Shown piece after piece: positions 1 to 64,000 of a DNA stretch of 64,000 bases. Every line of letters begins with the position of its first letter. The stretch's first letter is position 1. The translations under genes were made by a program, and so were the position numbers. Source of the DNA: an uncultured Pseudomonadales bacterium. Lineage in GTDB: Bacteria; Patescibacteriota; Microgenomatia; UBA1400; MFAQ01. Below the pieces are notes generated by a model. That model searched no databases. It worked only from the letters and a program-made list of their open reading frames with translations, and had not been told where the DNA came from. The stretch spans positions 154-64,153 of the forward strand of contig CAZPFY010000001.1 in NCBI GenBank assembly GCA_964586045.1. Reading direction: 5' to 3'.

Positions 1-106
1 GTGCCTCTTAATACCTGGCGCTGCGGCTAAAGCCTTACGCGTTTCACCCTTGATTGGCTCAATTTGTTTAAGAACTCAAGAACAAAACAGAGAGTGTAGA
101 AAGTGT

Positions 107-150
107 GGCGGAGATTGCTTCGGTTCAGAGTACTGAAACTCGCAATGACG
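107..150. mobile_element. MITE/RPE-like repeat, right-half copy (GGCGGAGATTGCTTCGGTTCAGAGTACTGAAACTCGCAATGACG)
   Basis: Same family as 59500..59604. It is intergenic, upstream of the rho promoter. Confidence 0.6.
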
Positions 151-161
151 TATGTGGATAG

Positions 162-189
162 TTGACATAGTATCTGCGGGATGTAGAAT
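162..189 (+). promoter_or_regulatory. putative sigma70-type promoter upstream of rho (TTGACA, 16 nt spacer, TAGAAT)
   Basis: TTGACA at 162-167 and TAGAAT at 184-189, about 80 nt upstream of the rho ATG. Sequence inspection only. Confidence 0.3.
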
Positions 190-271
190 AACAGTGTTGC
201 TTACTTTTTCCCTTTAATGACTTCATTTTTTCAGTTTTCCAAAATTTAATTAATTATTTTCCAATAAACAT

Positions 272-1918
272 ATGGCACCAAGGCCTAAAAAGATCGTAGA
301 TAGTGGTTTGTCGATTGTAGAAGACTCAAAAAAGAATCCAGAACCTGTTGTAGATACTATAGAGAATACTGTTGTGGCTAAAAAAGCTGTTAATGTCGAA
401 AAAACGGCGAAGATTGCTTCGGTCCAGACACCAGAGGGGGATGGATCCTCCCGTGGAGATACACGGGATAAACTACTCAAGTCCGGGATGACAGATGGAG
501 GAGTAAAAGAACTCAAGGACTCAAAACTTCCGCCAGAGGTGGACAGGCAAGAACTTAAAACAGAACTAGTTAGAGTTGAAGAACAAAAAAAAGAAGAGAT
601 TAAGGCACCGGAGAAGTATGTGATTCCCCCTTCTAACTTACCTAACCAAAATCAAATGAGGCCTGGATTTGCGCCTAGGTATGGAAGTTTTAACAGAAAC
701 CAAAATTTTAATAACAATAATAACAATCAGGGGTTTAACGCTCCGAGGTTTTCGCGCCCAATTATAGCCAGTGAGCCAATAGTAACCGAAGAAATAACGG
801 GAATTTTTGATCAAACAGGAACCGACGGCCGAGGCATTGTGCGAGCTGGATTTCGCCCTGGAGAAACGGACGCGGTAGTTCAGTCGATGCAAGCTAAGCA
901 AGTGCGCCTTCGCCCTGGAGATATGGTAACTGGTCAAGCCAGAAAACCAAAAGAAAATGAACCTTACTGGACAATGATGCAGATTACGAAAGTAAACGGA
1001 GAAGAACCATCAAAAATGTTTGAGAGACCAAGGTTTGAAAAGGGAACGCCAATTTATCCGTTTGAAAAATTTAAATTAGAAACAAGTAAAGAAATTTTGT
1101 CGACCCGTTTGGTAGATTTGGTCGCTCCTATTGGTAGAGGGCAACGTGGGCTGATTGTATCGCCTCCCAAAGCTGGAAAAACCACGGTGATAAAAGAAAT
1201 GGCAAGTGGAATTGCGACCAATTATCCCGATGTTCATATTATGGCAGTGCTGGTAGGTGAGCGACCTGAAGAAGTTACGGACATTAGCCGACATATAATT
1301 GCGATAACCAAAAATAGTGCCATGCCAGGAGAAACAGCGGCGAGTAACTTTGATGAAAAGGCTGAAGACCAGACAAAAGTTTCGGAACTAGCACTGGAAA
1401 GAGCAAAAAGGCTTGTGGAAATGGGGAAGGATGTAGTCATTTTGTTGGACTCAATTACGCGTTTGGCTCGGGCGTATAACTTGGCAATCCCGACGTCCGG
1501 AAGAACCTTGTCGGGTGGATTTGATCCCGCCGCTCTTTATCCACCAAAAAAATTCTTTGGTGCAGCACGAAAAATTGAAGGTGGGGGGAGTTTGACGATT
1601 ATTGGAACAGCTTTGACTGATACTGGTTCGCGCATGGATGACCTGGTTTATGAAGAATTTAAGGGAACGGGTAATATGGAACTGCATTTGGATCGCAGGT
1701 TGGCTGAACGCAGAATTTATCCATCGGTAGATGTAATGCGGTCTAGTACTCGTCGAGATGATCTTCTTTTTGAATCTATGGAATATCAAAGTGTCATCCT
1801 TATGCGTCGTATGCTCGATATGCTTAATGACGGAGAAAGAACTGAAGTTTTAACGGGTAGAATAGCGAGAACCAAGAGCAACAAAGAATTTTTGGCTTCG
1901 TTAAAAGATGGAGGATAA
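272..1918 (+). CDS. rho: transcription termination factor Rho, with an N-terminal Asn/Gln-rich low-complexity insertion
   Basis: 548-aa ORF. VDLVAPIGRGQRGLIVSPPKAGKTT (P-loop) and RFEKGTPIYPF match the Rho ATPase core. There is an N-terminal RNA-binding-region extension containing NNNNNNQGFN. Confidence 0.95.
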   Translation: MAPRPKKIVDSGLSIVEDSKKNPEPVVDTIENTVVAKKAVNVEKTAKIASVQTPEGDGSSRGDTRDKLLKSGMTDGGVKELKDSKLPPEVDRQELKTELVRVEEQKKEEIKAPEKYVIPPSNLPNQNQMRPGFAPRYGSFNRNQNFNNNNNNQGFNAPRFSRPIIASEPIVTEEITGIFDQTGTDGRGIVRAGFRPGETDAVVQSMQAKQVRLRPGDMVTGQARKPKENEPYWTMMQITKVNGEEPSKMFERPRFEKGTPIYPFEKFKLETSKEILSTRLVDLVAPIGRGQRGLIVSPPKAGKTTVIKEMASGIATNYPDVHIMAVLVGERPEEVTDISRHIIAITKNSAMPGETAASNFDEKAEDQTKVSELALERAKRLVEMGKDVVILLDSITRLARAYNLAIPTSGRTLSGGFDPAALYPPKKFFGAARKIEGGGSLTIIGTALTDTGSRMDDLVYEEFKGTGNMELHLDRRLAERRIYPSVDVMRSSTRRDDLLFESMEYQSVILMRRMLDMLNDGERTEVLTGRIARTKSNKEFLASLKDGG

Positions 1919-1963
1919 CACAAAATTCAAAAAATCAAAAAATCTAAAACGAAAAATAATGAA

Positions 1964-1992
1964 AACCCCCGCCATTCGGCGGGGTTTTTGTA
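1964..1992. terminator. bidirectional rho-independent terminator between convergent rho and the 2055..2450 gene
   Basis: Perfect hairpin CCCCGCC-ATTC-GGCGGGG flanked by an A-run on the 5' side and a T-run on the 3' side. Confidence 0.75.
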
Positions 1993-2054
1993 TTTGAAAG
2001 TAATATTACGGGCGAACAACGGGACAAGTGGTACTTGTGCCAGTTCCTGATTGA

Positions 2055-2450
2055 TTAGTAGTTGGGTTGGCAAGTGAAGTCGACGGCCATTGGCTCTTTG
2101 GTTTGGAAAGTCCAAGTAACGACAAAGGACTTTGCTTTTTCCGAATAGCTATCGCTTGGCTTTATGATTGCCGTTGCCACTGAAGGGTTTTGCTTGGGAT
2201 CGAATCGAACATCGGTACTTTTGATTTCATCTTTTAACCAAGGGGCCAGACTATTGCAGGCGTTGGTGATGTATTCAAAAATTTCATCCTTGTTTTCTTC
2301 GAAGTAGGTATTAAAACCATACGGATCTTCGGCGGGGTTAACTTCGGTTGTGGGTTGGGTGTCCAATATTTCGGGTGAATAAAAAGTGCTGGTAACGGTG
2401 GCGGCGATAACGGCTATGAGCAAAATCCAGAGAATTCTTTTGGATGGCAT
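2055..2450 (-). CDS. hypothetical secreted/membrane-anchored protein (N-terminal signal anchor)
   Basis: Start chosen at the internal Met (MPSKRILWILLIAVIAATV), preceded by a GGAGG RBS. The hydrophobic N-terminus is consistent with a signal peptide. Confidence 0.5.
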   Translation of the reverse strand: MPSKRILWILLIAVIAATVTSTFYSPEILDTQPTTEVNPAEDPYGFNTYFEENKDEIFEYITNACNSLAPWLKDEIKSTDVRFDPKQNPSVATAIIKPSDSYSEKAKSFVVTWTFQTKEPMAVDFTCQPNY

Positions 2451-2452
2451 AA

Positions 2453-2764
2453 TTATTCCTCCTTTGGCTTTGTGGTCAGCATTGTGGCTTTCGTAGCCCA
2501 CCGGCTAACAACTTCGATGAGAAGGGCTTGGTCGGGGACGGTGCCGTTGGGCATCAGCTCGACGGCGATCCATTTGCGTTTGGGGCTGGAGGTGATTTCG
2601 GCGATTACATCGGTGTCGCCCAGAAGATCTCTTTTGGGGCCGTGGACAATGAGTTTTGGCCCGGCATTGGAAATGAGCCACTTCTTTTCTTTGAGAATCG
2701 GATCGTTTTTGAATTTGTTAGTTAAAAAATTACATGTTAATATTAAAAAACCATTTTTTGCCAT
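2453..2764 (-). CDS. hypothetical protein
   Basis: Start chosen at MAKNGFLIL, preceded by an AAGGAG RBS. This trims the 133-aa track ORF to 103 aa and removes the overlap with the neighbouring gene. Confidence 0.45.
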   Translation of the reverse strand: MAKNGFLILTCNFLTNKFKNDPILKEKKWLISNAGPKLIVHGPKRDLLGDTDVIAEITSSPKRKWIAVELMPNGTVPDQALLIEVVSRWATKATMLTTKPKEE

Positions 2765-2781
2765 TGGTATCTCCTTTGAAA

Positions 2782-3054
2782 TTAAAAGTCGTTTAACATA
2801 ACCACAAGAAGGTTTTGGAGGTATTCGTATGCTTTGGGAACGGGGACAAAACAAATGACGTAGGCGCCAGAGGAGGTGTTTACCTCGAGAAGCGTGATAA
2901 ACATTTTACTTCCTTCGATTTTGCTGCAAATGACAAGAATGTCTTTTGGGTCAAGTTTTCCACCTTGAGATGATCTCCCATACATTGCGATGTCTTCATT
3001 GTGAGTTATGCGACCAGTGAGATATTGAAATAATAGTTCCACCAATTTAGTCAT
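2782..3054 (-). CDS. hypothetical protein, possibly minimal nucleotidyltransferase-fold
   Basis: 90-aa ORF with an AAGGAG RBS. YGRSSQGGKLDPKDILVI loosely resembles the G[SG]...D.D motif of minimal nucleotidyltransferases. This is a weak call. Confidence 0.35.
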   Translation of the reverse strand: MTKLVELLFQYLTGRITHNEDIAMYGRSSQGGKLDPKDILVICSKIEGSKMFITLLEVNTSSGAYVICFVPVPKAYEYLQNLLVVMLNDF

Positions 3055-3109
3055 GCCTATTTCTCCTTTTGATTTGGTAAAGACCTTAACCTATATATTT
3101 TATCACAAA

Positions 3110-4657
3110 TTATTTGGGTGTTGGGTAGGTGAAGGAGGATTCGAGGCTGGTGGAGAGGGTTTGGCCGAAGAAGTTGAGAGTTTGGGGGGAGCTTGGAAAG
3201 CCATTTTGTTTGAGGAGAGTAAGGGAGTAATCGCAGATAGTGTTGGGGAGGGGATGGATTGCCGCGGCCGACCCAAAGTCGGCCTCGCAATGACGATTTG
3301 GGAGGGAGTAGGAGAGGTTAATTTCACTCGTGTTACCGGCGAGGGTAAGATGCCAAAAATTTACGATCTTAAATTTTTGATTGGAGGTATTGGCATAGGT
3401 TGCCGCACTATCCCCCGGATCCAGGTCCGGGGCTAAAGGCTGGGACGCAATGACTGGTGTTTGGTTGATGAGGACGTCGGGGGAGAAACCGGCGGAGGTG
3501 GTGGCTACTTCGGTATGAGAGATGTTGATGTCGGTGGCGTTTTGGGGCAGATAGAGGCGTAGGAAAGCGATGTAGTGGCCACCGTATTGAAGGGGTGGGT
3601 TGGGGTTGGCCTCGGGGGAGGAGTTTTGGAACTGGATGTTTACTTGGTGCTTAACTTGTATGGATTGCCACGTCGGAGTACCTCCTCGCAATGACGGACT
3701 GGGGTTCTGCTTAGTGGCAAGGCTGTCCGGAATGACAGAAATGATGTGGGTGGTGTGGCGAGTGACGTAGGCGTTGGCCTTGTTAGCGCCAAGATTGACT
3801 TCAACTAAACCAAAATGGTCAAAAGAACTGGGTTGATATTCACCAGCGAATTTTTGAGAGATGAGAAAATTTTGAAAATTGGAATTGGTGCTATTGAGGA
3901 CGATGTTTTGATTTTTTAAATCGGTATAAATTATTTTGGTGATCTGATATTTTTTGGAAAGACTAAGGGATTTTATTTTTTTGAATGTTGCGGTGCCAAC
4001 TGCGTGCAGAGCATCGGCTTTTTGGGTGGAGCCGGGGAAAAAGTTGAGTTCGGCTTTGCCCTGGAGGAATAAATAGAGATTGTCGGGAGTGATAGTAGCG
4101 TTGTATTCGGAAACGGTAACTGTGCCAATGAGATTAAATATTTTTTTAATGGTGGAGAGATTGATTAGGCCAAGAATGTTGGGATTGACCTCCTTACCCT
4201 TTTCTAAAAACCAACGAATGGTGGTAGCGGTGGTGGGAAAGTTGGGGTCCCAGTCGGCATTGGCTAACTCCCAAGTGCCGTGGCCAAAGGCTTGCTGGAT
4301 AGGATCTGGTGGCTTAACGTAGCCGTCTAGTTGGCCATTGGGGACGTAGATGTCGTGAAATGAAATGCTAATATCGTCATTGTGAAGAACAGAGTTCTGA
4401 AGCAATCCCCGACGCGGAGATTGCTTCGTCGTTTCACTCCTCGCAATGACGGCTTTGGCGTAGGAACCGGCAAAGCCACCATTGGCGCGAGCTTCGGTAT
4501 CGTTACCTAGAAGAAAGAGATAGGTGGTGGGGGAATTTTTGCCTAATAAATAATTTATATATGGCAAAAAAGGATTCAAAAACTCAAAAACTCGAAAACT
4601 CAAAATGATGAGAATTGTAATTATTAGAAAAGTGGTGAGGAGAAGTTTTTTCTTCAC
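3110..4657 (-). CDS. DUF4012-like membrane-anchored protein carrying four in-frame repeat-element insertions
   Basis: 515-aa ORF with an N-terminal TM helix. LFLLGNDTEARANGGFAGSYA resembles the DUF4012 signature. It contains four copies of the TCGCAATGACG-type repeat and one AAAACTC tract, all in frame. Confidence 0.55.
   Translation of the reverse strand: MKKKLLLTTFLIITILIILSFRVFEFLNPFLPYINYLLGKNSPTTYLFLLGNDTEARANGGFAGSYAKAVIARSETTKQSPRRGLLQNSVLHNDDISISFHDIYVPNGQLDGYVKPPDPIQQAFGHGTWELANADWDPNFPTTATTIRWFLEKGKEVNPNILGLINLSTIKKIFNLIGTVTVSEYNATITPDNLYLFLQGKAELNFFPGSTQKADALHAVGTATFKKIKSLSLSKKYQITKIIYTDLKNQNIVLNSTNSNFQNFLISQKFAGEYQPSSFDHFGLVEVNLGANKANAYVTRHTTHIISVIPDSLATKQNPSPSLRGGTPTWQSIQVKHQVNIQFQNSSPEANPNPPLQYGGHYIAFLRLYLPQNATDINISHTEVATTSAGFSPDVLINQTPVIASQPLAPDLDPGDSAATYANTSNQKFKIVNFWHLTLAGNTSEINLSYSLPNRHCEADFGSAAAIHPLPNTICDYSLTLLKQNGFPSSPQTLNFFGQTLSTSLESSFTYPTPK
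3250..3295. mobile_element. MITE/RPE-like repeat, partial copy inside the DUF4012-like ORF (in frame)
   Basis: GGGGATGGATTGCCGCGG...CTCGCAATGACG, near-identical to the 7467..7509 copy. Translated as ...SLPNRHCEAD... on the minus strand. Confidence 0.6.
3441..3456. mobile_element. degenerate MITE/RPE-like repeat terminus (GGGACGCAATGACTGG) inside the DUF4012-like ORF
   Basis: Terminal motif only. Weak. Confidence 0.3.
3662..3697. mobile_element. MITE/RPE-like repeat, partial copy inside the DUF4012-like ORF (in frame)
   Basis: GGATTGCCACGTCGGAGTACCTCCTCGCAATGACGG, translated as SLRGGTPTW. Confidence 0.55.
4399..4452. mobile_element. MITE/RPE-like repeat, partial copy inside the DUF4012-like ORF (in frame)
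   Basis: GAAGCAATCCCCGACGCGGAGATTGCTTCGTCGTTTCACTCCTCGCAATGACGG, translated as VIARSETTKQSPRRGLLQ. Confidence 0.6.
4576..4605. repeat. AAAACTC heptamer tandem tract (about 4 units) inside the DUF4012-like ORF
   Basis: CAAAAACTCAAAAACTCGAAAACTCAAAA, translated on the minus strand as FRVFEFLNPF. Confidence 0.7.
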
Positions 4658-4672
4658 TGGTTTATTTTAGAC

Positions 4673-4704
4673 TAAAAAAACCGCTCTCGGAATGAGAGCG
4701 GTGA
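4673..4704 (-). terminator. rho-independent terminator (minus strand) after the 4718..5074 gene
   Basis: On the minus strand: CCGCTCTCATTCCGAGAGCGG hairpin followed by TTTTTTT. Confidence 0.65.
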
Positions 4705-4717
4705 GGTTGAACATGTT

Positions 4718-5074
4718 TTATTTTATATTGGGATTGATGTAAAGGCAGTAGTTGTACCCGTTGGTGTTTACCACTGGTTGGACTTTGAGATTGATTGTCA
4801 TGACGAGTGGATTGAGATGTACGCCGAAGACGGTTACGGCGAATTGAAGATAATCGTTAAGTTCCAGCTCGATGTTTTTGCTGGACAAAACAACTGTGGT
4901 CCTTAGTTCGTTTGACGAAGCCTTTTTGTAAATGATGAGGGGGAAGGCGCCGTTGTTGGTAAGAATTGGGGTTCCGTTACCGTCGACCGTTACGCTGATC
5001 ATAAAACCAGTGGGGTAGAGACCGGGGATCACTGGGGGTTGGTTATTGATTCGATCTGGCCAAGGTGGATGCAA
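4718..5074 (-). CDS. hypothetical protein (start uncertain; possible frameshift with a short upstream ORF)
   Basis: 118-aa ORF. A 42-codon ORF in another frame (MTQKGKGLPKVISFADTSGFGMYNDAICIHLGQIESITNPQ) runs into its 5' end. Confidence 0.35.
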   Translation of the reverse strand: MHPPWPDRINNQPPVIPGLYPTGFMISVTVDGNGTPILTNNGAFPLIIYKKASSNELRTTVVLSSKNIELELNDYLQFAVTVFGVHLNPLVMTINLKVQPVVNTNGYNYCLYINPNIK

Positions 5075-5190
5075 ATAGCATCGTTGTACATACCGAAGCC
5101 GCTGGTATCTGCAAAGCTTATAACTTTTGGTAATCCTTTTCCTTTTTGAGTCATTGTTTTCTTCTGTTTTTTGAATGGATGGTGAAGAAT

Positions 5191-5559
5191 TTAAAAACTT
5201 ACGGCAAAGTGGACCCAGCCTGCAGTTGTAGATAGAATCCTTAGTTTAACAACTACAACTTTGGTTTGGCCTTTGGGGACGGCCATAAAGTAGTAATCAA
5301 CGGCCTCGCTTTGTTCCTGGGTGTATTCTGATTTGGAAGTATCGATTCCCTCCTCATCAAATTGGACCAATGAAGTTTTTCCTAGAGATTTAATTATCAA
5401 GGTGTCTTTGTCAAAGCTGAGCTGGAGGCGCAGATTTGTTGGATTGAGACCTTCGATAACAAAAATTGGGAGGGAAGTTTCTTTGTCTGGTTTGCTTGTC
5501 CTGACAAAAGCAACTCTTGTAATTTGTATTTGGTTGTAGCCAGGGTTTAAATGATTCAC
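5191..5559 (-). CDS. hypothetical protein
   Basis: 122-aa ORF with a GTG start preceded by AAGGAG. It is the last gene of a three-gene minus-strand operon. Confidence 0.5.
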   Translation of the reverse strand: MNHLNPGYNQIQITRVAFVRTSKPDKETSLPIFVIEGLNPTNLRLQLSFDKDTLIIKSLGKTSLVQFDEEGIDTSKSEYTQEQSEAVDYYFMAVPKGQTKVVVVKLRILSTTAGWVHFAVSF

Positions 5560-5568
5560 AGATACTCC

Positions 5569-5787
5569 TTAGATGATTTTTTTGAGGATAAAGTATTCAG
5601 AGACAAGTGCCAAGAGAGCAGAGACGATTATGGAGCTGAGTTCACCGACAAATGGCTTTATTAGTGTGTAGATGCCAACGGCGGCTAGAGCGACTAAAAT
5701 AATGAGCCACCACAGTTGAGACAGTAAGGAGATAAAAAACAAATTTACCAGTTTTTTGTCTGGTTTGTTTGGCTGACTCGTTTTCAT
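5569..5787 (-). CDS. small membrane protein (2 predicted TM helices)
   Basis: 72-aa ORF with hydrophobic segments LWWLIILVALAAVGIY and IIVSALLALVSEYFIL. Confidence 0.45.
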   Translation of the reverse strand: MKTSQPNKPDKKLVNLFFISLLSQLWWLIILVALAAVGIYTLIKPFVGELSSIIVSALLALVSEYFILKKII

Positions 5788-5801
5788 TTTTTCCGCCTAC
5801 T

Positions 5802-6239
5802 TTAAACAATTTTGTATTCGAGGTAGAGGGTTCTGTCGTCGGTAGTGGTATTGATGCCAAGCTTGACGATTTTGAAGCCACTGTGGATGTTGGAGTACGC
5901 TATAAAGGTGAAGTAGCGGTAAGTAAAATCGACATAAGGTTGGAGATCGATACTTCCACCGGGCCGGATTTCGGTTAGAACTGGCTTGGGGATACGCGAG
6001 GTGCGACTGATTTCGACCAGTGTTACCGTGGTCTGGCTCCAGTTCATGATTTTGAGGAGGTTTGGGCCGCTGGCGTTGGTCATAGAGATGTTTAAGCGAA
6101 GTTCGGCAAGTGCGAGAAGGCCGTCCAAGATTATGTCGCCTTCCCTTGGTTCGAAAGTGGTTAGGGTGATGCATTGGCGTGGGGCGCGAGCTAATGTAAC
6201 TTTGTGATCTAGATTGGGACGAAGAAGATAGGGTTCCAT
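5802..6239 (-). CDS. hypothetical protein
   Basis: 145-aa ORF, first gene of the operon, divergent from 6340..6582. Confidence 0.45.
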   Translation of the reverse strand: MEPYLLRPNLDHKVTLARAPRQCITLTTFEPREGDIILDGLLALAELRLNISMTNASGPNLLKIMNWSQTTVTLVEISRTSRIPKPVLTEIRPGGSIDLQPYVDFTYRYFTFIAYSNIHSGFKIVKLGINTTTDDRTLYLEYKIV

Positions 6240-6339
6240 ACAGTACAGGCTCCTTTTTTAAAGTGATGGATATACCTATATTATATCAGTTAGGCTTAGA
6301 ATAGTTGACTGGTTGTATGGATAATGGTAATATTCATAC

Positions 6340-6582
6340 ATGGTTACAACAATAAACATCTCTTTACCCAAGAAACTCAAGGAGGCGGCCGATGCTCTAG
6401 TCGCTGACGGGGAGTACGCATCTTTTAGTGATTTGGCCAGATCAGCGATACGGGAGGCTGTCTTGGATCGTAAATATAAAGCAATTATTGAGGAATCGAA
6501 GAGGGAGGAGGCACTTGGAACAGCAACTGTTTTGAATGGCCCAAAAGATATTGACGAATTTATGAGTAAATTTGGAAAGTGA
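6340..6582 (+). CDS. ribbon-helix-helix (ParD/CopG-like) antitoxin
   Basis: 80 aa. INISLPKKLKEAADALVADGEYASFSDLARSAIREAV has an RHH beta-alpha-alpha pattern. It overlaps the downstream toxin-like gene by 4 nt (ATGA). Confidence 0.55.
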   Translation: MVTTINISLPKKLKEAADALVADGEYASFSDLARSAIREAVLDRKYKAIIEESKREEALGTATVLNGPKDIDEFMSKFGK

Positions 6583-6836
6583 TTATCGTTTCAACAAAAC
6601 CATTTATAAGGCAACTAGCTGATTTGATTCGGAAAAATAATAAATATAAAATTAAGGTGGCAAGGATATTGAAGTTAATGGATTTTGACCTTAGACATCC
6701 TTCTTTAAGAATTCACAAAATAAAAGGAGTAGACTACTATTCTGTGTCTGTAGACATGAAGATTAGAATACTCTATGAAAAAGATAGCAATATGATTCGT
6801 TTAATTGAGATAGGTAATCATGATGAAGTTTATTGA
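6579..6836 (+). CDS. RelE/ParE-family toxin-like protein
   Basis: 85 aa. It is translationally coupled to the upstream RHH gene. The C-terminus KIRILYEKDSNMIRLIEIGNHDEVY resembles RelE/ParE toxins. Confidence 0.5.
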   Translation: MIIVSTKPFIRQLADLIRKNNKYKIKVARILKLMDFDLRHPSLRIHKIKGVDYYSVSVDMKIRILYEKDSNMIRLIEIGNHDEVY

Positions 6837-7596
6837 AGAAATAATTAAGTGGGGGAAGCTGACACCAATATATGATTTGTTGGGGAAGCGGTCGTATGCC
6901 CAGAGCGGGGAGGATGTGGTGGTGGATGCTATTTTGAATCGACAGAAGAGAGGCTTTTATGTAGACGTGGGGGCATATCACCCCAAAGTTTTTTCGAATA
7001 CTTATTTGTTTTATAAACGGGGATGGAAAGGGGTTTGTGTTGAGCCAAACCCGGGGGCAAAAATACTTTTTGAGATTGTGAGACTGAGAGATAGGTTTGT
7101 GGGGTGCGGGGTGGGGGAAAAAACTCAAAAACTCAAAAACTCAAAAACTCAAAATAATGTGATGGAATATTATGTTTTTGGGGAGGGGGCGACAAATACA
7201 TTTTCGAAAAAACAAAGAAATGAAAATATACGATCTTCAAGGAGACTCCTTGAAGTTAAAAAGATTCCGGTGAAAACCTTGAAGGAGATTTTGGATGAGA
7301 ATGTGCCAAAAGGGCAAAAGATTGATTTGATGAGTGTGGATGTGGAAGGGATGGATTTGGAAGTATTGAAAAGTAATGATTGGAAAAAATATCGACCGAA
7401 GGTGGTGATTGCGGAAGATATGACCGGCGTCATCGCGAAGCGTGAAATGCTGTGGCGATCCAGAAAGGGGATGGATTGCCACGGTTCGAGTACGAAACTC
7501 GCAATGACGAATGATAGTGTTGTTGGTTATTTGGTTGGGAAGGGGTATAGATTGGTAGGGATGACGGGGTATTCGATGATTTTTAGAATCGGCTGA
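6820..7596 (+). CDS. FkbM-family methyltransferase carrying an in-frame heptamer tract and a repeat-element insertion
   Basis: GFYVDVGAYHP, VCVEPNP and IDLMSVDVEGMDLEVLKS match the Methyltransf_21/FkbM pattern. The AAAACTC x4 tract at 7128-7155 and the repeat at 7467-7509 are translated in frame. Confidence 0.65.
   Translation: MMKFIEEIIKWGKLTPIYDLLGKRSYAQSGEDVVVDAILNRQKRGFYVDVGAYHPKVFSNTYLFYKRGWKGVCVEPNPGAKILFEIVRLRDRFVGCGVGEKTQKLKNSKTQNNVMEYYVFGEGATNTFSKKQRNENIRSSRRLLEVKKIPVKTLKEILDENVPKGQKIDLMSVDVEGMDLEVLKSNDWKKYRPKVVIAEDMTGVIAKREMLWRSRKGMDCHGSSTKLAMTNDSVVGYLVGKGYRLVGMTGYSMIFRIG
7128..7155. repeat. AAAACTC heptamer tandem tract (4 units) inside the FkbM-like ORF
   Basis: AAAAACTCAAAAACTCAAAAACTCAAAAACTCAAAA, translated as KTQKLKNSKTQN. 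Confidence 0.75.
7467..7509. mobile_element. MITE/RPE-like repeat, partial copy inside the FkbM-like ORF (in frame)
   Basis: GGGGATGGATTGCCACGGTTCGAGTACGAAACTCGCAATGACG, translated as RKGMDCHGSSTKLAMT. Confidence 0.6.
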
Positions 7597-7673
7597 GTCA
7601 GCACGCACTACGCGCTGTCGGCAAGAGTCAGCAGAGTCGGTGTGGAGAGATGATAGAATTGGTGTTGGACTAA

Positions 7674-8822
7674 ATGAAGATAAAACATTTTTTTAATTAT
7701 TGGATTAGAGATTTTGGAGTTTTTTTGAGGTTATTTTTTTTACATATCTTGGAAGTTTATTTGAGCCCTAAGTTTGATTATTTTGAGTCGATTAAATCGA
7801 CTTTGGTAGGAAAACTTTACGCGCAAAGAGGGAAAAATTCTCAGATGATTGTAAATTTGACCATGATTACGGTGATGGTTTTGAGTGTCGTTTTTGGGCC
7901 GTCGCTGGTAGTTAATGATTTGCAGGCCCAATCGGTAATGTCCTTGGGACTTGGCGCTAAATTTGCTTTTGCCCAAGAGGGAACTGGTGGAGCGGTAGAT
8001 GAGATGGCGCTGGATGGAAGTGCGCAAGTAGATCCTTTGACTCAGGTTTCGGACAAACCAAGAGCGGAAGTTTTGGAATATACAATAGAAGATGGGGATA
8101 CCTTGGCCGCCATAGCGAAAAAATTTGGAGTAGATACGGATTCGATTAAGTGGCTGAATAAAGATGTCAACGAAAAGAAAATAAAACCGGGAACTGCTTT
8201 GAAAATTCCACCAGTAACGGGAGTGGTGCACGGAGTAAAAGCGGGAGAAACAATTTATTCGATTGCCAAAAAATATAATGTCTCGGCTCAGTCGATTGTT
8301 GATTTTCCGTTTAATGAATTTAGTAACGATGAGACTTTTGCTTTAGCTATTGGCCAGCAAATAATTGTGCCAGATGGAGAGATGCCGGATGAGCCAATTA
8401 TGTCGCCAAGAGGCAATCTCGCTGGTATTCTTACACCCAATGCAGGGAATATTTCGGCGACGGGAAAATGGCTATGGCCAGCGGCTGGTTCGATTACTCA
8501 GTACTTTAAGCCGTGGCATAAGGGTTTGGATATTGCGAACCATTCTGGCGGAGCTATTTTGGCCGCTGATTCTGGAACTATAGTTGTGGCGGGCTGGCCG
8601 GATAACACGGGCTACGGAAATAGGGTCATGATAGATCACGGAAATGGCTACAAGACGCTCTATGCCCATTTGAGCAAGATAGCAGTTACGGTAGGTCAGA
8701 CTGTTAAGCGGGGAGATATGGTGGGAATGATGGGAAGCACGGGACGCTCAACAGGAACTCACCTTCACTTTGAGATCCGCACCAGTAAAGGCAACTCTGA
8801 TCCTGCGAGCGCCCTGAGGTGA
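7674..8822 (+). CDS. LysM-domain M23 family metallopeptidase (peptidoglycan endopeptidase)
   Basis: Two LysM motifs (YTIEDGDTLAAIAKKFGV, VKAGETIYSIAKKYNV). The M23 core is GLDIANHSGG...DHGNGYKTLYAHL...GSTGRSTGTHLHFEIR. The start may be the internal Met at about 7847. Confidence 0.85.
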   Translation: MKIKHFFNYWIRDFGVFLRLFFLHILEVYLSPKFDYFESIKSTLVGKLYAQRGKNSQMIVNLTMITVMVLSVVFGPSLVVNDLQAQSVMSLGLGAKFAFAQEGTGGAVDEMALDGSAQVDPLTQVSDKPRAEVLEYTIEDGDTLAAIAKKFGVDTDSIKWLNKDVNEKKIKPGTALKIPPVTGVVHGVKAGETIYSIAKKYNVSAQSIVDFPFNEFSNDETFALAIGQQIIVPDGEMPDEPIMSPRGNLAGILTPNAGNISATGKWLWPAAGSITQYFKPWHKGLDIANHSGGAILAADSGTIVVAGWPDNTGYGNRVMIDHGNGYKTLYAHLSKIAVTVGQTVKRGDMVGMMGSTGRSTGTHLHFEIRTSKGNSDPASALR

Positions 8823-8826
8823 GTAA

Positions 8827-9249
8827 CTAAATTACAGGGTTTTCGATGAGCTTTAGTTTGCGAAGAATGGGAGCAAGGAAAACCAAAATGAGAGAACCTT
8901 CGACAAAGTTGATGGTGAAGGAAAGAAAGAGAGCAAGGAGTAGGTAGTTGTAGGCCTGTTTTTTGGTAAGAGAATAATAGTGGGAGACGGAATAAAAAAC
9001 TAAGATGTAAGCGATGGTAATGAGCGGGTCGAAGTAGGTGAGACCGTTTTGGATACTAAGGTTGGCGCTAAAGGCAGAGAGAAAGCCAGAAAGAAAAACA
9101 CAGACAAGACCGAGAATTGTGGTGGTGGCGATAATTCCTAGGACTTTACCTAAGGGTTTGAGGTTGATTTTTTTGTGTTTTGATATGGGTAGTTGGGAGT
9201 TGGTGTTGGTTGAGGGAGATGTTTGAATTGGGGCTGATGGGTTGTACAT
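8827..9249 (-). CDS. hypothetical membrane protein
   Basis: 140 aa with three or four hydrophobic helices. It is convergent with the M23 gene. Confidence 0.45.
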   Translation of the reverse strand: MYNPSAPIQTSPSTNTNSQLPISKHKKINLKPLGKVLGIIATTTILGLVCVFLSGFLSAFSANLSIQNGLTYFDPLITIAYILVFYSVSHYYSLTKKQAYNYLLLALFLSFTINFVEGSLILVFLAPILRKLKLIENPVI

Positions 9250-9270
9250 AAATTTATTGTAATTGATATT

Positions 9271-12200
9271 TTATTTTGCGTTGTTAATGGCCGTTATAGC
9301 ATTTTTGATATCTTGAGGAATTTGTGAGTCTGTTTGGGGAGCGAAGGTGTCCTGGTTTTTGTTGCGAATTAACTTGGTCCCTTCTTGCCCAACCAGAGCT
9401 TTGAAACCGTCTTCGTCAACAATATAAACATACGGATTGCCGAGTGGTTTGTTGTCGCCAGTCTCCTTGACTGAGTTGGCTTCTGTAACTACGGCATACC
9501 ACTTATTATTCAAGATATATGTTTCAACAATTGCTCCGGTGTGTTTGTCGCCGTTGTTTGTAAAGTAGTCTCCTTTTTGAAAATTGGAAGGTTTAGGATT
9601 TTCGACGATATCTACATTTCTGAGAAAGTCGGGATTGGTAAGCTGGTCTGATGGATAGACGATGGCCTGGTTGCCTTTGGAAACATTGTAGTCAGGATAC
9701 AAGGGTTTTTCGCCATTTCTGCTTGAGTAAATCCCGGTGCTGTAGGCCCACATAAGACATTGGACAATTTCTCTTTCTTTTAGGCCAAAAGTTAAGCCAA
9801 TATAGTTTTGGTAATATTTTTTGTAATCGCTGCTAGAAATAATTCCTTGTAGATTTTTTTCCATGTAATTATTGAAAGCAGTTACATGTTCAGAGTCGTT
9901 ATAAAGAATGCCATCGTATTCTCTGACTATTTTGGCGATATAGGTAATTTTTTGGAGTTGGACTATGGTGGGGTCGGTAGAGTTTGGGTCGAAACTTTGT
10001 GGATTGAGTAATACGCCGTGACCTTGAAGGTCTTTATTTAGTTCCGTGTTGTTTGGGTAAATGGAGTCGGCTTCTGAGTAGTTATATCTTGGGGTGGGGG
10101 TAGTGGTGATAATTTCGGTGGGGGTAGGTGTAATTGTCGGTTGGATTGTGGGTGTGGGGGTAGTGGTGATAATTTCGGTGGGGGTAGGTGTAATTGGGGC
10201 AGCGGTGGTATAGAGCTGGCTATCCATCCAGGGGAGGAAGAAGATAAGGCTCAGGGAGCTGACGGCGGAGATGATGGTTACTCTTACTATTTCGCCCGCG
10301 GTTTTGCCGATGTTTTTTGTTTTGGTGAGTGGGATGGTGTCTGGTGCTGATATGCTTTCTACATTTTTGCTGCGGGTGATGAGGGAGTCACGATACATTC
10401 TGATTGGTTCGAGATTGTTGAGTAGAGGAGTAATGTCGTCCAACTGAGTGCTAAAGCTGTTTTTTTCGGTGCCTTCCTTTAGATACATTGCCTGTTGTTT
10501 GAATTCAAGAGGTTTATTGGTTAGGGCACCACTATCGATGACTTCGGCTCTTGTTCCATAACTGGTTATCTTGCTATCTGGGTAGTAAATTGAATCGATC
10601 CAGACTTTTTCACCCGTGGCAGTAGAAGCCATAGCCCACTCTACAGTTCTTCCTTCGAGTACTCCTTGATGAATTTCTATTTCTATCTTGCCCAAGATAG
10701 AGTCATTGATCGCGTATCTTCGAATTGGTTGTTTGGTAAAGTCAGGAATAAAGCCATCCGGATATTTAAAATTTCTAAAAGTTGCCGTGAAGTCGGTTTT
10801 GGAGTAATCCCTGTTGTAGTATGCGTCGTACTCTGGAGAATAGGTTCCTGGTCTAAAATATTCAACATTTTCGAGCCCTGGAATATCTGTATGGCCAATG
10901 ACCTCTTTGGTGTAGGTGTTTGAAGGATGGGGTATGCCATCGGCGGGAATAAAGTCGGTGACGAAGTTGCCGGTATGGGTTTTGCCTGACTTGCTGTTTG
11001 CTACCAAAGCTTCGTTAATAAGGTGATGGGGTTTTGTTTCTTGGGTGTAGTGAATATCTCTACCTTTACTAAAGGTGTTTCCAAAAGTTCCTGGGGTGAC
11101 TTTCCAGCTACCATCAGCTCCAGACTTCCAAGCGACACGAGCGACGTAAGTACCATTTGGTAGGGTGGTGTAAATGATGACCATTTCGTAGTTACTTCCT
11201 CTGGGTGTGATGGAGTTAAAAGAGTCGGAAATGTAGAATTTTTTTCCGTCTATTTCGACAAATTTGGTTGGTAAATAGGTATCGTCAGCAACAATTTTTT
11301 TGAAGTACTCTTGTGGGTGTTCGGTTTTTAGTTTGACAAACGTTTGTTTTTCGGTGCTGGTAATTGCTTTTGGTAATTCGCTTATTGGTGAGGTTGGCGT
11401 TGGTGTTGATTCTGTTGTCTCAGTCTTGACTTTTGGAGTAAGTTTTTGCCGAGAGATGATTTTTATTTGAGATTTGATATCGTCGATGATGCTCGGGACG
11501 GTGTGAACAATGTTGTAATTTTGGAGATCCGTGTAGTACATAATCATTTTTGTGTAGTTGGTATCGGTGATTGGGGTGAATTTTCCATTGGCATCGAGAT
11601 GACCAAATTCAACAAAAGCGCCTCTGGGCAGGCTTTCAAAAGCGGGTAGATAGTTTGGTCCTTCTTCTAGTGAATAAATGACTCTTGGGGTGCGTAGCTG
11701 AAGATTGTCATTGGTTGAGGTGAGGGCAATGTAAACCTGTTGACCGTTGATTTTGCTGGGAGGGATTGTGCCTTGTTTGGTACCTCCGACTCGGTATTCA
11801 TCACCTGGGTAGATAGCGACGTTTCCTGTCGGCTTGCTTAAACTGGTGGTGGTTTTGTTTGATTTGAACAATTTTCTTGGTTGGAGAGCAGAATTTATTT
11901 GGTAGGGATTTCCGTCGGGGGAGAAGTAGAGTTTGGTGTTTTTGGAGAGAATAATATAGTCACCTGCTTGGGCGCTGGCTTGTCCGCCGGCACGGATGCG
12001 TTGACCGTTGATAGAAACGGTGGAGTTGTTGTTTGCTTTTGGAATCGAGACGAGTATTGATCCATCACTTTCTTTGGTGAGGGTGATGGGGTTACGAGAA
12101 ACCTCGATATCGTGGATGGCTTGATATGGATTGTTGCTATCGTCCGCTTTGGTGTATCTTCCTATATTAAACGATTTACCATTTTCGAGAGGAATGATAG

Positions 12201-15200
12201 AAGATGTTGATTGTCTAGTTTCGGTTCTGCCAGTAAGGATTTCTCTTGCTAAAATAATAACTCCTTTGTCGTTTGTATTTGTCGTGGTAGTGGTCGCGTC
12301 TGTCGCAGGGGCTGTGCGAGAGGAGCGGAGTGGAACTGAAGGAGTGGAAAGAGAACTAGTTTTTTTTTCTGCTAGATAATTGGTAAGTTCTTCTGCGTTT
12401 GGATTGTGACCGTATTTTTCTCGAAACGCAATCATGGCTTCGAAAGTTTTATTGTTTGTTATTTGTTCTGGAGATTGATAGGTTGCAGCGTTTTTTGGAG
12501 CGCTGGTGTTGGCGAGTCGTGCTAATTCTTCTGCACTGTTTACTCTTGTGTTGGCAGCTTTTGGATCTGGGATCGATTTTTGGAGGTAGATATTGGCTTG
12601 TTCTTTGATTATTGCAGCAAGGTCGGCTTTGTCGGTGGCGCTGGTGTTGGGGTCGTTGTATTTGTCGATAAATTTCTGAAGGTAGTCTCTGGTTGGTGAG
12701 TCGGCAGGAGGAAGGACTTTGGAGGAGAGGCCGGTGATTGATTCGAGAGATGTGGGGGTGTTGTTGGTGCTATTTGGATTTTGGGTGTAGTAGTTTTCAG
12801 CAACGATTCTTTCGGCTTCTGTTCTAGATAGATTAAATTCTTTAACTAGATTATCGATAATTAAATACTCAGTTTTTTCATTACGATTGTCGAAGATGTA
12901 TTTTGTTGCTGTTTGAGTTGATGGAGATGGTTGTGTTTGGGTGCGAACATTAAGATCGCGTAGGGGAATGGCTTTGGAAATATTTTCGTTGAGGAATTCG
13001 GCGACCTGCATGCCGATACTTCTCGTTGTGTGTGCTGGTGAATTGATTGCGTCTTTTGGTACATATATTAGTCCGCCAGCTACTGCAACAAAGTCTTTGG
13101 TAGATTCACTTCCAATTTTTACTCCGCCAGACTCGCGGATTAATTCTCCTTTCCAGATTTTGGAAAGTGTTTTTAGGAACCAGTTTTGGGATTTTGTGGT
13201 AGGATTGTTTTTGTAGTTTTTGTTTCCTGGGTATCCCGGAAAGTCGTTGATATCTGCTATGAGGTTTGACTGATTGATAATTTTTTGTAGGTCGATTAGT
13301 TTTGGATTTTTCTGGTCTATCAGATTTATGACTTCAGCTACAGATTTGTTGATTATATCTATGCCGTTATCAGAAGCGATTTTGATTATAATTGTGTCTG
13401 GTTGGTTTGCAGGGATGAGCATTTCGGTGGTGGTGAGTGGTGAGATAAGATTTGATCTGTGTTTGAGTGTATAAGTGACTTCTCCCGTATCTTGGTCTAT
13501 TTTGAGAATGGTGACATTTTTATCAGTGATTCTTTTATCTGCTCCTAAAAATGTCATTAGGCTTTTTTCTCGCATGCCTCTCACTTTTTCTAAAACTTGT
13601 TGTGAAGATAAGTCAAGTCTGTCTCTGACTGATTTGTTGTCTGTGTATAATCCGGTACTGGGGTTGGTGTCGTTGGGATCGATTTGTCCTCTCTCTCTTG
13701 CCCTAACAATTGCCCTACTAGTTAGTTCGTCGACTTTGGACTCGAAAACTGTGGTGGCTAGTTCAATGACATCGGTGTTATCGAGAGGTGAATTGGCTTT
13801 AGAGATGAAGTCTCTTTGGGCAGTGTCTAGGTCTCGATGGTATCTTGCCATTTCTGATAGATAATTTTGGTCTAAACTTAGTGCACGAATTATTTTTATT
13901 TCTTCATCATTAAAATTATTTTTTAGAGTTTCAGTAAAAAAAGACTCATTTTCTGAGGCAATCCCATTTCGCTCTTCCACAATTTTTGCTATTTCAAGAT
14001 TCCTGGGGTTGTTGGTGTTAGCAATTGTATTGCCAGAATCATTTTGATTTCTGTTTAAATATCTTTTTGTGGCGAGTGAAGTTAAACCACTTATTTGTTT
14101 ATCTGTTTGTTCTTGAATTTGTGATTTCGCAGTGGCAATATCTGCTTCGCTGTACCCGTTTTTGGGGTTACTAAAGTCGGCTTCTACCTCGTTAAAGATA
14201 TTTTGGGTTTTTGTAATTTCGGAAATATAGTTTGGATCTTTTGAAAGCATCCTAACCGTTTCAATTTCGGCAGGAGTAAAACCTTCGTCTTGTAGTAGGC
14301 GATATGTATAGAGTGGTTCGCTAGTTAATTTTTGGTGATACTTTTCTGTTGCTTGGGCGATGGTGACATTTCTTTTCGTGTTTGCTGGAGATGAATCTGC
14401 TGGTGATTTAATAAATGGCGTGTCGACTATTTTGGTTGTGTCTGTTGTGATGCTGAATTTGCTATAGATGTTTTTGAGTACAGCTTCGAGTCTTGTTGGA
14501 TTGGCTGCGGCAATTTCTGCCAGCTTTTTTTCTGTTTGTGGAATTTGATTAATGGCCTCAATGGTGAGGTTTTTAACGTCAGTATCGTTTCTCGCTTGTT
14601 TTTGTAAACTTAAAATATATTCTTGATCAAAGCTAAGTTTGAGAGCAATATCTACCTCTTGGTCATTAAAGGCTAGTTTTTTTAAGTGGCTTCTAAAAGC
14701 GTCTAGATTCTCTACTGCTTCGTAGTGATATCTTTCAGCTGCCATAGAGATACCAATAATTTGGTTTTCGCTTAATTCTGTAGCTACGGGTAATTTGGAG
14801 TTTGGGGTGGAGGCGGTCTTTAGCGATTCTGGGTCGAGACTTCTGGGACTTCTGTAGGCTGTGTCATTGAAAAAAATGCCAGGTACTTGAGTGACTGGGT
14901 CTTTTCCTTTCAAGTTTGCTTCGGTTATAAAACTAAAATTGTGATTGGGTGGATTTTCGCGTTTGATCATGTCGGGAGTTAAGCCTTCGACTTTGGCTCC
15001 ACTTTCAAGCACTTTTTTTATAAAGATCGCGTCTGGTTGGTCGCCTGCGATAATCATCGTTCCTGATATATCTTTTCCTAATATTTCGCTATATCGTTTG
15101 GTTAGATAGGTTATCTTTCCTGTTGCTTTTTCTGTTGACAAAATCACGATAGTTGGATCGGACATTCGGTTGGCTGCAGCAGACAGATTGGTCATTTCAG

Positions 15201-18200
15201 CTACGCCTAGATCTTTTATGATTTCTGCGAGCTCGGTTTTTGTAGCACCAAAAGCTAGTTCCATCTTGCGAATATTTTTGGTGCTGTAAACTGGATTTTG
15301 GATTATTCCCAAGCCTCCAAACACTTTGGTCATGGGATAATTTGGATTTATTTTGTCGCCGACGCCACCGGATTCGCCACCTATTCTTCCATACCAAATA
15401 TCGGAAAGTAGTTTTAGAAATCGGTTTTGGGGTTGGGTTGTGTTTGTTGTTTGTCCGAGGGTAACGAGGCTGTTGTATGACGATTCTGGAGTTCCGGGTG
15501 ATAAAAATACGTTTTTAATTTTAACCAAAGCAATTGTTAGATTGTTATATCCCAATGGTTTGGGATTTCCAGGTTTAGTTCCGATTGGTTTTTCAAACTT
15601 CAAAGTGTATTTTTCGTATTTACTAGTTAAGTTTTCGATGGCTATCATTCGATCTTCGTCATTGGTGTATGTCTTAACATTAATTTCGTCTAATTCACCG
15701 ACGAACATTTCAGCAAGGCGATTTTTTTGAGACTTGGTTAGAGTTGGGGGAGCGGTTGGGGTGGTGGGGATTGGGGGTGTTGCGTCTGGTTTTGGCTGGA
15801 GATTCTCTTCACTTATGGCGTTTTTGGCGCCGGCAACAATTTTTTTACTTTCAGCATTTATAAAATCTATTTCATCTGAATAACGCATCTCGTCAACTGT
15901 GGCGATTCTGTTTTCTGACTCGTCGTTTGGATCACTTAAGAGCTCTTTTGCGATGCGTTCATTTGCGATTCCTCTTTCTTCTAGTGCATTTGTTAATAAT
16001 TGGTCTGATCCAGACTCTCTTATCTTTGCAGCGATTTCTAGATCGGAGTTAGAAAAGCCTCGCTCGATGAGTTTTGCTCTAAAATTTGCATCGGATAGAT
16101 CCCTGTAAGTGATAACAGCTCGGACTATGGAGGAGTCTGCGGTAGGAGACCTTGTCAGGTTTTCAAGGTTAGATGCTGTTTCTCGAAAATTTCTACTGTT
16201 ATTTGTTGTGGTGTCGATGGTTTTTGATTTTATGAGGTTGGCGAGGGTGATGTCGTCGGTAGTTTGGGTAGGAATTTTTCGATTGAAGAGAATGTCTTCA
16301 CTGATACCGAGACTGGCGAGTTTTTCGGTGAGTCCGGGGACTTGATTGTAGAGAATTGAGTCGGTGGTGTTGTCGAGTGACTTGTGGGTTGTTCCAGTGG
16401 GGGAGTTTGTTGAATTATTTGTAGCTAAATTTGTGGCTTTGGTTATAGCAAAAGAGGTGAAGTTGATGGCTTTATCGACAGCTTGGTCGAAAACAATAGC
16501 CATGATTAAATTGCTTTTGGCAGCATCATTATTTTCTTTGGTAACTGTTTGGGCAATTTCTTTACAGGCACCAGAGCCAATACCATTTTTTCTTTCGCAA
16601 CTAGTTAGTTCTATTTCAGATTGGGTGTCGATAAAACCAACAGTGCTTTTGAATTGATAGTCGGCTTGAGTGCCGCCTATTAGTGAATTGCCGAGGCTTG
16701 ATGCTAAGTTGATACCAGTAACCCCGGCTTTTTGGAGTAAAGTTGTTGGGTTTGGTAGTTTGAGATTGGCGACGTAGGAACCAGTACCAGCAGAGATGGC
16801 GCCCATGACAGGGGCGATGGCGAGGTTGATGACGGCTTGACGCTGGTTTTCTTTTTGAAGAGCATCAAATTGTTCGTTGATGAGAGTTTGCATGGAAGCT
16901 TGGGCTGTTATTTCTGAGTTGTTTACGACGGCATTGAGATCGGCATTGTACTGTTGGTAGGTATTGGTAATCGCTTGATAATTTGCAAATTGATTATCTT
17001 TGGTGGTACAAGAAGCACCGATTTTGACACCTTCAGCGGTGTCGCAAGCGGCACCTTGGTTGCTATAGATAGCTTGAATGAGGGTGGCGGCTTTGTCGTT
17101 TCCGACAACTTTGGCAATGCCTTGTCTTTCAGCTTCTATTTCTTGGGCAGTGGCTGTCCCAAGAACTGGAACCAAGTTGGAAATTGCAGCAGCTGTTCCG
17201 CCGATGGCGCCACATGCAAGTGCGCCTGGTCCAAGCTCGGCACAAAGGGCTGTGGCAAGGATCGCGGTGCCAACAGCACCGACAACCCCTGTACCCCTGG
17301 TGTAGGTTTCGGTAACGTAGTAGCGATCTAGCATTTCGTTGGCTAAATTGGTTTTTTGTTGTTCAGTAAGCGGTTTGTTTGCTTCGAGCTGATTTCTGAC
17401 TGAAGCGGGAACGCTGATAGAAGTTCCGGACATATTACCAAAACCATATTTCGGATCAAAAAACTGAAGGCGATCATGAGCTTCGGCAGAGTTAACTGCT
17501 TTTTTTCGAGCTTCATCAGACACCGCAGCGTTATCGATGGTGGCAATGTTGCTTTGGAAAGCATCGGGGAGGGCGTCTTTTTGGATTTGATCGTTAAAAA
17601 CTTCGGCTAGATAGGTGTCTGAATTTTGACTAACGATTTTTGTTAACTCTGTTAGAGCATTTTTTCTGGCCTTAATATAATCATTGCTTGACGCGCCACC
17701 ACCGACGGTACTTAAAGCTTTTTGGCAGAGACTGTCGAGACCTTTGTTGATTTCACAAGCTTTTTTGATTGCTAGATTTTGATATTTTGTATCGGCGTTT
17801 TCCCATTTTACTGGTTTTCCGTTGTCGCTAAGACCTTTGATGGTTTGCTCTTGGGTTAGCTTGTTGGACAGAGAAAGAATAATAGGATTCATATCTTGAC
17901 CAACTTTGTAAGCCGAAGCTTTTTGGATATCGGCAAAGGCTTTGGGATTTTTGTTGTACTTGTCGGAATAGGTTTGATAAACAGTAAAATCTTTGGAAAT
18001 ATCTTCTCGGAATTTGAGAGCATACGCGTCTCTTTGTTCGATGGATTGTTTTGAGAGGAGACAGGTGGCATCACAATTTGGCATTTTGTCTTTTAGATAG
18101 GCCCAGGTGGCTTGAGTTATAGCTTGGTCCAAAAGCACGACTTCGTTTTTGACATTGTTATTGATGCCACTGACTTGTTTGCCTTCTTTAAAATTGGGAA

Positions 18201-19608
18201 TGACTTTGGGGATGAGATTTTCGAGAGCTACAAAGCGTTTGGCTTGAGCATCCTGTTTGATTTGGTCGTTAGTTATTTGTTTGAGAATATCTGTTCGTTC
18301 AAAGTTGCGAAGACAATCGGTTTCACCTTTTTTGCAGACACCGGCAGCGACGGCCATATCACTACTTGTTTTGTTTGGGTCGGCGTAGATATTGGCGAAG
18401 AAAATATTATTGATTTGGTCCTGGCGAGCCTTTACTACTTGCTTGTAATAATTTGGATCGGTATCTTTTAGGGCGATGGTGTCGAGATACATTTGAGGTT
18501 TGAAAGTATTTTCGCAAGCGATGTTGCTTTTGCAGTATTCTTTTTTTAGTTCGGCATCAGTTTTGGTGAGAAATTTGTCAGTAACCAATTTGATAGTGGC
18601 AATTTGAGTTTGTTGTTCTCGTAAAGATTTTTTGAAACTTGTGACCTCGATGTCTTCGAAACCAGCATTTTTGAGGTAATCTTCGCGTTGAAACTCTTTG
18701 AGGCAGATATCTTTTCCGGAAGATTTGCTGCAGGCTTCTTTGGCGAGAGTGGCGGTGCTAATATTTAAATCAAAAAATTTACTAAATGATCTCTGTTGGG
18801 CGTCGATTTTTTGGACAGTTTTTTCGAGACTTTCGGGAGGATAGCCAAGGGCTTGGAGCTTGCCCTTGATGTCGGCTTTGGTTTGGATTTCGGTATCGGT
18901 AATGATTGATCTGGTTAGATCGTTGATAAAAGTTTGATTGGCTTGTTCGGTGATATTTTTTTCATATTCGAGGGGGATGTTGTTGAGAGATATTAAGGCC
19001 TTGCCTGCGTCGGCGAGGGTTTTTGTTTGGCAGTCGAGGTTGGTTCCACATGCAGCATACTGTGTTGTGAGATTAGTTTGGGTAAGAATTTCGGAGGAGG
19101 TGAGATTTGCGACTCGGGTTTGAACACTGTTGACGTATTCGACGGCGGCTTTTTTGGTGTCGGGTAAATTGACTACGTATCTTTTGCCGTTTTGACAATA
19201 TGTGCCGGAAACAAAACCGCCACATTCTTTATCGGTGTCGTAACCATATTCACCTTTTTTGGGAACGTAACCAAAGCGATAGGCAGCAATAGGGGTGGGA
19301 GTTACGATAATCTTTTGTTGGGTTGGGGAAGGTGATGTTGTTGGAGAGACTGAGTTTTTTGTTGCGCTAGTGGCAGGATTGTTTTTATCAGCTTTTTTGG
19401 TGGGGGTGGCAGTAGTTTTTGGTGGTGTTGCTTTTTTAACGGGGACAGCTCTATCTTCTGGTACAGTCATGGCGTAGGGGGTGCTACCTGGAGCATTGGG
19501 GGTTATGCCTTTGGTGTCTGAAATTTTTTGGGAAACATAAAAAGATGTGCCTGCGACACCGGAGATAAAAACAACAGCTAAAATGGCTCGTAAAAAGCGA
19601 GTTTGCAC
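9271..19608 (-). CDS. giant (3445 aa) envelope protein with Cys-rich N-region, internal duplicated modules, FHA-like domain, TM segment and C-terminal Cys/His (CHAP/NlpC-like) module
   Basis: Uninterrupted 10.3-kb ORF with a GTG start and an N-terminal signal anchor. Paired-Cys motifs fill the first ~1000 aa. Gly/Ala hydrophobic segments lie at about aa 1050-1110. Duplicated modules are present (ILSTEKATGKITYL.. / ILKIDQDTGEVTYT..). An FHA-like stretch is FNIGRYTKADDSNNPYQAIHDIEVSRNP...VSINGQRI. A TM helix (IVRVTIISAVSSLSLIFFLPW) sits near aa 3170. The C-terminal domain carries QCLMWAYSTG...GDKHTGAIV. Confidence 0.85.
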   Translation of the reverse strand: MQTRFLRAILAVVFISGVAGTSFYVSQKISDTKGITPNAPGSTPYAMTVPEDRAVPVKKATPPKTTATPTKKADKNNPATSATKNSVSPTTSPSPTQQKIIVTPTPIAAYRFGYVPKKGEYGYDTDKECGGFVSGTYCQNGKRYVVNLPDTKKAAVEYVNSVQTRVANLTSSEILTQTNLTTQYAACGTNLDCQTKTLADAGKALISLNNIPLEYEKNITEQANQTFINDLTRSIITDTEIQTKADIKGKLQALGYPPESLEKTVQKIDAQQRSFSKFFDLNISTATLAKEACSKSSGKDICLKEFQREDYLKNAGFEDIEVTSFKKSLREQQTQIATIKLVTDKFLTKTDAELKKEYCKSNIACENTFKPQMYLDTIALKDTDPNYYKQVVKARQDQINNIFFANIYADPNKTSSDMAVAAGVCKKGETDCLRNFERTDILKQITNDQIKQDAQAKRFVALENLIPKVIPNFKEGKQVSGINNNVKNEVVLLDQAITQATWAYLKDKMPNCDATCLLSKQSIEQRDAYALKFREDISKDFTVYQTYSDKYNKNPKAFADIQKASAYKVGQDMNPIILSLSNKLTQEQTIKGLSDNGKPVKWENADTKYQNLAIKKACEINKGLDSLCQKALSTVGGGASSNDYIKARKNALTELTKIVSQNSDTYLAEVFNDQIQKDALPDAFQSNIATIDNAAVSDEARKKAVNSAEAHDRLQFFDPKYGFGNMSGTSISVPASVRNQLEANKPLTEQQKTNLANEMLDRYYVTETYTRGTGVVGAVGTAILATALCAELGPGALACGAIGGTAAAISNLVPVLGTATAQEIEAERQGIAKVVGNDKAATLIQAIYSNQGAACDTAEGVKIGASCTTKDNQFANYQAITNTYQQYNADLNAVVNNSEITAQASMQTLINEQFDALQKENQRQAVINLAIAPVMGAISAGTGSYVANLKLPNPTTLLQKAGVTGINLASSLGNSLIGGTQADYQFKSTVGFIDTQSEIELTSCERKNGIGSGACKEIAQTVTKENNDAAKSNLIMAIVFDQAVDKAINFTSFAITKATNLATNNSTNSPTGTTHKSLDNTTDSILYNQVPGLTEKLASLGISEDILFNRKIPTQTTDDITLANLIKSKTIDTTTNNSRNFRETASNLENLTRSPTADSSIVRAVITYRDLSDANFRAKLIERGFSNSDLEIAAKIRESGSDQLLTNALEERGIANERIAKELLSDPNDESENRIATVDEMRYSDEIDFINAESKKIVAGAKNAISEENLQPKPDATPPIPTTPTAPPTLTKSQKNRLAEMFVGELDEINVKTYTNDEDRMIAIENLTSKYEKYTLKFEKPIGTKPGNPKPLGYNNLTIALVKIKNVFLSPGTPESSYNSLVTLGQTTNTTQPQNRFLKLLSDIWYGRIGGESGGVGDKINPNYPMTKVFGGLGIIQNPVYSTKNIRKMELAFGATKTELAEIIKDLGVAEMTNLSAAANRMSDPTIVILSTEKATGKITYLTKRYSEILGKDISGTMIIAGDQPDAIFIKKVLESGAKVEGLTPDMIKRENPPNHNFSFITEANLKGKDPVTQVPGIFFNDTAYRSPRSLDPESLKTASTPNSKLPVATELSENQIIGISMAAERYHYEAVENLDAFRSHLKKLAFNDQEVDIALKLSFDQEYILSLQKQARNDTDVKNLTIEAINQIPQTEKKLAEIAAANPTRLEAVLKNIYSKFSITTDTTKIVDTPFIKSPADSSPANTKRNVTIAQATEKYHQKLTSEPLYTYRLLQDEGFTPAEIETVRMLSKDPNYISEITKTQNIFNEVEADFSNPKNGYSEADIATAKSQIQEQTDKQISGLTSLATKRYLNRNQNDSGNTIANTNNPRNLEIAKIVEERNGIASENESFFTETLKNNFNDEEIKIIRALSLDQNYLSEMARYHRDLDTAQRDFISKANSPLDNTDVIELATTVFESKVDELTSRAIVRARERGQIDPNDTNPSTGLYTDNKSVRDRLDLSSQQVLEKVRGMREKSLMTFLGADKRITDKNVTILKIDQDTGEVTYTLKHRSNLISPLTTTEMLIPANQPDTIIIKIASDNGIDIINKSVAEVINLIDQKNPKLIDLQKIINQSNLIADINDFPGYPGNKNYKNNPTTKSQNWFLKTLSKIWKGELIRESGGVKIGSESTKDFVAVAGGLIYVPKDAINSPAHTTRSIGMQVAEFLNENISKAIPLRDLNVRTQTQPSPSTQTATKYIFDNRNEKTEYLIIDNLVKEFNLSRTEAERIVAENYYTQNPNSTNNTPTSLESITGLSSKVLPPADSPTRDYLQKFIDKYNDPNTSATDKADLAAIIKEQANIYLQKSIPDPKAANTRVNSAEELARLANTSAPKNAATYQSPEQITNNKTFEAMIAFREKYGHNPNAEELTNYLAEKKTSSLSTPSVPLRSSRTAPATDATTTTTNTNDKGVIILAREILTGRTETRQSTSSIIPLENGKSFNIGRYTKADDSNNPYQAIHDIEVSRNPITLTKESDGSILVSIPKANNNSTVSINGQRIRAGGQASAQAGDYIILSKNTKLYFSPDGNPYQINSALQPRKLFKSNKTTTSLSKPTGNVAIYPGDEYRVGGTKQGTIPPSKINGQQVYIALTSTNDNLQLRTPRVIYSLEEGPNYLPAFESLPRGAFVEFGHLDANGKFTPITDTNYTKMIMYYTDLQNYNIVHTVPSIIDDIKSQIKIISRQKLTPKVKTETTESTPTPTSPISELPKAITSTEKQTFVKLKTEHPQEYFKKIVADDTYLPTKFVEIDGKKFYISDSFNSITPRGSNYEMVIIYTTLPNGTYVARVAWKSGADGSWKVTPGTFGNTFSKGRDIHYTQETKPHHLINEALVANSKSGKTHTGNFVTDFIPADGIPHPSNTYTKEVIGHTDIPGLENVEYFRPGTYSPEYDAYYNRDYSKTDFTATFRNFKYPDGFIPDFTKQPIRRYAINDSILGKIEIEIHQGVLEGRTVEWAMASTATGEKVWIDSIYYPDSKITSYGTRAEVIDSGALTNKPLEFKQQAMYLKEGTEKNSFSTQLDDITPLLNNLEPIRMYRDSLITRSKNVESISAPDTIPLTKTKNIGKTAGEIVRVTIISAVSSLSLIFFLPWMDSQLYTTAAPITPTPTEIITTTPTPTIQPTITPTPTEIITTTPTPRYNYSEADSIYPNNTELNKDLQGHGVLLNPQSFDPNSTDPTIVQLQKITYIAKIVREYDGILYNDSEHVTAFNNYMEKNLQGIISSSDYKKYYQNYIGLTFGLKEREIVQCLMWAYSTGIYSSRNGEKPLYPDYNVSKGNQAIVYPSDQLTNPDFLRNVDIVENPKPSNFQKGDYFTNNGDKHTGAIVETYILNNKWYAVVTEANSVKETGDNKPLGNPYVYIVDEDGFKALVGQEGTKLIRNKNQDTFAPQTDSQIPQDIKNAITAINNAK
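10090..10195. repeat. direct 46-bp repeat (two copies, 60-bp period) inside the giant gene, encoding ITPTPTEIITTTPTP twice
   Basis: GGTGTGGGGGTAGTGGTGATAATTTCGGTGGGGGTAGGTGTAATTG occurs at 10090-10135 and 10150-10195. Confidence 0.8.
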
Positions 19609-19663
19609 AATTTCATTTAAGCATTTTGTTGACTATATTAGAAGAGGTATTTATGATGAATAT

Positions 19664-20332
19664 ATGGAAAACACAAAGAAGTATGTTTATGGATTTTTGG
19701 GAGTAGTGATTTTATTTTTTGTTTGGAGACATATTACAAATCCTTTGGTAGTTACTGTTTCGGGTAGTGGAAAAGTTGCGGTGCCGGCTACTGAGGCTTT
19801 GGTGGCGGCGACGGTGGTAGAAACGGCTGATTCGGTGGACTTGGTGGAGAAAAATTTGAAAACAAAAATCGGAGCTGTCCGCCTAGCGATGGTAAACGGG
19901 GGAGTGGATGAAAAAAGTTTGAGTCAATCCCAGGTTACGATAACGCCTTTGGCGGCGGTTGTTAGCGGAGCAAAAGGATACTCGGCCACAGTACAGGTTT
20001 CGGGACAATCGAAAGATGTAGCCAACCTTAATATTTTAATTGTTAAGGTTTACCAAGCTGGAGCCTCTATTGTTTCTCAACCTGTGGTGCAAGTAAGCAA
20101 TCAACAAGAACTCGAAAATTCTGCTTTAAAAATGGCTCTGGTGGAAGCAGATAAAAATGCCAAGTACTTGGCCAAGTTAAAATGGAAAATGTTTAAAAAG
20201 GTTGTTTCGGTGCAACAGGCTTCTTCGGGGAACACCTCGACTTCGACAAAGATTTCGTCGGATAACAATGGAGTTGTTGGTTCTAGCTTTGAAGTGGCTA
20301 AGGCGGTGTCGGTGGTCTATTATCTTTGGTAA
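19664..20332 (+). CDS. SIMPL-domain (DUF541, BP26/YggE-like) protein
   Basis: Start set at MENTKKYVYGFLGVVILFF to avoid overlap with the giant gene. An N-terminal TM is followed by a body with the SIMPL pattern (VVTVSGSGKV..., YSATVQVSG..., ALKMALVEADKNAKYLAKL). Confidence 0.55.
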   Translation: MENTKKYVYGFLGVVILFFVWRHITNPLVVTVSGSGKVAVPATEALVAATVVETADSVDLVEKNLKTKIGAVRLAMVNGGVDEKSLSQSQVTITPLAAVVSGAKGYSATVQVSGQSKDVANLNILIVKVYQAGASIVSQPVVQVSNQQELENSALKMALVEADKNAKYLAKLKWKMFKKVVSVQQASSGNTSTSTKISSDNNGVVGSSFEVAKAVSVVYYLW

Positions 20333-20368
20333 AACCCGGGGATCTGCCTTTGATGTTAAAATACTCCC

Positions 20369-21397
20369 ATGATAGATTTTGTAAAAGTATCGATAAGATC
20401 GGGAAAAGGGGGTAATGGCTCGGTGAGTTTTCGTCGGGAAAGATTTATTCCTAAAGGTGGACCAGACGGTGGAGATGGGAGTAAGGGCGGAGATGTTTAT
20501 GTAGAGACAGATGCCAATTTAAATACCCTAGATGTCTTTAATCACAACCAAAAACTGTGGGCGGATAATGGTCAGAACGGAAGAGGAAAAAAGATGTTTG
20601 GATTGAAGGGAAAGGACCTTGTTATCAAGGTTCCTGTTGGTACGGTTTTGAGAATGAAACCACAGATATCAGTTGACAGATCTCAGATCATAGATGGGGA
20701 AACCCTTGCATTGGAAGAGAAAATTTTGGATTTTGATAAGCTGGGGATGAAGGTTTTGGTAGCAAAAGGTGGTAAGGGGGGGAGAGGTAATGTTCACTTT
20801 AAAAGTGCTAGAAATACGACCCCGGTAACGGCTGAGGATGGTGGGCCAAGTGAGAGCTTTGAGGTAGAGATGGAACTAAAGCTGTTGGCAGATGTGGGTT
20901 TGGTGGGCTTGCCTAACGTGGGGAAGTCGACCTTGCTTTCGGCTTTGTCTAACGCTAGACCAAAAGTGGCAGATTATGAATTTACGACTTTGGAGCCAAA
21001 TTTGGGGGTGATGAAAGTTGGAGAAAAATCTTTGGTGATAGCTGACATTCCAGGAATAATTGAAGGGGCAAGTGAAGGAAAGGGTTTGGGGATTCAATTT
21101 TTGAAACACATAGAAAGAACAAAATTGCTTGTTCATTTGGTTTCTGTTTTTGAAAAAAGCCCCGAAGAGGCCTATGGAGATTATGTGGCAATAAGAAGGG
21201 AATTGGAAAGTTTTGGAGAAATATTGATAGACAAGCAAGAAATAGTGGTTTTGAGTAAAATTGATTTGGTCGAGGAAATAAAACTAAAAGAAATGATTGG
21301 TTACTTTAAGAAAAAGAAGGTGTCTGTTTCTGCTTTATCGGTGGCGAATGGAAAAGGTGTTGCAGAGCTAAAAACTAGAATGCTCGACATTCGTTGA
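20369..21397 (+). CDS. obg: GTPase Obg (ObgE/CgtA)
   Basis: The Obg fold N-terminus is MIDFVKVSIRSGKGGNGSVSFRRERFIPKGGPDGGDGSKGGDV. The G domain is ADVGLVGLPNVGKSTLLSALS...DIPGIIEGA. Confidence 0.95.
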   Translation: MIDFVKVSIRSGKGGNGSVSFRRERFIPKGGPDGGDGSKGGDVYVETDANLNTLDVFNHNQKLWADNGQNGRGKKMFGLKGKDLVIKVPVGTVLRMKPQISVDRSQIIDGETLALEEKILDFDKLGMKVLVAKGGKGGRGNVHFKSARNTTPVTAEDGGPSESFEVEMELKLLADVGLVGLPNVGKSTLLSALSNARPKVADYEFTTLEPNLGVMKVGEKSLVIADIPGIIEGASEGKGLGIQFLKHIERTKLLVHLVSVFEKSPEEAYGDYVAIRRELESFGEILIDKQEIVVLSKIDLVEEIKLKEMIGYFKKKKVSVSALSVANGKGVAELKTRMLDIR

Positions 21398-22016
21398 GAT
21401 AAACACCTCTTCGGTTTTTGAGGGTGCAGTCCGGGCAGGTGCTAGGAGGACAAAAACTTGGTCCACAGGTAGGAATGCTGTCCTGGGCAACAATAACACA
21501 AGCTCCGTTTTTGCAACCATAAGATACTTCGCAAAGCTGTTTACCACTACAACCTTTAACTAGGTCGATATAACTCATGTCGGTAGAAGAGACTGCAATG
21601 GTGTTTGGGCAGTAGTAGATATTGTTAGATTTTGGGTCGTTGGTCATTGATAGCGTTGTATATATGGCGTATTTTTGGGGACAACTGGAATCGATGGGGG
21701 TTGTGTAAACAGTATACGGTTCCTTTGTAGCAGGGTCGCATAAAACTTTGTCGAGATAAGGTTGTAGAGCGTTTGATCCGCATTGAGTAAGTACGCTTTT
21801 TTCGGGGTAGCAGCTATGATCGTTGTAGTAATTTTCAAGGGCGGTTTTTAGTTTTGCCAAATTGTCTCTTCGAACTGTATCGTGGCCGCGTAAAAATTGA
21901 GCATGAGGATTGAGACCTATTAATGAGGCAAGTCCCAAAATAACAATTAAGGTAACCACAACCAAAATTTCACCAAGAGTGAAGCCGTTGGGTGTTTTTG
22001 GTTTTGAGTTTTTCAT
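21375..22016 (-). CDS. type IV pilin-like protein (prepilin N-terminal cleavage/methylation domain)
   Basis: The N-terminus KPKTPNGFTLGEILVVVTLIVILGLASL matches the class III signal with G-F-T-L-x-E. The C-terminal half is Cys-rich. It overlaps the obg 3' end convergently by about 22 nt. Confidence 0.7.
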   Translation of the reverse strand: MKNSKPKTPNGFTLGEILVVVTLIVILGLASLIGLNPHAQFLRGHDTVRRDNLAKLKTALENYYNDHSCYPEKSVLTQCGSNALQPYLDKVLCDPATKEPYTVYTTPIDSSCPQKYAIYTTLSMTNDPKSNNIYYCPNTIAVSSTDMSYIDLVKGCSGKQLCEVSYGCKNGACVIVAQDSIPTCGPSFCPPSTCPDCTLKNRRGVYLNECRAF

Positions 22017-22045
22017 TTTATATTTTTATTGTATACATATTTAGT

Positions 22046-25000
22046 TTATTTGGTTTGGACCAGCCAGAAATTGAATGAGATTTCGTCTTCTATTGGTTGC
22101 GGAATGGCGATGGTGAAGCCAACATGGCTTTGTTTGGATTTTACGAATAAGACTTGATTGTTGGTGTCGGAAATTGGGGTGATGTAAACCAAAGTATCAT
22201 CGTTTATTTTGGAACTATTTATAAAAATTTCGGAAGAACCTGTTGCAATAGAGGCGGTGCCAATGGTGGAGTTGGAGGATGTTTGACCGGAGATAGTGGA
22301 GTCTAAATTATTTCCGGAAGCGATGACTAATCCGTAAGTGGTAAGCTTGTCAAAGTTAGCTGAACCAGAAGCGTCGACAGAGCCGACAACGTTACCATCC
22401 TGATTGAAAAGTGCTAGGATTTTTGCTGAATCGGTAGCGAGTTCACCTTTACCGACAGCGAGGGTGCCAGAGACAGTAGCGGTACGAGTGTCGAGGTTGT
22501 TGGCAAAAATATTTCCCGTAACGATTAAGTCTCCATCTACTACAATTTGACCATTGGGGTAGAGGGTCATGAGATTTGCAAGTAAGTGGACTGGTTTGTC
22601 CCCGCTTGGTTGGATAAAAAGATCGGTGCCGAAGGAGCTAATAGATTGGCTGAAGATGGAGCCGTTAGCCAGGATGTCGTTTGTGGTCAAAACTTCGATG
22701 TTTAAATTTTTAAATGCCATGTCGGTTGGCAAAGAAGCTGATTCGGTTGCCAGAGATGAAAGCTGAAGGGGATCGTTGGTTGGATTTGTTTCACTATCCA
22801 GGGCGCTAAAAAGACTGTCGTATTGGGAATATTTTTCTTGAATAGAGGCAAAAATTGATGAGGCGGTGGAATATTTTTCGTTTAAAACGTCAAGTTGAGC
22901 TTTTAGTTTGTCGATGGTTTCACTCTTTATATTGTTAGCGTACAAAGTTCCTGAGACGGTGGCGATATTAACCTTTAGCTGATCGATGTCGGCGATTGGA
23001 GTTATTAGTTTTTGTTGAACAGTAAGATTGTCGATTAACAAATTCATAACAATGTTGGAGCCGAGCTTGAGATTGTTAATAATTTCGCTAGCAATTGATG
23101 ATGAGCTAGTTGCATGGTTCTGATTTAATTTTAAAGATATTTGATTGGTAAGAATCGTAATCTCTTCGTTATTGAAGCTTGAAGAAAGAGAAGCGATTTT
23201 GGCATCTAAGCCTTCTATTTGGTTGGCGTAAATTTTGTCTGCGGTGATTGTGTTGGTGACAATACTGTTTGTATTTAATTCGTCAAAATTACCTTGCTTG
23301 GCAAAAACGGTAGAGGCCTTGATTTGTCCTTCTACTATGAGTAGGGGTTGGGTGTTGTCGGAAAGTAAGTTGGGAGAAATGGTTATAGAAGCAGTAGAGG
23401 CCATGGGAGTAAGGAAACTGGTTTCGATGGTGGGAGAAACTAGCTGATTGGTAGAGATTGAACCGGTGATGACTTTGGCAAAAGAGCCAACGGTGTTTAC
23501 AAATCTGCCTGCAGTTTCGTCGAATAGTTCGTTGGTGTTGGAAATTAGGCGATAAACCCGACTGCTAAAAGTGGTTGGGTTGGGGGCGATACCATTGTTA
23601 ATGTGAATGAGAACAACGCCTTTGCCAATGTTGGGAATCCAGTCTTCAAAGGCGGTACCAATTACTTTGTCGTTTGGCATAGCTTTGGTGGCAAAACCAG
23701 GAAGAGGTGAAGAAGTGAGGCTGTCGCCAGCTTTGATATCTTGTGAGGAAGGATCAATTTTTACAGGTATTCTTCCTGCCAAACCAAGAAGTCGGCGGTT
23801 TTCGGCGGTGATTCCTAGCTCTTGTCCTGCTTTAGTGGAAATTGCACCGACTAAATATTGATCATTCGGAGAGCTTGTTTTGCGAAGAATTGGCACTCCA
23901 AACGGATCAGTTTTTCCCGTAATAGCGACTAAATCGCCGGCTTCAATACTTGGATCTTCGACGGTGTACCACTCAGCGAGATCAGCTCCGTAGACAACGG
24001 CGTCTAATCTGATTTGAATTGTTTCTCCGGTTTTGTTGTAAAGGCGGACGGTGTTCATGTCGGTCTGAACAATTTTGAAACCATTGCTCCAATCGAGCTG
24101 AACACTGCGGAGAGTGGGATGGTAGGCCGGATTGGTAGTAGTGAGGATGGCACGATATTGGAAGTATTCGTTGGGGGTAGAGCTTACTGTGGAGCCATCG
24201 GCATTTGTTAAGTATCTGTCGGCGGTAATATTGTCGACGTATAAAGTAGTGTTTGTTGAAGGAAGGGAGATGCGAAGTTTGGTAACCGCGTTGCGATTGG
24301 TCGTATTGATGTCGGTGAGATCCCAGTAGATTTTTTGCCAAGTGTTGGCGGCTTGGATGTAGAAAGTTTTTTCTTGTTCGGTGCCGGTGGATTCGCCAAA
24401 ACCAAATTTGACAAGATTGCCGGAGCTAGTGGCGTAGACCCAAGCAGTGAGGTAGTCGTAGTTGGTAAGGTCTTTGGCGGTAACTGTAGTTTCGGAATAA
24501 CCATTGGGGCTGCCGACTGAAGAAAACTTGGTCATGTTGCCAACGGTTGCCTCATCTTCATCTTCGAAATAGTCTACGTTGCGAGCTACGCCACCATCTG
24601 CTCTGGTTAAGTCAACCATACCCCAGAGAGTGTCGGTGTTCATATCTATGACGTCGAGTTTGTTGGTATTTGCCACGACTGGTTTCCAAGCTTCCCAGGT
24701 GCCATCTATAGAATTGGCAGATTTTCCAGAGCGAGTTTGGAGCTCTATCATGCCGTAAGTGTCGAGGTCGGCAAGCCACTTGATTTTGTTGTAGCCCGTC
24801 GAGTTTGGAGTTGGCATTTCTTCGGAGATGTACATGGAGTAGTTGTAGGATGGGGTTTGGGCGACGGCTGCGGCCGGGCTGGTCGTTCCCGTTAGGGTAG
24901 AGGCGTAGTAAATGGCTACCCTGCCATCTCCACCACTACCCCCTTCGAAATTGGAAAGACCCGCTATTTGTGCACCGCCATTGCTACTGACAAGGCTGGA

Positions 25001-28000
25001 ACCTAAACTTAGTGTATTTCCGAGAATTTTGATAGAGCCACCCGCACCTGCACCGCCTCCACCCTGGGTACTAGCAGCAGTGCCAGTAAGGCTATCGTCA
25101 CCTTTACTGAGAATTGAGCCCGAAACAGAAATAGTATCGCTATTGATAATGACTATGCCACCACCGCCTCCGCCCGCTAGTCCTGAGTAGTATGTACCGG
25201 TAGTGGCTTGACCAGCTCCACCACCGCCTCCGCCCGAACCCAGGTAGAGCTTGCCTAAGCTGGATTCCCCGTAATTACCAGCTCCACCACCACCACCACC
25301 ACCACCGAAACCACTACCCACACTTCCACCACTCGTACCGCTGCCACTTTGGTTGGTATCACCATTGCTAGCGATAGTTGGACCGGTTCCGCCACTTCCC
25401 CCAGCAGCGTAGCCACCCCCACCCCCACCTCCACCATAACCATTGTAGGAAGAGCCGTTGCTGCTCGCGCTTCCTGCACCACCACCACCTCCCGCCCCAG
25501 TAGTTGATGTTCCTACTCCACCAGTGCCGATACCATCCGTCAAATGTCTCCCTCCACCACCACCACCACTATAAACACCGTTTTGGCCTAGATTGTTGGG
25601 TGTTAATGGTGTGCCACCATCTCCGTCGACTCCAGATGTATAGAAAAGACTATGACCAGGGATGGATCTGGTGGTTGTACTTATTGCGCCGGTGCCACCG
25701 GGATATCCTTTGCCTGTAGCATTGATAGAGCCGGCGACAGAGACGGCGCTAATAGCCCGAAAAAAGAGGACACCACCTAAACCAGTTGTGTAGTCATAAG
25801 CGCTTGGGGAGAGGGTGGCACTAGAATCTACAGTGACGCTTGTGTAGTTGGGGACTCTTTGGAGCATAACTTTTTGATTGTTGACGCCGATGCCGAGATT
25901 GGTGTCGTCGCCTGCGCCGTCTCCATAGTACTTACCCTTACTAGTGGTAAAAGTGATTACGTTGCCGGCAAGACTACTAATTCTGAGGGTTTCGTAGTTG
26001 CCAACATTGACGATCGACCCTTGGGTTCCTTGTAGATTTATAAGTAGTATTTCGTCGCCTGTTTTAAGACAACTGGGTGTAGAGGGAATGGTGGAAAGCG
26101 TTGCCGTGGTTGAGGTGAGAGTGTTAACTGAGTAGTTGATAGCATCAGCACAGGTGCGGCCAACAATTGAGTCTGTGCTCAAGACTTTGGTGCCACTAGT
26201 AACCGTACCCGCACCATCGGCACCATTGCCTGGGTCATAGTCGCCAGCTTGGGTAACACCGGTGGCATTACTGGTAATACCGCTATTTGATAAAGCAGAC
26301 AAAGCGGTTTCGGAAACAGTGAGGTGAGAAGAAGAATAATAGTCGGTGGAATTAGCAAGGCGAATACTGCTGGCGTCGATGGTATGGGAAGCACCGTCGG
26401 AGTAGGTGAGTGAGATATTTGAAATACTGGGGGTGGCTTGGCCATTGGAGCTTGTGAGGATGAAGCGGTATTGGAAATAATTTTTGGGAGTAGAGGTGGG
26501 GGCGGTGCCAGAGGCGACAATGAGCTCTTCGGACTGTAAGCTGTCGACATAGACAGTTTGGTTTGGAGACAAGAGAGTGATTCTTAGCTTTGTAATTGCG
26601 TTTTTTGAAGCACTGGCAACATCACTGATGTCCCAATAAACTTTTTGCCAAGTACCAGTAGCGTCGATTTGAATTATTTCTTCTTGTTCGGTAGCAGCGG
26701 ATTCGCCGATGCCAAGTTTGATTTGTCCGGAAGCAGTAGCGTACACCCAAGCGGAGATAAGGTCGAAATTGGTAAGATCTGTACTAGTAATAGTGTCTTC
26801 GGCGTAACCATTTTCAGCTCCGACGGATCCAAGTTTAATACTTTTGTTTGCAGCATTGGTGATATCTTCGTCTTCGAAGTAATTGACGTTGCGAGCTAAG
26901 GTGCCATCGGCAACGGCATTTAAATTTGTAGCTGTCCAGTCGGCCGTTGCATCCATCGCATTTAGATTTTTGATATTCGTAGTGGTGACAACTGGTTTCC
27001 AAGCTTCCCAGCTACCATCAGTAGAGTCGGGGGTGTTGCCTGTTCTGGTTTGGGCTTCGACTTGGCCATAAGTATTTAGGGTTTCGGTGTAAGCAAAACT
27101 ATTTAAGTTAACGGCGCCGGTGGTGTTGATCTCCTTAGAGACGTAGATGCCATAGTAGCCAGACTGGTGAAGATATGGCGAGGTGGGGAAGTCTGGTTCC
27201 GAAGAGTTTGCAGTTAAAGTGTTTTTGTAAGAGACAGCGATACGGCCGACGCCACCAGTACCACCATCAACAGCTGTAGTGTCGCCAGCACCGCCTGCTG
27301 CAGTAATTAAGTCGGTGGTACTGGTGGTTACTGTGTCTGCCACAATTTTTACGGATCCTCCGGCACCACCACCACCCGATCCTGGATAGGTTGCTGTGGC
27401 GGCGGCGCTACCAGCGCCTCCATTACTTTGGATTCCGCCTGTGCTGGTAACCGAAAGAGTGGCGGCTGAGATCATGAGAATTCCACCACCTTTACCACCA
27501 GCACCTCCGTTGCTTGCAACGTATGTAGTAGTTCCCGTATCTCCGGCACCACCACCAGAGCCACCAGAGCCAAAATATGCTTTGTCTAAGTAGGTGTCAC
27601 CGTAGGTTCCACCACCACCACCACCACCAGCGTAAGCAGGGCCAGTGGTGGTGGTCCAGGCAGAAGTACCACCGTTTCCACTGGTTACCCCGCTTCCATT
27701 GACACCATCGCTAGTTGGAGTGTTGCCAGATTTTCCTCCATTTCCAATTGTTCCGTAACCACCACCAGCACCACCACCACCATACCCATAACCCGAAGCT
27801 CCGGTTGCGGCTCCGGCACTACCACCACCACCACCAGCGCCACCAATGGAAGAGCCGGCAATATTGGCATTGTAAAGAGTTGCGGCATTTACACCTCCAC
27901 CACCACCGCCACCACAGATACCGACTGAACCAACTGGATTATTGTCGTAATCTGCACCGCCACCGCCACCATTTGCGTTGCAGTATGACTCACCTCCATC

Positions 28001-31000
28001 GCTAGGATTGTTGCTTATTCCGCCCGTGCCACCGTTGTAGCCGGCAGAGTTTGTGTTGACAGTAGTTCCGGTGGGAACAGTTACGGTGCCGCTAGCGCGG
28101 AAGAACATAACACCACCTTTGGGAGCGGTCCAGACTGAGGCGGTAAAGTCAGTTCCGGCATTGGAGAGAGTAACGTCGGTGTAATTGGGAACACGTTGGA
28201 GCATGACACGTTGATTGGTGGTGGCGGTACCAAGATTGGTGTCGTTGCCTGGATCATCGCCGTAGGTTTTATTTTTGGCTGTTGTAAAAGTAATGGTTGA
28301 GGTAGAGACAGAAGCAATTCTTAAAGTTTCGTAGTTGCCAACATTTAAATATTTTGTAGAAGTACCCTGAAGATTGATAAGAAGGACTTCATCGCCGGCG
28401 GATAAACAGCCGGTGGATGGGGTAGTGGAAAGGGTAGCAGTCGTGGGAGTGAGAGCGGTTACTGAATAATTGACAGCGTCTCCACCATCGGCGCAAGAGC
28501 GACCAGTAATCGAATTGGCGGTATTGATGTTGGTGTCAGTAGTGATAGCGATGGCACCATCAGAACCGGTACCATAAACATAAGTGCTACTGAGGGCAAT
28601 ATTGGTAGTTTTGAGTTTGTTGGTTGATGACGAAGTGGTATTTACCATAGCCAGATCCTGGTTGGTGGTTGTAGTCCAGTCAGAGATTTTTTTCCAAAGT
28701 GAAGTCACTGTATCGTAGAACCAACCGGTAAGAGAAAGGTCATTTGTGTTTTGATTGTGAGCAATTTCAACGTAACCACCACTTAAAGTTGCCGATTGAG
28801 TGGAGTAAGCGGTCATATCCATGGCAAGGCGGTGCCAGACAGAGTCTTGGCCATACATGAAGAGACTGCCGGTGTTGCCAATGGTGTGAACGTTGTTTAG
28901 ATTTCCAGAAATGGTGGCGCTGTTGTAGTAAATAGATCCAGCAACGCCGGTGGGGATAGCGGTTAAACTTTGGAGGGTAATAGTGCCGGAGTCATTGATG
29001 CGGAATTCGTCGCCACCAGTTGAATTCGTATTAAATGAGAGATACGTAGTTCCAGCGTCACTGATTGTTGATGAGCCAATTAAAGCTGTACCGGTAGTAC
29101 CATTACCAATTGTCAAGGCTGGGTTGGCGGTACCATCTATGGTTAGGGTACTAGAAATTTTAGCGTCTCCATTGACATAAAATTCCATATTGGATGGCAT
29201 CGAATTGGTTGAATCTCCAACTCTTAGATTACTAGTTACATTCCATTGGGTCCCTGCGGTTCCTGTAAGTTGGCGATTGGCAATACTAATTTGTTCGACA
29301 CCCAAGTGGTTGTTGATACCTTGGCTTAGAAATAGATTTTTCCAAGCTGTGCCACTAATGCCCAAAGTTGTTTCATCGTTTGCTCCTGGAACCAGATCGC
29401 CACTGTTTAGGATTTTAAGAAAAGTTAATAAGCCAGCATCACCACCCTGAGAAGTGGCAAAAGATAAATCAGCTCCGTTGAGAACGTTAATGGTTGGACT
29501 TGCTCCTCGGAAAGTAAGAGATCCTGAAGTGGAAGCATCTCCGGCTACATCAAGTTTTGAGGTTGGGGTGGTTGTACCTATTCCAATGTTGCCGGTGCCA
29601 TTGGGGTTGAGGAGAATGTTACCGGTGGTATTGTAGGTGCTGGAATTTCCGAGAGTTAAAGTTTGGCGGCGGGTTGTTCCCAAAGTTCCATTGCCGGTGA
29701 GGTAGGTTGTTCCGGCGATACTGGCAACTGGGGTGCCAAGATTGTTGTTTAGAAAAGAAAAGTTGGCACTGAGTGTTGACTGGCCACCGACGAGTAAATC
29801 AAGGGTAGAGTTTTTGGGGTAGATGGCCCCGTTGCTTGAAAGCCAATTTTCGGCAATGTTTTGGTTAGTTATTTCAGTGTCGAGATCTTTGAGGACGCCT
29901 TGAACAGTGAGAGAGTTGCTGTTTGAAAATTCATCGAAAACACCGATTAAGTAAGCACCACTGTCGTTGTTGGCAGTAGATTCGGCAAGGGTGGTGGTGC
30001 CACCAAAGATTAAATTGGCGGCGGAATTGATTTGAAGGCTGCTGGTATTGGATATGTATACGTTGCCTCCTGCGGACTGAAGGCTGAGGTTGCCAGCCAC
30101 ATCGCTAATGGAGTGGGCAACGCCATTGATCATGTTAATGGCGCCAAGATTACTAATATTAAATTTGGTGATACCAGAGGCTGAAGCACTGAAGAGTGAT
30201 CCTGTGCCGTTTTGATTTACAGTGAGTGCTGAAGTAACAGCAGAACCGGTTGCGGTATTGATGCTAGTACGGCCATCTGCTAAAACCCAAAACTTTGCAG
30301 ATTCAGTTGCCCCGGAAGAAAGTAGAATGAGTTTGCCGCTACCGGTGGCGATATCATTACCAATATATCCTGACAATAGAGAACCAGTTGTCAAATTTGC
30401 ATTTGTAGTTCTAAAAGTGTCTTCGGTAGTAGTGCCGCCAATTGCTAAAATTTGGCCGGACCCAATAGCGTCTGGTTGAATAACAATGTCTCCACCAGAA
30501 TTGGTGGCTGTTGTTAAAGAAATACTTTGGCCCTTGAGATTAAAATTTCCTGATGTTGAAACGATGGATGGTGAACTGGCGGCGATATTAAGATTGCCGG
30601 AGTTGTCAATTACGGGGACAGTGTTGATAGTTGCAGATGCTGACGCAGGATACCCCTGGAGGGTTTCGGAATTGAGGGCGTAGCCGACGGTGGCAATCTG
30701 TTGTCTGGGGGTAAGGGTTTCGGCGCCGACAGTAACTGCTAGGTAAACATCGCGATTATCACTAAAGACAGATTGGGGAATTTCACTGCCACAAACGCTG
30801 TCGCCTATGAGACTGTTAAAAACACCGTCGGAGTCCGGGGTAACAGAACAAGTACCGGTGGTATATAGTTGGCTGCCGGCGGTAAGATGATTCCAAAGTT
30901 TGAAATTGACATTGACGGCAGTGTTAATTGGAGTTCCAGATGAATCGGAGAGTCTGCCCTGGAAAGAAAGTTGTCTGCGGGGGGCGGTTAGAGAGGTGGC

Positions 31001-31891
31001 GGCTGAGCTGGGTTTGGCTTGTTTGATGATTTGGTTGTAGCCCAAAATGCCCATGGTGGTGGTAGCGATTACAAGCAAGGCGAGATGGAAGTAGGGAGTA
31101 AAAGGAAGGGCATTGTACTTGTGGTAAAAAACTGCCAAACGGCTTTTGGAGGGATTCTGAGGGTTTTTGGGTTTGGGAATAAGGCGATTGAGCCAGGCTA
31201 AGGGAGTAATTTTGGCTTCGGTTACGGTAATTTCAAAAGGATCCTTGGGAATTAGACTGCGGTTAAAACAAAAGTGAGTAAGCTTTTTAATAGATGATTG
31301 TCGTCTGCTGATAACAGAAGAGCTGGCGCGGGTTAGTTTTAGATAAGCAATGTAACTAGCTAATTGTTCGGTACTTAAAACTTGTTCGAGGTGGCTAGCG
31401 TTAAAAGGAGTTTGATTGGCAATCCAAGAAAAATAGTGATAAAGATCTGAAAGATAGTTTTTGACGGTAGAATGAGTTTTCTTTTCGTTTATTAATTGTT
31501 GTTTGAATTGTTCAAGAATTTTTTTGCTTGAAAGGTCCTTATTGTTGTTTGCATTGTTTGATGTATTTGGAGTTGGTTCGGATAAAGTTTCTATTTTGGT
31601 GATTTGATACTTGATGTTTAAGAAATTGGATAGTCTTCTGATGGAAGCAAGTCTGCGATTGGTGGTTGCGGGTGGTGTGAGAGTAGAGGATTGTTCCTGA
31701 CTGTATTTGCTGATGTATATTGATAGGTTTTGAAATACTTCGGTAAGATTAAACTGCTTTTGAGATTCCAAAAAGCGAAGAAAGTGCCTAACATCACTAA
31801 GGTAGTTTTTTATGGAAACAGCTGAAAGCCCAGACTCAATAAGAAATGAAGTGAAGAGCTTTAGGATTTCGGTATTGTTGGGCAGGTTCAT
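22046..31891 (-). CDS. giant (3281 aa) surface protein: two tandem integrase core-binding-like N-terminal domains, TM anchor, Gly-rich beta-helix-like regions, internal ~750-aa tandem duplication, C-terminal fibre-like region
   Basis: Uninterrupted 9.8-kb ORF. The two core-binding-like motifs are SIKNYLSDVRHFLRFL and TVKNYLSDLYHYFSWI. The TM is FHLALLVIATTTMGILGY. There are long GGGGG/GGAGG tracts and duplicated modules (ETLRIASVSTSTITFTT... / ETLRISSLAGNVITFTT..., and YFEDEDITN... / YFEDEDEATV...). Confidence 0.85.
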   Translation of the reverse strand: MNLPNNTEILKLFTSFLIESGLSAVSIKNYLSDVRHFLRFLESQKQFNLTEVFQNLSIYISKYSQEQSSTLTPPATTNRRLASIRRLSNFLNIKYQITKIETLSEPTPNTSNNANNNKDLSSKKILEQFKQQLINEKKTHSTVKNYLSDLYHYFSWIANQTPFNASHLEQVLSTEQLASYIAYLKLTRASSSVISRRQSSIKKLTHFCFNRSLIPKDPFEITVTEAKITPLAWLNRLIPKPKNPQNPSKSRLAVFYHKYNALPFTPYFHLALLVIATTTMGILGYNQIIKQAKPSSAATSLTAPRRQLSFQGRLSDSSGTPINTAVNVNFKLWNHLTAGSQLYTTGTCSVTPDSDGVFNSLIGDSVCGSEIPQSVFSDNRDVYLAVTVGAETLTPRQQIATVGYALNSETLQGYPASASATINTVPVIDNSGNLNIAASSPSIVSTSGNFNLKGQSISLTTATNSGGDIVIQPDAIGSGQILAIGGTTTEDTFRTTNANLTTGSLLSGYIGNDIATGSGKLILLSSGATESAKFWVLADGRTSINTATGSAVTSALTVNQNGTGSLFSASASGITKFNISNLGAINMINGVAHSISDVAGNLSLQSAGGNVYISNTSSLQINSAANLIFGGTTTLAESTANNDSGAYLIGVFDEFSNSNSLTVQGVLKDLDTEITNQNIAENWLSSNGAIYPKNSTLDLLVGGQSTLSANFSFLNNNLGTPVASIAGTTYLTGNGTLGTTRRQTLTLGNSSTYNTTGNILLNPNGTGNIGIGTTTPTSKLDVAGDASTSGSLTFRGASPTINVLNGADLSFATSQGGDAGLLTFLKILNSGDLVPGANDETTLGISGTAWKNLFLSQGINNHLGVEQISIANRQLTGTAGTQWNVTSNLRVGDSTNSMPSNMEFYVNGDAKISSTLTIDGTANPALTIGNGTTGTALIGSSTISDAGTTYLSFNTNSTGGDEFRINDSGTITLQSLTAIPTGVAGSIYYNSATISGNLNNVHTIGNTGSLFMYGQDSVWHRLAMDMTAYSTQSATLSGGYVEIAHNQNTNDLSLTGWFYDTVTSLWKKISDWTTTTNQDLAMVNTTSSSTNKLKTTNIALSSTYVYGTGSDGAIAITTDTNINTANSITGRSCADGGDAVNYSVTALTPTTATLSTTPSTGCLSAGDEVLLINLQGTSTKYLNVGNYETLRIASVSTSTITFTTAKNKTYGDDPGNDTNLGTATTNQRVMLQRVPNYTDVTLSNAGTDFTASVWTAPKGGVMFFRASGTVTVPTGTTVNTNSAGYNGGTGGISNNPSDGGESYCNANGGGGGADYDNNPVGSVGICGGGGGGGVNAATLYNANIAGSSIGGAGGGGGSAGAATGASGYGYGGGGAGGGYGTIGNGGKSGNTPTSDGVNGSGVTSGNGGTSAWTTTTGPAYAGGGGGGGTYGDTYLDKAYFGSGGSGGGAGDTGTTTYVASNGGAGGKGGGILMISAATLSVTSTGGIQSNGGAGSAAATATYPGSGGGGAGGSVKIVADTVTTSTTDLITAAGGAGDTTAVDGGTGGVGRIAVSYKNTLTANSSEPDFPTSPYLHQSGYYGIYVSKEINTTGAVNLNSFAYTETLNTYGQVEAQTRTGNTPDSTDGSWEAWKPVVTTTNIKNLNAMDATADWTATNLNAVADGTLARNVNYFEDEDITNAANKSIKLGSVGAENGYAEDTITSTDLTNFDLISAWVYATASGQIKLGIGESAATEQEEIIQIDATGTWQKVYWDISDVASASKNAITKLRITLLSPNQTVYVDSLQSEELIVASGTAPTSTPKNYFQYRFILTSSNGQATPSISNISLTYSDGASHTIDASSIRLANSTDYYSSSHLTVSETALSALSNSGITSNATGVTQAGDYDPGNGADGAGTVTSGTKVLSTDSIVGRTCADAINYSVNTLTSTTATLSTIPSTPSCLKTGDEILLINLQGTQGSIVNVGNYETLRISSLAGNVITFTTSKGKYYGDGAGDDTNLGIGVNNQKVMLQRVPNYTSVTVDSSATLSPSAYDYTTGLGGVLFFRAISAVSVAGSINATGKGYPGGTGAISTTTRSIPGHSLFYTSGVDGDGGTPLTPNNLGQNGVYSGGGGGGRHLTDGIGTGGVGTSTTGAGGGGGAGSASSNGSSYNGYGGGGGGGGYAAGGSGGTGPTIASNGDTNQSGSGTSGGSVGSGFGGGGGGGGAGNYGESSLGKLYLGSGGGGGGAGQATTGTYYSGLAGGGGGGIVIINSDTISVSGSILSKGDDSLTGTAASTQGGGGAGAGGSIKILGNTLSLGSSLVSSNGGAQIAGLSNFEGGSGGDGRVAIYYASTLTGTTSPAAAVAQTPSYNYSMYISEEMPTPNSTGYNKIKWLADLDTYGMIELQTRSGKSANSIDGTWEAWKPVVANTNKLDVIDMNTDTLWGMVDLTRADGGVARNVDYFEDEDEATVGNMTKFSSVGSPNGYSETTVTAKDLTNYDYLTAWVYATSSGNLVKFGFGESTGTEQEKTFYIQAANTWQKIYWDLTDINTTNRNAVTKLRISLPSTNTTLYVDNITADRYLTNADGSTVSSTPNEYFQYRAILTTTNPAYHPTLRSVQLDWSNGFKIVQTDMNTVRLYNKTGETIQIRLDAVVYGADLAEWYTVEDPSIEAGDLVAITGKTDPFGVPILRKTSSPNDQYLVGAISTKAGQELGITAENRRLLGLAGRIPVKIDPSSQDIKAGDSLTSSPLPGFATKAMPNDKVIGTAFEDWIPNIGKGVVLIHINNGIAPNPTTFSSRVYRLISNTNELFDETAGRFVNTVGSFAKVITGSISTNQLVSPTIETSFLTPMASTASITISPNLLSDNTQPLLIVEGQIKASTVFAKQGNFDELNTNSIVTNTITADKIYANQIEGLDAKIASLSSSFNNEEITILTNQISLKLNQNHATSSSSIASEIINNLKLGSNIVMNLLIDNLTVQQKLITPIADIDQLKVNIATVSGTLYANNIKSETIDKLKAQLDVLNEKYSTASSIFASIQEKYSQYDSLFSALDSETNPTNDPLQLSSLATESASLPTDMAFKNLNIEVLTTNDILANGSIFSQSISSFGTDLFIQPSGDKPVHLLANLMTLYPNGQIVVDGDLIVTGNIFANNLDTRTATVSGTLAVGKGELATDSAKILALFNQDGNVVGSVDASGSANFDKLTTYGLVIASGNNLDSTISGQTSSNSTIGTASIATGSSEIFINSSKINDDTLVYITPISDTNNQVLFVKSKQSHVGFTIAIPQPIEDEISFNFWLVQTK
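24000..28550. repeat. approximately 2.3-kb tandem duplication (two copies) within the second giant gene, including Gly-codon (GGN) rich tracts
   Basis: Two homologous ~750-aa protein modules with matching order of motifs. The plus strand shows CCACCACC runs at about 25.0-25.7 kb and 27.3-28.0 kb. The boundaries are approximate. Confidence 0.55.
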
Positions 31892-32471
31892 GAACAGACT
31901 ACGCTTTTAAGAGGCTATTAAAATTAAAAATAAAATAGGAATGACAAAAATTGTTCCTGCGGTAATTAATTCGAGATAGAGAGCCTTGTTGGAAGTACTA
32001 CTGCTTAAAAAGTCTTGTTGGGAGTAGTCGTTTATTAACATGATTTTTTGATTGTTGATAACTTGTCTTTAGGTTCAGATTAGACGATATTAGACGGTTA
32101 TATATTAACTATAAAATAGATTATTTCTGATGTCAATGGCTAGACCAAATATTGTTCTTTAGTTGATTGTTAAGTTTGTGCGTAAATTATTTTTAAAAGG
32201 AGAGGTAAGAGGAATTTGTTTATTTTATCGACGCATTAGATTGCGTTAATAAATATTTTCATGCGTTTAATGAAGCTAAAATAGACTAAATATACGCGGA
32301 AATACTGTTTATGCTTATGACTGCTGTGAAAATATTCAATGATATCTTTTGATTCGTATAGATATCAATTGATAGACAATGATTTCCTTAGGCATTACAG
32401 CTTACAAAATACACTCTGATTTTTTTGGATATTGACTGGTCCTTGTTGGTTCGGGAAGATTAATCTTTTGC

Positions 32472-34145
32472 TTAGGATTTGCTACCTAGTTTAGGGTAAA
32501 TGTATTCGGAAAAGGTGTATTGAAGCGAGAGGTAGAAGTAGACAAGGAGATAGCTGTTTGGAAAGAAGTATAGGCCAATAGAGGAACTGACTATCGCAGT
32601 AATGAGAGGAATTAGTTTGATGGAGTAGAAGTAACCTTGAAGCTCTTCTTTTGCCCCTAAAAACCTTTTGGGAGATGGTGATAGACAGACATCATTTAAG
32701 ATATTGCTGGGTAGAATTTGATTTTTCCAGGTATATCCTGTTTTCTTTAAAGTGATAAAAGATTTGTTTGGTAGACGGGAAGGAAAGAAAATATTTCCCT
32801 TAATGTCACTTACAGTGCGATATACTTTTTTATTTAATTTGTCTGGGTTATACAGTTCGATAAAAGTAAATGGTGTTGTTGAGACGCTTTTTCTTTTTAA
32901 GAAAGGAAACCCGAGCGTAAAGATAAAGCTAAGAAAATTACTCAAGTTTGCGTTAACTGCGATGCTTGTAATAACGAGATGTATAGGTAGGCCGAGACAG
33001 AGGAAGAAGAGAAGGATGTAAATACCACCATTGAGACCTTTCTTTTGAGAAATTATTTTTTGTGGTGGTAGGGAAGGGGCTGGTGGGGTTTTGGCTAGAT
33101 AAGGAGTGGGGGTTATGAGAGTAGAGAGCTCTGAGGGTGGTTTAAGGGTTTCGGTTACGGGCAATAACTCTCCTGAGTCCGTAGCAGTGTTTTCAAGATA
33201 TGGATTGTAGCCCTCTGGGAGTGTTTCTGGTTCTACGAGAATATAATCACTCTGTGATTCTTGGGCGGGTGCTTCGGGAATATATGTTGGAGTAATGGTC
33301 AGTAAACTTGTTGGTTCTAGAGATGGTCCTGGTTCACCTGGTGTTGAGGTGTACAGCAGGTAAAATGGGGGGAATATTGTGGAGTTGCTTGTGGCATCAG
33401 TTGCCGAGAGTTGAATGGTGTATGTAACCCCTGGAATTAGGTTCATAAACTGCTTTTCCCAGTTTCCGTCTGTGGAGTTTGTAATCCATGATTGAGTAAC
33501 GCATTCCGAAGGAGCATTTGTGGGACAAATAAGACTTACCTGAAGATTGGAGTTAGCTTCTACTTTGCCACCAATTAAAGCATTTTCGGTATCAACAAAG
33601 AGATATCTGTTTGGTTCATCTGGTATTGTGGTGGGATTGGTAGTGTCCCAGTTGTATTCAGTTTGGTTGACCTTAGTAAGAGAGATAAAGGGGGAAATGG
33701 TGTCGATATAAAAGTTCCAATTCCCTGTGGTTGCGTTTTGTCCGACGTTGTCGTATACAGCAACTTTCCAGGTATGATAACCCTCCGATGGACTTTGCTT
33801 TAGGGTTACGTAGAAGTAATTTCCTGATGAACTAGCGGTATAAAAATAATAGTCTTGAAAAACAATAGAGTCGGATATTGAGGCCGCAAAAACTACGTTG
33901 TCTATATATAAATCATAGTGGTGTAAATTTAGAGGGTTGGGGGTTGGTCTGAGCCAGATGAATTTAATTAGGCCACTGTTTGTAGCGAAGTTGTTTGGTG
34001 GGGCTACAAGGCTGGGGGGGTAGAAATTGGTGGAGGCGACGCTGGCAGAGACCTTAGAATTGCTACTTGTAGGGTTGGCGGCGTTGGCAAAGTTAACCTT
34101 TAGAAAAATTATGACTAATAGGGCGGCGATAATTTTTCGACCCAT
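32472..34145 (-). CDS. secreted/membrane-anchored surface protein (signal peptide, Ig/fn3-like N-region, Pro/Thr-rich linker, C-terminal TM segments)
   Basis: 557 aa. Signal MGRKIIAALLVIIFLKVNFANA, a beta-rich region, a PTP-rich linker, and hydrophobic helices at about aa 370-400 and 510-545. Confidence 0.55.
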   Translation of the reverse strand: MGRKIIAALLVIIFLKVNFANAANPTSSNSKVSASVASTNFYPPSLVAPPNNFATNSGLIKFIWLRPTPNPLNLHHYDLYIDNVVFAASISDSIVFQDYYFYTASSSGNYFYVTLKQSPSEGYHTWKVAVYDNVGQNATTGNWNFYIDTISPFISLTKVNQTEYNWDTTNPTTIPDEPNRYLFVDTENALIGGKVEANSNLQVSLICPTNAPSECVTQSWITNSTDGNWEKQFMNLIPGVTYTIQLSATDATSNSTIFPPFYLLYTSTPGEPGPSLEPTSLLTITPTYIPEAPAQESQSDYILVEPETLPEGYNPYLENTATDSGELLPVTETLKPPSELSTLITPTPYLAKTPPAPSLPPQKIISQKKGLNGGIYILLFFLCLGLPIHLVITSIAVNANLSNFLSFIFTLGFPFLKRKSVSTTPFTFIELYNPDKLNKKVYRTVSDIKGNIFFPSRLPNKSFITLKKTGYTWKNQILPSNILNDVCLSPSPKRFLGAKEELQGYFYSIKLIPLITAIVSSSIGLYFFPNSYLLVYFYLSLQYTFSEYIYPKLGSKS

Positions 34146-34150
34146 GAGTG

Positions 34151-35110
34151 TTATTTCCTTTCCAAGATATGGATTTCCTTTTGAAGTTCTCGAACTTCTT
34201 TTTCGAGTTCGTCTTGGTGCCTTTTGCTGCGTTTGTTAAGCAAGATGATGACTGTTAGAGCTGAGATTAGGGCTACAAGTGAGTAAATGACTAGACGGAT
34301 TGGAAAAAGCCAAAAGAAAATTGTTGCGCTCAAGACACTGTCTTGACTGCCGTAGATAAGATTGAGTTCTGCTTTGTATTTTCCATAACCCCATTTTTGA
34401 TTCCAGGCGGCGGAAATGAGCTTGGTATTGTCCGGGAAAATGTTTCCGAGGTCCAAAGGAATTCTGGATACTTCTTTGTTAAATAAATCGGTAATGGTTA
34501 TTGATCCTTTTGGTTGAATATGAATATCAGAAGTATTTTCGATGGTTCCTGTAAACTCGATTGGTCCTTTTTCGGTGAATTTTGGAGAAGTAAAAGAGGT
34601 GATTGTTGCTTTTTCGTTTATTTTTCCTTTTATGGTGAGATAAATTAGACTACCAACTCGTTGACCGATGATGGTAGCTGTTTTTTTTAGTTCCCCTGGT
34701 TTTATTTCGGCGTTGGGCATGTAAGTTACCATGGCATAATGACCACCTGGCAATGCAGAGTGTGGTACTCGAATAATGATTTCGATGTTTTGAGTGGCTT
34801 TTGAGTCGACAGGAATGAGCTTGGGAGCACTGATCCATTTGCGAAGCGACCATTTACTGGTGATGTTTTCGGAAATTGGAATTGGGGTGCCACTAAGATC
34901 ATCTACGATAAAATCATTTACAAAAACAGTATAGTTTTGTGAGATTTCGGAGTCGTTTCTGACTTTTAGGGTAGCTCTTATAGTTTCGCCCGGCTTGGCT
35001 TCGATTTGAAGTCGGGGTGGAATGGCGGTGATGGTTGATTCGGCAAAAGTTGGAGTGGAAAATAAAAATAAAAAGAGAGAAAAAATTAAGATGAGATTTA
35101 TTTTTTTCAT
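34151..35110 (-). CDS. DUF916/DUF3324-like cell-surface protein (signal peptide, beta-sandwich, C-terminal TM and charged tail)
   Basis: 319 aa. Signal peptide, then PPRLQIEAKPGETIRATLKVRNDSEISQNYTVFV, as in the DUF916 N-region. C-terminal TM FFWLFPIRLVIYSLVALISALTVIILL followed by a KRSKRHQDELEKE tail. Paralogous to 36567..37559. Confidence 0.5.
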   Translation of the reverse strand: MKKINLILIFSLFLFLFSTPTFAESTITAIPPRLQIEAKPGETIRATLKVRNDSEISQNYTVFVNDFIVDDLSGTPIPISENITSKWSLRKWISAPKLIPVDSKATQNIEIIIRVPHSALPGGHYAMVTYMPNAEIKPGELKKTATIIGQRVGSLIYLTIKGKINEKATITSFTSPKFTEKGPIEFTGTIENTSDIHIQPKGSITITDLFNKEVSRIPLDLGNIFPDNTKLISAAWNQKWGYGKYKAELNLIYGSQDSVLSATIFFWLFPIRLVIYSLVALISALTVIILLNKRSKRHQDELEKEVRELQKEIHILERK

Positions 35111-36538
35111 TTAGAAAGAGGCTGTGGCAGTATAAGTAATTTGGTTTTCGTAGTCTCCAGCGGCTTGAGTAGCGTCGACGGTAACACGGTAACAAACGTT
35201 GGCGGTGTTGCTATTGGCTACTGTGGTGTTTGACATAATGGTGGCAACTAGAGGAGCATCTGGATCTGCGACGGAGGGGAATTTGCGTGCGTTGAAAGCT
35301 GCACCAGAAGAGGTAAAGGGAACCGTAGCTCCAGAAACGGATTTGAGGGTGTAGCCAAAGCCAGGATGGGCAGTAGCGGTGTCCCAAGTGTCGGAAACTG
35401 TTTCGCTGGCTGTTCCAGCGTCTCCTGTAGTGTCGGGAATAAATGGAGTGGTACCGCCATTTTTACCAAGTTGATCGTTTTCTTGGGCGGTTACAATGTA
35501 GCCGTTAGAGGCGTTGGTGGAAACAGTGAGGAGGTGGGCTGCATCCTTGAAGGTATTTAAAGCTAAGGTGCCAAAAGGGACGGCCAGGGGAGCATTTGTG
35601 CCAGTTGTAGTGTCGACGTCTGTTTGGTTTGTAACGCCTGTGCCACACGGGTTGGCACCTGAAGCTACTCCTGCAATAGTAAAGGTGATAGTTGGATCGA
35701 CTGTAGCGGTGACTCTGACTGATTCGATAACAGCGACTTTGCCACTACTGCTGTCAATTTCGGTATCAACATCGTCGTAGTTTTTTACTTGAAAAGTATA
35801 AGTATCAGCTGTTGCTTGAGTGTGTCCAGTGGCAGGAGCTGGGGCTATTGGGGTGTTGGCTCCACTGCCAATAGTGATAGTGATAGGGGTGGAGACGCCA
35901 CCAGCGCCAGAATAATGGACTTCAAAACAGTGGTAGTTGGCTGGGGAAGTACAACCTGTCCCACCTGATGTGGTTGCAACGCCAGCAACAAAGGTGTATC
36001 CGGTTGTATCGGTGCCTGATACGGTAACCGTTCCGCCACCAAAATCAAAACCGTCGTCGTCTGGGCTTCCGTCGTTTGGGGTCGTAGCGTCAGCGGGTAA
36101 AAGAACGCGAAAATAACCATTGGCGACCGCCGAGGCGGTGTTGAAAGTTACGACATGTTGAGGTTTTGATTTTAAATATACCGGGTCGTTATCGTCTGTA
36201 TCTCCGGCGGCTAAAACTGGAGAAACGGAAAATTCACTGGAGTTTAATATACCGACAACAGTGTAGGAGCCTGTGCCGATGGTAAGGCTGTCGCCGATTC
36301 GAAGATTGGCGGTTGAAATGGTATTTGCCGGGGCAGAAGCAACGGTTTTGATCATAACGTTCGAGCTTCCGGTAAAAGTACCTGAAGAATCGACGCGGGC
36401 ATTAATGGAAATTCTGGAGGATTGAAGGGTATCTTTGACGACGGTAAGGTTGGATGAGTCTGTTTCGATAGGGTTTGATACAAAAAAGATTATTGAAAGA
36501 CCAAGGAAAAATGGCAAAAACTTCTTTTTTGTGGACAC
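35111..36538 (-). CDS. secreted beta-rich surface protein (WxL-like candidate), paralog of 37561..38430
   Basis: 475 aa. Signal peptide, Thr/Gly/Ala-rich beta-strand composition, and a C-terminal tail TQAAGDYENQITYTATASF that aligns with SQTAGTYQNGIQYLAIPAF of the paralog. The W..D..GFGY motif is shared. Confidence 0.5.
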   Translation of the reverse strand: MSTKKKFLPFFLGLSIIFFVSNPIETDSSNLTVVKDTLQSSRISINARVDSSGTFTGSSNVMIKTVASAPANTISTANLRIGDSLTIGTGSYTVVGILNSSEFSVSPVLAAGDTDDNDPVYLKSKPQHVVTFNTASAVANGYFRVLLPADATTPNDGSPDDDGFDFGGGTVTVSGTDTTGYTFVAGVATTSGGTGCTSPANYHCFEVHYSGAGGVSTPITITIGSGANTPIAPAPATGHTQATADTYTFQVKNYDDVDTEIDSSSGKVAVIESVRVTATVDPTITFTIAGVASGANPCGTGVTNQTDVDTTTGTNAPLAVPFGTLALNTFKDAAHLLTVSTNASNGYIVTAQENDQLGKNGGTTPFIPDTTGDAGTASETVSDTWDTATAHPGFGYTLKSVSGATVPFTSSGAAFNARKFPSVADPDAPLVATIMSNTTVANSNTANVCYRVTVDATQAAGDYENQITYTATASF

Positions 36539-36566
36539 TATATATTTAGATTACTACACTATCGCT

Positions 36567-37559
36567 TTAATTATCAACTACCTGATTTTTGTTTGTAACT
36601 TTAGATATAATTTTCAGTAGGACGAAAGATATAAAAATGGTGGCACCAGATTTGAATGGGAAGAAAAAGATATCAATAGAATTGCTGGTATTTGTGTTTT
36701 CTGATTTGACGTTAAAGCTAAGTGTATGCAAGCCAACTATTCTTAGCGTTGGAGAAAAGAAAAAGGGTTTTTCGTTGGAAGAGATAAGTGTTCGAGAAGA
36801 CTTGGAAATGACATATTGAGGAAGTATACCTTGAAGAAAAAGAACCTCGGAGTTTTTTTTGTTAGTTAATTTAAAGGTACCTTTGGTTTCGGTTAGGGAT
36901 GGTCCCTCGTTGGTAGCGATTGCGGTTACAGTAATGGGGGTAAGGTTGTCAGCATAATAGCGACGACCAATTTTGACAAAACTACCCGAAGTGATGGTTA
37001 TTTTTTCAATTTTTAAAATGGTGTTGGGATTTATTTCTGGAGTTATAGAAATAAGAAGATTGGCGCCAATTGAGGAACCAATACTAATATTTTTTTGATC
37101 TCCGCTTATTGAGTTATCGTAGGTTGAGAATAGTAAGGTGGTGTAAAGATCTTCGGCATTAGCGGTTTCGGGTACAGAAAGGCTGACCACTATTTGTTGC
37201 TTATTTTTGGCTTTTAGTAAAAATGGTTCGTCAAACTTTATTTCTGAGTTGGAGAGGTTGAAGTATTTTAACCAGGAAGCACTTGCTTTGATGTCAATGG
37301 TGGGATTGCCATTGTTGTCAGCTTTGTTGAAGGGGATGACTCTAACAACAAGATATTTGTCAGTGTTTTCGATGTTTTCAATAGTAAAACTTTTGGTAAT
37401 TGATTTACCAGGTTTTATTTGAACTCGAACAAGGGGTGGATCGAGAGAGAGGCCGACTGGCGAGGCTTGTGTGGGAGTAGCAACTGCGAATAAACAAAAT
37501 ATTATTACGATGCCTGACTTGACTAGTAATTTAGCAAATAAAATATTTTTCGTCTTCAT
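36567..37559 (-). CDS. DUF916/DUF3324-like cell-surface protein (second copy)
   Basis: 330 aa. Signal peptide, then PPLVRVQIKPGKSITKSFTIENIENTDKYLVVRVIPF, similar to the 34151..35110 N-region. C-terminal TM ATIFISFVLLKIISKV. Confidence 0.5.
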   Translation of the reverse strand: MKTKNILFAKLLVKSGIVIIFCLFAVATPTQASPVGLSLDPPLVRVQIKPGKSITKSFTIENIENTDKYLVVRVIPFNKADNNGNPTIDIKASASWLKYFNLSNSEIKFDEPFLLKAKNKQQIVVSLSVPETANAEDLYTTLLFSTYDNSISGDQKNISIGSSIGANLLISITPEINPNTILKIEKITITSGSFVKIGRRYYADNLTPITVTAIATNEGPSLTETKGTFKLTNKKNSEVLFLQGILPQYVISKSSRTLISSNEKPFFFSPTLRIVGLHTLSFNVKSENTNTSNSIDIFFFPFKSGATIFISFVLLKIISKVTNKNQVVDN

Positions 37560-37560
37560 A

Positions 37561-38430
37561 TTAAAAGGCTGGGATGGCTAAATACTGAATTCCGTTTTGG
37601 TAAGTTCCTGCTGTTTGCGATCCGGAAATGTTTAGTTTGTAAGTGACAATAGCACTGGAGTCTGTGGCTGTGGCTGAAGCTCTGGTCATTACTGTACTGG
37701 GTTGGTCAGTTCCTTGAATGGGGAAGGGGCGGAAATAAGTTGTGTTGACAAAATCTGTATCTGCGTTGGTGCCGGTTGCATTATAGCCAAAGCCGTAACG
37801 AGTATCGTCTGTCCAGGGCGTAGCGTCGGTGATAGTGCAAGGGGTGGCAAGATTGCAGCTGGTGTCGGGAATTGTAGTTGAGCCGTTGGTTAGTCTTAGG
37901 GGGTGATCTTGAATTACTTTGACGTTGAAACCGTATGAGCTGCCGGTGGATACAGTAAGAACATTTGTAAGGGTGCTTGGGGTCCCGGGGACTAAAGTGC
38001 CGTAGCTCAGGTCAATGTCAGAGATGGTAAAGGTGAAGGGAATGGAGTTGGCGAGATATTGAAAGCCGGCTTTTATGGTATAGCCACTTGAGTTAAATTC
38101 GCCTTGAGCTGTTTGCCCCACAGTGTCATTTAGTTTGTACGACGTGGAACTTTTTGATCCTCCCGTAATATTAATAGTTCCCATTTTTATTTCAAAACCT
38201 GGGGAAGAGAGGTTGTCAGCGAAAGTTGATGATGGAAAAAAAACGATAAAAACAAACACTGCAATAGTAATTACTACAAGACTATTTTTATTAAAAAAAG
38301 TCTTAAATAAGGCTAAATGGTGGCTATTTGGAGTGCCATCAGCCGTGGAGTGTGTCTTTCTGATGTATTTTGATAAGCTAATCATTTTTACTTTGATATA
38401 TTTCGTGTTTGTGCCTGGTGGGGTATACAT
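37561..38430 (-). CDS. secreted beta-rich surface protein (WxL-like candidate), paralog of 35111..36538
   Basis: 289-aa ORF. The real start may be the internal Met (MISLSKY, about 38385). Signal anchor LVVITIAVFVFIVFFPSSTFA. LTVSTGSSYGFNVKV aligns with LTVSTNASNGYIVTA of the paralog. The C-terminus is YLAIPAF. Confidence 0.5.
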   Translation of the reverse strand: MYTPPGTNTKYIKVKMISLSKYIRKTHSTADGTPNSHHLALFKTFFNKNSLVVITIAVFVFIVFFPSSTFADNLSSPGFEIKMGTINITGGSKSSTSYKLNDTVGQTAQGEFNSSGYTIKAGFQYLANSIPFTFTISDIDLSYGTLVPGTPSTLTNVLTVSTGSSYGFNVKVIQDHPLRLTNGSTTIPDTSCNLATPCTITDATPWTDDTRYGFGYNATGTNADTDFVNTTYFRPFPIQGTDQPSTVMTRASATATDSSAIVTYKLNISGSQTAGTYQNGIQYLAIPAF

Positions 38431-38458
38431 AACCCGAAGAGATTAACAATTATTTTAT

Positions 38459-39199
38459 TTATATGTTTTTATTATCAGATGATTCTTTTATAGTATCTTC
38501 TAGGTCCTCGCTAGAAGAATAAAGGGTTAAAAGGTCAATTTGGATCGATTTTATTTTGTCCAAAAAGCTTTTGGGAAACTGAATGTTGTTGCGGCTGGAG
38601 TTGAGAAAAATAATTAAATCGGTAACCGAATTGATAACGGTGTTGATTGTGGGCTTGGCTTCGGTGGCGAGCCAGAGTAAACTGTCGGTTTCTTCTTTCT
38701 TGATGTTATCTTTTAACAAAGAAATTTTTCCCTCGGCCTCAAGATTTTTAATCATAATTTTGGCAAAAGATTGGGCGAGGGGGGAAATTAAAAGCAGGGA
38801 AAATAAATTGGCGAGAGTGAGGATATCAAACTCAAAATTGGTTTTTACTAAATAGATGGTAGCGGTACAGATAGCAATAGTGAAACTTTGGTAGCTTTCG
38901 TATATGAGGGCAAAAGCAAAAATCAAAAAATAGTATAAGAAAAAAAGTGGAGAAGACGCACCGCCAGTTGAAAGTATCAAGAGTTGGGTAATAGCGTTTG
39001 TTGCAAGGATGGTAAGAATGTTTGGGTCAAAATTGTGATATGTTGCAAGCAAAACTTTTTTGGAGACGGTGTAGAGGATTATAAGAGCTCCGCAAAGCTG
39101 GAGAGTGTAGTTTGAGGTTAAGATATTCTCACTCCACAGAAAGGGTAGTAGGCAGGAAGCGGCAATAAGGCTAGTGTGGAGAAGAAAACCTTGTTTCAT
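38459..39199 (-). CDS. polytopic membrane protein with a C-terminal soluble domain (first gene of the surface-locus operon)
   Basis: 246 aa. About five hydrophobic helices in the first 150 aa, then a charged C-terminal region. Confidence 0.45.
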   Translation of the reverse strand: MKQGFLLHTSLIAASCLLPFLWSENILTSNYTLQLCGALIILYTVSKKVLLATYHNFDPNILTILATNAITQLLILSTGGASSPLFFLYYFLIFAFALIYESYQSFTIAICTATIYLVKTNFEFDILTLANLFSLLLISPLAQSFAKIMIKNLEAEGKISLLKDNIKKEETDSLLWLATEAKPTINTVINSVTDLIIFLNSSRNNIQFPKSFLDKIKSIQIDLLTLYSSSEDLEDTIKESSDNKNI

Positions 39200-39458
39200 T
39201 AATTAAATATAGCAAATATATTAAATTAAAAATTTAAATTTATAGATTCTTTGGTGATATATTTTGTTATTAAATTGGCAATATATATATTTGAGTGATT
39301 ATTGTTTTGGGCATAAATAAGATATTGGATAACAGATGTCAGGTATCAGATGTCTGATGTGTTTCTTAGAGATGGATCAGCCTTTGGATGAAGAAGTCAG
39401 GTGATTGATAAGACCTCACTTCTAATATTGACATGGATTTTTGCTAAAATAAATTAAA

Positions 39459-40058
39459 GTGTTAGATAAATTTAAAGATGTTTATCGAAAAACTGGAGAT
39501 TTGGAAAAATGGATGGGTGTTTTTGCGCTGTTGGGTGTGCTTGTTGCCTTTGTTGGCCTTTTTAGAGGTATTCTAGTGTCTCGTCAGGTTCAAATTGAGT
39601 ACCTAAACACAGATAAGAAGACTACAGAGGAAATTAAAATAGTGGTAGACATAGAGGGGGCAGTAAATAAACCGGGGGTGTACGAACTTTTAAATAATTC
39701 TAGGATAAAAGATATTTTGGTCTTGGCTGGAGGATATAGTGAAAAAGCAGATAGAACATACTGCGAAAAAATGATTAATTTGGCTTCAACCTTAAAAGAC
39801 GCTCAAAAAATTTACATCCCTTTTGTTAATGATACCCCGAAGGTGCTAGGGTATACTGAGGCTAATTCAGCTACAAAACTGATCAATATGAACACCGCTT
39901 CTGATAGTGAACTTGATACCCTTTGGGGTATAGGTGAGTCCAGAATAGAGAATATTGTGAAAAATAGACCATACCAAAGTGTCGAAGAGCTCGTTACAAA
40001 AAAAGTTTTTACGAAACAAATTTTGGAAAAAAATAAGGAGATGATAGTGGTTTATTAA
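39459..40058 (+). CDS. comEA: competence protein ComEA (SLBB plus helix-hairpin-helix DNA-binding domains)
   Basis: GTG start. N-terminal TM, SLBB-like VVDIEGAVNKPGVYEL, and a C-terminal HhH MNTASDSELDTLWGIGESRIENIV. Confidence 0.85.
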   Translation: MLDKFKDVYRKTGDLEKWMGVFALLGVLVAFVGLFRGILVSRQVQIEYLNTDKKTTEEIKIVVDIEGAVNKPGVYELLNNSRIKDILVLAGGYSEKADRTYCEKMINLASTLKDAQKIYIPFVNDTPKVLGYTEANSATKLINMNTASDSELDTLWGIGESRIENIVKNRPYQSVEELVTKKVFTKQILEKNKEMIVVY

Positions 40059-40059
40059 C

Positions 40060-41178
40060 ATGCAAAAAAGGGTTTTTGCATTAGTCTTGTTACTTGTTTT
40101 GAGAATTATTATCGGTTTTGTTATTAATGCCAGATACTATCAATTTGAACAAATTAGAGTTACGGGAAAAGTGATCAGAGTGATTCAGATAGATAATAAC
40201 TGCATCATAGATTTGGGAGTATTTAGAGCAAAGATGGAGAACCGATGCGCCTTTAAAAAAGGCGAGTTTGTGAGGGTTGTTGGCAGACCTACAGCTGGTT
40301 TGATAGAGCTTCTTGGGGGTAAAATACTCTTGAACACGGCGATATTTGATTATTCTGAAAATAAGGATTTACTTGTTATGAGATTTGATTTTTGGCAGTC
40401 CACTTTTGGGCGACTGAGAGATTATTGCAGAGAAGTTTACCAAAGATTGTTGCCTAGGAACGAGTCGGCTTTGCTTGCGGGAATAGTTTTGGGGGATAAA
40501 GAAAGTATAGGCTATGATTTTTATCAGAATATGGTGAGAAGCGGAACAATCCATGTGGCTGTGGCCTCTGGATATAACTTGATGCTGGTGGGGGGAGTTA
40601 TTTTGAATTTGTTGTTTTGGATTTTTGAAAGGAAAAAAGCTACGATCTTTGCAGTTTTGGCCATGGCTTGTTATGCGGTTCTGGCGGGGTTTGAGCCACC
40701 TGTGGTGAGAGCTTTGATAATGTCGAGTTTGTTGCTTGTTGGCGCAGTGTTGGGGAGGAAGACAGCCCCTGTTTGGTTTTTAATAATTAGTGCTTGGGTA
40801 ATGCTGGTTTGGGACATGGATTTGCTTTGGAATGTTAGCTTTCAGCTTTCGGTTATGGCAAGTGTAGGGTTAATGGTGTTTGCGCCTTGGGTACAGGAAA
40901 TATTTAGGATAAAGGGGTTGGAGAAGGAAGGAATTGGTTTGGAAAAATTCGGCTTAATAACAACGGTGTGCACTATGTTGGCAACGGCACCAGTTATTTG
41001 GTGGCATTTTGGTAGAATAAGTATAATAGGCGTATTTAGCAATGTTTTTATATTGCCACTTGTCCCTCCAGTAATGATTCTTGGAGTTTTCACACTACTT
41101 ATGCCCGGACTGTTTTTTGTGCCTACTTATGCTCTGGTCCATCTTATGGTTTTGATAATTAACTTTTTTGGAACTTGA
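40060..41178 (+). CDS. comEC: ComEC/Rec2 membrane competence domain (N-terminal DUF4131-like plus Competence domain), a separate ORF from the MBL domain
   Basis: LLAGIVLGDKESIGYDFYQNMVRSGTIHVAVASGYNLMLVGG matches the ComEC competence-domain motif. It is polytopic. Confidence 0.8.
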   Translation: MQKRVFALVLLLVLRIIIGFVINARYYQFEQIRVTGKVIRVIQIDNNCIIDLGVFRAKMENRCAFKKGEFVRVVGRPTAGLIELLGGKILLNTAIFDYSENKDLLVMRFDFWQSTFGRLRDYCREVYQRLLPRNESALLAGIVLGDKESIGYDFYQNMVRSGTIHVAVASGYNLMLVGGVILNLLFWIFERKKATIFAVLAMACYAVLAGFEPPVVRALIMSSLLLVGAVLGRKTAPVWFLIISAWVMLVWDMDLLWNVSFQLSVMASVGLMVFAPWVQEIFRIKGLEKEGIGLEKFGLITTVCTMLATAPVIWWHFGRISIIGVFSNVFILPLVPPVMILGVFTLLMPGLFFVPTYALVHLMVLIINFFGT

Positions 41179-41242
41179 CATAGATATTTTAAACCTATAA
41201 AATACTAGACAATTGAACGTAAATTGAAATTGGGAGGTACAA

Positions 41243-41431
41243 ATGCTGAGAGATTTGGCGGAGTCGCTGTTTTTTTTGGGAATGGTGGTTGTTATTATTA
41301 AGTTCGGTTGGCAGCTGGTAGACTGGATTATGAGCATGCTGTACGTTCTATCTTTTGGATGCTGCCTGGGTATTGTGGCTTTGATTGGGGGAGCCATATA
41401 TTTCTTTGGAAATAGAGAAAACTTTTTTTAA
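41243..41431 (+). CDS. small hydrophobic ORF between the two comEC parts
   Basis: 62 aa, two hydrophobic helices. It may be a remnant of the ComEC membrane region in a different frame. Confidence 0.3.
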   Translation: MLRDLAESLFFLGMVVVIIKFGWQLVDWIMSMLYVLSFGCCLGIVALIGGAIYFFGNRENFF

Positions 41432-41473
41432 TCTCACCTGATTTAGGTGGGATTTTTTGTGGCAAAATAAACT

Positions 41474-42253
41474 GTGGATTGGAAAAAGTGGGGGGTGGTA
41501 ATTGTTCTTCTTTTATCTATTTGGATATATTTTGAGTGGCCAGATAATAAACTGCATGCGGTTTTTTGTGATGTAGGGCAGGGAGACGCAGCCTTAATTG
41601 TTTTGGGTAGATTTCAAGCTTTGGTAGATACTGGGGCGTATGAAGATAAAGTTTTGCAGTGCCTAGCTGATCACGTTCCTTTTTGGGACAGACAAATTGA
41701 GCTGGTTTTTTTGAGCCATGCGGATAAAGATCACGTCGGAGCTCTGGAGGGGATAAAAAAGCATTACAAGATTGGTAATGTAATTAGTAAGGCAAAGGAA
41801 AATGATTTAATAAGATATGGAACGTTATATTTTGAGATATTAAAAGGGAGTCAAAATAATGTGTTGGTACCCATGAGCGGATCGAGTGAATCGAATGAAT
41901 CGTCGATTGTGATGAGAATGGCTTTTGGTAAGCTGTCGGTGCTTTTTACGGGAGATATTGATATGGAGAATGAATTGGCACTGATTGCTAGTGGAGTGCT
42001 AAGGCAAACAGAGGTGTTAAAAGTGTCGCATCACGGCTCTAAGTTTGCAAGTGGCTCTGAGTTTTTGGAAAAGGTTATGCCTAAGTACGCAATTGTCTCG
42101 GTAGGAAAGAAAAATAGTTATGGCCACCCAAGTAGTGATACTTTGATGCGTTTAGACACTGTTAAAACAAAAGTTTTGCGAACGGATTTAATAGGGGAAA
42201 TTGAGTTTGTGAGCGATGGGAGTCGGTTGGTCGGTGTGTCGGCAGATCGGTAA
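41474..42253 (+). CDS. comEC: ComEC C-terminal metallo-beta-lactamase domain protein
   Basis: HAVFCDVGQGDAALIV, FLSHADKDHVGAL and VSHHGSKFASGSEFLEKV form the ComEC-type MBL fold. Confidence 0.8.
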   Translation: MDWKKWGVVIVLLLSIWIYFEWPDNKLHAVFCDVGQGDAALIVLGRFQALVDTGAYEDKVLQCLADHVPFWDRQIELVFLSHADKDHVGALEGIKKHYKIGNVISKAKENDLIRYGTLYFEILKGSQNNVLVPMSGSSESNESSIVMRMAFGKLSVLFTGDIDMENELALIASGVLRQTEVLKVSHHGSKFASGSEFLEKVMPKYAIVSVGKKNSYGHPSSDTLMRLDTVKTKVLRTDLIGEIEFVSDGSRLVGVSADR

Positions 42254-42308
42254 TCGGTGGCACAGCGACACGGAGTCACAAAAAGACACCCTTGCGGGTG
42301 TCGGATTT

Positions 42309-42902
42309 TTATTTCATGCGTTTTGAAAGGAGTAAGGCTTGGGCTTGGACGAGTTCTGTGGAGATGTAACTCATTTGCGCAAGCAGTTTTACAGAATATC
42401 CTCGATCACGAGGTTCTATATCTTTGTCGGTGAGGAACTTGGCCCAGTGTTCTGATAGGATTACGTTTTCGAGAAGAGAGCGAAACTTGGGATCGTTACC
42501 AATGTAGCCGGTGTTAGCCATAATTTCAATCATGGCTCGCAGAGTGACGATGGGGTCGCAGGCGAGTAGCCAATCAAATATCTTGTCAAAATGATTTTCC
42601 CAAATGTCTTGAATTGAGGTGATTTCGGAAGGCCCGAAACGACCAGTAGCCATGATCCATTTGAGAGGGCTCCCGGGAGCATATTCTTCTATGCCTATCC
42701 AAAGATGGCCGGGTAAAATAGATGGATAGGGGCGAATGACAATATTGTCGATTGTAGTTGGTTCATTGATCATACTTGGGTGGACAAGGCAGAGATTTGG
42801 TTTCGAACCGTGCTTTTTGGCGTAGTAATCGACCGCATTCTGGATCTTCTGTCCAAGAGTGGTCTTTGGGTCATTGTCGAACCATAACATTCCAGTGTGC
42901 AT
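42309..42902 (-). CDS. hypothetical protein
   Basis: 197-aa ORF with no recognizable motif. Confidence 0.45.
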   Translation of the reverse strand: MHTGMLWFDNDPKTTLGQKIQNAVDYYAKKHGSKPNLCLVHPSMINEPTTIDNIVIRPYPSILPGHLWIGIEEYAPGSPLKWIMATGRFGPSEITSIQDIWENHFDKIFDWLLACDPIVTLRAMIEIMANTGYIGNDPKFRSLLENVILSEHWAKFLTDKDIEPRDRGYSVKLLAQMSYISTELVQAQALLLSKRMK

Positions 42903-43014
42903 AAGAGCTCCTTTTGTGAAAGAATTTTGGCTATTTTAGCATGGTTTGGGGAAATATGATACAATATAGGATGACTTAAGCAGTCGTATCTTTGAATAAA
43001 TTAGGAGGTGTAAC

Positions 43015-43359
43015 TTGAGGAGAACAAAGTCGTGGTTGCTTTTAGTGTTTCTGTTGATTGTATTGGTTTCGATTTCGCCCCTTTTTAGTTTTTTGAAGGA
43101 TTTGGCTAAGACCTACCCCTTGTTGTATGTCTCATTGTTTTTGACCTTTGTGGTTGTGCTCCGAATGTTTCCGAGAGGTCAAAATTACCGAACTTTTTCG
43201 GGAGACTTCTGGAAAATGATTTCGACCGTTCTGTTGATTGGTGTTGTTGTTGGCACATTTTTTTCCAGTTTTCTTTATGGATTAATATCTTGGTCTTTAA
43301 TCTGCAGCTTTTTGTATTGGTGGCATGTTTATAGCTTACCTACGAAAAAGACAGGGTGA
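43015..43359 (+). CDS. hypothetical membrane protein (3-4 TM helices)
   Basis: 114 aa, strongly hydrophobic, followed by a terminator. Confidence 0.45.
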   Translation: MRRTKSWLLLVFLLIVLVSISPLFSFLKDLAKTYPLLYVSLFLTFVVVLRMFPRGQNYRTFSGDFWKMISTVLLIGVVVGTFFSSFLYGLISWSLICSFLYWWHVYSLPTKKTG

Positions 43360-43366
43360 GTTGGTT

Positions 43367-43400
43367 ATATCCCGCTTGCGATTTTGCAGGCGGGATTTTT
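43367..43400 (+). terminator. rho-independent terminator
   Basis: ATCCCGC...GCGGGAT hairpin followed by TTTTTG. Confidence 0.6.
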
Positions 43401-43575
43401 GTATCAAAAAAGTAATTTTATTTTGATTTGCTCACACAAAAACCGAACGCTATTTCGCCAGCGCGAAATCCGTTCTTGTTTGCAGCCAAAAATCCCGCCT
43501 GAGCGGGAACCAGCTTTTTGGCTTTGCGCAATATTTTTGTTTTGAGTAAATCGAAATGTTATTTTTTGATATCTG

Positions 43576-44865
43576 TTGGGTTACAATTATCAAATGAGAT
43601 TTGCGCCAAAAATTCACAAGATAGGAAACCTAAAAGTCGTTCTGGTTCCAGAAGATAGAGAGTCGGTTACGGTTCGGGTGATGATTGGGACGGGAAGCCG
43701 AGAGGAGACGGATAAAGAGGCTGGTTCGGCGCATTTTTTGGAACACTTTGTATTTAAGGGGACCAAAAAGTTTCCAGGAATGTATGACATCAACGAGGCG
43801 GTGGAAAAAGTAGGCGGTGCCTTTAATGCTTACACTGGCCAAAACGAAATGGGCTTTTGGGTGAAGATGGCCAAGAATCATTTGGAGACAGCTATGAGTA
43901 TTGTGGCTCAGGTAGTAACCGAGCCACTTTTGCCTGAAGAACACTTCGATAAAGAGAGGGGGACGATATTGGAAGAACTACACATGTATGAAGATCGACC
44001 AAGTAGTAAGGCGGCAGAGGAATGTGGCAAATTGCTTTTTGGGAAAACAAATATGGGAAGACCAATAATTGGGACGGTGGAAAGTTTGAATGCCATGTCA
44101 GTTACTGATTTGCGAAATTATTTTGACAAATGGTTTGTGGCCGAAAATATTACGGTGGGGGTGGTGGGAAGTTTTGGTGATGAGAATAGGGTAATAGAGT
44201 TGATCAAAAAAGAATTTGTTAAATTGGTTGAAGACAAGAGAAAATTACCGATGAAAAATAAATTTATTTGGGAAAAGAGTGAATCAATAAAGACAAAGTT
44301 GGTTAGTCGTAAAGTAGAGCAAGCGGCGGTAGTAATGGCTTTTAGGGGAATTGATATGAATGATGAACGACGATATTCGCTAGAACTTCTTAATATTATT
44401 TTGGGGGATGGGTGGACATCTCGATTGATGCGAGAAGTGCGAGAGGAAAGGGGTTGGGCTTATGCTTTGGGGTCGGATGTGGATCAGTTTACGGATGCCG
44501 GGGAAATATTTATCGGAGCTGGTTTGCCAAAGAATAAATTAAAAGAGGCGGTTAACTTGATTACGGAAATTTGTTACGGATTGGGAGAGCCAAAAAGTAA
44601 ATGGGTGATAAAAGAAGAGGAGCTAAAGGTAGCAAAAGAGTGTTTTAGGGGGAGGATGGCTTTGGCGATGGATAAGCCGGAAAATGTACTAGGTGAAGCA
44701 CTGGATGATGTTACTTTTCGGGGTCATATAATGAGTCCAGAAGAGACGTTGGAGAAGATTGAGAGTGTGAACCTATCGGAGACATTAGAATTGGCCAGAG
44801 AGCTTTTAAAGGAGAAGTATTTAAGCATTGCCGTGGTGGGAGATTATACGAAGTTACCGTTTTAG
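43576..44865 (+). CDS. M16-family zinc peptidase (insulinase/pitrilysin-like)
   Basis: 429 aa. The inverted zinc motif HxxEH is present as GSAHFLEHFVFKGT, with the downstream Glu-rich region expected of M16. Confidence 0.9.
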   Translation: MGYNYQMRFAPKIHKIGNLKVVLVPEDRESVTVRVMIGTGSREETDKEAGSAHFLEHFVFKGTKKFPGMYDINEAVEKVGGAFNAYTGQNEMGFWVKMAKNHLETAMSIVAQVVTEPLLPEEHFDKERGTILEELHMYEDRPSSKAAEECGKLLFGKTNMGRPIIGTVESLNAMSVTDLRNYFDKWFVAENITVGVVGSFGDENRVIELIKKEFVKLVEDKRKLPMKNKFIWEKSESIKTKLVSRKVEQAAVVMAFRGIDMNDERRYSLELLNIILGDGWTSRLMREVREERGWAYALGSDVDQFTDAGEIFIGAGLPKNKLKEAVNLITEICYGLGEPKSKWVIKEEELKVAKECFRGRMALAMDKPENVLGEALDDVTFRGHIMSPEETLEKIESVNLSETLELARELLKEKYLSIAVVGDYTKLPF

Positions 44866-44875
44866 GCAAAAAATT

Positions 44876-44898
44876 GCCTCCCATAAGGGAGGTCTTTT
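44876..44898 (+). terminator. rho-independent terminator after the M16 peptidase gene
   Basis: GCCTCCCATAAGGGAGGT hairpin followed by CTTTTCG. Confidence 0.6.
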
Positions 44899-45052
44899 CG
44901 ATTGGGAATCTGCAAGGGTTAGGGTATTCAATACTTCATGAGTAAGCTCCGTTGCACGGCCTTATCGGCAATTAGTCCGGTTACGCTGGAAAGCGGCCAC
45001 CTGGTTTTTTGAATCAGTTAGGAGCAAATGGCTCCATACCAGGGTGCTAATA

Positions 45053-45110
45053 GGTAGTATTATAACCTATAGTTGCTAATTTGTCAAGTTGGGGAATTTT
45101 TGGCAAAAAA
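45053..45110 (+). repeat. conserved intergenic motif copy A (GGTAGTATTATAACCTATAGTTGCTAATTTGTCAAG, then TTTTTGGCAAAAAAA)
   Basis: Near-identical ~35-bp motif found four times in the window. It may be a promoter or operator. It is immediately followed by a bidirectional terminator-like hairpin at 45112-45165. Confidence 0.6.
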
Positions 45111-45615
45111 ATAACCTGTGTCCATCAGCTTTCGCTATTGATGACTACAGGTTTTTTTGGTTTCGGCTTAAGTATCCGTAACGTTGGCGGCCGCGCTCCC
45201 CACTTTCTGGCGTCCCAACGTGTTAGGTCCTTTATCGCTTCTATGTGTCCTGGGAAGAGGATACTCTGATGAATGTGGAATCTCAACAGATGTCAATTTC
45301 TCCCGATCACCACTGAAAAGCGGTGTTTTAACTTGTCCAAACTACTCTACGCTCCGAGGTTAATCGGGCACTAAGATTCCTTTTTAAGGCCGCTTAATAG
45401 AGATTTACGCTTGGTGATAAGTTTGCTGGACTACGGTGCATAGCCCCACAGGCCTCGTCAATGGACGTCTTACCTTACCTGTGGGGCCACAATATCATTT
45501 TGATTTTTAATGCTCCTTTTTTACACCGGCTCGGCCGGGCTATTGAGGCGCGACTTTGTGCACCAAGGCTTTTTTTGAACCTGGGTTGTAAGAGGGGCGG
45601 GTTGCCCTTCTTGAT

Positions 45616-45674
45616 GAGGTTATTATATCTCATAATGTATCTGTGTCAATAACTAGTTTTTTTGGCAAAAAAAA
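45616..45674 (+). repeat. conserved intergenic motif copy D (divergent; TATTATATCTCATAATGTATCTGTGTCAAT, then TTTTTTGGCAAAAAAAA)
   Basis: Shares TATTATA, CTATA/TCATA, TGTCAA and the TTTTTGGCAAAAAAA extension with copy A. Confidence 0.45.
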
Positions 45675-46131
45675 TGCCAGGTAAGCGATGCAAGCGCGAT
45701 AGTGTCTCGACTAATCTGAGCCACTATGGTTGATATCGTCAGTACCTGGCAGGCCGGTTTTCGGCTGATGGCGACTCTCGTGAGTATCCCCCGAGAGAGT
45801 GCGAACCCATACGAATGGGTTATTCACCGTTATTAGCGGTGCAGCTTTTAAACTCATTGATTGACTCAGCGGGGGATTCCCGTGAAGTGCTTCAGATGAA
45901 GTTTCGCAATTGGGATAAGAATCTATATCACAATTTTGAGCTGCACGAGGGCTTTTCTCCTTTCTTTTCCGCTCAGGGGCGGGTTATTGCCGGCGATCGT
46001 GCCGGACTGTTTTTTTGTGTCCATCGACGCAGGTTCCTGCCTGGAGGGCGAGGATATCGGTGGACGGTGCAGTTTGGCGGATTTTCCGTTCGGGATAGTC
46101 GTTCAAGAGCATCCCTTATCAAACCAAATAT

Positions 46132-46167
46132 GGGAGTATTCTAGCCTATAGTTGCTAATTTGTCAAG
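46132..46167 (+). promoter_or_regulatory. conserved intergenic motif copy B, probably overlapping the promoter of the 46208 gene (TTGCTA, 17 nt spacer, TAGAAT)
   Basis: GGGAGTATTCTAGCCTATAGTTGCTAATTTGTCAAG, with TAGAAT 17 nt after TTGCTA. About 40 nt upstream of the ATG. Confidence 0.5.
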
Positions 46168-46207
46168 ACGATGGTAGAATTGGCCATCCTAATAGTTTGG
46201 AGGAACA

Positions 46208-46450
46208 ATGAAAATTAAGCTTGGTATTACTGGTTTGTATCTGTTTGTTTTGGCGGCCGTTCTGTTTCTTGCCAAAACAATTGATTTGCCTTACGGGTAT
46301 ATCCCGCAGTGGGCCGGATACATTGGTTTGGGGTTGATGTTCCTTGGTATCGTGTTCATGGCCATTGATTCTGGTCCGTGGAACAGAATCAAGAAATCAG
46401 GCGATCACGATGCACCGTTTCGGATAAGGAAGCCAAAAAAAGAAGAGTAA
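46208..46450 (+). CDS. small membrane protein (2 TM helices)
   Basis: 80 aa with a GGAGG RBS, followed by a strong terminator. Confidence 0.5.
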   Translation: MKIKLGITGLYLFVLAAVLFLAKTIDLPYGYIPQWAGYIGLGLMFLGIVFMAIDSGPWNRIKKSGDHDAPFRIRKPKKEE

Positions 46451-46474
46451 AAATAAGTTTATCTGTTTGAAACT

Positions 46475-46503
46475 GAGACGCCGTAAGGCGTCTCTTTTAT
46501 TTG
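46475..46503 (+). terminator. rho-independent terminator
   Basis: GAGACGCC-GTAA-GGCGTCTC hairpin followed by TTTTATTT. Confidence 0.75.
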
Positions 46504-46561
46504 GGGGAATCGTAAGAATGGAGTTGCAAATTTTGGAAAATGAAGGTATAGATTAGAGCTA

Positions 46562-47152
46562 ATGAGTGATACAAAAACTGGACCGAGGGAGTATCGTCCC
46601 TTGAGTATTCCTGGAGCAACAATAATAAGGCCAAAATTAAACGTGGGTAAGTATGATGGTTGGTTGATTGAGCCGGTGGATTTTTCGGAAGCTAGTTACT
46701 ATTTGGGATATAAATTTGATCCGAGAAGTATGTATGCTACGTGGGCGCCTGAGGGAATTGTCCGCGGTGGTCATATGGAGAGTAGGTCCAAGTTGGTAAC
46801 GATATTGTCTGGTTTGGTTTATTATGTTTTGGTAGATATGCGACCAGGAGAAAATCAGGGTAAGGTGGAGCAGTTTTATTTGGGTGATGGGATAGAAGAG
46901 GCATGGGGAAGATCTGTTTTGGTTCCAGAGGGGGTAATTGATGCTTATGTGGTGGTCAGTGAAAATGCATTGCATTTGGGAGTTGGAGATCAGCCCTATA
47001 ACGCTTTTTATTCTTTGAAGACACTTGACTTGTTTGATAAGAACCTTGGAATTAATTGGCCGGTTATTGGTGATAGAGCAACATACAACGATTCGCATAG
47101 AGATAACCAAGTGGTTTTGCCAAAAGAGGAATTTATAAAAAGTTTGTATTGA
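46562..47152 (+). CDS. RmlC-like cupin (dTDP-4-dehydrorhamnose 3,5-epimerase-like) protein
   Basis: 196 aa. The RmlC-type pattern is RGGHME, then KLVTILSGLVYYVLVDMR, then GRSVLVPEGVIDAYVV, then INWP. Confidence 0.6.
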   Translation: MSDTKTGPREYRPLSIPGATIIRPKLNVGKYDGWLIEPVDFSEASYYLGYKFDPRSMYATWAPEGIVRGGHMESRSKLVTILSGLVYYVLVDMRPGENQGKVEQFYLGDGIEEAWGRSVLVPEGVIDAYVVVSENALHLGVGDQPYNAFYSLKTLDLFDKNLGINWPVIGDRATYNDSHRDNQVVLPKEEFIKSLY

Positions 47153-47155
47153 GAT

Positions 47156-48208
47156 ATGGATAAAAATAATTTACAAAACGATGCAGCTTATGAGGTAGCT
47201 TCAATGAAGAGTAGTGCCAGGTATTGGTTTAAGCGAGATTTTTGCGACATTCGACATGGTAAGGACAGATCGATTTTGATTGCTTTGGAAAAGGCTGGTT
47301 GGAGTGGTGATAATGGGTTGGGTCAATTGCCTTGGAACATCCGAGTTGAGGACAAAAGGTCTTTTCAGGCTTGGAAGTTGGGAATTTTGAGTATTAACGG
47401 TGAAGATAAATTGGTTTTTGAGAGATTTTTGAGAGGTATAAGCGGAGTTAAAACAGATACATTTAATTTATCTTACTTGCCCAATTGGATAATTGAGGAG
47501 TTGGAGCAAGTGGCTTTGGAAATAACTCAGAGGGATTTCGAAAAAGAAGCAGGTGAGTTTGTGGAGAAAATAGCGCGACAAGCAAAAGAGGAAAAACAAA
47601 GTCAAAAAGCAACTTTGTCGGCTAAAGTAGAAGAACTATCGATTGGTGGTTTATTTCATATCATGTCGCAGACGCGAGGCGACGAGAGGGGAAGTTTTCG
47701 GGAGGTAGCCAGAATGCCGGAAATAGAACTTTTGACGGGTTATGATTTTGTGGGGAAGCAAGTAAATCACTCAATGTCCACCTATGGAATTTTGCGAGGG
47801 ATGCACGTAGAACCTTGGGCAAAACTGGTAACGGTGATTCATGGTTTTGCGGTTTCTGTTTTGCTTGATTGCCGTTTGCATTCCAGAACCTATGGCAAGA
47901 TGGAGACTATCTTTTTGGGTTATGGAAAAGCACCGGACGGAGAAGAAGTAAAAGGAGGAGCCCTGTTTATAGAGCCAGGAATTGCGAACTCTGTTTTGGT
48001 TTTATCTGAGAAGATGGATTATCAATATGTAGTTGATGATTTGTGGAGGCCTGAGACAGCACTTTACTCGGTTAATCCCATGGATTCTGAACTAGCAATT
48101 GATTGGGGCAAATATGTGTCTTTGGACAAAATAACCAGGTCGGAAAGAGATACCAAGTCGCCAACATTCGCTGAGTTTACTAAATTAATGAAAGAAAATG
48201 GAAAATAA
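47156..48208 (+). CDS. two-domain protein: unknown N-terminal domain plus C-terminal RmlC-like cupin (sugar-nucleotide epimerase/isomerase-like)
   Basis: 350 aa. The C-terminal half has DERGSF, then LRGMHVEPWAKLVTVIHGFAVSVLLDCR, then ALFIEPGIANSV, then AIDWG, matching the RmlC-like order. Confidence 0.55.
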   Translation: MDKNNLQNDAAYEVASMKSSARYWFKRDFCDIRHGKDRSILIALEKAGWSGDNGLGQLPWNIRVEDKRSFQAWKLGILSINGEDKLVFERFLRGISGVKTDTFNLSYLPNWIIEELEQVALEITQRDFEKEAGEFVEKIARQAKEEKQSQKATLSAKVEELSIGGLFHIMSQTRGDERGSFREVARMPEIELLTGYDFVGKQVNHSMSTYGILRGMHVEPWAKLVTVIHGFAVSVLLDCRLHSRTYGKMETIFLGYGKAPDGEEVKGGALFIEPGIANSVLVLSEKMDYQYVVDDLWRPETALYSVNPMDSELAIDWGKYVSLDKITRSERDTKSPTFAEFTKLMKENGK

Positions 48209-48569
48209 AAATATGAAAGTAGTTGCGGTTGATTTTGATGGGGTAATTCACAAATATTCTAAGGGTTGGGGCGATGGCAGTATTTACGATGTTGCGGTTG
48301 AGGGGGCAAGCGAGAGTTTGGAAAAATTGGTTGCTGACGGATGGAAGGTAATTATTTTTACTACCAGACTTAATCCAGAAGTTAATGAAGATATTTTGCT
48401 GGAGAGAAATAAAATGATGAAGTGGTTACATGATAATGGTATTATTTTGAATCGACATTTTCACGAAATAACGGCGGTGAAGCCATCGGCGAAATATTAT
48501 ATTGATGACAAAGGGATTCGGTTTACTGACTGGGAGGCAACTATCAAATTTGTAAGCGAAAATGCCTGA
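48198..48569 (+). CDS. small HAD-superfamily hydrolase (nucleotidase/phosphatase-like)
   Basis: 123 aa. HAD motif I is VVAVDFDGVIH. A Lys/Asp-containing C-terminal motif (YIDDKG) is consistent with motif III/IV. Confidence 0.55.
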   Translation: MENKNMKVVAVDFDGVIHKYSKGWGDGSIYDVAVEGASESLEKLVADGWKVIIFTTRLNPEVNEDILLERNKMMKWLHDNGIILNRHFHEITAVKPSAKYYIDDKGIRFTDWEATIKFVSENA

Positions 48570-49173
48570 AGTACAAGAAATGTTTGTTAGTGAAGAGAGT
48601 GAGAAAACAGATGAGCTGTTGCGAATAGTGAAAGAGACGAAAAATATGCGTGGTGAGCCGATATATGAAAATTCTGAAATTAGTTTGCGCGAGTTTGACC
48701 CCAAAGATTTACATCCTTCGGCGGTTTATATGTTGGAAGCTAACTTAGAGTTTCTTGAGGCAATGTACTATGACTTGTTTAAAGAAGGAATCGATATTTT
48801 TAATTTGGATCAAATTGTCGAAACAGAGAAATATGGCAAAATTGCTCCGCCAATTGTAGAGATGGCAGTAGATGAAAAAGGTAATCGGGTCCCGACAATA
48901 GTGGATGGAATTCATAGGTCAAAACTAGCGATGTATTTGGGAAAGAGAATAAAAGTGGTTTTGATTGATGGGGTTAACCCTGATTATCCCTTGATTGGTT
49001 TGCCGGCTGATTGGGATGAGGTCAAAATTTACAGAGGGAAGCCTCAGGCTGAGCCAGAACTGAGAAAGTTACGACCAGGCATGGTGGGATTGGAAGACAA
49101 AAGCCATCTCTTTAGAAATCTGGAGCCAGTGGGGGCGAACAAGAGACAGTTGATGGCTTGGCAGAAGGGGTAG
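48562..49173 (+). CDS. ParB/sulfiredoxin-fold (ParB-like nuclease domain) protein
   Basis: 203 aa. PPIVEMAVDEKGNRVPTIVDGIHRSKLAMYLGKRIKVVLIDG contains the DG.HR signature of the ParB N-terminal domain. Confidence 0.45.
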   Translation: MPEVQEMFVSEESEKTDELLRIVKETKNMRGEPIYENSEISLREFDPKDLHPSAVYMLEANLEFLEAMYYDLFKEGIDIFNLDQIVETEKYGKIAPPIVEMAVDEKGNRVPTIVDGIHRSKLAMYLGKRIKVVLIDGVNPDYPLIGLPADWDEVKIYRGKPQAEPELRKLRPGMVGLEDKSHLFRNLEPVGANKRQLMAWQKG

Positions 49174-49321
49174 GTGAGTTGACTTTTGACCCATAGTGTG
49201 ATAGAATACCCAATCGAGGAAGTTCATTGATTTAATATGTTTTAGTTGTCATTTTCTCTTGTTTACGCTCTTCTAAAAGAATGCGTGTGATAAGAAAAGA
49301 TGGCTAATTTGCGGAGGCAAA

Positions 49322-50140
49322 ATGGCAGATTGGAAGGAGTTGCTTGCCCAGTGGCAGCAAAATATTGAACGTAAATACCCAAAGTTGGTTGGAACGAAGG
49401 CGCTGCTTGGTGTAGCTGCCTGGTATAACCGTGTTCTTAACGAATTGGGTGACTACACCATTGAAGAGGCACCGATGGAAGATGCTCTCTGGAAAGTGGT
49501 TCACGATGACGACGGCAAACATTTGCGCATTGAGAGATACGATGGTACTTTTTTTAGAGTTATCAGCGTACTTTGTCGCAAGGGTAAGTCTACTTGGCTA
49601 CAGCCGGTACTGGAAAGCATCCATTCGCTCATGAAAGTGGTGTTGTGGGGTGAAGAGGTAGAGGTGCCGGTTTATGGACTGTTGATGGTCATTCGTGACA
49701 GTGAAGGCAAGATTTTGCTATCAATAGGCCAAGAAACCATGGCTGATACACCCAAGAAAGCGGTGGTTAGATTGCCCCTGCAAGCATCTTGGGGAAAGAT
49801 TTTGTTGATGCTGGCCGGGAAGGCGAGTGATGTAAGTATCGAAGCCTTGATGGCGATTTATGACTGCCAAACCGTGCAAGAGCTGTTAGCCCTTGCTGTC
49901 GAAAGAGGGCGAGAGCCTTTTGAGGATTTAGATCGTGGTTGGAAAAACAATGTCGTTTGGATTATGCCGACCGTACAGGTTGGTACCGAACTTCACGAAA
50001 AACTGACCTCGAACGGATCCATGATGTGGGTTGATCCTTTGCAGTGGAAGATTATCAAGATGTCGGGACTGACGGGTTTGCATACAGTTGGTCCTATTGA
50101 CATGATGTACACGTTGGATGCTCTGAAGGAATACGAGTAA
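49322..50140 (+). CDS. hypothetical protein (noticeably higher GC and Trp content than neighbours)
   Basis: 272-aa ORF with no recognizable motif. Local GC is visibly higher than the window average. Confidence 0.45.
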   Translation: MADWKELLAQWQQNIERKYPKLVGTKALLGVAAWYNRVLNELGDYTIEEAPMEDALWKVVHDDDGKHLRIERYDGTFFRVISVLCRKGKSTWLQPVLESIHSLMKVVLWGEEVEVPVYGLLMVIRDSEGKILLSIGQETMADTPKKAVVRLPLQASWGKILLMLAGKASDVSIEALMAIYDCQTVQELLALAVERGREPFEDLDRGWKNNVVWIMPTVQVGTELHEKLTSNGSMMWVDPLQWKIIKMSGLTGLHTVGPIDMMYTLDALKEYE

Positions 50141-50149
50141 TTTTGTTGA

Positions 50150-50180
50150 GACTGTCTTTGATTAGGCAGTCTTTTTTTTG
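50150..50180 (+). terminator. rho-independent terminator
   Basis: GACTGTCTTTGATTAGGCAGTC hairpin followed by TTTTTTTT. Confidence 0.75.
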
Positions 50181-50386
50181 TGCCAAAATTTAGTTTAAAA
50201 AAAAGAATCCCCGCTCTGGAGCGGGGTTCGGTTGGGGTGAAGTAGGTTGCTTGGCCTAAGTGTCTGTTGTCGCACCGTCGAAACGCAACAGTGGGGCTTA
50301 GCGGGCTCTAATCACACCCTTTTGGGTATGGAAGGAGGGGGAACCTCCTTTTTCGGGGCTGGATTTCCAGCAAAAGTTAAGTTGTA

Positions 50387-50421
50387 GGAGTATTTTATCC
50401 TATAATTGTTTATTTGTCAAC
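50387..50421 (+). promoter_or_regulatory. conserved intergenic motif copy C upstream of the 50525 gene
   Basis: GGAGTATTTTATCCTATAATTGTTTATTTGTCAAC is the same motif as copies A and B. Confidence 0.45.
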
Positions 50422-50524
50422 TTGGGTGGCTTGGGGCGATATTTATGATATCTTGTGCCTAAAATATGACAACTGATATGACAACTGACGAAATGTACTT
50501 GACAACTATATTTAAACTGTTAAA

Positions 50525-51565
50525 ATGTATTGTATAAGTATGACCATACAAGATCAGATAATAAAAATCGCAACAAAAGAGGGAACTGTTAGGACCGCTG
50601 ATGTTTTAAAGAGTTTAAAGCCTGCGGTAACTAGGGGATACTTGAGTTTAATAATGTCTCGAATGACAAGAGATGGTTTGCTAGTGAAAACAGGATCAAC
50701 TTCAAAGTCTGTATATGCTTTGTATAAAAATGGAGATTTGCTGGGAAATGTCTTTAAAAAGCATTTGGCTAGAAGCACCACAAAAGAACATGAAGTACTG
50801 GATGTGCTTAACAGAAAAGTGCCTTTTTTGTTTAAATTGGATGAAAACTTGAGAAGCATTTTGGATTTTTCTTTTTCTGAAATGTTAAATAACGCCTTAG
50901 AACATTCTGAATCAAAGTATATTGACATTAAGGTATTTGTTGATTCTAAATACCTGAATTTTACTGTGTCTGACCTTGGTATTGGTGTTTTTAAAAATGT
51001 AATGAAGAAGAGGGGTTTGGGGTCGGAATTCGAGGCCATGCAGGATATTTTGAAAGGAAAAACTACCACTCAACCCCATGCACATTCTGGCGAAGGAATC
51101 TTTTTTACTTCAAAAATGGCTGACATATTTGTTTTGGAAAGTTATGGATACTCGATGAGAGTGGATAATATAATTCCTGATATATTTTTTGAGCAAGTTA
51201 AACCGATTAAAAAAGGAACGAGAGTGCATTTTTGCATTAGAAGAGAGACTGATAAACACTTGAAAGATACTTTTATGAACTACGAAACTGATCACGAAGA
51301 TCCCGATTTTGACAAAACAGAGATTCACGTAAAACTATATAAAATAGGCACGGTTTACGTATCTCGATCACAAGCTAGGAGAATTTCATATGGTCTTGAG
51401 AAGTTTAATCACGTTGTTTTGAACTTTGAAAAAGTACCAACTATCGGACAAGCTTTTGCAGACGAGATATTTAGAGTTTTTAAAAATAAATATCCAAATA
51501 TTTTGATTACCTCTATTAATATGAATGAGGCGGTTAAGTATATGGTTAATAGAGCGAGTAAATAG
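50525..51565 (+). CDS. HATPase_c (GHKL, anti-sigma-factor/RsbW-like) ATP-binding protein with N-terminal wHTH-like region and C-terminal STAS-like (DUF4325-like) domain
   Basis: EMLNNALEHS (N-box), VSDLGIGV (G1) and SGEGIFFTS (G2). The C-terminus VVLNFEKVPTIGQAFADEIFRVF is STAS-like. Confidence 0.5.
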   Translation: MYCISMTIQDQIIKIATKEGTVRTADVLKSLKPAVTRGYLSLIMSRMTRDGLLVKTGSTSKSVYALYKNGDLLGNVFKKHLARSTTKEHEVLDVLNRKVPFLFKLDENLRSILDFSFSEMLNNALEHSESKYIDIKVFVDSKYLNFTVSDLGIGVFKNVMKKRGLGSEFEAMQDILKGKTTTQPHAHSGEGIFFTSKMADIFVLESYGYSMRVDNIIPDIFFEQVKPIKKGTRVHFCIRRETDKHLKDTFMNYETDHEDPDFDKTEIHVKLYKIGTVYVSRSQARRISYGLEKFNHVVLNFEKVPTIGQAFADEIFRVFKNKYPNILITSINMNEAVKYMVNRASK

Positions 51566-51568
51566 AAT

Positions 51569-51808
51569 TTATTTTTTTGGCTTGGGGGGGTGTTTGGCCT
51601 CGGATTGTTTGATGCTGGTGCAGATGGGGCAGAGGGTTGGTTTGTCGGTTGACCAGTTTGTCGGTTGACCAGTTTGTCGGTTGATCGGTTTGTCGGTGTT
51701 TCGGAGTTGCTCGTAGACGGAGTAGACAAAAGGATTGCCACAGTTTTCGCATTTTAGAAGTTGGTCTTGCATGAGAGTATTATATCCGCTAAGGGTGGAA
51801 GAGTACAA
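51569..51808 (-). CDS. small zinc-ribbon protein with an in-frame 17-bp tandem repeat expansion
   Basis: CENCGN...CPIC forms the Cys4 pair. The central repeat encodes NRQTGQPTNWSTDKLVNRQT variants. Confidence 0.45.
   Translation of the reverse strand: MYSSTLSGYNTLMQDQLLKCENCGNPFVYSVYEQLRNTDKPINRQTGQPTNWSTDKPTLCPICTSIKQSEAKHPPKPKK
51640..51700. repeat. 17-bp tandem repeat (GTTTGTCGGTTGACCAG, about 3.5 copies)
   Basis: Direct inspection. Copies are at 51640, 51657 and 51674, plus a partial fourth. Confidence 0.85.
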
Positions 51809-51844
51809 AAAACTCCGGCCAAAGAGGTCGGAGTGATTATAAAA

Positions 51845-52570
51845 TTAAATGCGATTGGCAAGCATTTTTTTGTAGTCTGATTCGGAGAGGTAGATGGATA
51901 GACGTTCGTAGTTTTCATCACCGAAAACCGCGCCGTCCCAATCGATACCTAAGAGGTTTTCTTTGAGATATAGACTGTCATCGGTTTCAAAATCTGCCGC
52001 CAAATAGTCCTCGGTAAAAACAACTTCCAAAATGGGATTTTGAAGAGTGTCGTCTTTGAAGAAATCAACGTCCTTTACTCGGAGGCGGAAGGAAACCATT
52101 TCGCCGGTGCAGAGTGTTGTGGAGATCTCGACCAGATCGTTCTCTGAGTCGTAACCATTGATGCTGATTTCTTTTCTGTCGCCGAACTGGAAGAACTTTG
52201 CGATGATCGACATGTTGGTGTAGTCTTCGAGGCCGTTTGCCTTTAACCAGATTTCAAATTCTTCCTCCAGGTTGATGGCAAACTCTTCTTCGTCGCTGGT
52301 GAGTACATCTTCTTCCAAAACTTCTTCTTCGAGAACCTCTTCTAAATCTTCTGTTTCCACAATGGTGCCATTTTCAGCTACATTAACGACAGGTGAAGGA
52401 ATGTTGTACCCCTGAACGTAGCTGGACATATCGCGAGGTTGATTGTACCTTTTTATGGCTAAATAGCCTTGCCAGACGGCGACCCCTACAAGAGCCAATA
52501 CGAAAACGAGGATTAAGAACTGACCAAATCCGGTGCACCAAAATGAGATTGATTCAAGACCACATGACAT
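51845..52570 (-). CDS. membrane-anchored acidic hypothetical protein
   Basis: 241 aa. N-terminal TM (FLILVFVLALVGVAVW), then a Glu/Asp-rich region EEVLEEEVLEEDVL. Confidence 0.5.
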   Translation of the reverse strand: MSCGLESISFWCTGFGQFLILVFVLALVGVAVWQGYLAIKRYNQPRDMSSYVQGYNIPSPVVNVAENGTIVETEDLEEVLEEEVLEEDVLTSDEEEFAINLEEEFEIWLKANGLEDYTNMSIIAKFFQFGDRKEISINGYDSENDLVEISTTLCTGEMVSFRLRVKDVDFFKDDTLQNPILEVVFTEDYLAADFETDDSLYLKENLLGIDWDGAVFGDENYERLSIYLSESDYKKMLANRI

Positions 52571-52736
52571 GAGATTTTCTCCTGGTTATAAATTTGCGTA
52601 CTTACCGCATTATTATACCATTTTGGTGGACTTAGCCGGAATCGGACCGGCGACTCTGCAATGCGAATGCAGCGGTATACCACTTACCTATAAGCCCTAA
52701 TAACTTTGATTTTACTGGATTATGCTATAAATAGTT

Positions 52737-54440
52737 ATGGAATTTGACGATGTTAATAAGGACAGTGAGGTTTTGCGCCAACTTGGGGTAGAAATAAGTT
52801 TTGTGGAGGGGAAAAAGAATGTTTTGGTGGAGAATGAAGGATGGAGATACTATCGTAGTGAGGTTCAAGTAAAAATTGATGAGAAAAATTTGAGTATCCA
52901 GGAGTATCAGAGAGCTGGTGAGGTTTTGGCAAAGTTTAAAAACTACACCTTTAGTATTTGGAGTATTGAAAAAGTATCTAGTATGGAAGAAGTCGTTGCA
53001 ACTTTGAAAGAAGATGGGGCTTTTTTTGGTGAGTGTGGTTTGGCGTCGAACCCTGATCAGTTTGATAACGAGACCTGTTCAACTGTAGTAAGTCTTAATA
53101 ACGAAGCTAATGAAAGAAGAATAAAGAAAAAAATGTTTTTGGGTTTTTCTTGTCCTGGGTTTGGCGGATCTAGTTTGAAAGATGATGAGGTTTCGGAGGA
53201 AAATGTGGGGATTGAGTCGTATTTGCAAATAAATAATTTTATGTTGGATACCTTGGGTGTAAACGTTAGCAAAAGTGTTCTTTTGGGGCATTCTGCTGGC
53301 GGAGAGAAAGCTTTGGGGATGTCGAGTAGATTGAGAGTCGTAGCTCTAAACCCGGCGGTGCACGAAGAGGAAGATAAGGTTTTTGGAGGACTAGAGTTTC
53401 CTAATTCGATTGCTAAACTCTTTCGTACTGAGATAACTAGTAGCACGGTAGATTATTTTGTTGATAAAGTGGTCAAATACAATGTTGGTGCTACAGAGGC
53501 GATGTTGGTGGCGTCAAATAATTTGGCGATGAATGCTCAAGTGGCTAATCACCGTGAGGAGATAAAAAATAACTTTAAAGCATATATTGCTAAATCAAAA
53601 GAATTAATTAGACCAGATGTTTTGAGAAATTATGGAGGGAATCCGATGGTGGTGGTAGGTGGTAGAGCAGATAGGCTGACGCCGTGGGATAAGGCGTTGG
53701 AATCTATCAAAAAAATGATTGGGGAAAAGGGTGGAGTAAAAGTAGTTTCGGAGGAGGAACTGGGTGTTGATAAACTCCATCACGATACGGTGTTTATGAA
53801 TAAGGAGGCAAATGCGAAAGTGGCTAAGATGGCCTGGGATCTTTTGGATTTGCCGATGGTGGAGGAAAGAGTGGTGGTTGAAAAAGTTCCTGTTGCTAAA
53901 TTGGTTGTGGCTGAATTACCACAAGCAAGAGAATATGACGGTCATAAAGAAAAATTGGATATTTTGTTTCGTTGGGAAATGTTTGCTTTGGAGGCAAAAG
54001 GTTGGGTGGACTTGATTAAAAGTGGTTCTGACCAGAAGCCAACAACGAGAGATTTTGTAGAGGCATATGATAAGTGGATTTTGAGTTATGAACCAATAGC
54101 TGAAATAATCGAAAGAAAAAAACTGGACGGAAGTGGTATTGCTACTATGGTGGGAGATTTGTTTACCAGTGTCGATAAAGTGTATGACGGGGTTAAATAT
54201 CCAATGTTTTCCTTTTTTGGTCAGGCGGATACTATTTCGGAGATGCAAACCTTGAGGATTGGGTTGGGGGTACTTGCTATATATTATGGTTCTTGGAGTA
54301 AAAAAGGAGATGTTGGATCGATAGATTTTTTGGTTAGTGCTCTTGAGGAACAGATTGTGCCATTTGTGGAACGAAAAAATAATGGTGGAAAAATTGGATT
54401 AAGCCCGATTGAGTTAGCGATTAAGAGTTTGGAGAAATAA
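52737..54440 (+). CDS. alpha/beta-hydrolase-fold protein (esterase/lipase-like) with a long C-terminal extension
   Basis: 567 aa. The nucleophile elbow LLGHSAGG (GxSxG) sits about 100 aa after an N-terminal unknown domain. Confidence 0.55.
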   Translation: MEFDDVNKDSEVLRQLGVEISFVEGKKNVLVENEGWRYYRSEVQVKIDEKNLSIQEYQRAGEVLAKFKNYTFSIWSIEKVSSMEEVVATLKEDGAFFGECGLASNPDQFDNETCSTVVSLNNEANERRIKKKMFLGFSCPGFGGSSLKDDEVSEENVGIESYLQINNFMLDTLGVNVSKSVLLGHSAGGEKALGMSSRLRVVALNPAVHEEEDKVFGGLEFPNSIAKLFRTEITSSTVDYFVDKVVKYNVGATEAMLVASNNLAMNAQVANHREEIKNNFKAYIAKSKELIRPDVLRNYGGNPMVVVGGRADRLTPWDKALESIKKMIGEKGGVKVVSEEELGVDKLHHDTVFMNKEANAKVAKMAWDLLDLPMVEERVVVEKVPVAKLVVAELPQAREYDGHKEKLDILFRWEMFALEAKGWVDLIKSGSDQKPTTRDFVEAYDKWILSYEPIAEIIERKKLDGSGIATMVGDLFTSVDKVYDGVKYPMFSFFGQADTISEMQTLRIGLGVLAIYYGSWSKKGDVGSIDFLVSALEEQIVPFVERKNNGGKIGLSPIELAIKSLEK

Positions 54441-54465
54441 AAAAACCTCTCGACGGATCGGGAGG
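54438..54465 (-). terminator. rho-independent terminator (minus strand) after the 54473..54958 gene
   Basis: On the minus strand: CCTCCCGATCCGTCGAGAGG hairpin followed by TTTTTTT. Confidence 0.65.
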
Positions 54466-54472
54466 CGATTGG

Positions 54473-54958
54473 TTATTGAAACTTAAGGCCGGCGTTGTAT
54501 TTTTCGAACTGAGTTTTTGTACAGTGGATGTTGAGATGTTTAATGCCGCTATAGACTAGGTCGTCCCAGTCCATAGGGCCATAAGCTTTTTCGTCCAAGT
54601 AATTATCACAAAACTCGATGTTGCAATCGGGGACGGTTGGAAGGAGGGCACTGTGCTCGGGATCGATAAAAAATTTGATTTTGTCGCGGTATATTCTAAA
54701 GGGAACCGCCTGTCCATCCTTTGGGTTTCTCAAGTAAACACTAAATTGATATTCACTTTCTCTTATAATGCTTACGACTTCAATTCCCTTTTGAAAGAGG
54801 AATTGAAGGTTGGTTAATAGCACTTCTCGACGAGTGGGGAGTTTGTCTTCTTTGGCAATGAGGTGGTTGACAAATCGGACCAAGGCAAAGATGAAGATGG
54901 CGGCCAAAATAAGGCAGGGCCAGGTGGTACAGATGAATGCATATTTTTCGCAGAACAT
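54473..54958 (-). CDS. membrane-anchored hypothetical protein
   Basis: 161 aa with an N-terminal TM (ILAAIFIFALVRFV). Confidence 0.45.
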   Translation of the reverse strand: MFCEKYAFICTTWPCLILAAIFIFALVRFVNHLIAKEDKLPTRREVLLTNLQFLFQKGIEVVSIIRESEYQFSVYLRNPKDGQAVPFRIYRDKIKFFIDPEHSALLPTVPDCNIEFCDNYLDEKAYGPMDWDDLVYSGIKHLNIHCTKTQFEKYNAGLKFQ

Positions 54959-54974
54959 GAATGATCTCCTCGAT

Positions 54975-55529
54975 TTATGCGTGGTTGGGATTTGTGAGGC
55001 TTTCGAAAACAGCGTCGTACTGTGCTTGAGTTACGCTAACTTCGATATTTGACGCCATCTTGAATATTTTTTCGATGGTGACGTTTTTCATTGCTGCTTC
55101 GAGATCGCCGTCGGAGTAATAGCCGCAACTGAAATCGTTTTGGAGTAAAGATTCGTCGTAAATGAAATGCGCGTTGGGCTTGTCTGCGTATGGATTAATA
55201 ATCCAATTAACGGTATTGAGATCAACTTTGATGCCTACAATAGTGCGACCCACTTGTACAGACAGAGTAATGTCTCTATCCTCCCAGTCGACTTTGGGAA
55301 TGCCAATAACATACCAGCTTCGAACACCAAACAAGATTTCAATTATTGATCTGTTGCTGCGATTGGGGAGATTTTTTTTCCTTAACCATTCCTGGTTGGC
55401 TGTTTCGATTTGGTCCTTTGCTTTTTGAGCCTTACGATTCTCGATGGTGGTGAATAGCCAAATGATTAGTCCAACTGCAACCAAAATGGCTGCCACGATA
55501 AGTGCTGCAATCAGTTTTGAATTTTCCAT
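54975..55529 (-). CDS. membrane-anchored hypothetical protein
   Basis: 184 aa with an N-terminal TM (LIAALIVAAILVAVGLIIWLF). Confidence 0.45.
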   Translation of the reverse strand: MENSKLIAALIVAAILVAVGLIIWLFTTIENRKAQKAKDQIETANQEWLRKKNLPNRSNRSIIEILFGVRSWYVIGIPKVDWEDRDITLSVQVGRTIVGIKVDLNTVNWIINPYADKPNAHFIYDESLLQNDFSCGYYSDGDLEAAMKNVTIEKIFKMASNIEVSVTQAQYDAVFESLTNPNHA

Positions 55530-55629
55530 TTTTACCTTCCTTCTTTTTCAAAGTGGGATAGATTTCAACCTATATTATACCACTTGATAGTGTTGTCAAG
55601 AGAGATTAGTTGGTATAATTACCTTTGTT

Positions 55630-55702
55630 GGGCCCTTAGCTCACCTGGTAGAGCGTCTCTATGGCATAGAGAAGGTAGTCGGTTCGAGTCCGATAGGGTC
55701 CA
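55630..55702 (+). tRNA. tRNA-Ala (anticodon GGC)
   Basis: Cloverleaf by hand-folding. The 7-bp acceptor stem contains the G3:U70 Ala identity pair. D arm is GCTC/GAGC. Anticodon stem is TCTCT/AGAGA with loop ATGGCAT. T arm is GTCGG-TTCGAGT-CCGAT. CCA is not encoded. Confidence 0.9.
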
Positions 55703-55736
55703 CAACTTCGTTATGATGCTCAGAATAAGGGTCCAC

Positions 55737-57668
55737 TTATTTTGTGGGTGTGGGTGTGGGGGTTGGGGTTACAACCGATTTGAGATTTTCCGTAAGATCA
55801 GTGAGCTCTTTTTGGAGTTTGTCGTAGTTTGGAGTTTGGGGAGAGATAAGAGTGAGAGCTTGCTTGAGATTGGCTTGAGCTTTGGCGTAATCCTGGTTTT
55901 GAAGATAAATTTGGTAAAGGTTGAGATAGGGAATTTCCCAGTTTGATTTAAGGTCAAGACTTTGGTTGATGAGTTTTATAGCTTGGTCTTTGTCTTGGAG
56001 GTTGTAGTACAAAATACCTAACTGAAGCCTTAGTTTGGGGTTTGTGGGGTCCAGGGAAATGGCTTGAGCCAAGTGAGAGATGGCCAGGTCTGGAGCGCCT
56101 TCGGCGACGCCAATAAAGGCTTGGTAAATTCCGGAGAGATTTTCCCAAACAAGAACGTTGACGGGGTCAATTTTGGCGGCGATACGGCCAGAGTCGATGG
56201 CGCGTTGCATGGTCTGAATGGTATTTTTTTTGTCTTCTTCGGTGGGGTCTTGTTTTTGAAGATAGTAGGTAGCGACTTGTTGGTAAGTTTGAGAAAGAAC
56301 CATGGGGTAAGTAGAGTAATAGGGGTTTAGTTTTTGGGCCTCAACTTGTTTGAGGAAAGAGCCGGTGATGTCTGTATTTATTTTTTGGCTAGCTTGATAG
56401 AGTGATTGTGAAGCTCTGTAAAAAGGAAGACCAAATGACCAGTAAGTGTAAACAGCGATCGTGGAAATAATGAGAGAAACAATGGGTAAAAAGTGGGTAA
56501 GAACTTTGTTTTGTTGGCCTTCGCTACTAATGTTAAAGTGAAGATCTTTGATTTGGGAATCGTCATTTTTTTTGTAAATTTGGGTTAGAGTTCCCAAAAG
56601 GGTGGTGGCGATCACAATACTGGTAATGCCGGTAGGAGTAATAACGAAGGAGATTAAAAAGCCAATAAGGGAAACAATGATAAAGCCAAGAATTGGTTTG
56701 GATTCGGAGTTTTTAAAACTCTTGATAGCCTTAGAAATATTTTTTGTAAATAGAACCAAAAAGCTGAGGCCACCGATAAGGCCGGAAGTAGTAAGAATAG
56801 TGAGAAGAAAGGATCCAGATTCACTAAACCGAATGTTCCAGATTTTGGTGTTGTTTAAATAGGCAGGACGAAGTTGAGTAAAAGTGGAAAAATAGTTTTC
56901 TGGTCCGGTGCCCAAAAAAGCAGTTTTGGGATTTTTGAAGATATCGAGAGCTATAGACCAGCTGGCTTTAAGTGGTAAAAGAGTGATGGGGGAAACATTA
57001 TTTTTTGGAAGAAGCAAACTGATGTCGATAATGGCGGCGGAGATGGCAAAAACGGAAATGAAGAATAAAAAGATTTTGGTTTTGGAGTTTGATTCGAGAA
57101 AAGTGTAGTAGATGGTGCCAAGAAGCAAGGGGATGGTAAGAGATAGCGCGGGGATAACGCCGCCTGTTAAGTTAAAAAAGTTGCCTTGGGTGATTTCGGC
57201 GCCAAAAAGATATTTGGTAAGGCCGAAAAAGTGAAGGATGGTGATAAGACTTATGATGAGCAGGGAAAGTAGGAGGGTAAAAAGATGTCTTTTGACTTGG
57301 CGCAGACTGGGCTTGGTGGAGGTATAGGCCAAAGTGATGAAAAAGAGAGAGGTAAAAAGAGTGGTAAGACCTGTGAGGCTTAAAATTTTGGTAGGGCTGA
57401 TAAAAAAGGCAGACGCGATGTGGGCGAGGACTAAAACAAAAATGATTTTTAAGCTAGGAGAAAGAGTAATGTTTATTTTGTTGCTAAGAATATTTTGAAG
57501 ACACCACAAAATTAAGGAGGCGCTGCCAATGGCGTTTAGAAGATAAAATTTGTTAAAAGCGAAGTAGTCGACGGTGTTAGTTAAGAAAAAAAGAGGGATT
57601 AAAAAAAAGACGAGAGTGGGGATGTTTTGGAGGGCGAAGTAAACGGTTTTTTCTAAGGAATTGCGCAT
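55737..57668 (-). CDS. polytopic membrane protein (O-antigen ligase/Wzy-like) with C-terminal TPR repeats
   Basis: 643 aa. At least 10 hydrophobic helices in the first ~430 aa. The C-terminus has TPR-like repeats (AISLDPTNPKLRLQLGILYYNLQDKDQAIKLINQSLDL...). The end is Pro/Thr-rich. Confidence 0.55.
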   Translation of the reverse strand: MRNSLEKTVYFALQNIPTLVFFLIPLFFLTNTVDYFAFNKFYLLNAIGSASLILWCLQNILSNKINITLSPSLKIIFVLVLAHIASAFFISPTKILSLTGLTTLFTSLFFITLAYTSTKPSLRQVKRHLFTLLLSLLIISLITILHFFGLTKYLFGAEITQGNFFNLTGGVIPALSLTIPLLLGTIYYTFLESNSKTKIFLFFISVFAISAAIIDISLLLPKNNVSPITLLPLKASWSIALDIFKNPKTAFLGTGPENYFSTFTQLRPAYLNNTKIWNIRFSESGSFLLTILTTSGLIGGLSFLVLFTKNISKAIKSFKNSESKPILGFIIVSLIGFLISFVITPTGITSIVIATTLLGTLTQIYKKNDDSQIKDLHFNISSEGQQNKVLTHFLPIVSLIISTIAVYTYWSFGLPFYRASQSLYQASQKINTDITGSFLKQVEAQKLNPYYSTYPMVLSQTYQQVATYYLQKQDPTEEDKKNTIQTMQRAIDSGRIAAKIDPVNVLVWENLSGIYQAFIGVAEGAPDLAISHLAQAISLDPTNPKLRLQLGILYYNLQDKDQAIKLINQSLDLKSNWEIPYLNLYQIYLQNQDYAKAQANLKQALTLISPQTPNYDKLQKELTDLTENLKSVVTPTPTPTPTK

Positions 57669-57677
57669 TAAACCATT

Positions 57678-58184
57678 CTATGGATTTACGGTTTGATAGT
57701 CAATGGGGCGGTCGGTGTCGGTGGCGGCGTTGGCACTTACGATAAATTGGCCAATGGTTTTACTTTTGACGGTGTAGAGAGATTTATCGCCTTCTTTGCT
57801 GATTAAATATATTTGACTGTTTTCTAAAACGGCGGGATCTGAAATGGATATTTCTTGTTGGCCAGCAGGGAGAATAAATGATTTTTGGGTAGCGTTGCTT
57901 TGGGTGTTAGCGGATGAACTGGCATCGTTTGTGGTGTCTGGGGCGGCGATGATGGGTTTGGTGAATGATTCGGCTACGTCAGCGCGCCCTTCGGGCTTGT
58001 CGGAATTTGAGATTATGCCTTGGGGAAGAGGAGAGATAAGAGATCCTGTGGGCAGGCTGGAGTAGTAGCCTAAGACAATTAAGGTGGCGGGGACAAAGAA
58101 GAAGAGACAGGAGGCGACCAAAAGAGCCACGGAAAGGGTGGATTGGGACTTGGCTGGGGTGGCGTTGGTAAATTCGATAGTCAC
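57678..58184 (-). CDS. membrane-anchored hypothetical protein
   Basis: 168 aa with TM LSVALLVASCLFFFVPATLIVLGYY. Confidence 0.45.
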   Translation of the reverse strand: MTIEFTNATPAKSQSTLSVALLVASCLFFFVPATLIVLGYYSSLPTGSLISPLPQGIISNSDKPEGRADVAESFTKPIIAAPDTTNDASSSANTQSNATQKSFILPAGQQEISISDPAVLENSQIYLISKEGDKSLYTVKSKTIGQFIVSANAATDTDRPIDYQTVNP

Positions 58185-58267
58185 GATTTTATTTTAGCAG
58201 ATTTTGGCAAATGAAAATATTAATTTGAAATGTACTTTAGTAATTTATTAACGTAAAGGTCCTGAAA

Positions 58268-58546
58268 TTGGTGTATAATAGTCGTATGGAAATTATACAA
58301 TCTCAACTAAAGTTGAATTTGCCTTTGCCCATGAAGGTTCATGTGGATACGAGGGCGAGTAAGTTTGGTATGACGACTGGCGCATACATTAAGCATTTGA
58401 TTGCAAAAGATATTGAAGACAAAGAATACCCTATTTATCAGGCCAGTGAGAAAGTGGAAAAGGCATACAAAAAAGCTATGAAGAACAAAAAAAATTCTGA
58501 GCTAGTTGAGGGAAGTTTGGAAGAATATTTTGCTAATGAAAAATGA
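58268..58546 (+). CDS. putative RHH/CopG-like antitoxin-like protein
   Basis: 92-aa ORF. The probable start is the internal MEIIQ. KVHVDTRASKFGMTTGAYIKHLIAKDI fits a ribbon-helix-helix. A truncated toxin-like ORF follows. Confidence 0.35.
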   Translation: MVYNSRMEIIQSQLKLNLPLPMKVHVDTRASKFGMTTGAYIKHLIAKDIEDKEYPIYQASEKVEKAYKKAMKNKKNSELVEGSLEEYFANEK

Positions 58547-58614
58547 AAATAAGATTCGATACGGATCTGATTAAAGAGCTGGGAAAATTAAGAAAAACAA
58601 ATAATCGAAAGTAA
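58543..58614 (+). pseudogene. truncated RelE/ParE-like toxin remnant (23 codons)
   Basis: MKIRFDTDLIKELGKLRKTNNRK then stop. The N-terminus matches the typical toxin start (M.I.F...a.kdL.kL) and overlaps the stop of the upstream RHH-like gene (ATGA). Confidence 0.35.
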
Positions 58615-58646
58615 GTTTGGCTTGTCATTAATGTTTAATATGTTTT

Positions 58647-59495
58647 ATGTATGAGACTTTGGAAAGGGATAAGTATAAAAAAGAATGGGAGAGGGTAAAG
58701 CCGGCAATAAAAAATATTTTTTATAAGGGGGATGTAAAGCTGTTGATGGACGAGAAACCAAGGTTGGCAATTGTGGGATCGAGAAGGATGACGGAGTATG
58801 GCGCAAAAATAATTGAAAAATGGATGTCAAAATTTGTTGACAGAGGAATAATAATTGTTTCTGGTTTTATGTATGGAGTAGACCAAAAAGCTCATACGGA
58901 ATGTATAAATAATGGAGGGAAAACGGTTGCGGTTTTGGGGTGGGGAATAGATTGGCAGGTGATGGATGATGATGTAGAAATGTATGAAAAAATATTAGAA
59001 AAAGGTGGATTGATATTGTCAGAATATGAAGGGAGGGCGATACCAGAGTTGTGGAAATTCCCTCAAAGAAATAGAATAGTGGCAGGAATTTGCGACGCTG
59101 TTTTGGTAATAGAGGGAGCAGAAAAAAGTGGCAGTATGATAACTGCAAGGTTGGCAAAACAGTTTGACAAAGTCCTTTTATCCTTACCTGGCCCGGTAAC
59201 GAGTAAGGTAGCCGAGGGAACAAATAATTTAATCAAAAGAGGAGAGGCAAAAATGGTAACGAGTGCGGAGGACGTTTTGAGGGGGATGGGGTTGGAGGAG
59301 GGGCAGATGAGTTTGTTGGGAGAAGTAAAAATTTTGGATCCTATTTTGGAAATTTTGGAAAATGAAAGTAAAAGTGTGGACGAGCTAGCGCGAATTTTGC
59401 GACAGCCGGTGAACGAGGTGCTTATTAAACTTAGCTATTTGAGTTTGAGGGGGTTGGTGAGTGAATCCAACGGAAAATATTTTATTGTGAGTTAG
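58647..59495 (+). CDS. dprA: DNA processing protein DprA (Smf)
   Basis: LAIVGSRRMTEYGAKIIEKW...IIVSGFMYGVDQKAHTECI...VLVIEGAEKSGSMITARLA forms the DprA Rossmann-like domain, with a C-terminal wH-like domain. Confidence 0.85.
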   Translation: MYETLERDKYKKEWERVKPAIKNIFYKGDVKLLMDEKPRLAIVGSRRMTEYGAKIIEKWMSKFVDRGIIIVSGFMYGVDQKAHTECINNGGKTVAVLGWGIDWQVMDDDVEMYEKILEKGGLILSEYEGRAIPELWKFPQRNRIVAGICDAVLVIEGAEKSGSMITARLAKQFDKVLLSLPGPVTSKVAEGTNNLIKRGEAKMVTSAEDVLRGMGLEEGQMSLLGEVKILDPILEILENESKSVDELARILRQPVNEVLIKLSYLSLRGLVSESNGKYFIVS

Positions 59496-59499
59496 CCTT

Positions 59500-59604
59500 G
59501 TCATCGCGAATCTCGTACTCGAGCTGTGGCGATCCCCGCTACACAAGATATCACTCAAAGCTCGGAGATTGCTTCGGTTCGGAATACCGAAACTCGCAAT
59601 GACG
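59500..59604. mobile_element. MITE/RPE-like palindromic repeat element, complete copy (TIR GTCATCGCGA ... TCGCAATGACG)
   Basis: About 105 bp, bounded by imperfect inverted repeats. The internal hairpin TTCGG-AATA-CCGAA is shared with other copies. It is intergenic between dprA and a terminator. Confidence 0.7.
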
Positions 59605-59623
59605 CTTTTTTTTGCATAAAAAA

Positions 59624-59650
59624 ATCCCGCTCTTGGTTATAGCGGGATTA
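59624..59650. terminator. bidirectional rho-independent terminator
   Basis: ATCCCGCTCTTGGTTATAGCGGGAT hairpin with a flanking A-run (5') and T-run (on the minus strand). Confidence 0.7.
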
Positions 59651-60313
59651 CTTGAGGTGATCGGTGTAGTTGGACTCGAGAATTGTCCACATACCAGTTT
59701 CAGAATCGAACTGAACAGTTGTGATGGAGCCAAAGGGGGGGAAATTTTCTTTGTCCCTAAAGGGGTCCATTAGTTGGTGCGGGGTTGGGTTTGGTCCACG
59801 CTCGATAAAAGTTTTTAGTGTTACCTTTACTTGGCTATGGGTATAAACTGCAATTTTTTTGTTAGCGAACTGAGAGTGGCTAAAAGCCTGAAGTATTTGA
59901 CCACCTCGCTGATGAAATTGCCAGTAGGATTCACCCCGATTCATGAAGCGAGAACGGATGTTATCTTCATTTGGATAGTAGACGACATTTCTACGCCACT
60001 GAAAATATTTTTGCAAAGTATCGTCAGTGTAGGGTCTGCCATCCGCTAATGGTCGGCTAATTTCATTTAGTAGGGAATCGGTAATAACACAATACCTTTT
60101 TTTGTGTAGCGTGTTTTTTAGCTCTTTGGCCATTTCTTCTGCGCGTCTGTAGGTACCAGAAAATACCAAGTCGGGTGGGTCATTTTTGAAGTACATAGCG
60201 ACTTTTGAAGCTTGCCGAAAACCTTCTTTACTGAGACTTTCATCCCAGTCGTGCTTTTCATCTTTTTCTGGAGTTCGGCCATGCCGAACGAGATATAGCG
60301 TGGTAACGGACAT
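59648..60313 (-). CDS. histidine phosphatase family protein (phosphoglycerate mutase-like)
   Basis: The N-terminus LYLVRHGRTPEKDE carries the RHG catalytic motif. Confidence 0.8.
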   Translation of the reverse strand: MSVTTLYLVRHGRTPEKDEKHDWDESLSKEGFRQASKVAMYFKNDPPDLVFSGTYRRAEEMAKELKNTLHKKRYCVITDSLLNEISRPLADGRPYTDDTLQKYFQWRRNVVYYPNEDNIRSRFMNRGESYWQFHQRGGQILQAFSHSQFANKKIAVYTHSQVKVTLKTFIERGPNPTPHQLMDPFRDKENFPPFGSITTVQFDSETGMWTILESNYTDHLK

Positions 60314-60512
60314 GGTACCTCCTTATAGATTTGGTTTTTATGGTGCAAAGCTAGTTGGGCGAGTATAGCACATTTGAGGTCAAAATGCAAGTATATAGGG
60401 TATGCGTAGAGGATGTGTACGGGTTAGTTGACTTGAGAAGCTAGGTGTGATATTATAGGGCAATTAGGTTATACATTTCAATATAAATCAAAAAGTTGGT
60501 CTGGAGGCTGAC

Positions 60513-61058
60513 ATGAAGTTAAAAAATAATTTAATTGTATTTTTCGTAGTGCTTTTTCTTGGAGCGTGCGCTCCCACAAAAGCCGATTTGGAGCCTGTTT
60601 CAGAAAAACCCACCTCCTTCGTTTGTTTTTTGCACGGTGAGAAGGTGATTGATACAAATACCTTGCATGGTGCCAGTTACGATCGTGAAACGATCGGCGG
60701 TCTTCGAGACCTGTACTGGATGTGGGAAGATGAAGGCGGTTTTAAGTCTCGGCCGGTGGACAATGGAGAGCTTTCTTGCGCGCAGGAAGGCTTGAGCTAT
60801 TCTGATGTGATAGCACCGTCTGAACCCCTTCAACCCTCAGAAATGGTTTGTACTCAAGATGGGGTTGAAATACTACGCACGACTACCATCGACGGAATGA
60901 CCACACAGAGGGTGTGGATTAATCCAACGGGGGATGATCAGCCTTATGCCTATACTTGGTATGAGGCGGATGGACCGCATTATCTGACCACAGATCAGTT
61001 TAGTGATAATGCAACCTTTGGTAACACTTTGAGGTGTGTGGATATTTCAGTTAAGTAA
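60513..61058 (+). CDS. putative lipoprotein
   Basis: Signal peptide with lipobox LFLGAC. 181 aa. Confidence 0.55.
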   Translation: MKLKNNLIVFFVVLFLGACAPTKADLEPVSEKPTSFVCFLHGEKVIDTNTLHGASYDRETIGGLRDLYWMWEDEGGFKSRPVDNGELSCAQEGLSYSDVIAPSEPLQPSEMVCTQDGVEILRTTTIDGMTTQRVWINPTGDDQPYAYTWYEADGPHYLTTDQFSDNATFGNTLRCVDISVK

Positions 61059-61070
61059 GCTTTGCAAAAT

Positions 61071-61100
61071 GGCTTCGAGATTCTCGAGGTCATTTTTTTT
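61071..61100 (+). terminator. rho-independent terminator
   Basis: GGCTTCGAGATTCTCGAGGTC hairpin followed by ATTTTTTTTT. Confidence 0.65.
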
Positions 61101-61203
61101 GGCATATAATATGGGTTATAGTATCCAAAGTACCCAGCCAACAGCTACCCGACAACAGCTAAAGCAGTTTGACGGGCGGGCGCAGTTTGGCGGGTGATAT
61201 TTA

Positions 61204-62838
61204 TTGAGATACAATAAAATCATGTTGGCACGAATTGAGAGCGTGGCTTGTGTGGGACTAGAGAGTTTTTTGGTGGAGGTAGAAGTGGATGTGGCGGAGA
61301 AGGGCTTCCCCGGGTTTAGTATTGTGGGGCTGGCTGACAAAGCGGTGGGTGAGGCAAAAGAGAGAGTAAAAACAGCCTTGATTAATAGTGGTTTTGAGTT
61401 TCCACAGAAGAAAATAATCGTCAATTTGGCACCGGCCGATCTGCCTAAGGAGGGATCGGCGTTTGATTTGGCGATTGCTATGGGGATTTTGGTGGCTAAT
61501 GGGGATATCGAGATAAAAACTCAAAAAATCGAAAACTCAAAAACTCAAAATATCGCTCAAAACTCGGAGATTGCTTCGGTTCGGAATACCGAAACTCGCA
61601 ATGACGACGTGGAAAGTAGCGATATATTTTTTGGGGAGTTGTCGCTCGATGGGAGTTTGCGACACACCAAAGGGGCACTTTTGGTAGCTCTTTTTGCCAA
61701 AAAAGAGAAGAGGAGGAGAGTGTTTGTGCCGGTATTGTCGGCGAATGAGGCGGCGGTAGTGCCTGGAGTAGAGGTAATGCCGGTGAGGAACTTAAAAGAA
61801 CTAATAGTTCACTTTTTGGGAGATAAGAAGATAAAACCTCTGAGAACAATTGAAATAAAAAGCTTGGTGGAAACGGCGATGCCAGACTTTGACATGGCGG
61901 ATATTGTAGGCCAGGAATCGGCGAAGCGAGCCTTGATGGTAGCGGCGGCTGGGGGACACAATATGCTCATGTCTGGGCCACCAGGATCGGGTAAAACCAT
62001 GCTCTCCAGGGCTTTACCTGGAATAATGCCCCCGATGACCGAGGAGGAGAGTATGGAGGTTACTAGGGTTTACTCGGCTTCGGGATTGATGGAAGCGGGA
62101 GAAGCGATTGTGCGCAGAAGGCCATTTCGGTCGCCTCATCACTCGACGAGCCTTGCTGGCTTAATAGGAGGTGGCAGTAGGCCTATGCCTGGGGAAGTGA
62201 GCCTCGCTCACTTGGGGGTATTGTTTTTGGATGAGATGGCGGAGTTTCCCCGGAGCGTGTTGGAGGCCATGAGGCAACCAATGGAGGATGGGAAGGTGGA
62301 GATATCAAGAGTAGCCGGGAGAATTAGCTATCCTGCGTATTTTCAGCTCATTGCTGCGGTGAACCCGTGCCCTTGTGGCTATTTGGGGCACCCAACTAAA
62401 GAATGTAAGTGTACGAGTAGAGAGGTTGAGAAGTATAAAAGAAGGATAAGTGGGCCTATTTTGGATAGAATAGATTTGCATATCAATGTCCCGGCGGTGG
62501 AGACAGAAAAGATCGTGGGGAATGTAGAAAAGGGAGAAAGCTCTCTGGTGATTAGACAAAAAATTGTCAAAGCGCGACAAATTCAAAGCACAAGGTTTGG
62601 TAAAGGGAAAATTTATTGCAATGCCCAGATGAAAAACAAGCAAGTGAAGGAGTTTTGCGATCTGGATGAGGAGGGGTTAAAAATCCTGAAATTAGCCATG
62701 GAAAAGTACGATCTGTCGGCCAGGGGCTACTTTCGGATTTTAAAGGTGGCCAGGACGATAGCGGATTTGGAGAATAGTGAGAAGATTTTGAGCTCGCATT
62801 TGGGGGAGGCGCTGCAGTACCGGGAGAGGGTGTTTTAG
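61204..62838 (+). CDS. comM: YifB/ComM-family Mg-chelatase-like AAA+ ATPase with an in-frame heptamer-tract plus repeat-element insertion
   Basis: N-terminal Lon-like ChlI domain. Walker A is MLMSGPPGSGKTM. The insertion IEIKTQKIENSKTQNIAQNSEIASVRNTETRNDDVESS lies between the ILVANGDI and FFGELSLDG motifs, which are normally about 10 aa apart. Confidence 0.9.
   Translation: MRYNKIMLARIESVACVGLESFLVEVEVDVAEKGFPGFSIVGLADKAVGEAKERVKTALINSGFEFPQKKIIVNLAPADLPKEGSAFDLAIAMGILVANGDIEIKTQKIENSKTQNIAQNSEIASVRNTETRNDDVESSDIFFGELSLDGSLRHTKGALLVALFAKKEKRRRVFVPVLSANEAAVVPGVEVMPVRNLKELIVHFLGDKKIKPLRTIEIKSLVETAMPDFDMADIVGQESAKRALMVAAAGGHNMLMSGPPGSGKTMLSRALPGIMPPMTEEESMEVTRVYSASGLMEAGEAIVRRRPFRSPHHSTSLAGLIGGGSRPMPGEVSLAHLGVLFLDEMAEFPRSVLEAMRQPMEDGKVEISRVAGRISYPAYFQLIAAVNPCPCGYLGHPTKECKCTSREVEKYKRRISGPILDRIDLHINVPAVETEKIVGNVEKGESSLVIRQKIVKARQIQSTRFGKGKIYCNAQMKNKQVKEFCDLDEEGLKILKLAMEKYDLSARGYFRILKVARTIADLENSEKILSSHLGEALQYRERVF
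61515..61553. repeat. AAAACTC-type heptamer tract inside comM, immediately upstream of the repeat-element copy
   Basis: AAAAACTCAAAAAATCGAAAACTCAAAAACTCAAAAT, translated as KTQKIENSKTQN. Confidence 0.75.
61563..61605. mobile_element. MITE/RPE-like repeat, right-half copy inside comM (in frame)
   Basis: CTCGGAGATTGCTTCGGTTCGGAATACCGAAACTCGCAATGACG, identical over 43 nt to the 59562..59604 part of the intergenic copy. Translated as SEIASVRNTETRND. Confidence 0.7.
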
Positions 62839-62840
62839 TT

Positions 62841-62967
62841 CGTCATTGCGAATCTCGTACTCGAGCTGTGGCAATCTCCGAGGTTGAGTGAAATTTAGCA
62901 GGCGGGGATTGCTTCGTCGTTTTGCTCTCCCGAGTAGATACTCGGGATCCTAGACTCGCAATGACGG
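62841..62967. mobile_element. MITE/RPE-like palindromic repeat element, complete copy (CGTCATTGCGA ... TCGCAATGACGG)
   Basis: About 127 bp with terminal inverted repeats. The internal GGGGATTGCTTCGTCGTTT segment is shared with the 4399..4452 copy. It is intergenic, downstream of comM. Confidence 0.7.
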
Positions 62968-64000
62968 GTATTGTGATAAAATACAGCCTATATTGTGCTT
63001 TTTGACAATTTAATCTTTTTTGGAGGCGAAATGGAAGATTGGTCTGGTTTGTTGTTTTACAAAACGGTCTTGAATGAGTGGCTGGCCATTGATTTTAGGG
63101 AACCCGAGTACGAGGTTTACTATAGCCCCGATGGTGTCAGGTTTTTGCAGCTTTATGTTGGTGGTTACAGTAGCAACAATGGGGTGATGACTAGTTACAG
63201 CGTTACCAATCCACACCCTGGTTGTGAATGGGAAGGTAAAATTGTTAGACAGGATGGTGGCTTTGTTTTGAGTATTCCACAATCTTGCAGTTTGCCTTAT
63301 TTCCTGTTGAGTGAGCCGCCGGAGTTGGGGTACGAGTTTTTTTCCAAGCCGGTAGTTATGCAATTGATGGAAGTTTTTACTTTGCCAAATGGTTTGTGTG
63401 TACTTTGGACTCAGTCCAAATATGATCGTCCGTATACTGATGTTCACTTGTACTTTGGGAAAGCTGAGAGTCTAAATGAATTCAAGGTAGAAAAGGTAAG
63501 CGCAGGTGGTATTCATACGGCGATTGGCGTTTTGGAGTTTGGCTTGCGCCGATTTGGTGGCTACACCTTGACAAAGCTAAACGAAAAAAGGTTTGAGCTC
63601 AAAATTGATGGTTTAAAAATCAGTTTGGTGAGTAAAGAGTAAAGGAGAAGAGGAAATGGGAGATAAACCCGAGAATTTGTTGTACTACAAATCATATTTG
63701 GGTCAGTGGATTGTTTTGAATTCTGACAAGTTGACGAGTGAGGCCTGGTGGAGTCCCGACGGAATTACTTTTTATCAACTGGAATCGACTGGTTGGGGAA
63801 ATGGTATTATGTCAGTTAAACATCCACTAGATATGTGGAAAGGCGAGATTGGGGTTGAGAAATGGGATAAGGGTGAGTTGACTTTTGGAATAAACCATTC
63901 TGTACATGGTAGACCAATTTATCGGTCTCAGCCAGTTCCTAACCAGCCAACTATTTTTATTCCGTTACCAAAAACGCGTAAGGTTTATGCAATGTACCAG

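Follow-up and report, generated by a model that had tools for sequence, protein, structure and literature searches.

We consider it highly probable that an ORF in the DNA analysed here encodes a functional membrane-anchored DUF4012 protein in which CGTC-class hairpin repeats have become fixed in four surface loops. The gene lies in a stretch of 64,000 nucleotides (the window) from a member of the Collierbacteria, an uncultured bacterium of groundwater type. The phenomenon itself is known, and the gene adds a new host and an extreme case to it: protein-incorporated palindromic repeats, best known from Rickettsia, are extended to the Candidate Phyla Radiation (CPR), within the same CGTC superfamily.

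Results

An intact DUF4012 gene with repeat DNA at four sites

The DUF4012 ORF (Table 1) is open through its repeats, as the original prediction had claimed, and its translation contains each of the peptides quoted at the time (RHCEA, VIASQPLAPDLDPG, SLRGGTPTW, VIARSETTKQSPRRGLLQ and FRVFEFLNPF). Predicted peptides across the insert junctions include ...AVIARSETTK, GGTPTWQSIQVK and HCEADFGSAAAIHPLPNTICDYSLTLLK. The protein has an N-terminal membrane helix (residues 2-30 in the AF2 model) followed by an extracytoplasmic domain, and it matches PF13196 in Pfam (E = 9e-10, 39.6 bits vs a cut-off of 28, residues 43-199); the match extends across the first repeat site, site A. The 256 homologues of the protein, where named, are Candidatus Collierbacteria. 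A fold search with the model returned weak LCP-type matches only, with TM-scores of 0.31-0.46 (normalised to target length). Together, the N-terminal helix and the weak LCP-like match suggest that this may be a surface or envelope protein.

A separate contig from JGI has an identical 515-aa protein on record, and the ORF can be aligned from end to end with orthologues that have the same gene neighbourhood. These two observations ruled out a pseudogene or an assembly artefact.

Table 1. Positions of the DUF4012 gene, its repeat sites and the other repeat loci of the window.
Feature	Position	Strand	Remarks
Host gene DUF4012	3110..4657	-	intact 515-aa ORF, GTG start
Site A, inverted dimer of two CGTC-tagged units	4376..4450	-	codes VIARSETTKQSPRRGLLQNSVLHNDD (aa 70-95)
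Site B, single CGTC-tagged unit GTCATTGCGAGGAGGTACTCCGACGTGGCAATC	3663..3695	-	codes SLRGGTPTWQS
Site B 5' part, truncated CGTC-1-like head T-GTCATTCCGGAC	3725..3736	-	codes VIPD
Site C, degenerate unit GTCATTGCGT ... GCGGCAAC with nested module	3398..3454	-	codes VIASQPLAPDLDPGDSAAT
Nested palindromic module CCTTTAGCCCCGGACCTGGATCCGGGGGATAG within the site C unit, unrelated to it	3408..3439	-	
Site D, single CGTC-tagged unit GTCATTGCGAGGCCGACTTTGGGTCGGCCGCGGCAATC	3257..3294	-	codes RHCEADFGSAAAI
8-mer tract (GAGTTTTT)n, also written (AAAAACTC)n	4576..4605	-	codes FRVFEFLN in the N-terminal helix; TRF period 8, 3.8 copies
Inverted dimer in FkbM methyltransferase gene 6820..7596(+)	7429..7508	+	in frame, codes VIAKREMLWRSRKGMDCHGSSTKLAMTND
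8-mer tract (61515-61550) and single unit (61569-61605) in comM 61204..62838(+)	61515..61605	-	in frame, opposite strand read, codes KTQKIENSKTQNIAQNSEIASVRNTETRNDD
Single unit, intergenic, upstream of rho	113..149	-	
Inverted dimer, intergenic, between convergent dprA and histidine-phosphatase genes	59500..59603	.	
Inverted dimer, intergenic, directly after the comM stop codon	62842..62965	.	

The repeat core GTCATTGCGA has nine exact matches in the window, against 0.05 expected from shuffles. On the coding strand of the DUF4012 ORF there are three exact copies and one with a single mismatch, and an inverted partner lies at 4376. Four of the nine repeat loci of the 64-kb window fall inside this 1.5-kb gene, making it a hotspot (binomial P = 4e-5). 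The claim of four repeat copies held as far as repeat DNA at four sites is concerned, but the copies are not equal: one site has a dimer and others have single units, and a remnant and a nested module are also present. They are read in different frames, as had been proposed, and all three sense frames are used: sites A and C are read as GTC ATT GCG (VIA), site B as G TCA TTG CGA (SLR) and site D as GT CAT TGC GAG (HCE).

At site A, one unit (4419-4450) is on the coding strand and the other (4376-4407) is inverted; the DNA folds with -20.3 kcal/mol (z = -4.3). The whole insert at site B covers aa 308-332 (3662-3736), and a complete version of its truncated head, GTCATTCCGGACTTGATCCGGAATC, is found in the orthologue L004. 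The insert at site C (aa 402-425) contains a unit that is degenerate in its AGTC tag and in having GCGT in place of GCGA. Its nested module folds with the hairpin CCCCGGA/TCCGGGG and is also present in the orthologue L005, there at site B (PLAPDLDTGDS). At site D (aa 455-475, 3233-3295), the DNA folds with -13.3 kcal/mol (z = -3.7) and the tag is unpaired.

The inserts lie outside the conserved protein

The four repeat-coded segments total 96 aa, with 21-26 residues per site. When the protein was aligned with 30 homologues, the segments fell in alignment gaps or in unrelated sequence: their identity was 0.02-0.09 and their occupancy 0.23-0.66, vs 0.61 and 0.99 for the remaining protein. Site D had an identity of 0.02 and an occupancy of 0.27, site C had 0.05 and 0.23, and site A had an identity of 0.07. 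Subtraction of the 96 inserted residues from 515 leaves 419 aa, and insert-free homologues have 417-430 aa. Both the frame and the conserved flanks are retained on either side of each insert. Judged from this alignment, the segments are lineage-specific insertions outside the DUF4012 core, and the refuting outcome named in the original prediction, conserved core residues, was not found.

In the AlphaFold model (predicted structure only), four of four inserts are in low-pLDDT loops between beta strands. Site A is placed between strands E65-73 and E94-102 (pLDDT <50 for residues 83-91), site B between E298-310 and E333-345, site C has pLDDT <50 for residues 407-425, and site D forms a loop following strand E443-452. 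The inserted loops are probably disordered according to this model, and no conserved peptide is common to the inserts. The original prediction had described novel loops in a surface protein; the predicted inter-strand positions agree with the loops, and a surface location is suggested by the helix and the weak fold match.

The AAAACTC tract through which the frame was also said to stay open is real and is translated as FRVFEFLN. However, its region in the N-terminal membrane helix aligns gap-free with all homologues (occupancy 1.0, identity 0.41), and the tract is therefore no net insertion. It is present in L001, L002 and L005; at this place L004, L006 and L007 differ in sequence but not in length. 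The high occupancy and the equal-length orthologues thus ruled out the tract as an insertion in the host gene.

Structure and coding properties of the repeat unit

Units in the window have the form ATTGCGAG...G[AT]RGCAAT and are built from an outer stem of 5 bp, an internal loop and an inner hairpin that varies. Single units are about 32-38 nt long (one has 59 nt) and inverted dimers about 75-125 nt. CGTC accounts for 11 of the tags on the 13 window heads; the head at 59500 has TGTC and the degenerate one at 3445 has AGTC. In 144 units of other phyla, 71 tags are CGTC and 60 are TGTC. The tag is unpaired in computed folds. All 12 well-formed window units read (C)GTC-AT[TC]GC...GC[AG]AT-C, and the ATTGC/GCAAT pairing is present in the folds of site D and of the ComM unit. 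The 3' tail is CCA in 4/12 window units and CTC or CCC in the rest; the multi-phylum set has CCA in 54, CTC in 42 and CCC in 16 units. Eight of the 12 window units form four inverted dimers with the tags outward, and for 91/144 units elsewhere an inverted partner lies no more than 120 nt away. Single units are as common as dimers. Terminal inverted repeats of 11 nt border the dimers, which fold as long hairpins.

Only a single frame of the six is interrupted by a stop in a window unit. Across 149 units from many phyla, one frame has a stop in every unit (100%) and each of the other five in 2-13% of units. Since the unit is stop-free in five of six frames, the frame stays open as long as the length divides by three and the loop tolerates the insert. 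Within the window, 6/9 loci are intragenic vs a coding fraction of 0.88, and thus there is no overall enrichment of repeats in genes. Selection for in-frame, stop-free insertions had been suggested; the frame is indeed kept, but with one stop frame in six and this intragenic share the pattern is better described as survivorship.

The repeat element is not a curated RNA family in Rfam: at the gathering threshold the window gave two tRNAs only, and a permissive scan of five element-rich loci gave no credible family. Full-text literature searches for GTCATTGCGAG or its complement returned primer coincidences only, and those combining CPR or Patescibacteria with palindromic repeats returned nothing relevant.

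Copies in other genes and genomes

The FkbM dimer folds with -22.8 kcal/mol (z = -5.2), and units are also found in the FkbM genes that adjoin DUF4012 in L005 and L007. Residues 105-140 of ComM have no counterpart in the solved ComM 8rxd. In other low-GC MAGs, in-frame copies occur in apparent GMP-synthase, PurL-like, DNA-ligase and sugar-kinase ORFs (functions assigned by eye). Unit cores are near-identical across phyla.

Orthologues carry different units at the same sites

The architecture of the host gene is found again in seven orthologues, which come from different samples. The comparison of orthologues, which had been proposed as a check, found repeats recurring at the same four sites, with unit types that differ between orthologues. 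Canonical CGTC-1 units occupy these sites in orthologues; one of them, with 8 bp in the stem and 4 nt in the loop, codes CHSRESGNP, and others code VIPAKAGIH and DSRLRGND. The unit at L001:4396-4427, in which an 8-bp stem closes a 4-nt loop and the tail is CCA, is a canonical CGTC-1. The orthologue peptides are identical to, or one residue off, R. conorii intragenic REP peptides (PMC3733652 Additional file 3).

Unit density is 1.69 per kb in the DUF4012 orthologues vs 0.32 in their flanks, a five-fold density for which passive tolerance alone does not account. The site A units of the host gene and of L003 differ at 3/37 nt. The site B unit is common to L001 and L002, and at the third codon positions of this shared unit 13/13 are identical vs 0.46-0.51 (about 0.49) in the remaining gene; this synonymous identity, too, is not accounted for by passive tolerance alone. 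Hairpin stability was rejected as its cause because the site B unit, a weak hairpin that barely folds alone (z = -0.2), folds no better than shuffles.

Between proteins of >90% identity, sites C and D vary in a mosaic, recombination-like pattern. P0006 and P0162, which differ at site D, have 1 mismatch in ~190 nt of upstream DNA and diverge block-wise around sites C and D and downstream. Because this mosaic is recombination-like, the exact insertion boundaries are not readable from the pair. A filled site in comparison with an empty one (L128 against L129) gave a diverged mosaic with no clean boundary, and the other length differences inside 90% clusters were mostly start-site or truncation artefacts.

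Discussion

Origin and maintenance of the inserts

CGTC-class units are scattered over the genome, in coding and intergenic DNA. In the explanation that we favor, a copy that adds a net multiple of three nucleotides to an insertion-tolerant loop would leave the protein working and would have escaped purifying selection. The repeat would then be transcribed and translated with its host protein, adding a loop of 21-26 residues per site. We infer both that the inserts are translated and harmless and the way in which the units spread.

There is an alternative, which we regard as unlikely, that the inserts are adaptive. REP cassettes could be recruited or exchanged at exposed loops to vary the surface, e.g., in phage or host recognition, or the hairpins could constrain nucleotides as mRNA or DNA pause, stability or protein-binding sites. 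The different unit types at the same four sites across orthologues would fit such a role, as would the mosaic differences at sites C and D between nearly identical proteins. The five-fold density over the flanks and the hotspot in the window point the same way, but a hotspot could also arise simply if insertions are tolerated in these loops only. Similarly, the synonymous identity at site B and the few differences between the site A units of the host gene and L003 favor a constraint on nucleotides, but since unit cores are near-identical across phyla, re-insertion or gene conversion could mimic synonymous conservation. Moreover, disorder is predicted for the inserts, which have no conserved peptide in common, and the unrelated cytoplasmic genes FkbM and ComM also carry units, all of which speak against adaptation. 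We likewise see a slim chance that CGTC repeats in the coding DNA of this CPR lineage are non-inert, through site-preferential insertion or conversion, maybe still active, or through a hairpin function in mRNA or DNA. The repeated refilling of the four loops with different cassettes, and the freezing of shared units at synonymous positions, would point to it. If true, selfish repeats would be diversifying exposed loops in tiny-genome organisms without a known transposase for the elements.

It is very improbable that we are dealing with MITEs, or with GTAG REPINs mobilised by RAYT, instead of with CGTC REPs. The 11-nt terminal inverted repeats and long hairpins would suit such elements, and spacer-separated inverted units are REPIN-like, but the tag is CGTC/TGTC and not GTAG, and single units are as common as dimers. 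No target-site duplication was seen by eye in the flanks of four dimers, nor was a transposase domain found by Pfam in the 31 window ORFs scanned. Least credible of all is that the segments are conserved DUF4012 core or belong to a pseudogene or a repeat-collapse assembly chimera: MAG assemblies can misjoin at repeats but nothing else is in its favor, and it is opposed by the low identity and occupancy of the segments, the frame and conserved flanks kept around each insert, the identical JGI protein and the shared architecture of the seven orthologues from different samples.

The repeat-coded peptides (VIARSE..., SLRG..., HSRESGNP, VIPxxDPE) inflate and diversify CPR proteins and can be a source of error in homology searches, in domain boundaries and in structure prediction. 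The four densely and recurrently filled loops in one gene family form a natural test set for the tolerance of random loop insertion and for repeat mobility.

Comparison with known repeat systems

REPINs have a GTAG tag and a RAYT Y1 transposase (Bertels & Rainey 2011, PMC3116915). The window dimers resemble them as genome-dispersed inverted doublets that fold as one long hairpin, but the units here have a CGTC/TGTC tag, and no Y1 transposase was seen in the scanned window ORFs.

The closer match is the CGTC-tagged REP superfamily (Di Nocera, De Gregorio & Rocco 2013, BMC Genomics 14:522; PMC3733652). That article describes an unpaired terminal CGTC (accepted variants TGTC and CCTC), a stem that opens with A-T complementary pairs at positions 1 and 2, and a short unpaired 3' tail that is mostly CCA. 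The units are mostly inverted dimers, sit directly 3' of genes and also in frame within genes, and are not known to have an associated, dedicated transposase. They are described from 5 phyla, mostly Alphaproteobacteria; in R. conorii, the CGTC dimers have tags outward, as in the window dimers (PMC3733652 Additional file 3). The CGTC/TGTC tag, A-T-initiated stem and inverted dimers are shared by the window units, here in a CPR bacterium, as are locations directly 3' of genes and in frame within them. The tails of the window units are short and C-rich, with CCA in 4/12. Unlike CGTC-1 to CGTC-4, for which the article gives an 8-9-bp stem and a 4-5-nt loop, the window units are more composite and, at 32-59 nt, longer; their outer stem has 5 bp. 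Because that geometry was not found, we file them as a superfamily variant outside families 1-4; a "Bradyrhizobium CGTC-1 with unusual loops" is among the types described in the article (PMC3733652).

The same source equates the Neisseria dRS3/NIME repeats with CGTC-1 (PMC3733652). The dRS3-like ATTCCC-N-GGGAAT hairpin is of the same type as units in L001, L002 and L004. In contrast to dRS3, which is mainly intergenic and clustered, the window has only a truncated head of the dRS3/CGTC-1 type.

RPEs (Ogata et al. 2000/2002) are described, in PMC10969869 and PMC3733652, as palindromic repeats in frame in unrelated genes, tolerated at fold-compatible positions, with about half of the copies in genes; RPE-1, of about 100-150 bp, is given there as restricted to Rickettsia. 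The resemblance to RPEs noted in the original prediction extends to both behavior and relatedness. In-frame inserts absent from homologues occur here in the unrelated genes DUF4012, ComM and FkbM, and the four in DUF4012 lie at loops that the predicted model suggests are fold-compatible. RPE-4 and RPE-6 are listed as CGTC-4 and CGTC-1 (PMC3733652), and peptides of their type are found in the orthologues, although not among the window's ATTGC-type units. Unlike RPE-1, the units here are shorter and modular, occupy four sites in one gene and reside in a free-living or episymbiotic CPR host. Since the CGTC superfamily, with its tag and AT-initiated stem, includes RPE-4, RPE-6 and dRS3, the analogy with RPEs reflects real relatedness.

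Repeat units in the window

The 10-mer GTCATTGCGA has nine exact matches in the 64-kb window, compared with 0.05 in dinucleotide-preserving shuffles, and 13 such heads are present when up to one mismatch is allowed. A stricter pattern, in which the head is joined by a complementary ATTGC...GCAAT pair followed by C, yielded 12 well-formed CGTC units of 32-59 nt. With one degenerate copy included, these form nine repeat loci (see table), four of which lie within the 1.5-kb gene for a DUF4012 protein (binomial P = 4e-5). Single unpaired CGTC units are on the minus strand in 5/5 cases. The GC skew of the plus strand, (G-C)/(G+C), ranges from +0.16 to +0.41 over most 2-kb bins, independent of gene strand, and falls to ~0 at 24-28 kb only.

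Features of the window and the four repeat-coded segments (sites A-D) of the DUF4012 protein; occupancy and identity are means in alignment A1
Feature	Position (strand)	Location or note	Residues	Occupancy	Identity
Single unit	113-149	intergenic, upstream of rho
8-mer array	507-528
8-mer array	1922-1949
DUF4012 gene	3110-4657 (-)	outside the four segments		0.99	0.61
Single unit	3257-3294	site D (inserts, 3233-3295)	455-475	0.27	0.02
Degenerate copy	3398-3454	site C	402-425	0.23	0.05
Single unit	3663-3695	site B	308-332	0.37	0.09
Inverted dimer	4376-4407 / 4419-4450	site A	70-95	0.66	0.07
8-mer array	4576-4605	DUF4012 gene
FkbM-type gene	6820-7596 (+)	methyltransferase
8-mer array	7119-7154	FkbM gene, (AAAAACTC)x4.5, coding EKTQKLKNSKTQNN
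Inverted dimer	7429-7460 / 7474-7508	FkbM gene, 80-nt insert 7429-7508, coding VIAKREMLWRSRKGMDCHGSSTKLAMTND
Giant ORF	9271-19608 (-)	3445 aa
Giant ORF	22046-31891 (-)	3281 aa
GC-rich stretch	25284-27970	in second giant ORF
ComEC "Competence" domain	40060-41178 (+)	separate ORF
Metallo-beta-lactamase domain	41474-42253 (+)	separate ORF
16-nt tandem repeat	51640-51697	GTTTGTCGGTTGACCA x3.6, 95% identity
Inverted dimer	59500-59534 / 59567-59603	intergenic
comM	61204-62838 (+)	insert 61515-61605
8-mer array	61515-61550	comM
Single unit	61569-61605	comM
Inverted dimer	62842-62876 / 62907-62965	intergenic

The repeat-coded segments are insertions in an intact gene

The DUF4012 ORF has a GTG start, is open over all 515 codons and encodes every peptide quoted in the original prediction. 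Its product scores above the gathering threshold of Pfam DUF4012 and has 256 homologues at E <= 0.001, the named ones all but one from Candidatus Collierbacteria (CPR, Microgenomates). Aligned with 30 homologues of 51-67% identity (alignment A1), the four segments proved to be insertions rather than DUF4012 core, their identities being 0.02-0.09. They sum to 96 residues, and the remaining 419 aa compare with 417-430 aa in insert-free homologues. An AlphaFold2 model made from alignment A1 (mean pLDDT 72) places all four in predicted beta-strand connections, with low local confidence. The pseudogene reading that the original prediction had allowed for is rejected, as are artefact and conserved-core readings, because a separate JGI contig records an identical 515-aa protein and the neighbourhood of LysM-M23 peptidase, FkbM methyltransferase and rho is common to seven orthologues of different samples; the alignment also speaks against these readings.

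Among PDB structures, the DUF4012 model (m33a6ca7d310c) comes closest in fold to the structural-genomics proteins 3pe5, 3owq, 3nxh and 3nro, but all of these matches are weak (TM-scores ~0.4, normalised to target length). We take these to be of the LytR-CpsA-Psr (LCP) type, which hints at a cell-envelope role. Site D inserts of orthologues are flanked by two common cysteines (e.g., TCHSRESGNPSNKNLCP, PCDLSLRAERGNLTPPCP), neither of which is present in orthologues lacking the insert; a disulfide closing this loop is possible.

Unit structure and reading frames

The four copies originally described are four occupied sites of unequal make-up. A complete inverted dimer occupies site A (DNA fold -20.3 kcal/mol, z = -4.3), and at site D a single unit forms a strong hairpin that leaves the tag unpaired (-13.3 kcal/mol, z = -3.7). 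The single unit at site B, which follows the truncated head GTCATTCCGGAC of a different unit type, barely folds (z = -0.2). At site C a degenerate unit is interrupted by a nested 32-nt palindromic module, which is also found at site B of one orthologue (L005). The copies are indeed read in different frames: sites A and C use GTC-ATT-GCG, site B G-TCA-TTG-CGA and site D GT-CAT-TGC-GAG, so that all three sense frames are used.

The open frame had been attributed to selection for in-frame, stop-free insertions. Among the matches listed from many phyla (149 units), a stop occurs in 2-13% of cases in five of the six frames and always in the sixth (...AA-TGA-C). Therefore, the ORF remains open as long as an insert adds a multiple of three nucleotides net, does not use that one frame and lands where it is tolerated. 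Only 6/9 repeat loci are intragenic, against a window coding fraction of 0.88; this fits a loss of harmful insertions and is no sign of units being drawn to genes. The frame is open as claimed, probably because the unit is nearly stop-free in five frames and harmful insertions are lost.

A second repeat class consists of 8-mers in tandem (minus-strand sequence GAGTTTTT), in one orientation throughout; the three intragenic arrays measure 30, 36 and 36 nt. The (GAGTTTTT)n array of the DUF4012 gene, the proposed AAAACTC insertion, is translated inside the N-terminal helix, in a region that aligns without gaps to every homologue, and orthologues without it carry an equal length of other sequence. 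This tract is therefore not a net insertion. At site A, several orthologues have tracts similar to the 8-mers, which code LEFLNPRVLEF-type peptides.

The FkbM gene has two in-frame inserts, an 8-mer tract and a full CGTC dimer, and FkbM genes adjoining DUF4012 in two orthologous loci (L005, L007) also bear units. In comM, an in-frame insert of ~30 aa comprises an 8-mer tract and one CGTC unit read on the reverse strand, the array directly adjoining the unit; the insert separates the N-terminal and AAA domains, and solved ComM (8rxd) has nothing equivalent. The window also holds comEA and dprA, and what may be a split or interrupted comEC, the ORFs of the two domains being separated by 295 nt. 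Part of the second giant ORF has a GC of 0.51 compared with ~0.42 and many CCA/CAC triplet repeats.

Variation among orthologues

In the DNA of orthologues (L001-L007) the same four positions carry differing unit types: GTCATTGCGAG...GCAATC types in L002, L003 and L007, GTCATTCCGGG-N-CCCGGAATCC (coding VIPGxDPES) in L001 and L005, and, in L001 and L002, GTCATTCCCGCGAAAGCGGGAATCC (coding CHSRESGNP) at site D. L006 has no unit at sites B, C and D. Unit density in the seven genes is 1.69 per kb compared with 0.32 per kb in the flanks.

The site B unit matches L001:3993-4025 and L002:3984-4016 at 13/13 third codon positions, compared with 46-51% in the remainder of these genes, and at site A the units of the window gene differ from those of L003 at 3/37 nt. 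This likeness could be due to a constrained nucleic-acid sequence, to gene conversion by other copies, or to insertions that recurred at one site. Hairpin stability does not explain the site B identity, given how barely that unit folds. The proteins P0006 and P0162, over 90% identical, differ in that only one has the site D unit. Their DNA (L128:2000-2560, L129:2000-2540) has 1 mismatch in ~190 nt upstream and diverges in blocks around sites C and D and at the 3' end. This comparison revealed a block-wise mosaic with no clean excision, which suggests that loop alleles are swapped by recombination.

Distribution and relation to known repeats

An exact scan for GTCATTGCGAG-N8-30-GAAGCAATC, with one genome per species, found at least 120 loci. 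The matches listed include Bradyrhizobium, other Alphaproteobacteria, Gammaproteobacteria, Chloroflexota, Bacteroidota, Cyanobacteria, Planctomycetota, Patescibacteria, Omnitrophota, Zixibacteria, Armatimonadota, Spirochaetota and Helicobacter rodentium; 63% of the units listed have an inverted partner, and their architecture is the same throughout. Long ORFs of several other low-GC MAGs contain the unit in frame (L059:4513-4543, L100:5290-5320, L104:2015-2050, L123:947-978, L029, L052); judged by eye, their translations resemble GMP synthase, a PurL-like enzyme, ATP-dependent DNA ligase and a PfkB sugar kinase.

Di Nocera et al. 2013 (PMC3733652) divide REPs into a GTAG and a CGTC superfamily according to the unpaired tag. 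In CGTC REPs, known in 2013 from 5 phyla, A-T pairs open the stem, the tail is mostly CCA, inverted dimers predominate and there is no dedicated transposase (PMC3733652). The unit's presence in at least 120 species of many phyla is broader. Neisseria dRS3 (CGTC-1) belongs to the CGTC REPs, as do R. conorii RPE-6 (CGTC-1) and RPE-4 (CGTC-4); intragenic copies exist, foremost in R. conorii (PMC3733652). In a 2024 review of MITEs, RPEs are still the prime example of in-frame insertion (PMC10969869), and our literature search found no paper on in-frame palindromic repeats of this kind in CPR bacteria.

The original prediction is confirmed as an observation and supported in its interpretation, with three refinements. 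Its likening to Rickettsia palindromic elements holds, since the window units share the tag, A-T pairs and dimers, and in part the tail, of the superfamily that includes RPE-4 and RPE-6. DUF4012 orthologues encode peptides equal or almost equal to the reported VIPAKAGI, CHSRESGNP, SFPRKRES, DSRFRGND and VIAGLDPAIH (PMC3733652, Additional file 3). The geometry of the window units is longer and composite, and they are therefore classed as a variant within the CGTC superfamily, outside families 1-4. This is a known phenomenon in a new host, and a striking example of it, with four occupied loops in one gene recurring across orthologues.

Follow-up and report, generated by a model that had tools for sequence, protein, structure and literature searches.

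We conclude, with a probability of roughly 0.7, that two independent short repeat families have settled in residue-tolerant loops of an FkbM-family protein, that both are translated as part of it, and that the palindromic units of one of them are related to ssn-type repeats. The gene lies in the window (the whole 64-kb stretch of DNA analysed here), and its host is an uncultured groundwater bacterium of the Candidate Phyla Radiation (CPR; Microgenomates/Collierbacteria-like). Its 258-aa product had been called FkbM-like in the earlier note, an assignment borne out by Pfam (PF05050, E=3e-22) and NCBIfam (TIGR01444).

FkbM orthologues without inserts are ~215-225 aa long, and alignment to those of ~225 aa places both modules as in-frame insertions. 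The first is a tract missing from uninterrupted orthologues, for which Tandem Repeats Finder gives a period of 8, 4.5 copies, 100% identity and the consensus AAAAACTC; the earlier reading, four copies of a heptamer AAAACTC, had the wrong unit, and a search with the heptamer dimer AAAACTCAAAACTC gave no match. The second had been described as a palindrome GGGGATGGATTGCC...TCGCAATGACG. That sequence is present at 7467-7509, but it is only part of a bigger element, an 82-nt inverted dimer (CGTCATCGCGA...TCGCAATGACG) with a calculated fold of -41.4 kcal/mol (z = -5.3). The ORF translates as EKTQKLKNSKTQNN over the tract and RKGMDCHGSSTKLAMT over the palindromic element, the predicted peptides spanning the inserts being EKTQKLKNSKTQNN and GMDCHGSSTKLAMT. 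The tract is open in all three forward frames and closed in every reverse frame; the dimer is open in 3 of 6 frames. The AlphaFold (AF2) model has a mean pLDDT of 81.9, and low confidence is confined to the two inserts (residues 101-110, the tract, average 54; residues 201-230, the dimer, 50-61). We suggest from the intact frames that both modules would be read as additional surface loops. Contigs assembled independently (ENA, JGI) give exactly the same protein, which rules out an assembly artefact. As the 82 nt of the dimer do not divide by 3, while the net insertion relative to the nearest uninterrupted loop is ~63 nt, the original insertion event cannot be reconstructed.

The frame would be irrelevant if the inserts were excised before or after translation, as an intron, an intervening sequence or an intein. 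The dimer is a strong hairpin and a possible RNase III-type substrate, and intervening sequences in rRNA are a familiar trait of CPR bacteria. We nevertheless regard excision as very improbable: inserts of 36 to 108 nt are too short for group I/II introns or inteins, Rfam reports only two tRNAs at the gathering threshold and, with the limit relaxed to E = 5, no match to the elements, and all intragenic copies, in many genomes, have open frames and net lengths that are multiples of 3, which would be needless if they were removed.

Table 1. Octamer tracts, hairpin units and the genes that carry them in the window
Feature	Position	Strand	Remarks
FkbM-family methyltransferase gene	6820-7596	+	carries both insertions; PF05050, TIGR01444, homologue alignment
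Octamer tract, AAAAACTC x4.5, 36 nt	7119-7154	+	insertion at FkbM hot spot B, after conserved GVG; read TQKLKNSKTQNN
Inverted dimer of CGTC-tagged hairpin units, 82 nt	7428-7509	.	tags facing outward; FkbM hot spot C; read ..VIAKREMLWRSRKGMDCHGSSTKLAMT..
Left unit of this dimer	7428-7460	+	strand of CGTC
Spacer of this dimer	7461-7473
Right unit of this dimer	7474-7509	-	strand of CGTC
comM	61204-62838
In-frame insertion in comM, 108 nt	61516-61623	+	ComM residues 105-140, unmatched in alignment to PDB 8rxd
Octamer tract of comM insertion	61515-61554		followed by a linker
Solo hairpin unit of comM insertion	61569-61606	-	strand of CGTC; read ..ETRNDD..
DUF4012 gene	3110-4657	-
Octamer tract in DUF4012 gene	4570-4605	+	antisense reading ..SFRVFEF..; CGA variant keeps frame open
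Hairpin dimer in DUF4012 gene	4375-4451	.	right arm read AVIARS
Solo hairpin unit in DUF4012 gene	3663-3696	-	read PSLRGG
Solo hairpin unit in DUF4012 gene	3257-3295	-	read NRHCEAD
Solo hairpin unit upstream of rho start	113-150	-
Partial arm-like copy, rho N-terminal extension	380-428
Weak tract, rho N-terminal extension	507-528
Degenerate octamer tract (AAAAATCA)	1921-1949	+	intergenic, directly past rho stop codon
Hairpin dimer, then T-run	59499-59604	.	intergenic, between convergent dprA and histidine-phosphatase genes
Hairpin dimer	62841-62966	.	intergenic, directly past comM stop codon

The same two modules recur in comM and in the DUF4012 gene, as the earlier note had observed, and rho has them in its N-terminal extension (Table 1). 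Its view that the insertions are in frame and systematic holds as well: besides the ComM segment that has no counterpart in 8rxd, three insertion hot spots are common to the FkbM orthologues, many of which have peptides of the tract (KNSRNQ, RTQELKNS) or of the arms (LAMT, RND, RHCE) there. A 12-mer from the arm (up to 2 mismatches) has 12 matches against 2.6 +/- 1.5 expected, a number reached in 0 of 100 shuffles, and the octamer dimer (up to 3 mismatches) has 20 against 4.1 +/- 2.3 (again 0 of 100). In total, 19 of 32 arms (~59%) are intragenic, being located in intact ORFs of 120 aa or more. The five intragenic arms of the window read RHCE, SLRG, VIARS, LAMT and RND, on both strands; since one DNA motif yields five readings on both strands and also has intergenic copies, we take it to be selfish DNA and not a protein module. 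For the intergenic dimers we considered a role as intrinsic terminators, but a simple scan makes no such call, the loops being too long, and we claim only the downstream T-run.

It is conceivable that the inserts are kept for the function of the peptide or the hairpin, as linkers, interaction motifs or transformation signals near dprA and comM. Three units of the window are located in or beside these two genes, some inserts are kept at orthologous sites, and in Neisseria the NTS/Ssn system modulates natural transformation (PMC11893778). The reading of the same DNA in five frames argues against such a function, as do the absence of the inserts from many orthologues, their predicted disorder, the further units in unrelated genes and the lack of an ssn gene nearby (below). 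We consider it quite improbable.

The 82-nt palindrome consists of two CGTC-tagged REP hairpins arranged as an inverted dimer and belongs to a known repeat family, which the earlier note had missed. The CGTC-tagged REP superfamily includes RPE-4/6 of Rickettsia and dRS3/NTS of Neisseria (PMC3733652, Di Nocera et al. 2013). The units of the window, of which CGTCATTGCGAGTTTCGTACTCGAACCGTGGCAATCC is an example, follow the arrangement CGTCATTGCGAG-variable inner hairpin-CGWRGCAATCC. They begin with an unpaired CGTCAT or TGTCAT, matching the terminal CGTC/TGTC tag of the superfamily, and end in GCAATCC(A) or GCAATCT, resembling its CCA-like tail; inverted dimers are frequent too, with 4 in the window and 6 in 22 Collierbacteria-like loci. 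They depart from the superfamily in the stem, which in CGTC REPs has 8-9 bp (the first two pairs A-T) and a loop of 4-5 nt. Here the stem starts AT (ATTGC/GCAAT), only 5-6 bp are paired before an internal loop, and the inner segment of 12-40 nt has a variable hairpin of its own. The degenerate SRM/NTS pattern of Chenal et al. 2025 (PMC11893778), HGTCWYN(0-2)YYVSBRHN(0-5)WNVSBRGN(0-2)RNCYNB, finds 0 matches on either strand of the window, and matches canonical NTS units in two loci (L213, L209). We describe the window units as a variant, with compound hairpins, of the Ssn-related motifs, which comprise NTS/dRS3 in Neisseria and RPE-4/6 in Rickettsia.

The link to Ssn comes from other genomes. 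The motif GATTGC-YWCG-hairpin-CTCGCAATGAC occurs across phyla (contig GC 0.28-0.70), and the NNCG is kept in 95% of instances even though the search pattern did not demand it. Beside the motif there are 7 GIY-YIG genes per 653 kb, compared with 1 per 1.29 Mb in the control (P about 1e-6). Reciprocally, all 8 GIY-YIG genes chosen by protein alone have such units on their flanks; two of these 8 are from CPR bacteria (L214, Uhrbacteria, and L215), with the identical ATTGCGAG type. Just as SRMs flank a single-domain GIY-YIG (ssn) gene of ~95 aa, ATTGCGAG-type units flank PF01541-only genes (L152, L155, L161, L188, L208, L212, L214, L215), and the flank in L213 is an exact match to the published NTS consensus (PMC11893778). 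Ssn homologues exist in Patescibacteria; a tblastn search of the 64-kb window and of related loci totalling 299 kb (L001-L021) located no ssn gene. The copies of the window have no gene between their arms. In L155 a four-helix-bundle gene adjoins the arms, for which we considered a DGR/Avd link, but this is a single case. All 7 of 7 GIY-YIG genes in the motif-selected loci are on the minus strand, which is uninformative because the arrangement of the arms is symmetric. Two conventional kinds of mobile DNA were examined and rejected. A classical MITE, derived from a DDE-transposase IS, would share the inverted arms, but the four dimers of the window showed neither a target-site duplication nor a conserved target, and the partner gene encodes a GIY-YIG nuclease and no transposase; as for a composite IS bounded by the arms, the inverted pair in L085 just flanks uvrD/pcrA and gatC.

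The tract, (AARAACTC)n, is a separate simple-sequence module specific to the Collierbacteria-like lineage: it is absent from 653 kb of motif-selected, arm-bearing loci of other taxa. Six of 22 Collierbacteria-like loci contain arms without tracts and 2 contain tracts without arms (Fisher test at the level of loci, P = 0.36). Since loci of both kinds exist, the suggestion that the tract belongs to the mobile unit is not supported. The companion suggestion, that the tract is a preferred target, survives in part. Within the loci, 3 tracts lie within 150 nt of arms against 0.4 expected by random placement (P = 0.007), and 6 within 500 nt against 1.2 (P = 0.0004). Tract and arm are directly juxtaposed in comM, at site C of the FkbM homologue P0005 and at site B of L006, and a 21-nt palindrome is nested in a tract of another homologue, P0004. 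Across strains, site C of the FkbM gene has no insert, the tract only, or the tract plus the dimer. Tract and arm peptides also co-occur among 120 FkbM homologues (Fisher P = 0.005), and the 3' flank of the tract, CTCAAAATGATGAG, resembles the arm end CTCGCAATGACGAG. All of this would fit one composite unit of tract and palindrome, or a tract that serves the element as its specific landing site. We think this unlikely, given the tract-free arms of other lineages and the arm-only loci; moreover, 7 of 18 tracts are in arm-less loci, 14 of 18 have no unit within 150 nt, and the ssn-flanking units never occur with tracts. Shared permissive loops, together with shared lineage, would give the same co-occurrence.

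Near-identical strains differ by the presence or absence of the element. FkbM genes that are ~95% identical are distinguished by +24 nt (3 octamers), by the nested 21-nt palindrome, and by a tract plus full dimer at site C. A tract that has a unit length not divisible by 3, is perfect over 4.5 copies in fkbM and varies in unit number between close strains might serve as a phase-variation switch, single 8-nt gains or losses toggling fkbM, comM and the envelope gene; methyltransferases, competence helicases and envelope proteins are classes that are often phase-variable. We find this improbable, because the only length difference observed is exactly 3 units and keeps the frame, no frameshifted allele turned up in these comparisons, most tracts are imperfect, some are intergenic or read in antisense, and the copy in the DUF4012 gene is kept at one site in several species (L005, L006, L007).

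The reading that we prefer, two separate families settled in tolerant loops, can be put in terms of mechanism. The window copies would be non-autonomous relatives of the ssn-flanking units. Either an Ssn-type nuclease working in trans or recombination from copy to copy would spread or rearrange them. The octamer tract may lengthen and shorten by slippage. Its three forward frames are predicted to give the same hydrophilic K/N/S/T/Q/L peptide, for which reason a copy with a net length that is a multiple of 3 would be harmless in a loop. Selection would do the framing, only frame-preserving copies surviving inside genes, and the retention of open-frame copies alone would explain the five frames in which a single DNA motif is read from gene to gene. 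We note that Ssn of Neisseria binds one hairpin strand as ssDNA and cuts just 5' of the hairpin, and that mobility of NTS/SRM has not been experimentally demonstrated even in Neisseria (PMC11893778).

Both modules are strongly polar. The CGTC strand of solo units is on the C-rich strand in 39 of 41 cases, and the A-rich strand of the tracts is on the G-rich strand in 18 of 18. Motif instances in other taxa have no such polarity (45 vs 56, 24 vs 23, 8 vs 8). The octamer does not behave as a polar chromosome signal (KOPS- or Chi-like), as single AAAAACTC words outside tracts are skewed the opposite way (10 vs 31), being under-represented on the G-rich strand. Nor do mutational skew or coding constraint account for the tracts: no reverse frame is free of stops, and even so the tracts located in minus-strand genes stay plus-oriented. 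On account of the polarity of solo units and tracts, we tentatively propose that in this CPR lineage a strand-specific ssDNA process coupled to replication deposits or removes both, although we hold this to be doubtful. Were cleavage by Ssn restricted to the strand that lies exposed on the lagging-strand template, avoidance of self-cleavage would have left the polarity as its footprint; the process, if real, would be an ongoing source of in-frame loop diversification in small CPR proteomes.

Selfish palindromes that are translated within essential genes were known from Rickettsia; these observations add the CPR, and link the palindromes of the window to a family of repeats with a cognate enzyme, Ssn, whose characterisation dates only from 2025. 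The intragenic share of copies and the strand polarity of solo units and tracts look new. With more than half of the copies intragenic, strain differences that involve whole modules and near-perfect polarity with respect to GC skew, the lineage provides unusually clear material, in which the mobility of CGTC/SRM repeats and its strand-specific mechanism could become testable. In practice, CPR metagenomes yield inflated and fragmented protein families because of such inserts, which also account for the recurring LAMT, RND, RHCE, VIAR and KNSKTQ peptides of predicted proteins.

Among known systems, tiny palindromic units nested in short tandem repeats recall the cyanobacterial small dispersed repeats (SDR), which are mostly intergenic and nested in tandem heptamer repeats (STRR). 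The lineage and the sequences are different, and the tandem unit is a heptamer there and an octamer here. REPIN/RAYT systems likewise have inverted pairs of short hairpins that are non-autonomous and tied to a single-copy gene with the same flanking hairpins, and involve recognition of ssDNA hairpins. They differ in their tag (GTAG there, CGTC here) and in their enzyme, a Y1 transposase (IS200/IS605-like) rather than a GIY-YIG nuclease; REPINs are mobilised by these tyrosine transposases, whereas for units of the window type mobility is putative. Literature searches with the arm and tract sequence strings found nothing relevant, and those on CPR and palindromic in-frame repeats found nothing.

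Among the closest relatives are the CGTC REPs, including dRS3-NTS/SRM, which share the CGTC tag, the AT-starting stem, the CC(A) tail and the inverted dimers (PMC3733652; PMC11893778); neither paper mentions CPR hosts. As with dRS3-NTS/SRM and Ssn, units of this type are found on the flanks of ~95-aa single-domain GIY-YIG genes elsewhere, CPR genomes included. The units of the window do not fit the published SRM pattern, their compound loops measure 12-40 nt against 4-5 nt in the defined CGTC families, and there is no ssn gene in the window. About 59% of the copies are intragenic here, compared with the 2% reported for N. meningitidis. The Rickettsia palindromic elements (RPE) are likewise short palindromes found in frame in many unrelated and often essential genes, as well as between genes, and translated as extra surface segments; the likeness is one of description, with the CGTC-tagged hairpin superfamily common to both (RPE-4/RPE-6, PMC3733652). 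In-frame palindromic insertion at fold-compatible sites, which defines the RPE class, is what the FkbM alignment, 8rxd and the AF2 model reveal here, with the intragenic arms counted above. The RPE host is an alphaproteobacterial endosymbiont and ours a CPR bacterium, and the window units are set apart by a ATTGCGAG stem with a variable inner hairpin, by the near-strict polarity of the solo units and by the octamer tract that accompanies them.

The FkbM-family methyltransferase gene holds two inserts, an octamer tract read as TQKLKNSKTQNN and a palindrome with a predicted long hairpin fold (-41.4 kcal/mol, z = -5.3). The earlier note had taken the tract for a repeated heptamer, AAAACTC, but its period is 8 and the heptamer dimer occurs nowhere in the window; the borders assigned to the palindromic element, GGGGATGGATTGCC...TCGCAATGACG, are present but are merely the right half of the 82-nt palindrome. 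Once unit size and element borders are corrected, the observation as such is real. Against shuffled sequence, the window is strongly enriched in both the motif of the arm (one CGTC-tagged hairpin unit) and that of the octamer. An identical copy of the FkbM protein is encoded by independently assembled groundwater-metagenome contigs, and the inserts are therefore no assembly artefact. Ahead of the gene (6340-6836) lies a ribbon-helix-helix (CopG-like) ORF; the next ORF, of 85 aa, overlaps it and reaches into the fkbM start codon, and the two look like a small toxin-antitoxin pair.

Coordinates of fkbM, its two inserts and further repeat copies in the window
Feature	Position	Strand	Description
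fkbM-family methyltransferase ORF	6820-7596	+	258 aa; PF05050, E = 3e-22; TIGR01444
Octamer tract in fkbM	7119-7154		perfect tandem repeat, period 8, AAAAACTC x4.5
Palindrome in fkbM	7428-7509		82 nt, imperfect, CGTCATCGCGA...TCGCAATGACG
Octamer tract, weak	507-528		
Octamer tract	1921-1949		
Octamer tract	4570-4605		antisense, within minus-strand DUF4012 gene
Octamer tract	61515-61554		comM
Intergenic dimer (two units inverted)	59499-59604		between convergent dprA and phosphatase gene
Intergenic dimer	62841-62966		directly after comM

That both modules are in-frame insertions is borne out by an alignment of 28 of the 1,530 FkbM homologues returned by a database search (chiefly Microgenomates/Collierbacteria). 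Proteins without inserts are about 215-225 aa long, and extra residues are found at three hot spots. Hot spot A follows GEDxIAxxEL, B follows GVG and holds the octamer tract of the window gene, and C follows EDLxFD and holds its palindrome. The inserts of other orthologues lie at these positions too, including KNSRNQ/RTQELKNS-type peptides, which correspond to the tract, and LAMT, xRND and RHCE, which are TCGCAATGACG and its complement read in different frames. Of the 120 best homologues, tract peptides are present in 13, arm peptides in 8 and both in 4; the median length is 263 aa with such peptides and 225 aa for the remainder. An AlphaFold2 model of the window protein built on this alignment is of good overall confidence, with a mean pLDDT of 81.9, falling exactly at the two inserts (mean 54 for residues 101-110, means of 50-61 over 201-230).

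The phenomenon was proposed to be systematic, and we agree, as rho, the minus-strand DUF4012 gene, fkbM and comM all host modules; the arm 12-mer CTCGCAATGACG has eight exact occurrences in the window. ComM residues 105-140 (nt 61516-61623), which are unmatched in the solved ComM structure 8rxd, consist of an octamer tract and one hairpin unit. The arm is read as KLAMTND in FkbM, as ETRNDD in ComM and as NRHCEAD, PSLRGG and AVIARS in the DUF4012 gene; five intragenic copies in five different reading frames argue that the unit being copied would be DNA, not peptide. The window contains other repeats and unusual genes. A 36-nt repeat (45053-45088, 46132-46167 and 50386-50421) reads in reverse complement as TTGACA, a 17-nt spacer and TATAAT, a putative conserved promoter-like module of the minus strand, and a 16-nt unit, GTTTGTCGGTTGACCA, is repeated 3.6 times at 51640-51697. 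Two giant ORFs lie on the minus strand, one at 9271-19608 (3445 aa) with no Pfam match and one at 22046-31891 (3281 aa) with only two N-terminal phage-integrase SAM-like domains.

Three FkbM genes that are about 95% identical (encoding P0004, P0005 and P0006) provide a natural experiment. Site B has one octamer unit in P0005 and four in P0006 (+24 nt), while in P0004 (locus L207) an additional 21-nt insert, read as LPAGRQV, is nested inside the tract; its perfect palindrome, CCTGCCTGCCGGCAGGCAGG, may represent a third small repeat family. Site C is empty in P0004 and P0006, holds a tract in the related locus L001, and in P0005 has a tract followed immediately by a full hairpin dimer. The frame is kept in every one of these differences, and the modules are therefore dynamic on a short time scale. 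The nesting in P0004 and the tract plus dimer in P0005 indicate that palindromes land in or beside tracts.

The suggestion that the tract is part of the palindromic mobile unit does not hold. Scanning one genome per species with the FkbM alignment gave 80 loci, and arms and tracts are limited to the window and 21 Collierbacteria-like loci; the 59 loci from other phyla have neither, save for one arm match in an Acidobacteriota control (L066). Scanning metagenome contigs for GATTGC-N(12-42)-CTCGCAATGAC located the hairpin at no fewer than 120 loci on contigs of 28-70% GC, and no octamer tract was found among the matches listed. The tract is thus lineage-specific, whereas the hairpin is found across phyla. 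Each also occurs alone: L001 and L017 have tracts (five and two) without arms, and L010 and L002 have arms (six and four) without tracts. Co-occurrence by locus is not significant (P = 0.36), but within loci tract-arm distances are shorter than under random placement (P = 0.007 to 0.0004). The proposal that the tract is a preferred target therefore survives in part: palindromes do sit in or beside tracts, but either true target preference or survival of both modules only in the same permissive loops may account for this. We conclude that the octamer tract is not part of the palindrome and represents a previously undescribed, lineage-specific companion module; its sequence did not occur in the literature searched by sequence. 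In (AAAAACTC)n every forward frame is open and gives one common cyclic peptide, and each reverse frame has a TGA; the antisense tract of the DUF4012 gene is kept open by a CGA variant conserved in four genomes. At several tracts (4598-4611, 7147-7160 and fkbM site B of L206) the 3' flank, CTCAAAATGATGAG or CTCAAAATAATGTG, agrees with the arm end CTCGCAATGACGAG at 13/17 positions and is common to unrelated genes.

Alignment of the palindrome copies shows an inner hairpin, in which pairing is kept and sequence varies, enclosed by the conserved shell GATTGC-YWCG ... CTCGCAATGACG. NNCG, unspecified in the search pattern, is present in 95% of the distinct instances among the matches listed, and these are therefore homologous, not chance matches. 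The motif also occurs on plasmids of Methylosinus, Novosphingobium, Legionella and Nostocales. When ORFs adjoining it were clustered, the outstanding family comprised proteins of about 95 aa with a GIY-YIG domain alone (7 such genes over 653 kb of DNA selected by the motif versus 1 in 1.29 Mb of control, P ~1e-6), and 6 of the 7 have inverted units on both sides. In a reciprocal test, eight GIY-YIG genes picked solely on protein similarity, from Acidobacteriota, Chloroflexi, a cyanobacterium, Aerophobetes, Uhrbacteria and a further member of the Patescibacteria, were all flanked by units GTCATT[G/C]C...G[C/G]AATCC. Those at two loci from the Candidate Phyla Radiation (CPR; L214 and L215) are exactly the window's ATTGCGAG type, and the flank of the GIY-YIG gene in L213 exactly matches the NTS consensus of Chenal et al. 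(PMC11893778); the association is therefore a rediscovery of a known result. Neither the window nor the 21 related loci contain such an ssn gene. In L155 (4259-6132) two genes, one for a reverse transcriptase and one for a bAvd-like four-helix bundle, look like a diversity-generating retroelement; they lie between clusters of CGTC units and adjoin an ssn gene; in a cyanobacterial contig (L211, 500-1410) ATTGC-type units around an ssn gene alternate with a GATGGCC...GGCCATGAC type; and more distant small GIY-YIG genes (L052, 11300-11760; L119, 2200-2760) are bounded by tRNA gene copies or fragments, not CGTC hairpins.

The GC skew of the window is strongly positive whatever the gene orientation (+0.16 to +0.41 per 2-kb bin, except at 24-28 kb within the Gly/Pro-rich part of a giant gene), as it is in the related loci. 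A stem-agnostic detector located 53 hairpin units in the 22 loci, six pairs being dimers, and the CGTC strand is the C-rich strand in 39/41 solo units (P = 8e-10), although the effective sample is below 41 because many copies are orthologous. Three unrelated contigs with strongly negative skew keep the same relation in 4/4 copies. The A-rich strand of octamer tracts is the G-rich strand in 18/18, and single AAAAACTC words outside tracts show the opposite skew (10 versus 31). Host-gene strand was rejected as the cause, as 13 intragenic arms lie in minus-strand and 6 in plus-strand genes. No strand polarity was seen for the motif in other taxa. In most bacteria G > C marks the leading strand. 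If this applies here, the strand recognisable by Ssn would possibly be kept off the transiently single-stranded lagging-strand template, a reading based on the known ability of Ssn to bind one hairpin strand as ssDNA.

CGTC-tagged REPs were defined by their CGTC tag, A-T-initiated stem, short loop and CCA-like tail; they are mostly inverted dimers, include Neisseria dRS3 and Rickettsia RPE-4/RPE-6, have intragenic copies in several species and lack a dedicated transposase (Di Nocera et al., PMC3733652). Such hairpins (NTS and Ssn-related motifs, SRM) flank ssnA, whose product, a 94-aa GIY-YIG nuclease, binds a single hairpin strand as ssDNA, cleaves at a site a few nucleotides to its 5' side and modulates transformation in N. 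meningitidis (Chenal et al., PMC11893778). CPR hosts are mentioned in neither paper, and the published degenerate SRM pattern has 0 matches among the window units, which have the stem ATTGC instead of ATTCC and a 12-40-nt compound hairpin as loop. Over the window and the 21 related loci, intact ORFs of 120 aa or more contain 19/32 arms, compared to a reported 2% intragenic for N. meningitidis NTS. The window palindrome is a variant member of this known, named repeat superfamily; in its behaviour it is like the Rickettsia RPEs. What is new is that the host belongs to the CPR, that the hairpin is a compound variant, that a very high fraction of copies is intragenic, and that strain-level dynamics and strand polarity are seen.

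Follow-up and report, generated by a model that had tools for sequence, protein, structure and literature searches.

The open reading frame at 21375..22016 of the 64-kb stretch of DNA analysed here (the window) encodes, to judge from its signal-peptide motif, its family profile and its predicted fold, a subunit that truly belongs to the type IV pilin family, in a Collierbacteria-like bacterium (Microgenomatia, CPR). By its alignment and Cys pattern the protein appears to consist of two modules, a small GspG-like core with a ~85-residue Cys-rich module grafted onto it, and it is assigned to a large, uncharacterised, disulfide-rich group of pilins. With a probability of roughly 60%, it is a two-module type IV pilus (T4P) subunit that acts as an accessory pilin, i.e., of low abundance and possibly located at the tip, that would serve attachment alongside the giant fibre-like protein encoded next to it. 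The pilin gene is real but fairly ordinary: a pilin gene per se is expected in a CPR genome and is no surprise to a specialist. Cell-to-cell contact is a necessity for CPR bacteria, and only a few of their attachment devices have been shown to matter, type IV pili being one of them.

Gene setting and class III signal peptide

The pilin gene starts with ATG, the single possible start, which lies 10 codons ahead of Gly11. Four public contigs carry an identical protein call. Eleven full-length homologues with 52–64% identity, and one more with 30%, keep all of the key residues; because of this conservation, a chance ORF is ruled out. The preliminary description had placed the ORF between two giant genes on its own strand, with obg and a SIMPL gene on the other strand, and the coordinates agree with it throughout (Table 1). 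The convergent overlap with obg recurs identically in L001-L006, L008-L012 and L018. No promoter-like or terminator-like site was found on the minus strand of the spacer to the upstream giant gene, and the gap between the two genes measures 0–59 nt in 14/14 Collierbacteria-like loci. Judging from this spacer and the conserved gap, the pilin and giant gene 22046..31891 are probably co-transcribed. Over 18 kb, genes on one strand form an array with a Pam-like pilus operon at its start and the pilin at its end. Rfam models found only two tRNAs in the window, both distant from the pilin locus, and PHROGs gave no match for the pilin or for either giant protein.

Table 1 Coordinates of the pilin gene, its parts and other features of the window
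Feature	Position	Strand	Basis
Second giant ORF, beyond obg and SIMPL	9271..19608	-	Coordinates
SIMPL/DUF541 gene	19547..20332	+	Strand opposite to pilin
obg	20369..21397	+	Strand opposite to pilin
Prepilin ORF, 213 aa and TAG stop (21375..21377)	21375..22016	-	ORF list and sequence; 12 homologues
Pilin/obg 3'-end convergent overlap, 23 nt	21375..21397		ORF coordinates
Cys-rich C-terminal module, residues 129-213, 10 Cys	21378..21632	-	Alignment, Cys pattern
Pilin module, residues 12-128	21633..21983	-	GspG match, family profile, AF2 model, alignment boundary
Leader peptide MKNSKPKTPNG, residues 1-11	21984..22016	-	Read from sequence
Spacer, 29 nt, giant-gene stop to pilin start	22017..22045	-	Coordinates
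Giant fibre-like gene, 3281 aa, conserved partner upstream of pilin (stop 29 nt upstream of pilin start)	22046..31891	-	Coordinates; domain matches, homologues in relatives
ComEA	39459..40058	Opposite to pilin	com gene in window
ComEC	40060..41178 and 41474..42253	Opposite to pilin	com gene in window
DprA	58647..59495	Opposite to pilin	com gene in window
ComM	61204..62838	Opposite to pilin	com gene in window

The N-terminus consists of the leader followed by FTLGEILVVVTLIVILGLASLIGL, with FTLGE after the cut site and then a hydrophobic helix. It displays the full set of features of a class III signal peptide: the leader is short and basic, Gly occupies -1, Phe and Glu occupy +1 and +5, and ~24 residues are hydrophobic. 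Cleavage by prepilin peptidase is predicted after Gly11. When the entire 64 kb was searched in six frames with a regular expression for the signature, a single site was returned, the pilin's own. Alignment of the pilin with 12 homologues revealed T13, L14 and E16 to be invariant and G11 and F12 to be nearly so; G/A-x-[TS]-x-x-E is present in 143 of the 150 best representative relatives, and a helix-breaking N-P sits at mature positions 25-26.

Profile searches, named earlier as a check of this N-terminus, gave a divided result. As a single sequence the pilin stays under the cut-offs of both PF07963 (N_methyl; 14.7 bits vs. 21.2) and TIGR02532 (15.1 bits vs. 16.3). Among its relatives, 61 of 64 match PF07963 (E ≤ 0.01), and a precomputed match to this model is found on 9 of 11 close homologues. 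We put the sub-cut-off scores down to the low sensitivity of short motif models, given that the family taken together does match. The family profile matched 20 chains of solved structures, every one of them a type IV pilin or pseudopilin, the best being a Geobacter pilin (3.6e-17) and PulG (1.5e-8). Motif, family profile and predicted fold thus bear out the earlier assignment to the type IV pilins.

Narrower identities were rejected. Against TIGR01710, the model of the T2SS major pseudopilin GspG, the pilin scores 26.2 bits (E 6.6e-6; cut-off 88.85) over residues 11-74 only, and PF08334, matched by 12 of 64 relatives, is not matched by the pilin itself; by these profiles its core is GspG-like, yet the protein is not GspG. 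A Tad/Flp pilin was discarded as well, since the protein resembles a type IVa pilin in its motif, in size (213 aa) and in having a GspG-like core. The suggestion of a tight-adherence or specifically a competence pilin finds no support, the score against ComGD (NF040982) being 12.7 bits vs. a cut-off of 70.

Two apparent modules and a Cys-rich head

In the pilin module, the alpha1-N helix (F12-L35) and alpha1-C, which bears a GspG-like motif (DTVRRDNLAKLKTALENYYNDHSCYP), are accompanied by two beta strands; the module includes 4 Cys. Structure prediction, also proposed as a check, was carried out with AF2 and shows a type IV pilin fold: the model built from a 64-sequence alignment (pLDDT 95.1, pTM 0.81; pLDDT 59 with the 12 close homologues only) has helices at residues 14-34 and 37-67, then beta strands, and presents the ‘lollipop’ shape of a long alpha1 helix on a beta-sheet head. 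The top 23 Foldseek matches are pilins or pseudopilins throughout, with weak E-values of at least 0.065.

For the C-terminal module (~85 residues) we found no Pfam or NCBIfam match and no solved structural counterpart, and a search with this module alone as query returned no candidates. The 150 best representatives include 77 that align over the full length, Cys-rich module included, and 65 that align just to profile position ~120-130, of which 24 are short pilins and 41 have other C-termini. The module boundary falls at ~125-130, the N-module occurring also alone or with other C-termini in relatives.

The pilin contains 14 Cys (positions 69, 79, 93, 112, 136, 156, 162, 168, 173, 184, 189, 194, 197 and 210), 10 of them within the last 100 residues. 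Cys 168, 173, 184, 197 and 210 form a core kept in at least 93% of relatives, and the extra Cys 156, 162 and 189 are gained or lost jointly. The number of Cys is even (10, 12, 14, 16 or 18) in 159/159 full-length relatives, and because of this we read the Cys of the family as disulfides, of which there would be 7 in the pilin and 5-9 across the subfamily. The same even count ruled out a metal-binding Cys cluster as the main reading. Whereas the preliminary description had treated the long Cys-rich C-terminus as an oddity of one gene, it is the signature of a pilin subfamily that is very large in Microgenomates and so far uncharacterised. With between 5 and 9 disulfides, the surface module would be oxidatively folded and unusually rigid, and this in hosts from mostly anoxic groundwater.

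The best profile and fold matches are type IV pilins and GspG proteins (V. cholerae EpsG, 4lw9; Thermus PilA4, 6xxd; K. oxytoca PulG, 5wda), with which the pilin shares Gly-1, Phe+1, Glu+5, a long alpha1, the GspG-type motif after the helix and a small beta-sheet head. It differs from them in its 7 disulfides as estimated from Cys parity (vs. 0-1 in GspG and type IV pilins), in the additional Cys-rich module, in its host, a monoderm CPR bacterium without secretin, and in the position of its gene outside any machinery operon. A second module grafted on the pilin C-terminus is also found in the modular minor pilins of Streptococcus sanguinis (PilB with vWA, PilC with lectin; PMC8179133), but the module grafted here is tiny, Cys-rich and without a known domain, and its adhesive role and low abundance are putative.

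The giant gene and its surroundings

In the 3281-aa giant protein, the N-terminal third and the C-terminal ~400 aa are conserved, and the middle is variable and repeat-rich, with an internal duplication in which residues 1120-1293 match 1901-2071. The protein contains two XerD-N/SAM-like domains (Pfam Phage_int_SAM_1, E 1.1e-10; NCBIfam XerD N-terminal part) and, at ~266-289, an anchor of moderate hydrophobicity; no classical signal peptide was found in it. Residues 298-364 score 31.5 bits against Bdello_MAT_N (mosaic adhesive trimer fibre), under the cut-off of 60, and the C-terminal 424 aa, searched against PDB sequences, gave no match.

Collierbacteria-like genomes always carry the pilin just after a gene for a giant fibre-like surface protein, a giant-gene homologue lying directly upstream in 14/14 loci. 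Among more distant Microgenomates loci, 15 of the 16 informative ones have a three-pilin cluster within ~3.5 kb of the homologous giant gene. Orientation differs in these distant loci, where pilins and giant gene are convergent and therefore not co-transcribed. Loci L014-L017 have the gene order obg-M23-fkbM, with SIMPL and the second giant gene absent between. On this comparison, giant gene 9271..19608 is a lineage-specific insertion and not a conserved partner, and the idea that a pilin ‘wedged between two giants’ makes up one functional unit was discarded, since the downstream giant and SIMPL are missing there. When synteny is compared, the surface-appendage module proposed in the preliminary description thus keeps its conserved adjacency to 22046..31891 and loses its downstream giant; what the gene order supports is a ‘surface-appendage neighbourhood’ around pilin and upstream giant gene. 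Such conservation is weak proof of function, as the housekeeping gene obg and an M23 peptidase gene are likewise conserved neighbours of the pilin locus.

The operon just upstream, which shares the strand of giant gene and pilin, is Pam-like at best: ORF 37561..38430 scores 48.2 bits against PamT (NF058579; cut-off 240) and ORF 35111..36538 scores 20.7 bits against Pam_pilin_C (NF058581; cut-off 55), both under the NCBIfam cut-offs. The pilin itself has no Pam family match. [quoted passage not shown] Beside a hypervariable giant fibre gene and downstream of a Pam-like operon, the pilin would be part of a host-attachment gene neighbourhood, which supplies concrete candidates for structural and expression studies.

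None of pilB, pilC, pilD and pilM was found in the 64-kb window. T4P machinery is near-universal in CPR (PMC11623550; bioRxiv 10.64898/2026.03.03.709456), and Ch65, the sister lineage of Collierbacteria, has a full T4P at one locus (PMC7143001). In 11 Woesebacteria-type loci a homologue of the pilin lies immediately 3' of pilD, in a complete operon pilB-pilT-pilC-pilin-pilD-...-pilM, and for L030 the domains of the pilus genes around the homologue were confirmed. The pilC-pilD slot of these operon-type loci is filled by another canonical pilin (pilA). Compared with them, the pilin gene of the Collierbacteria-like lineage appears to have left the pilus operon.

Proposed role as an accessory pilin and alternatives

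We take the pilin as an accessory subunit because it lies outside the pilus operon, next to the giant fibre-like gene, at the end of the array that starts with the Pam-like operon; it is possibly a minor pilin and possibly involved in attachment. PilD would cut it after Gly11 and methylate Phe12, and a PilB/PilC/PilM machine, with its genes at another place in the genome, would pull the subunit out of the membrane. Its hydrophobic alpha1 helix, together with Glu5, would seat it in a type IV pilus, leaving the rigid Cys-rich module exposed on the filament surface, and accessory pilin and giant fibre could serve attachment to a host cell or surface. The Cys-rich C-terminus, which had been taken as a hint of a minor or tip pilin, does not by itself separate minor from major: the mature protein, with 202 residues, has the size of type IVb major pilins, themselves among the best fold matches.

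It is possible, if rather unlikely, that a second, separate type IV pilus exists and that the protein is its major subunit; such a pilus would be comparable to the thin PilA2 pilus in Saccharibacteria, which has its pilin locus away from the main machinery. The disulfide-rich head would then make for a rigid filament, and the gene would adjoin the giant fibre merely as a fellow attachment gene. The fully canonical motif with its invariant Glu5 and N-P fits such a subunit, as do the mature size, fold matches with CFA/III and TcpA (type IVb major pilins) among them, and a subfamily that is very abundant and well conserved; the place of its homologues directly behind pilD would suit a major pilin as well. 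The slot between pilC and pilD in the same loci is, however, already taken by the other pilin, characterised CPR major pilins are relatively small (PMC11623550), and modular pilins studied so far are minor and typically adhesive (PMC8179133). Saccharibacteria TM7x provides a precedent for two T4P (T4P-1 and T4P-2) with pilins over four loci; its pili serve host binding and twitching, and its minor pilins bear accessory domains (PMC11623550). The likeness lies in a CPR organism with many pilin genes over several loci; the host of the present pilin is in another class (Microgenomatia), and neither a disulfide-rich head nor giant-gene adjacency is described for TM7x (PMC11623550).

Two further roles seem very unlikely to us. 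A pilin of a DNA-uptake (competence) pseudopilus would work with ComEA, ComEC, DprA and ComM, all of which are encoded inside the window, and uptake of DNA has been proposed for CPR T4P (PMC7143001). These genes are 17-40 kb off on the opposite strand, and in relatives none of them shares the neighbourhood of the pilin, save comEA at the far end of L011. The pilin failed to match the models of the competence pilins ComGC, ComGD and Neisseria ComP, ComP_DUS being matched by only 1 of 64 relatives (E 0.0077), and net charges of 0 for the mature pilin and +1 for the C-module give no basic surface by composition. The chances are similarly slim for a pilin-like protein without an external pilus, acting either within a short pseudopilus, a type II-secretion-like piston that would aid export or deployment of the giant fibre protein, or as an uncleaved membrane anchor with a Cys-rich ectodomain. 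Its tight pairing with a 3281-aa protein that lacks a classical signal peptide speaks for such a role, as does a parallel in Omnitrophota, where giant genes have T2SS/T4P-like genes and class III signal-peptide genes on their flanks (bioRxiv 10.1101/2023.11.21.568195). That system likewise has giant surface or secreted proteins recurrently near small prepilin-like genes, but it belongs to another phylum and has complete secretion machinery adjacent, with none beside pilin 21375..22016. CPR genomes related to this one are reported to have no outer membrane and no secretin (PMC7143001), and therefore no classical T2SS. Homologues of the pilin share operons with the retraction ATPase PilT and with PilM/N/O, which are typical of true pili.

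We regard it as improbable that pilin and giant fibre protein are physical partners, with the disulfide-knotted module docking onto the last ~400 residues of the giant, which are conserved; in other Microgenomates, two further pilins would share this docking. Were it true, a fibre several thousand residues long would be carried, deployed or retracted by a type IV pilus. Pilin and giant would be the CPR equivalent of the minor-pilin/PilY1 tip complex, made of unrelated parts, and would form, beside the Pam-like pilus operon, a three-appendage host-capture island. In the fimU-pilVWXY1E operon of Pseudomonas, minor-pilin genes lie beside the gene of a very large surface adhesin, a layout resembled by the three pilins and giant gene in distant relatives of the pilin locus. 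The giant protein is unrelated to PilY1, with cytoplasmic XerD-N-like domains and a membrane anchor, and, unlike in Pseudomonas, a single pilin is left beside the giant gene in the Collierbacteria-like lineage.

Identity and apparent modularity of the cysteine-rich pilin

The pilin N-terminus (MKNSKPKTPNG followed by FTLGEILVVVTLIVILGLASLIGL) carries all elements of a class III (prepilin) signal peptide, i.e., a short basic leader, Gly at -1, Phe at +1, Glu at +5 and a hydrophobic stretch of ~24 residues. A pattern scan of the entire 64-kb window in all six frames finds no other site with this signature, and only one start codon is possible, 10 codons ahead of the Gly. The open reading frame, its N-terminus and the positions and strands of its neighbours (Table) are exactly as in the preliminary description, but the interpretation given there is supported only in part.

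Taken singly, the sequence falls just below the curated cut-offs of PF07963 (14.7 vs. 21.2 bits) and TIGR02532 (15.1 vs. 16.3 bits), and the T2SS major pseudopilin model TIGR01710 (GspG) matches residues 11-74 (E 6.6e-6), far under its equivalog cut-off. Among full-length relatives, however, 61 of 64 match Pfam N_methyl (T2SSG, 12 of 64). Close homologues (12 matches including the query, ten at 52-64% identity and one at 30%) share invariant T13, L14 and E16, with G11, F12 and 12 cysteines nearly invariant. Among 1.84 billion representatives, a search with the profile retrieved 45,656 proteins at E<=1e-3, 4,999 at <=1e-10 and 82 at <=1e-30, and the G/A-x-[TS]-x-x-E signature is present in 143 of the 150 best representatives. 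Against solved chains, a profile of 64 relatives gave 20 matches, each of them a type IV pilin or pseudopilin, with Geobacter pilin (3.6e-17), Thermus PilA (1.3e-8) and PulG (1.5e-8) ranking highest. As this family-level evidence decides where the single sequence misses cut-offs, we assign the predicted product to the type IV pilin family with high confidence.

When the 150 best representatives were re-aligned to the family profile, 77 aligned over the full length and 65 stopped at profile position ~120-130; 24 of the latter are short pilins (108-174 aa) ending there, and 41 carry on into unrelated C-termini of 70-476 residues. The pilin has 14 cysteines, 10 of them within the last 100 residues. 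The cysteine count of the mature protein is even in all 159 full-length relatives (10 in 32, 12 in 64, 14 in 55, 16 in 6 and 18 in 2) and the extra cysteines 156, 162 and 189 come and go together, as predicted for disulfide pairing, which would give seven bonds; the same two observations argue against metal ligation. The mature pilin is electrically neutral. It belongs to a large, disulfide-rich, apparently modular and uncharacterised subfamily of the type IV pilins.

Features of the window discussed in the text
Feature	Position	Strand	Remark
140-aa ORF	8827..9249	-	
g2, second giant gene	9271..19608	-	on pilin's strand, after obg and SIMPL
SIMPL/DUF541 gene	19547..20332	+	opposite strand to pilin
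obg	20369..21397	+	opposite strand to pilin
Pilin gene	21375..22016	-	ATG start, 213 aa
g1, giant fibre-like gene	22046..31891	-	same strand as pilin; ends 29 nt upstream of it
Five-gene operon	32472..38430, plus 38459..39199	-	directly upstream of g1, same strand
Operon ORF	34151..35110	-	C-terminal hydrophobic tail
Operon ORF	35111..36538	-	20.7 bits on Pam_pilin_C, under cut-off
Operon ORF	36567..37559	-	C-terminal hydrophobic tail
Operon ORF	37561..38430	-	48 bits on PamT, under cut-off
ComEA and ComEC stretch	39459..42253	+	DNA-uptake genes
ComEC part 1	40060..41178	+	split gene; Competence-domain ORF
ComEC part 2	41474..42253	+	separate metallo-beta-lactamase ORF, 295-nt gap after part 1
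TPR membrane protein	55737..57668	-	643 aa, C-terminal TPR repeats
DprA	58647..59495	+	DNA-uptake gene
ComM	61204..62838	+	DNA-uptake gene

Gene order in the window and in related genomes

The 29-nt spacer between g1 and the pilin gene contains no promoter-like or terminator-like motif, which is compatible with, but does not prove, their co-transcription. On the other side, the 3' ends of the pilin gene and obg overlap tail-to-tail by 23 nt (21375..21397), leaving no space for separate terminators, and this overlap is also kept in the homologous loci L001-L006, L008-L012 and L018.

Pilin homologues occur in three genomic contexts, each matching one clade of the pilin tree. To class A belong the window itself, nine species-representative genomes (named Collierbacteria or with the same gene order) and four contigs from metagenomes; in all 14 loci a g1 homologue lies directly ahead of the pilin gene (gap 0-59 nt), with obg convergent behind it. 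Class B (Gottesmanbacteria, Beckwithbacteria and others) has M23 peptidase-obg, a 700-aa TPR membrane protein, three pilins, the first cysteine-rich, and a g1-like giant gene, which is mostly convergent with the pilins and, in 15 of the 16 loci that are informative, no more than ~3.5 kb away. The adjacency of pilin and giant gene is conserved and deserves attention, although the housekeeping neighbours obg and M23 are conserved just as well and proximity alone is therefore no proof of functional coupling. In the 11 loci of class C (from Woesebacteria and others), the homologue directly follows the prepilin peptidase gene in a full pilus operon, PilB-PilT-PilC-pilin-PilD-[homologue]-more pilins-PilM-PilN-PilO, with domains Pfam-confirmed in L030. 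From this position within a complete operon, members of the cysteine-rich subfamily are bona fide pilus components.

In the complete type IV pilus (T4P) operons of L024, L030, L043 and L022 (at about 10.5-11.2 kb in each locus), the cysteine-rich pilin is followed by a 160-210-aa pilin-like protein with a GspG-type 'R-x-x-R-D...D' after the hydrophobic helix and without the G-F-T-L-x-E cleavage motif. The TPR membrane protein of the window is homologous to L032 7840..9945 (30% identity over 430 aa, E 2e-55), a ~700-aa gene type that in distant Microgenomates loci separates obg from the cluster of three pilins. The TPR protein could be a further conserved companion of the pilins.

The second giant gene, g2, had also been proposed as part of the module. 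Together with the SIMPL gene and the 140-aa ORF it is absent from L014-L017, where obg is directly followed by M23 and fkbM; g2 therefore looks like a lineage-specific insertion and is no conserved partner of the pilin. Two stretches of its protein are hydrophobic, residues 5-23 and 3107-3125.

The genome loci closest to the pilin belong to Candidatus Collierbacteria MAGs (L010, 63% identity). In nearly all 4-kb bins the GC skew lies between +0.22 and +0.39, independent of coding strand; the exception is bin 24001..28000, the glycine-rich repeats of g1. The skew matches the peculiar strand composition disparity that a published study describes in Collierbacteria, Beckwithbacteria and the sister lineage Ch65 (PMC7143001).

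Proposed role of the pilin

In the reading that we favour, with a probability of roughly 60%, PilD would cleave the pilin after Gly11, a PilB/PilC/PilM machine encoded elsewhere would assemble it, and its alpha1 helix would take it into a type IV pilus, the rigid disulfide-stapled module then being exposed. It would most likely serve attachment as an accessory pilin that is expressed together with the giant fibre, co-transcription and minor-pilin status both being presumed. No pilB, pilC, pilD or pilM was found within the 64-kb window; T4P machinery is near-universal in CPR bacteria and present in the Collierbacteria sister lineage (PMC11623550, PMC7143001).

That the pilin is instead the major subunit of a second pilus is unlikely, even though it is similar in size and predicted fold to type IVb major pilins, and TM7x offers a precedent (PMC11623550). 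Considerably less probable is a competence pseudopilus: ComEA, ComEC, DprA and ComM are encoded in the window, but these genes are distant from and not syntenic with the pilin gene, competence-pilin models do not match the protein, and its composition indicates no basic surface. We regard as equally improbable a non-filament or secretion-piston role in exporting g1, for which there is a precedent in Omnitrophota (bioRxiv 10.1101/2023.11.21.568195).

The giant neighbour and its upstream operon

The g1 protein begins with two XerD-N/phage-integrase SAM-like domains (residues 8-95 and 128-222), unusual in a surface protein, followed by a moderately to weakly hydrophobic segment (~266-289) that is a putative membrane anchor. 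Residues 298-364 weakly match, below threshold, the N-terminus of a Bdellovibrio mosaic adhesive trimer fibre. The middle is glycine-rich, length-variable between species and internally duplicated (residues 1120-1293 vs. 1901-2071, 57% identity), and whole homologues range from 1797 to 3281 aa; the C-terminal ~400 residues are conserved. A physical complex of pilin and giant fibre appears doubtful.

The operon upstream of g1 resembles the recently described CPR donor-strand-exchange pilus (Pam) through weak, sub-threshold matches to PamT and the Pam pilin C-domain, and the hydrophobic tails of two further products are as in membrane-anchored Pam chaperones. The paper on Pam reports that pam operons are consistently accompanied by a 'tail fibre-like protein' (bioRxiv 10.64898/2026.03.03.709456). 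The genes of this operon stand ahead of the giant gene in L010-L013 and L018 as well.
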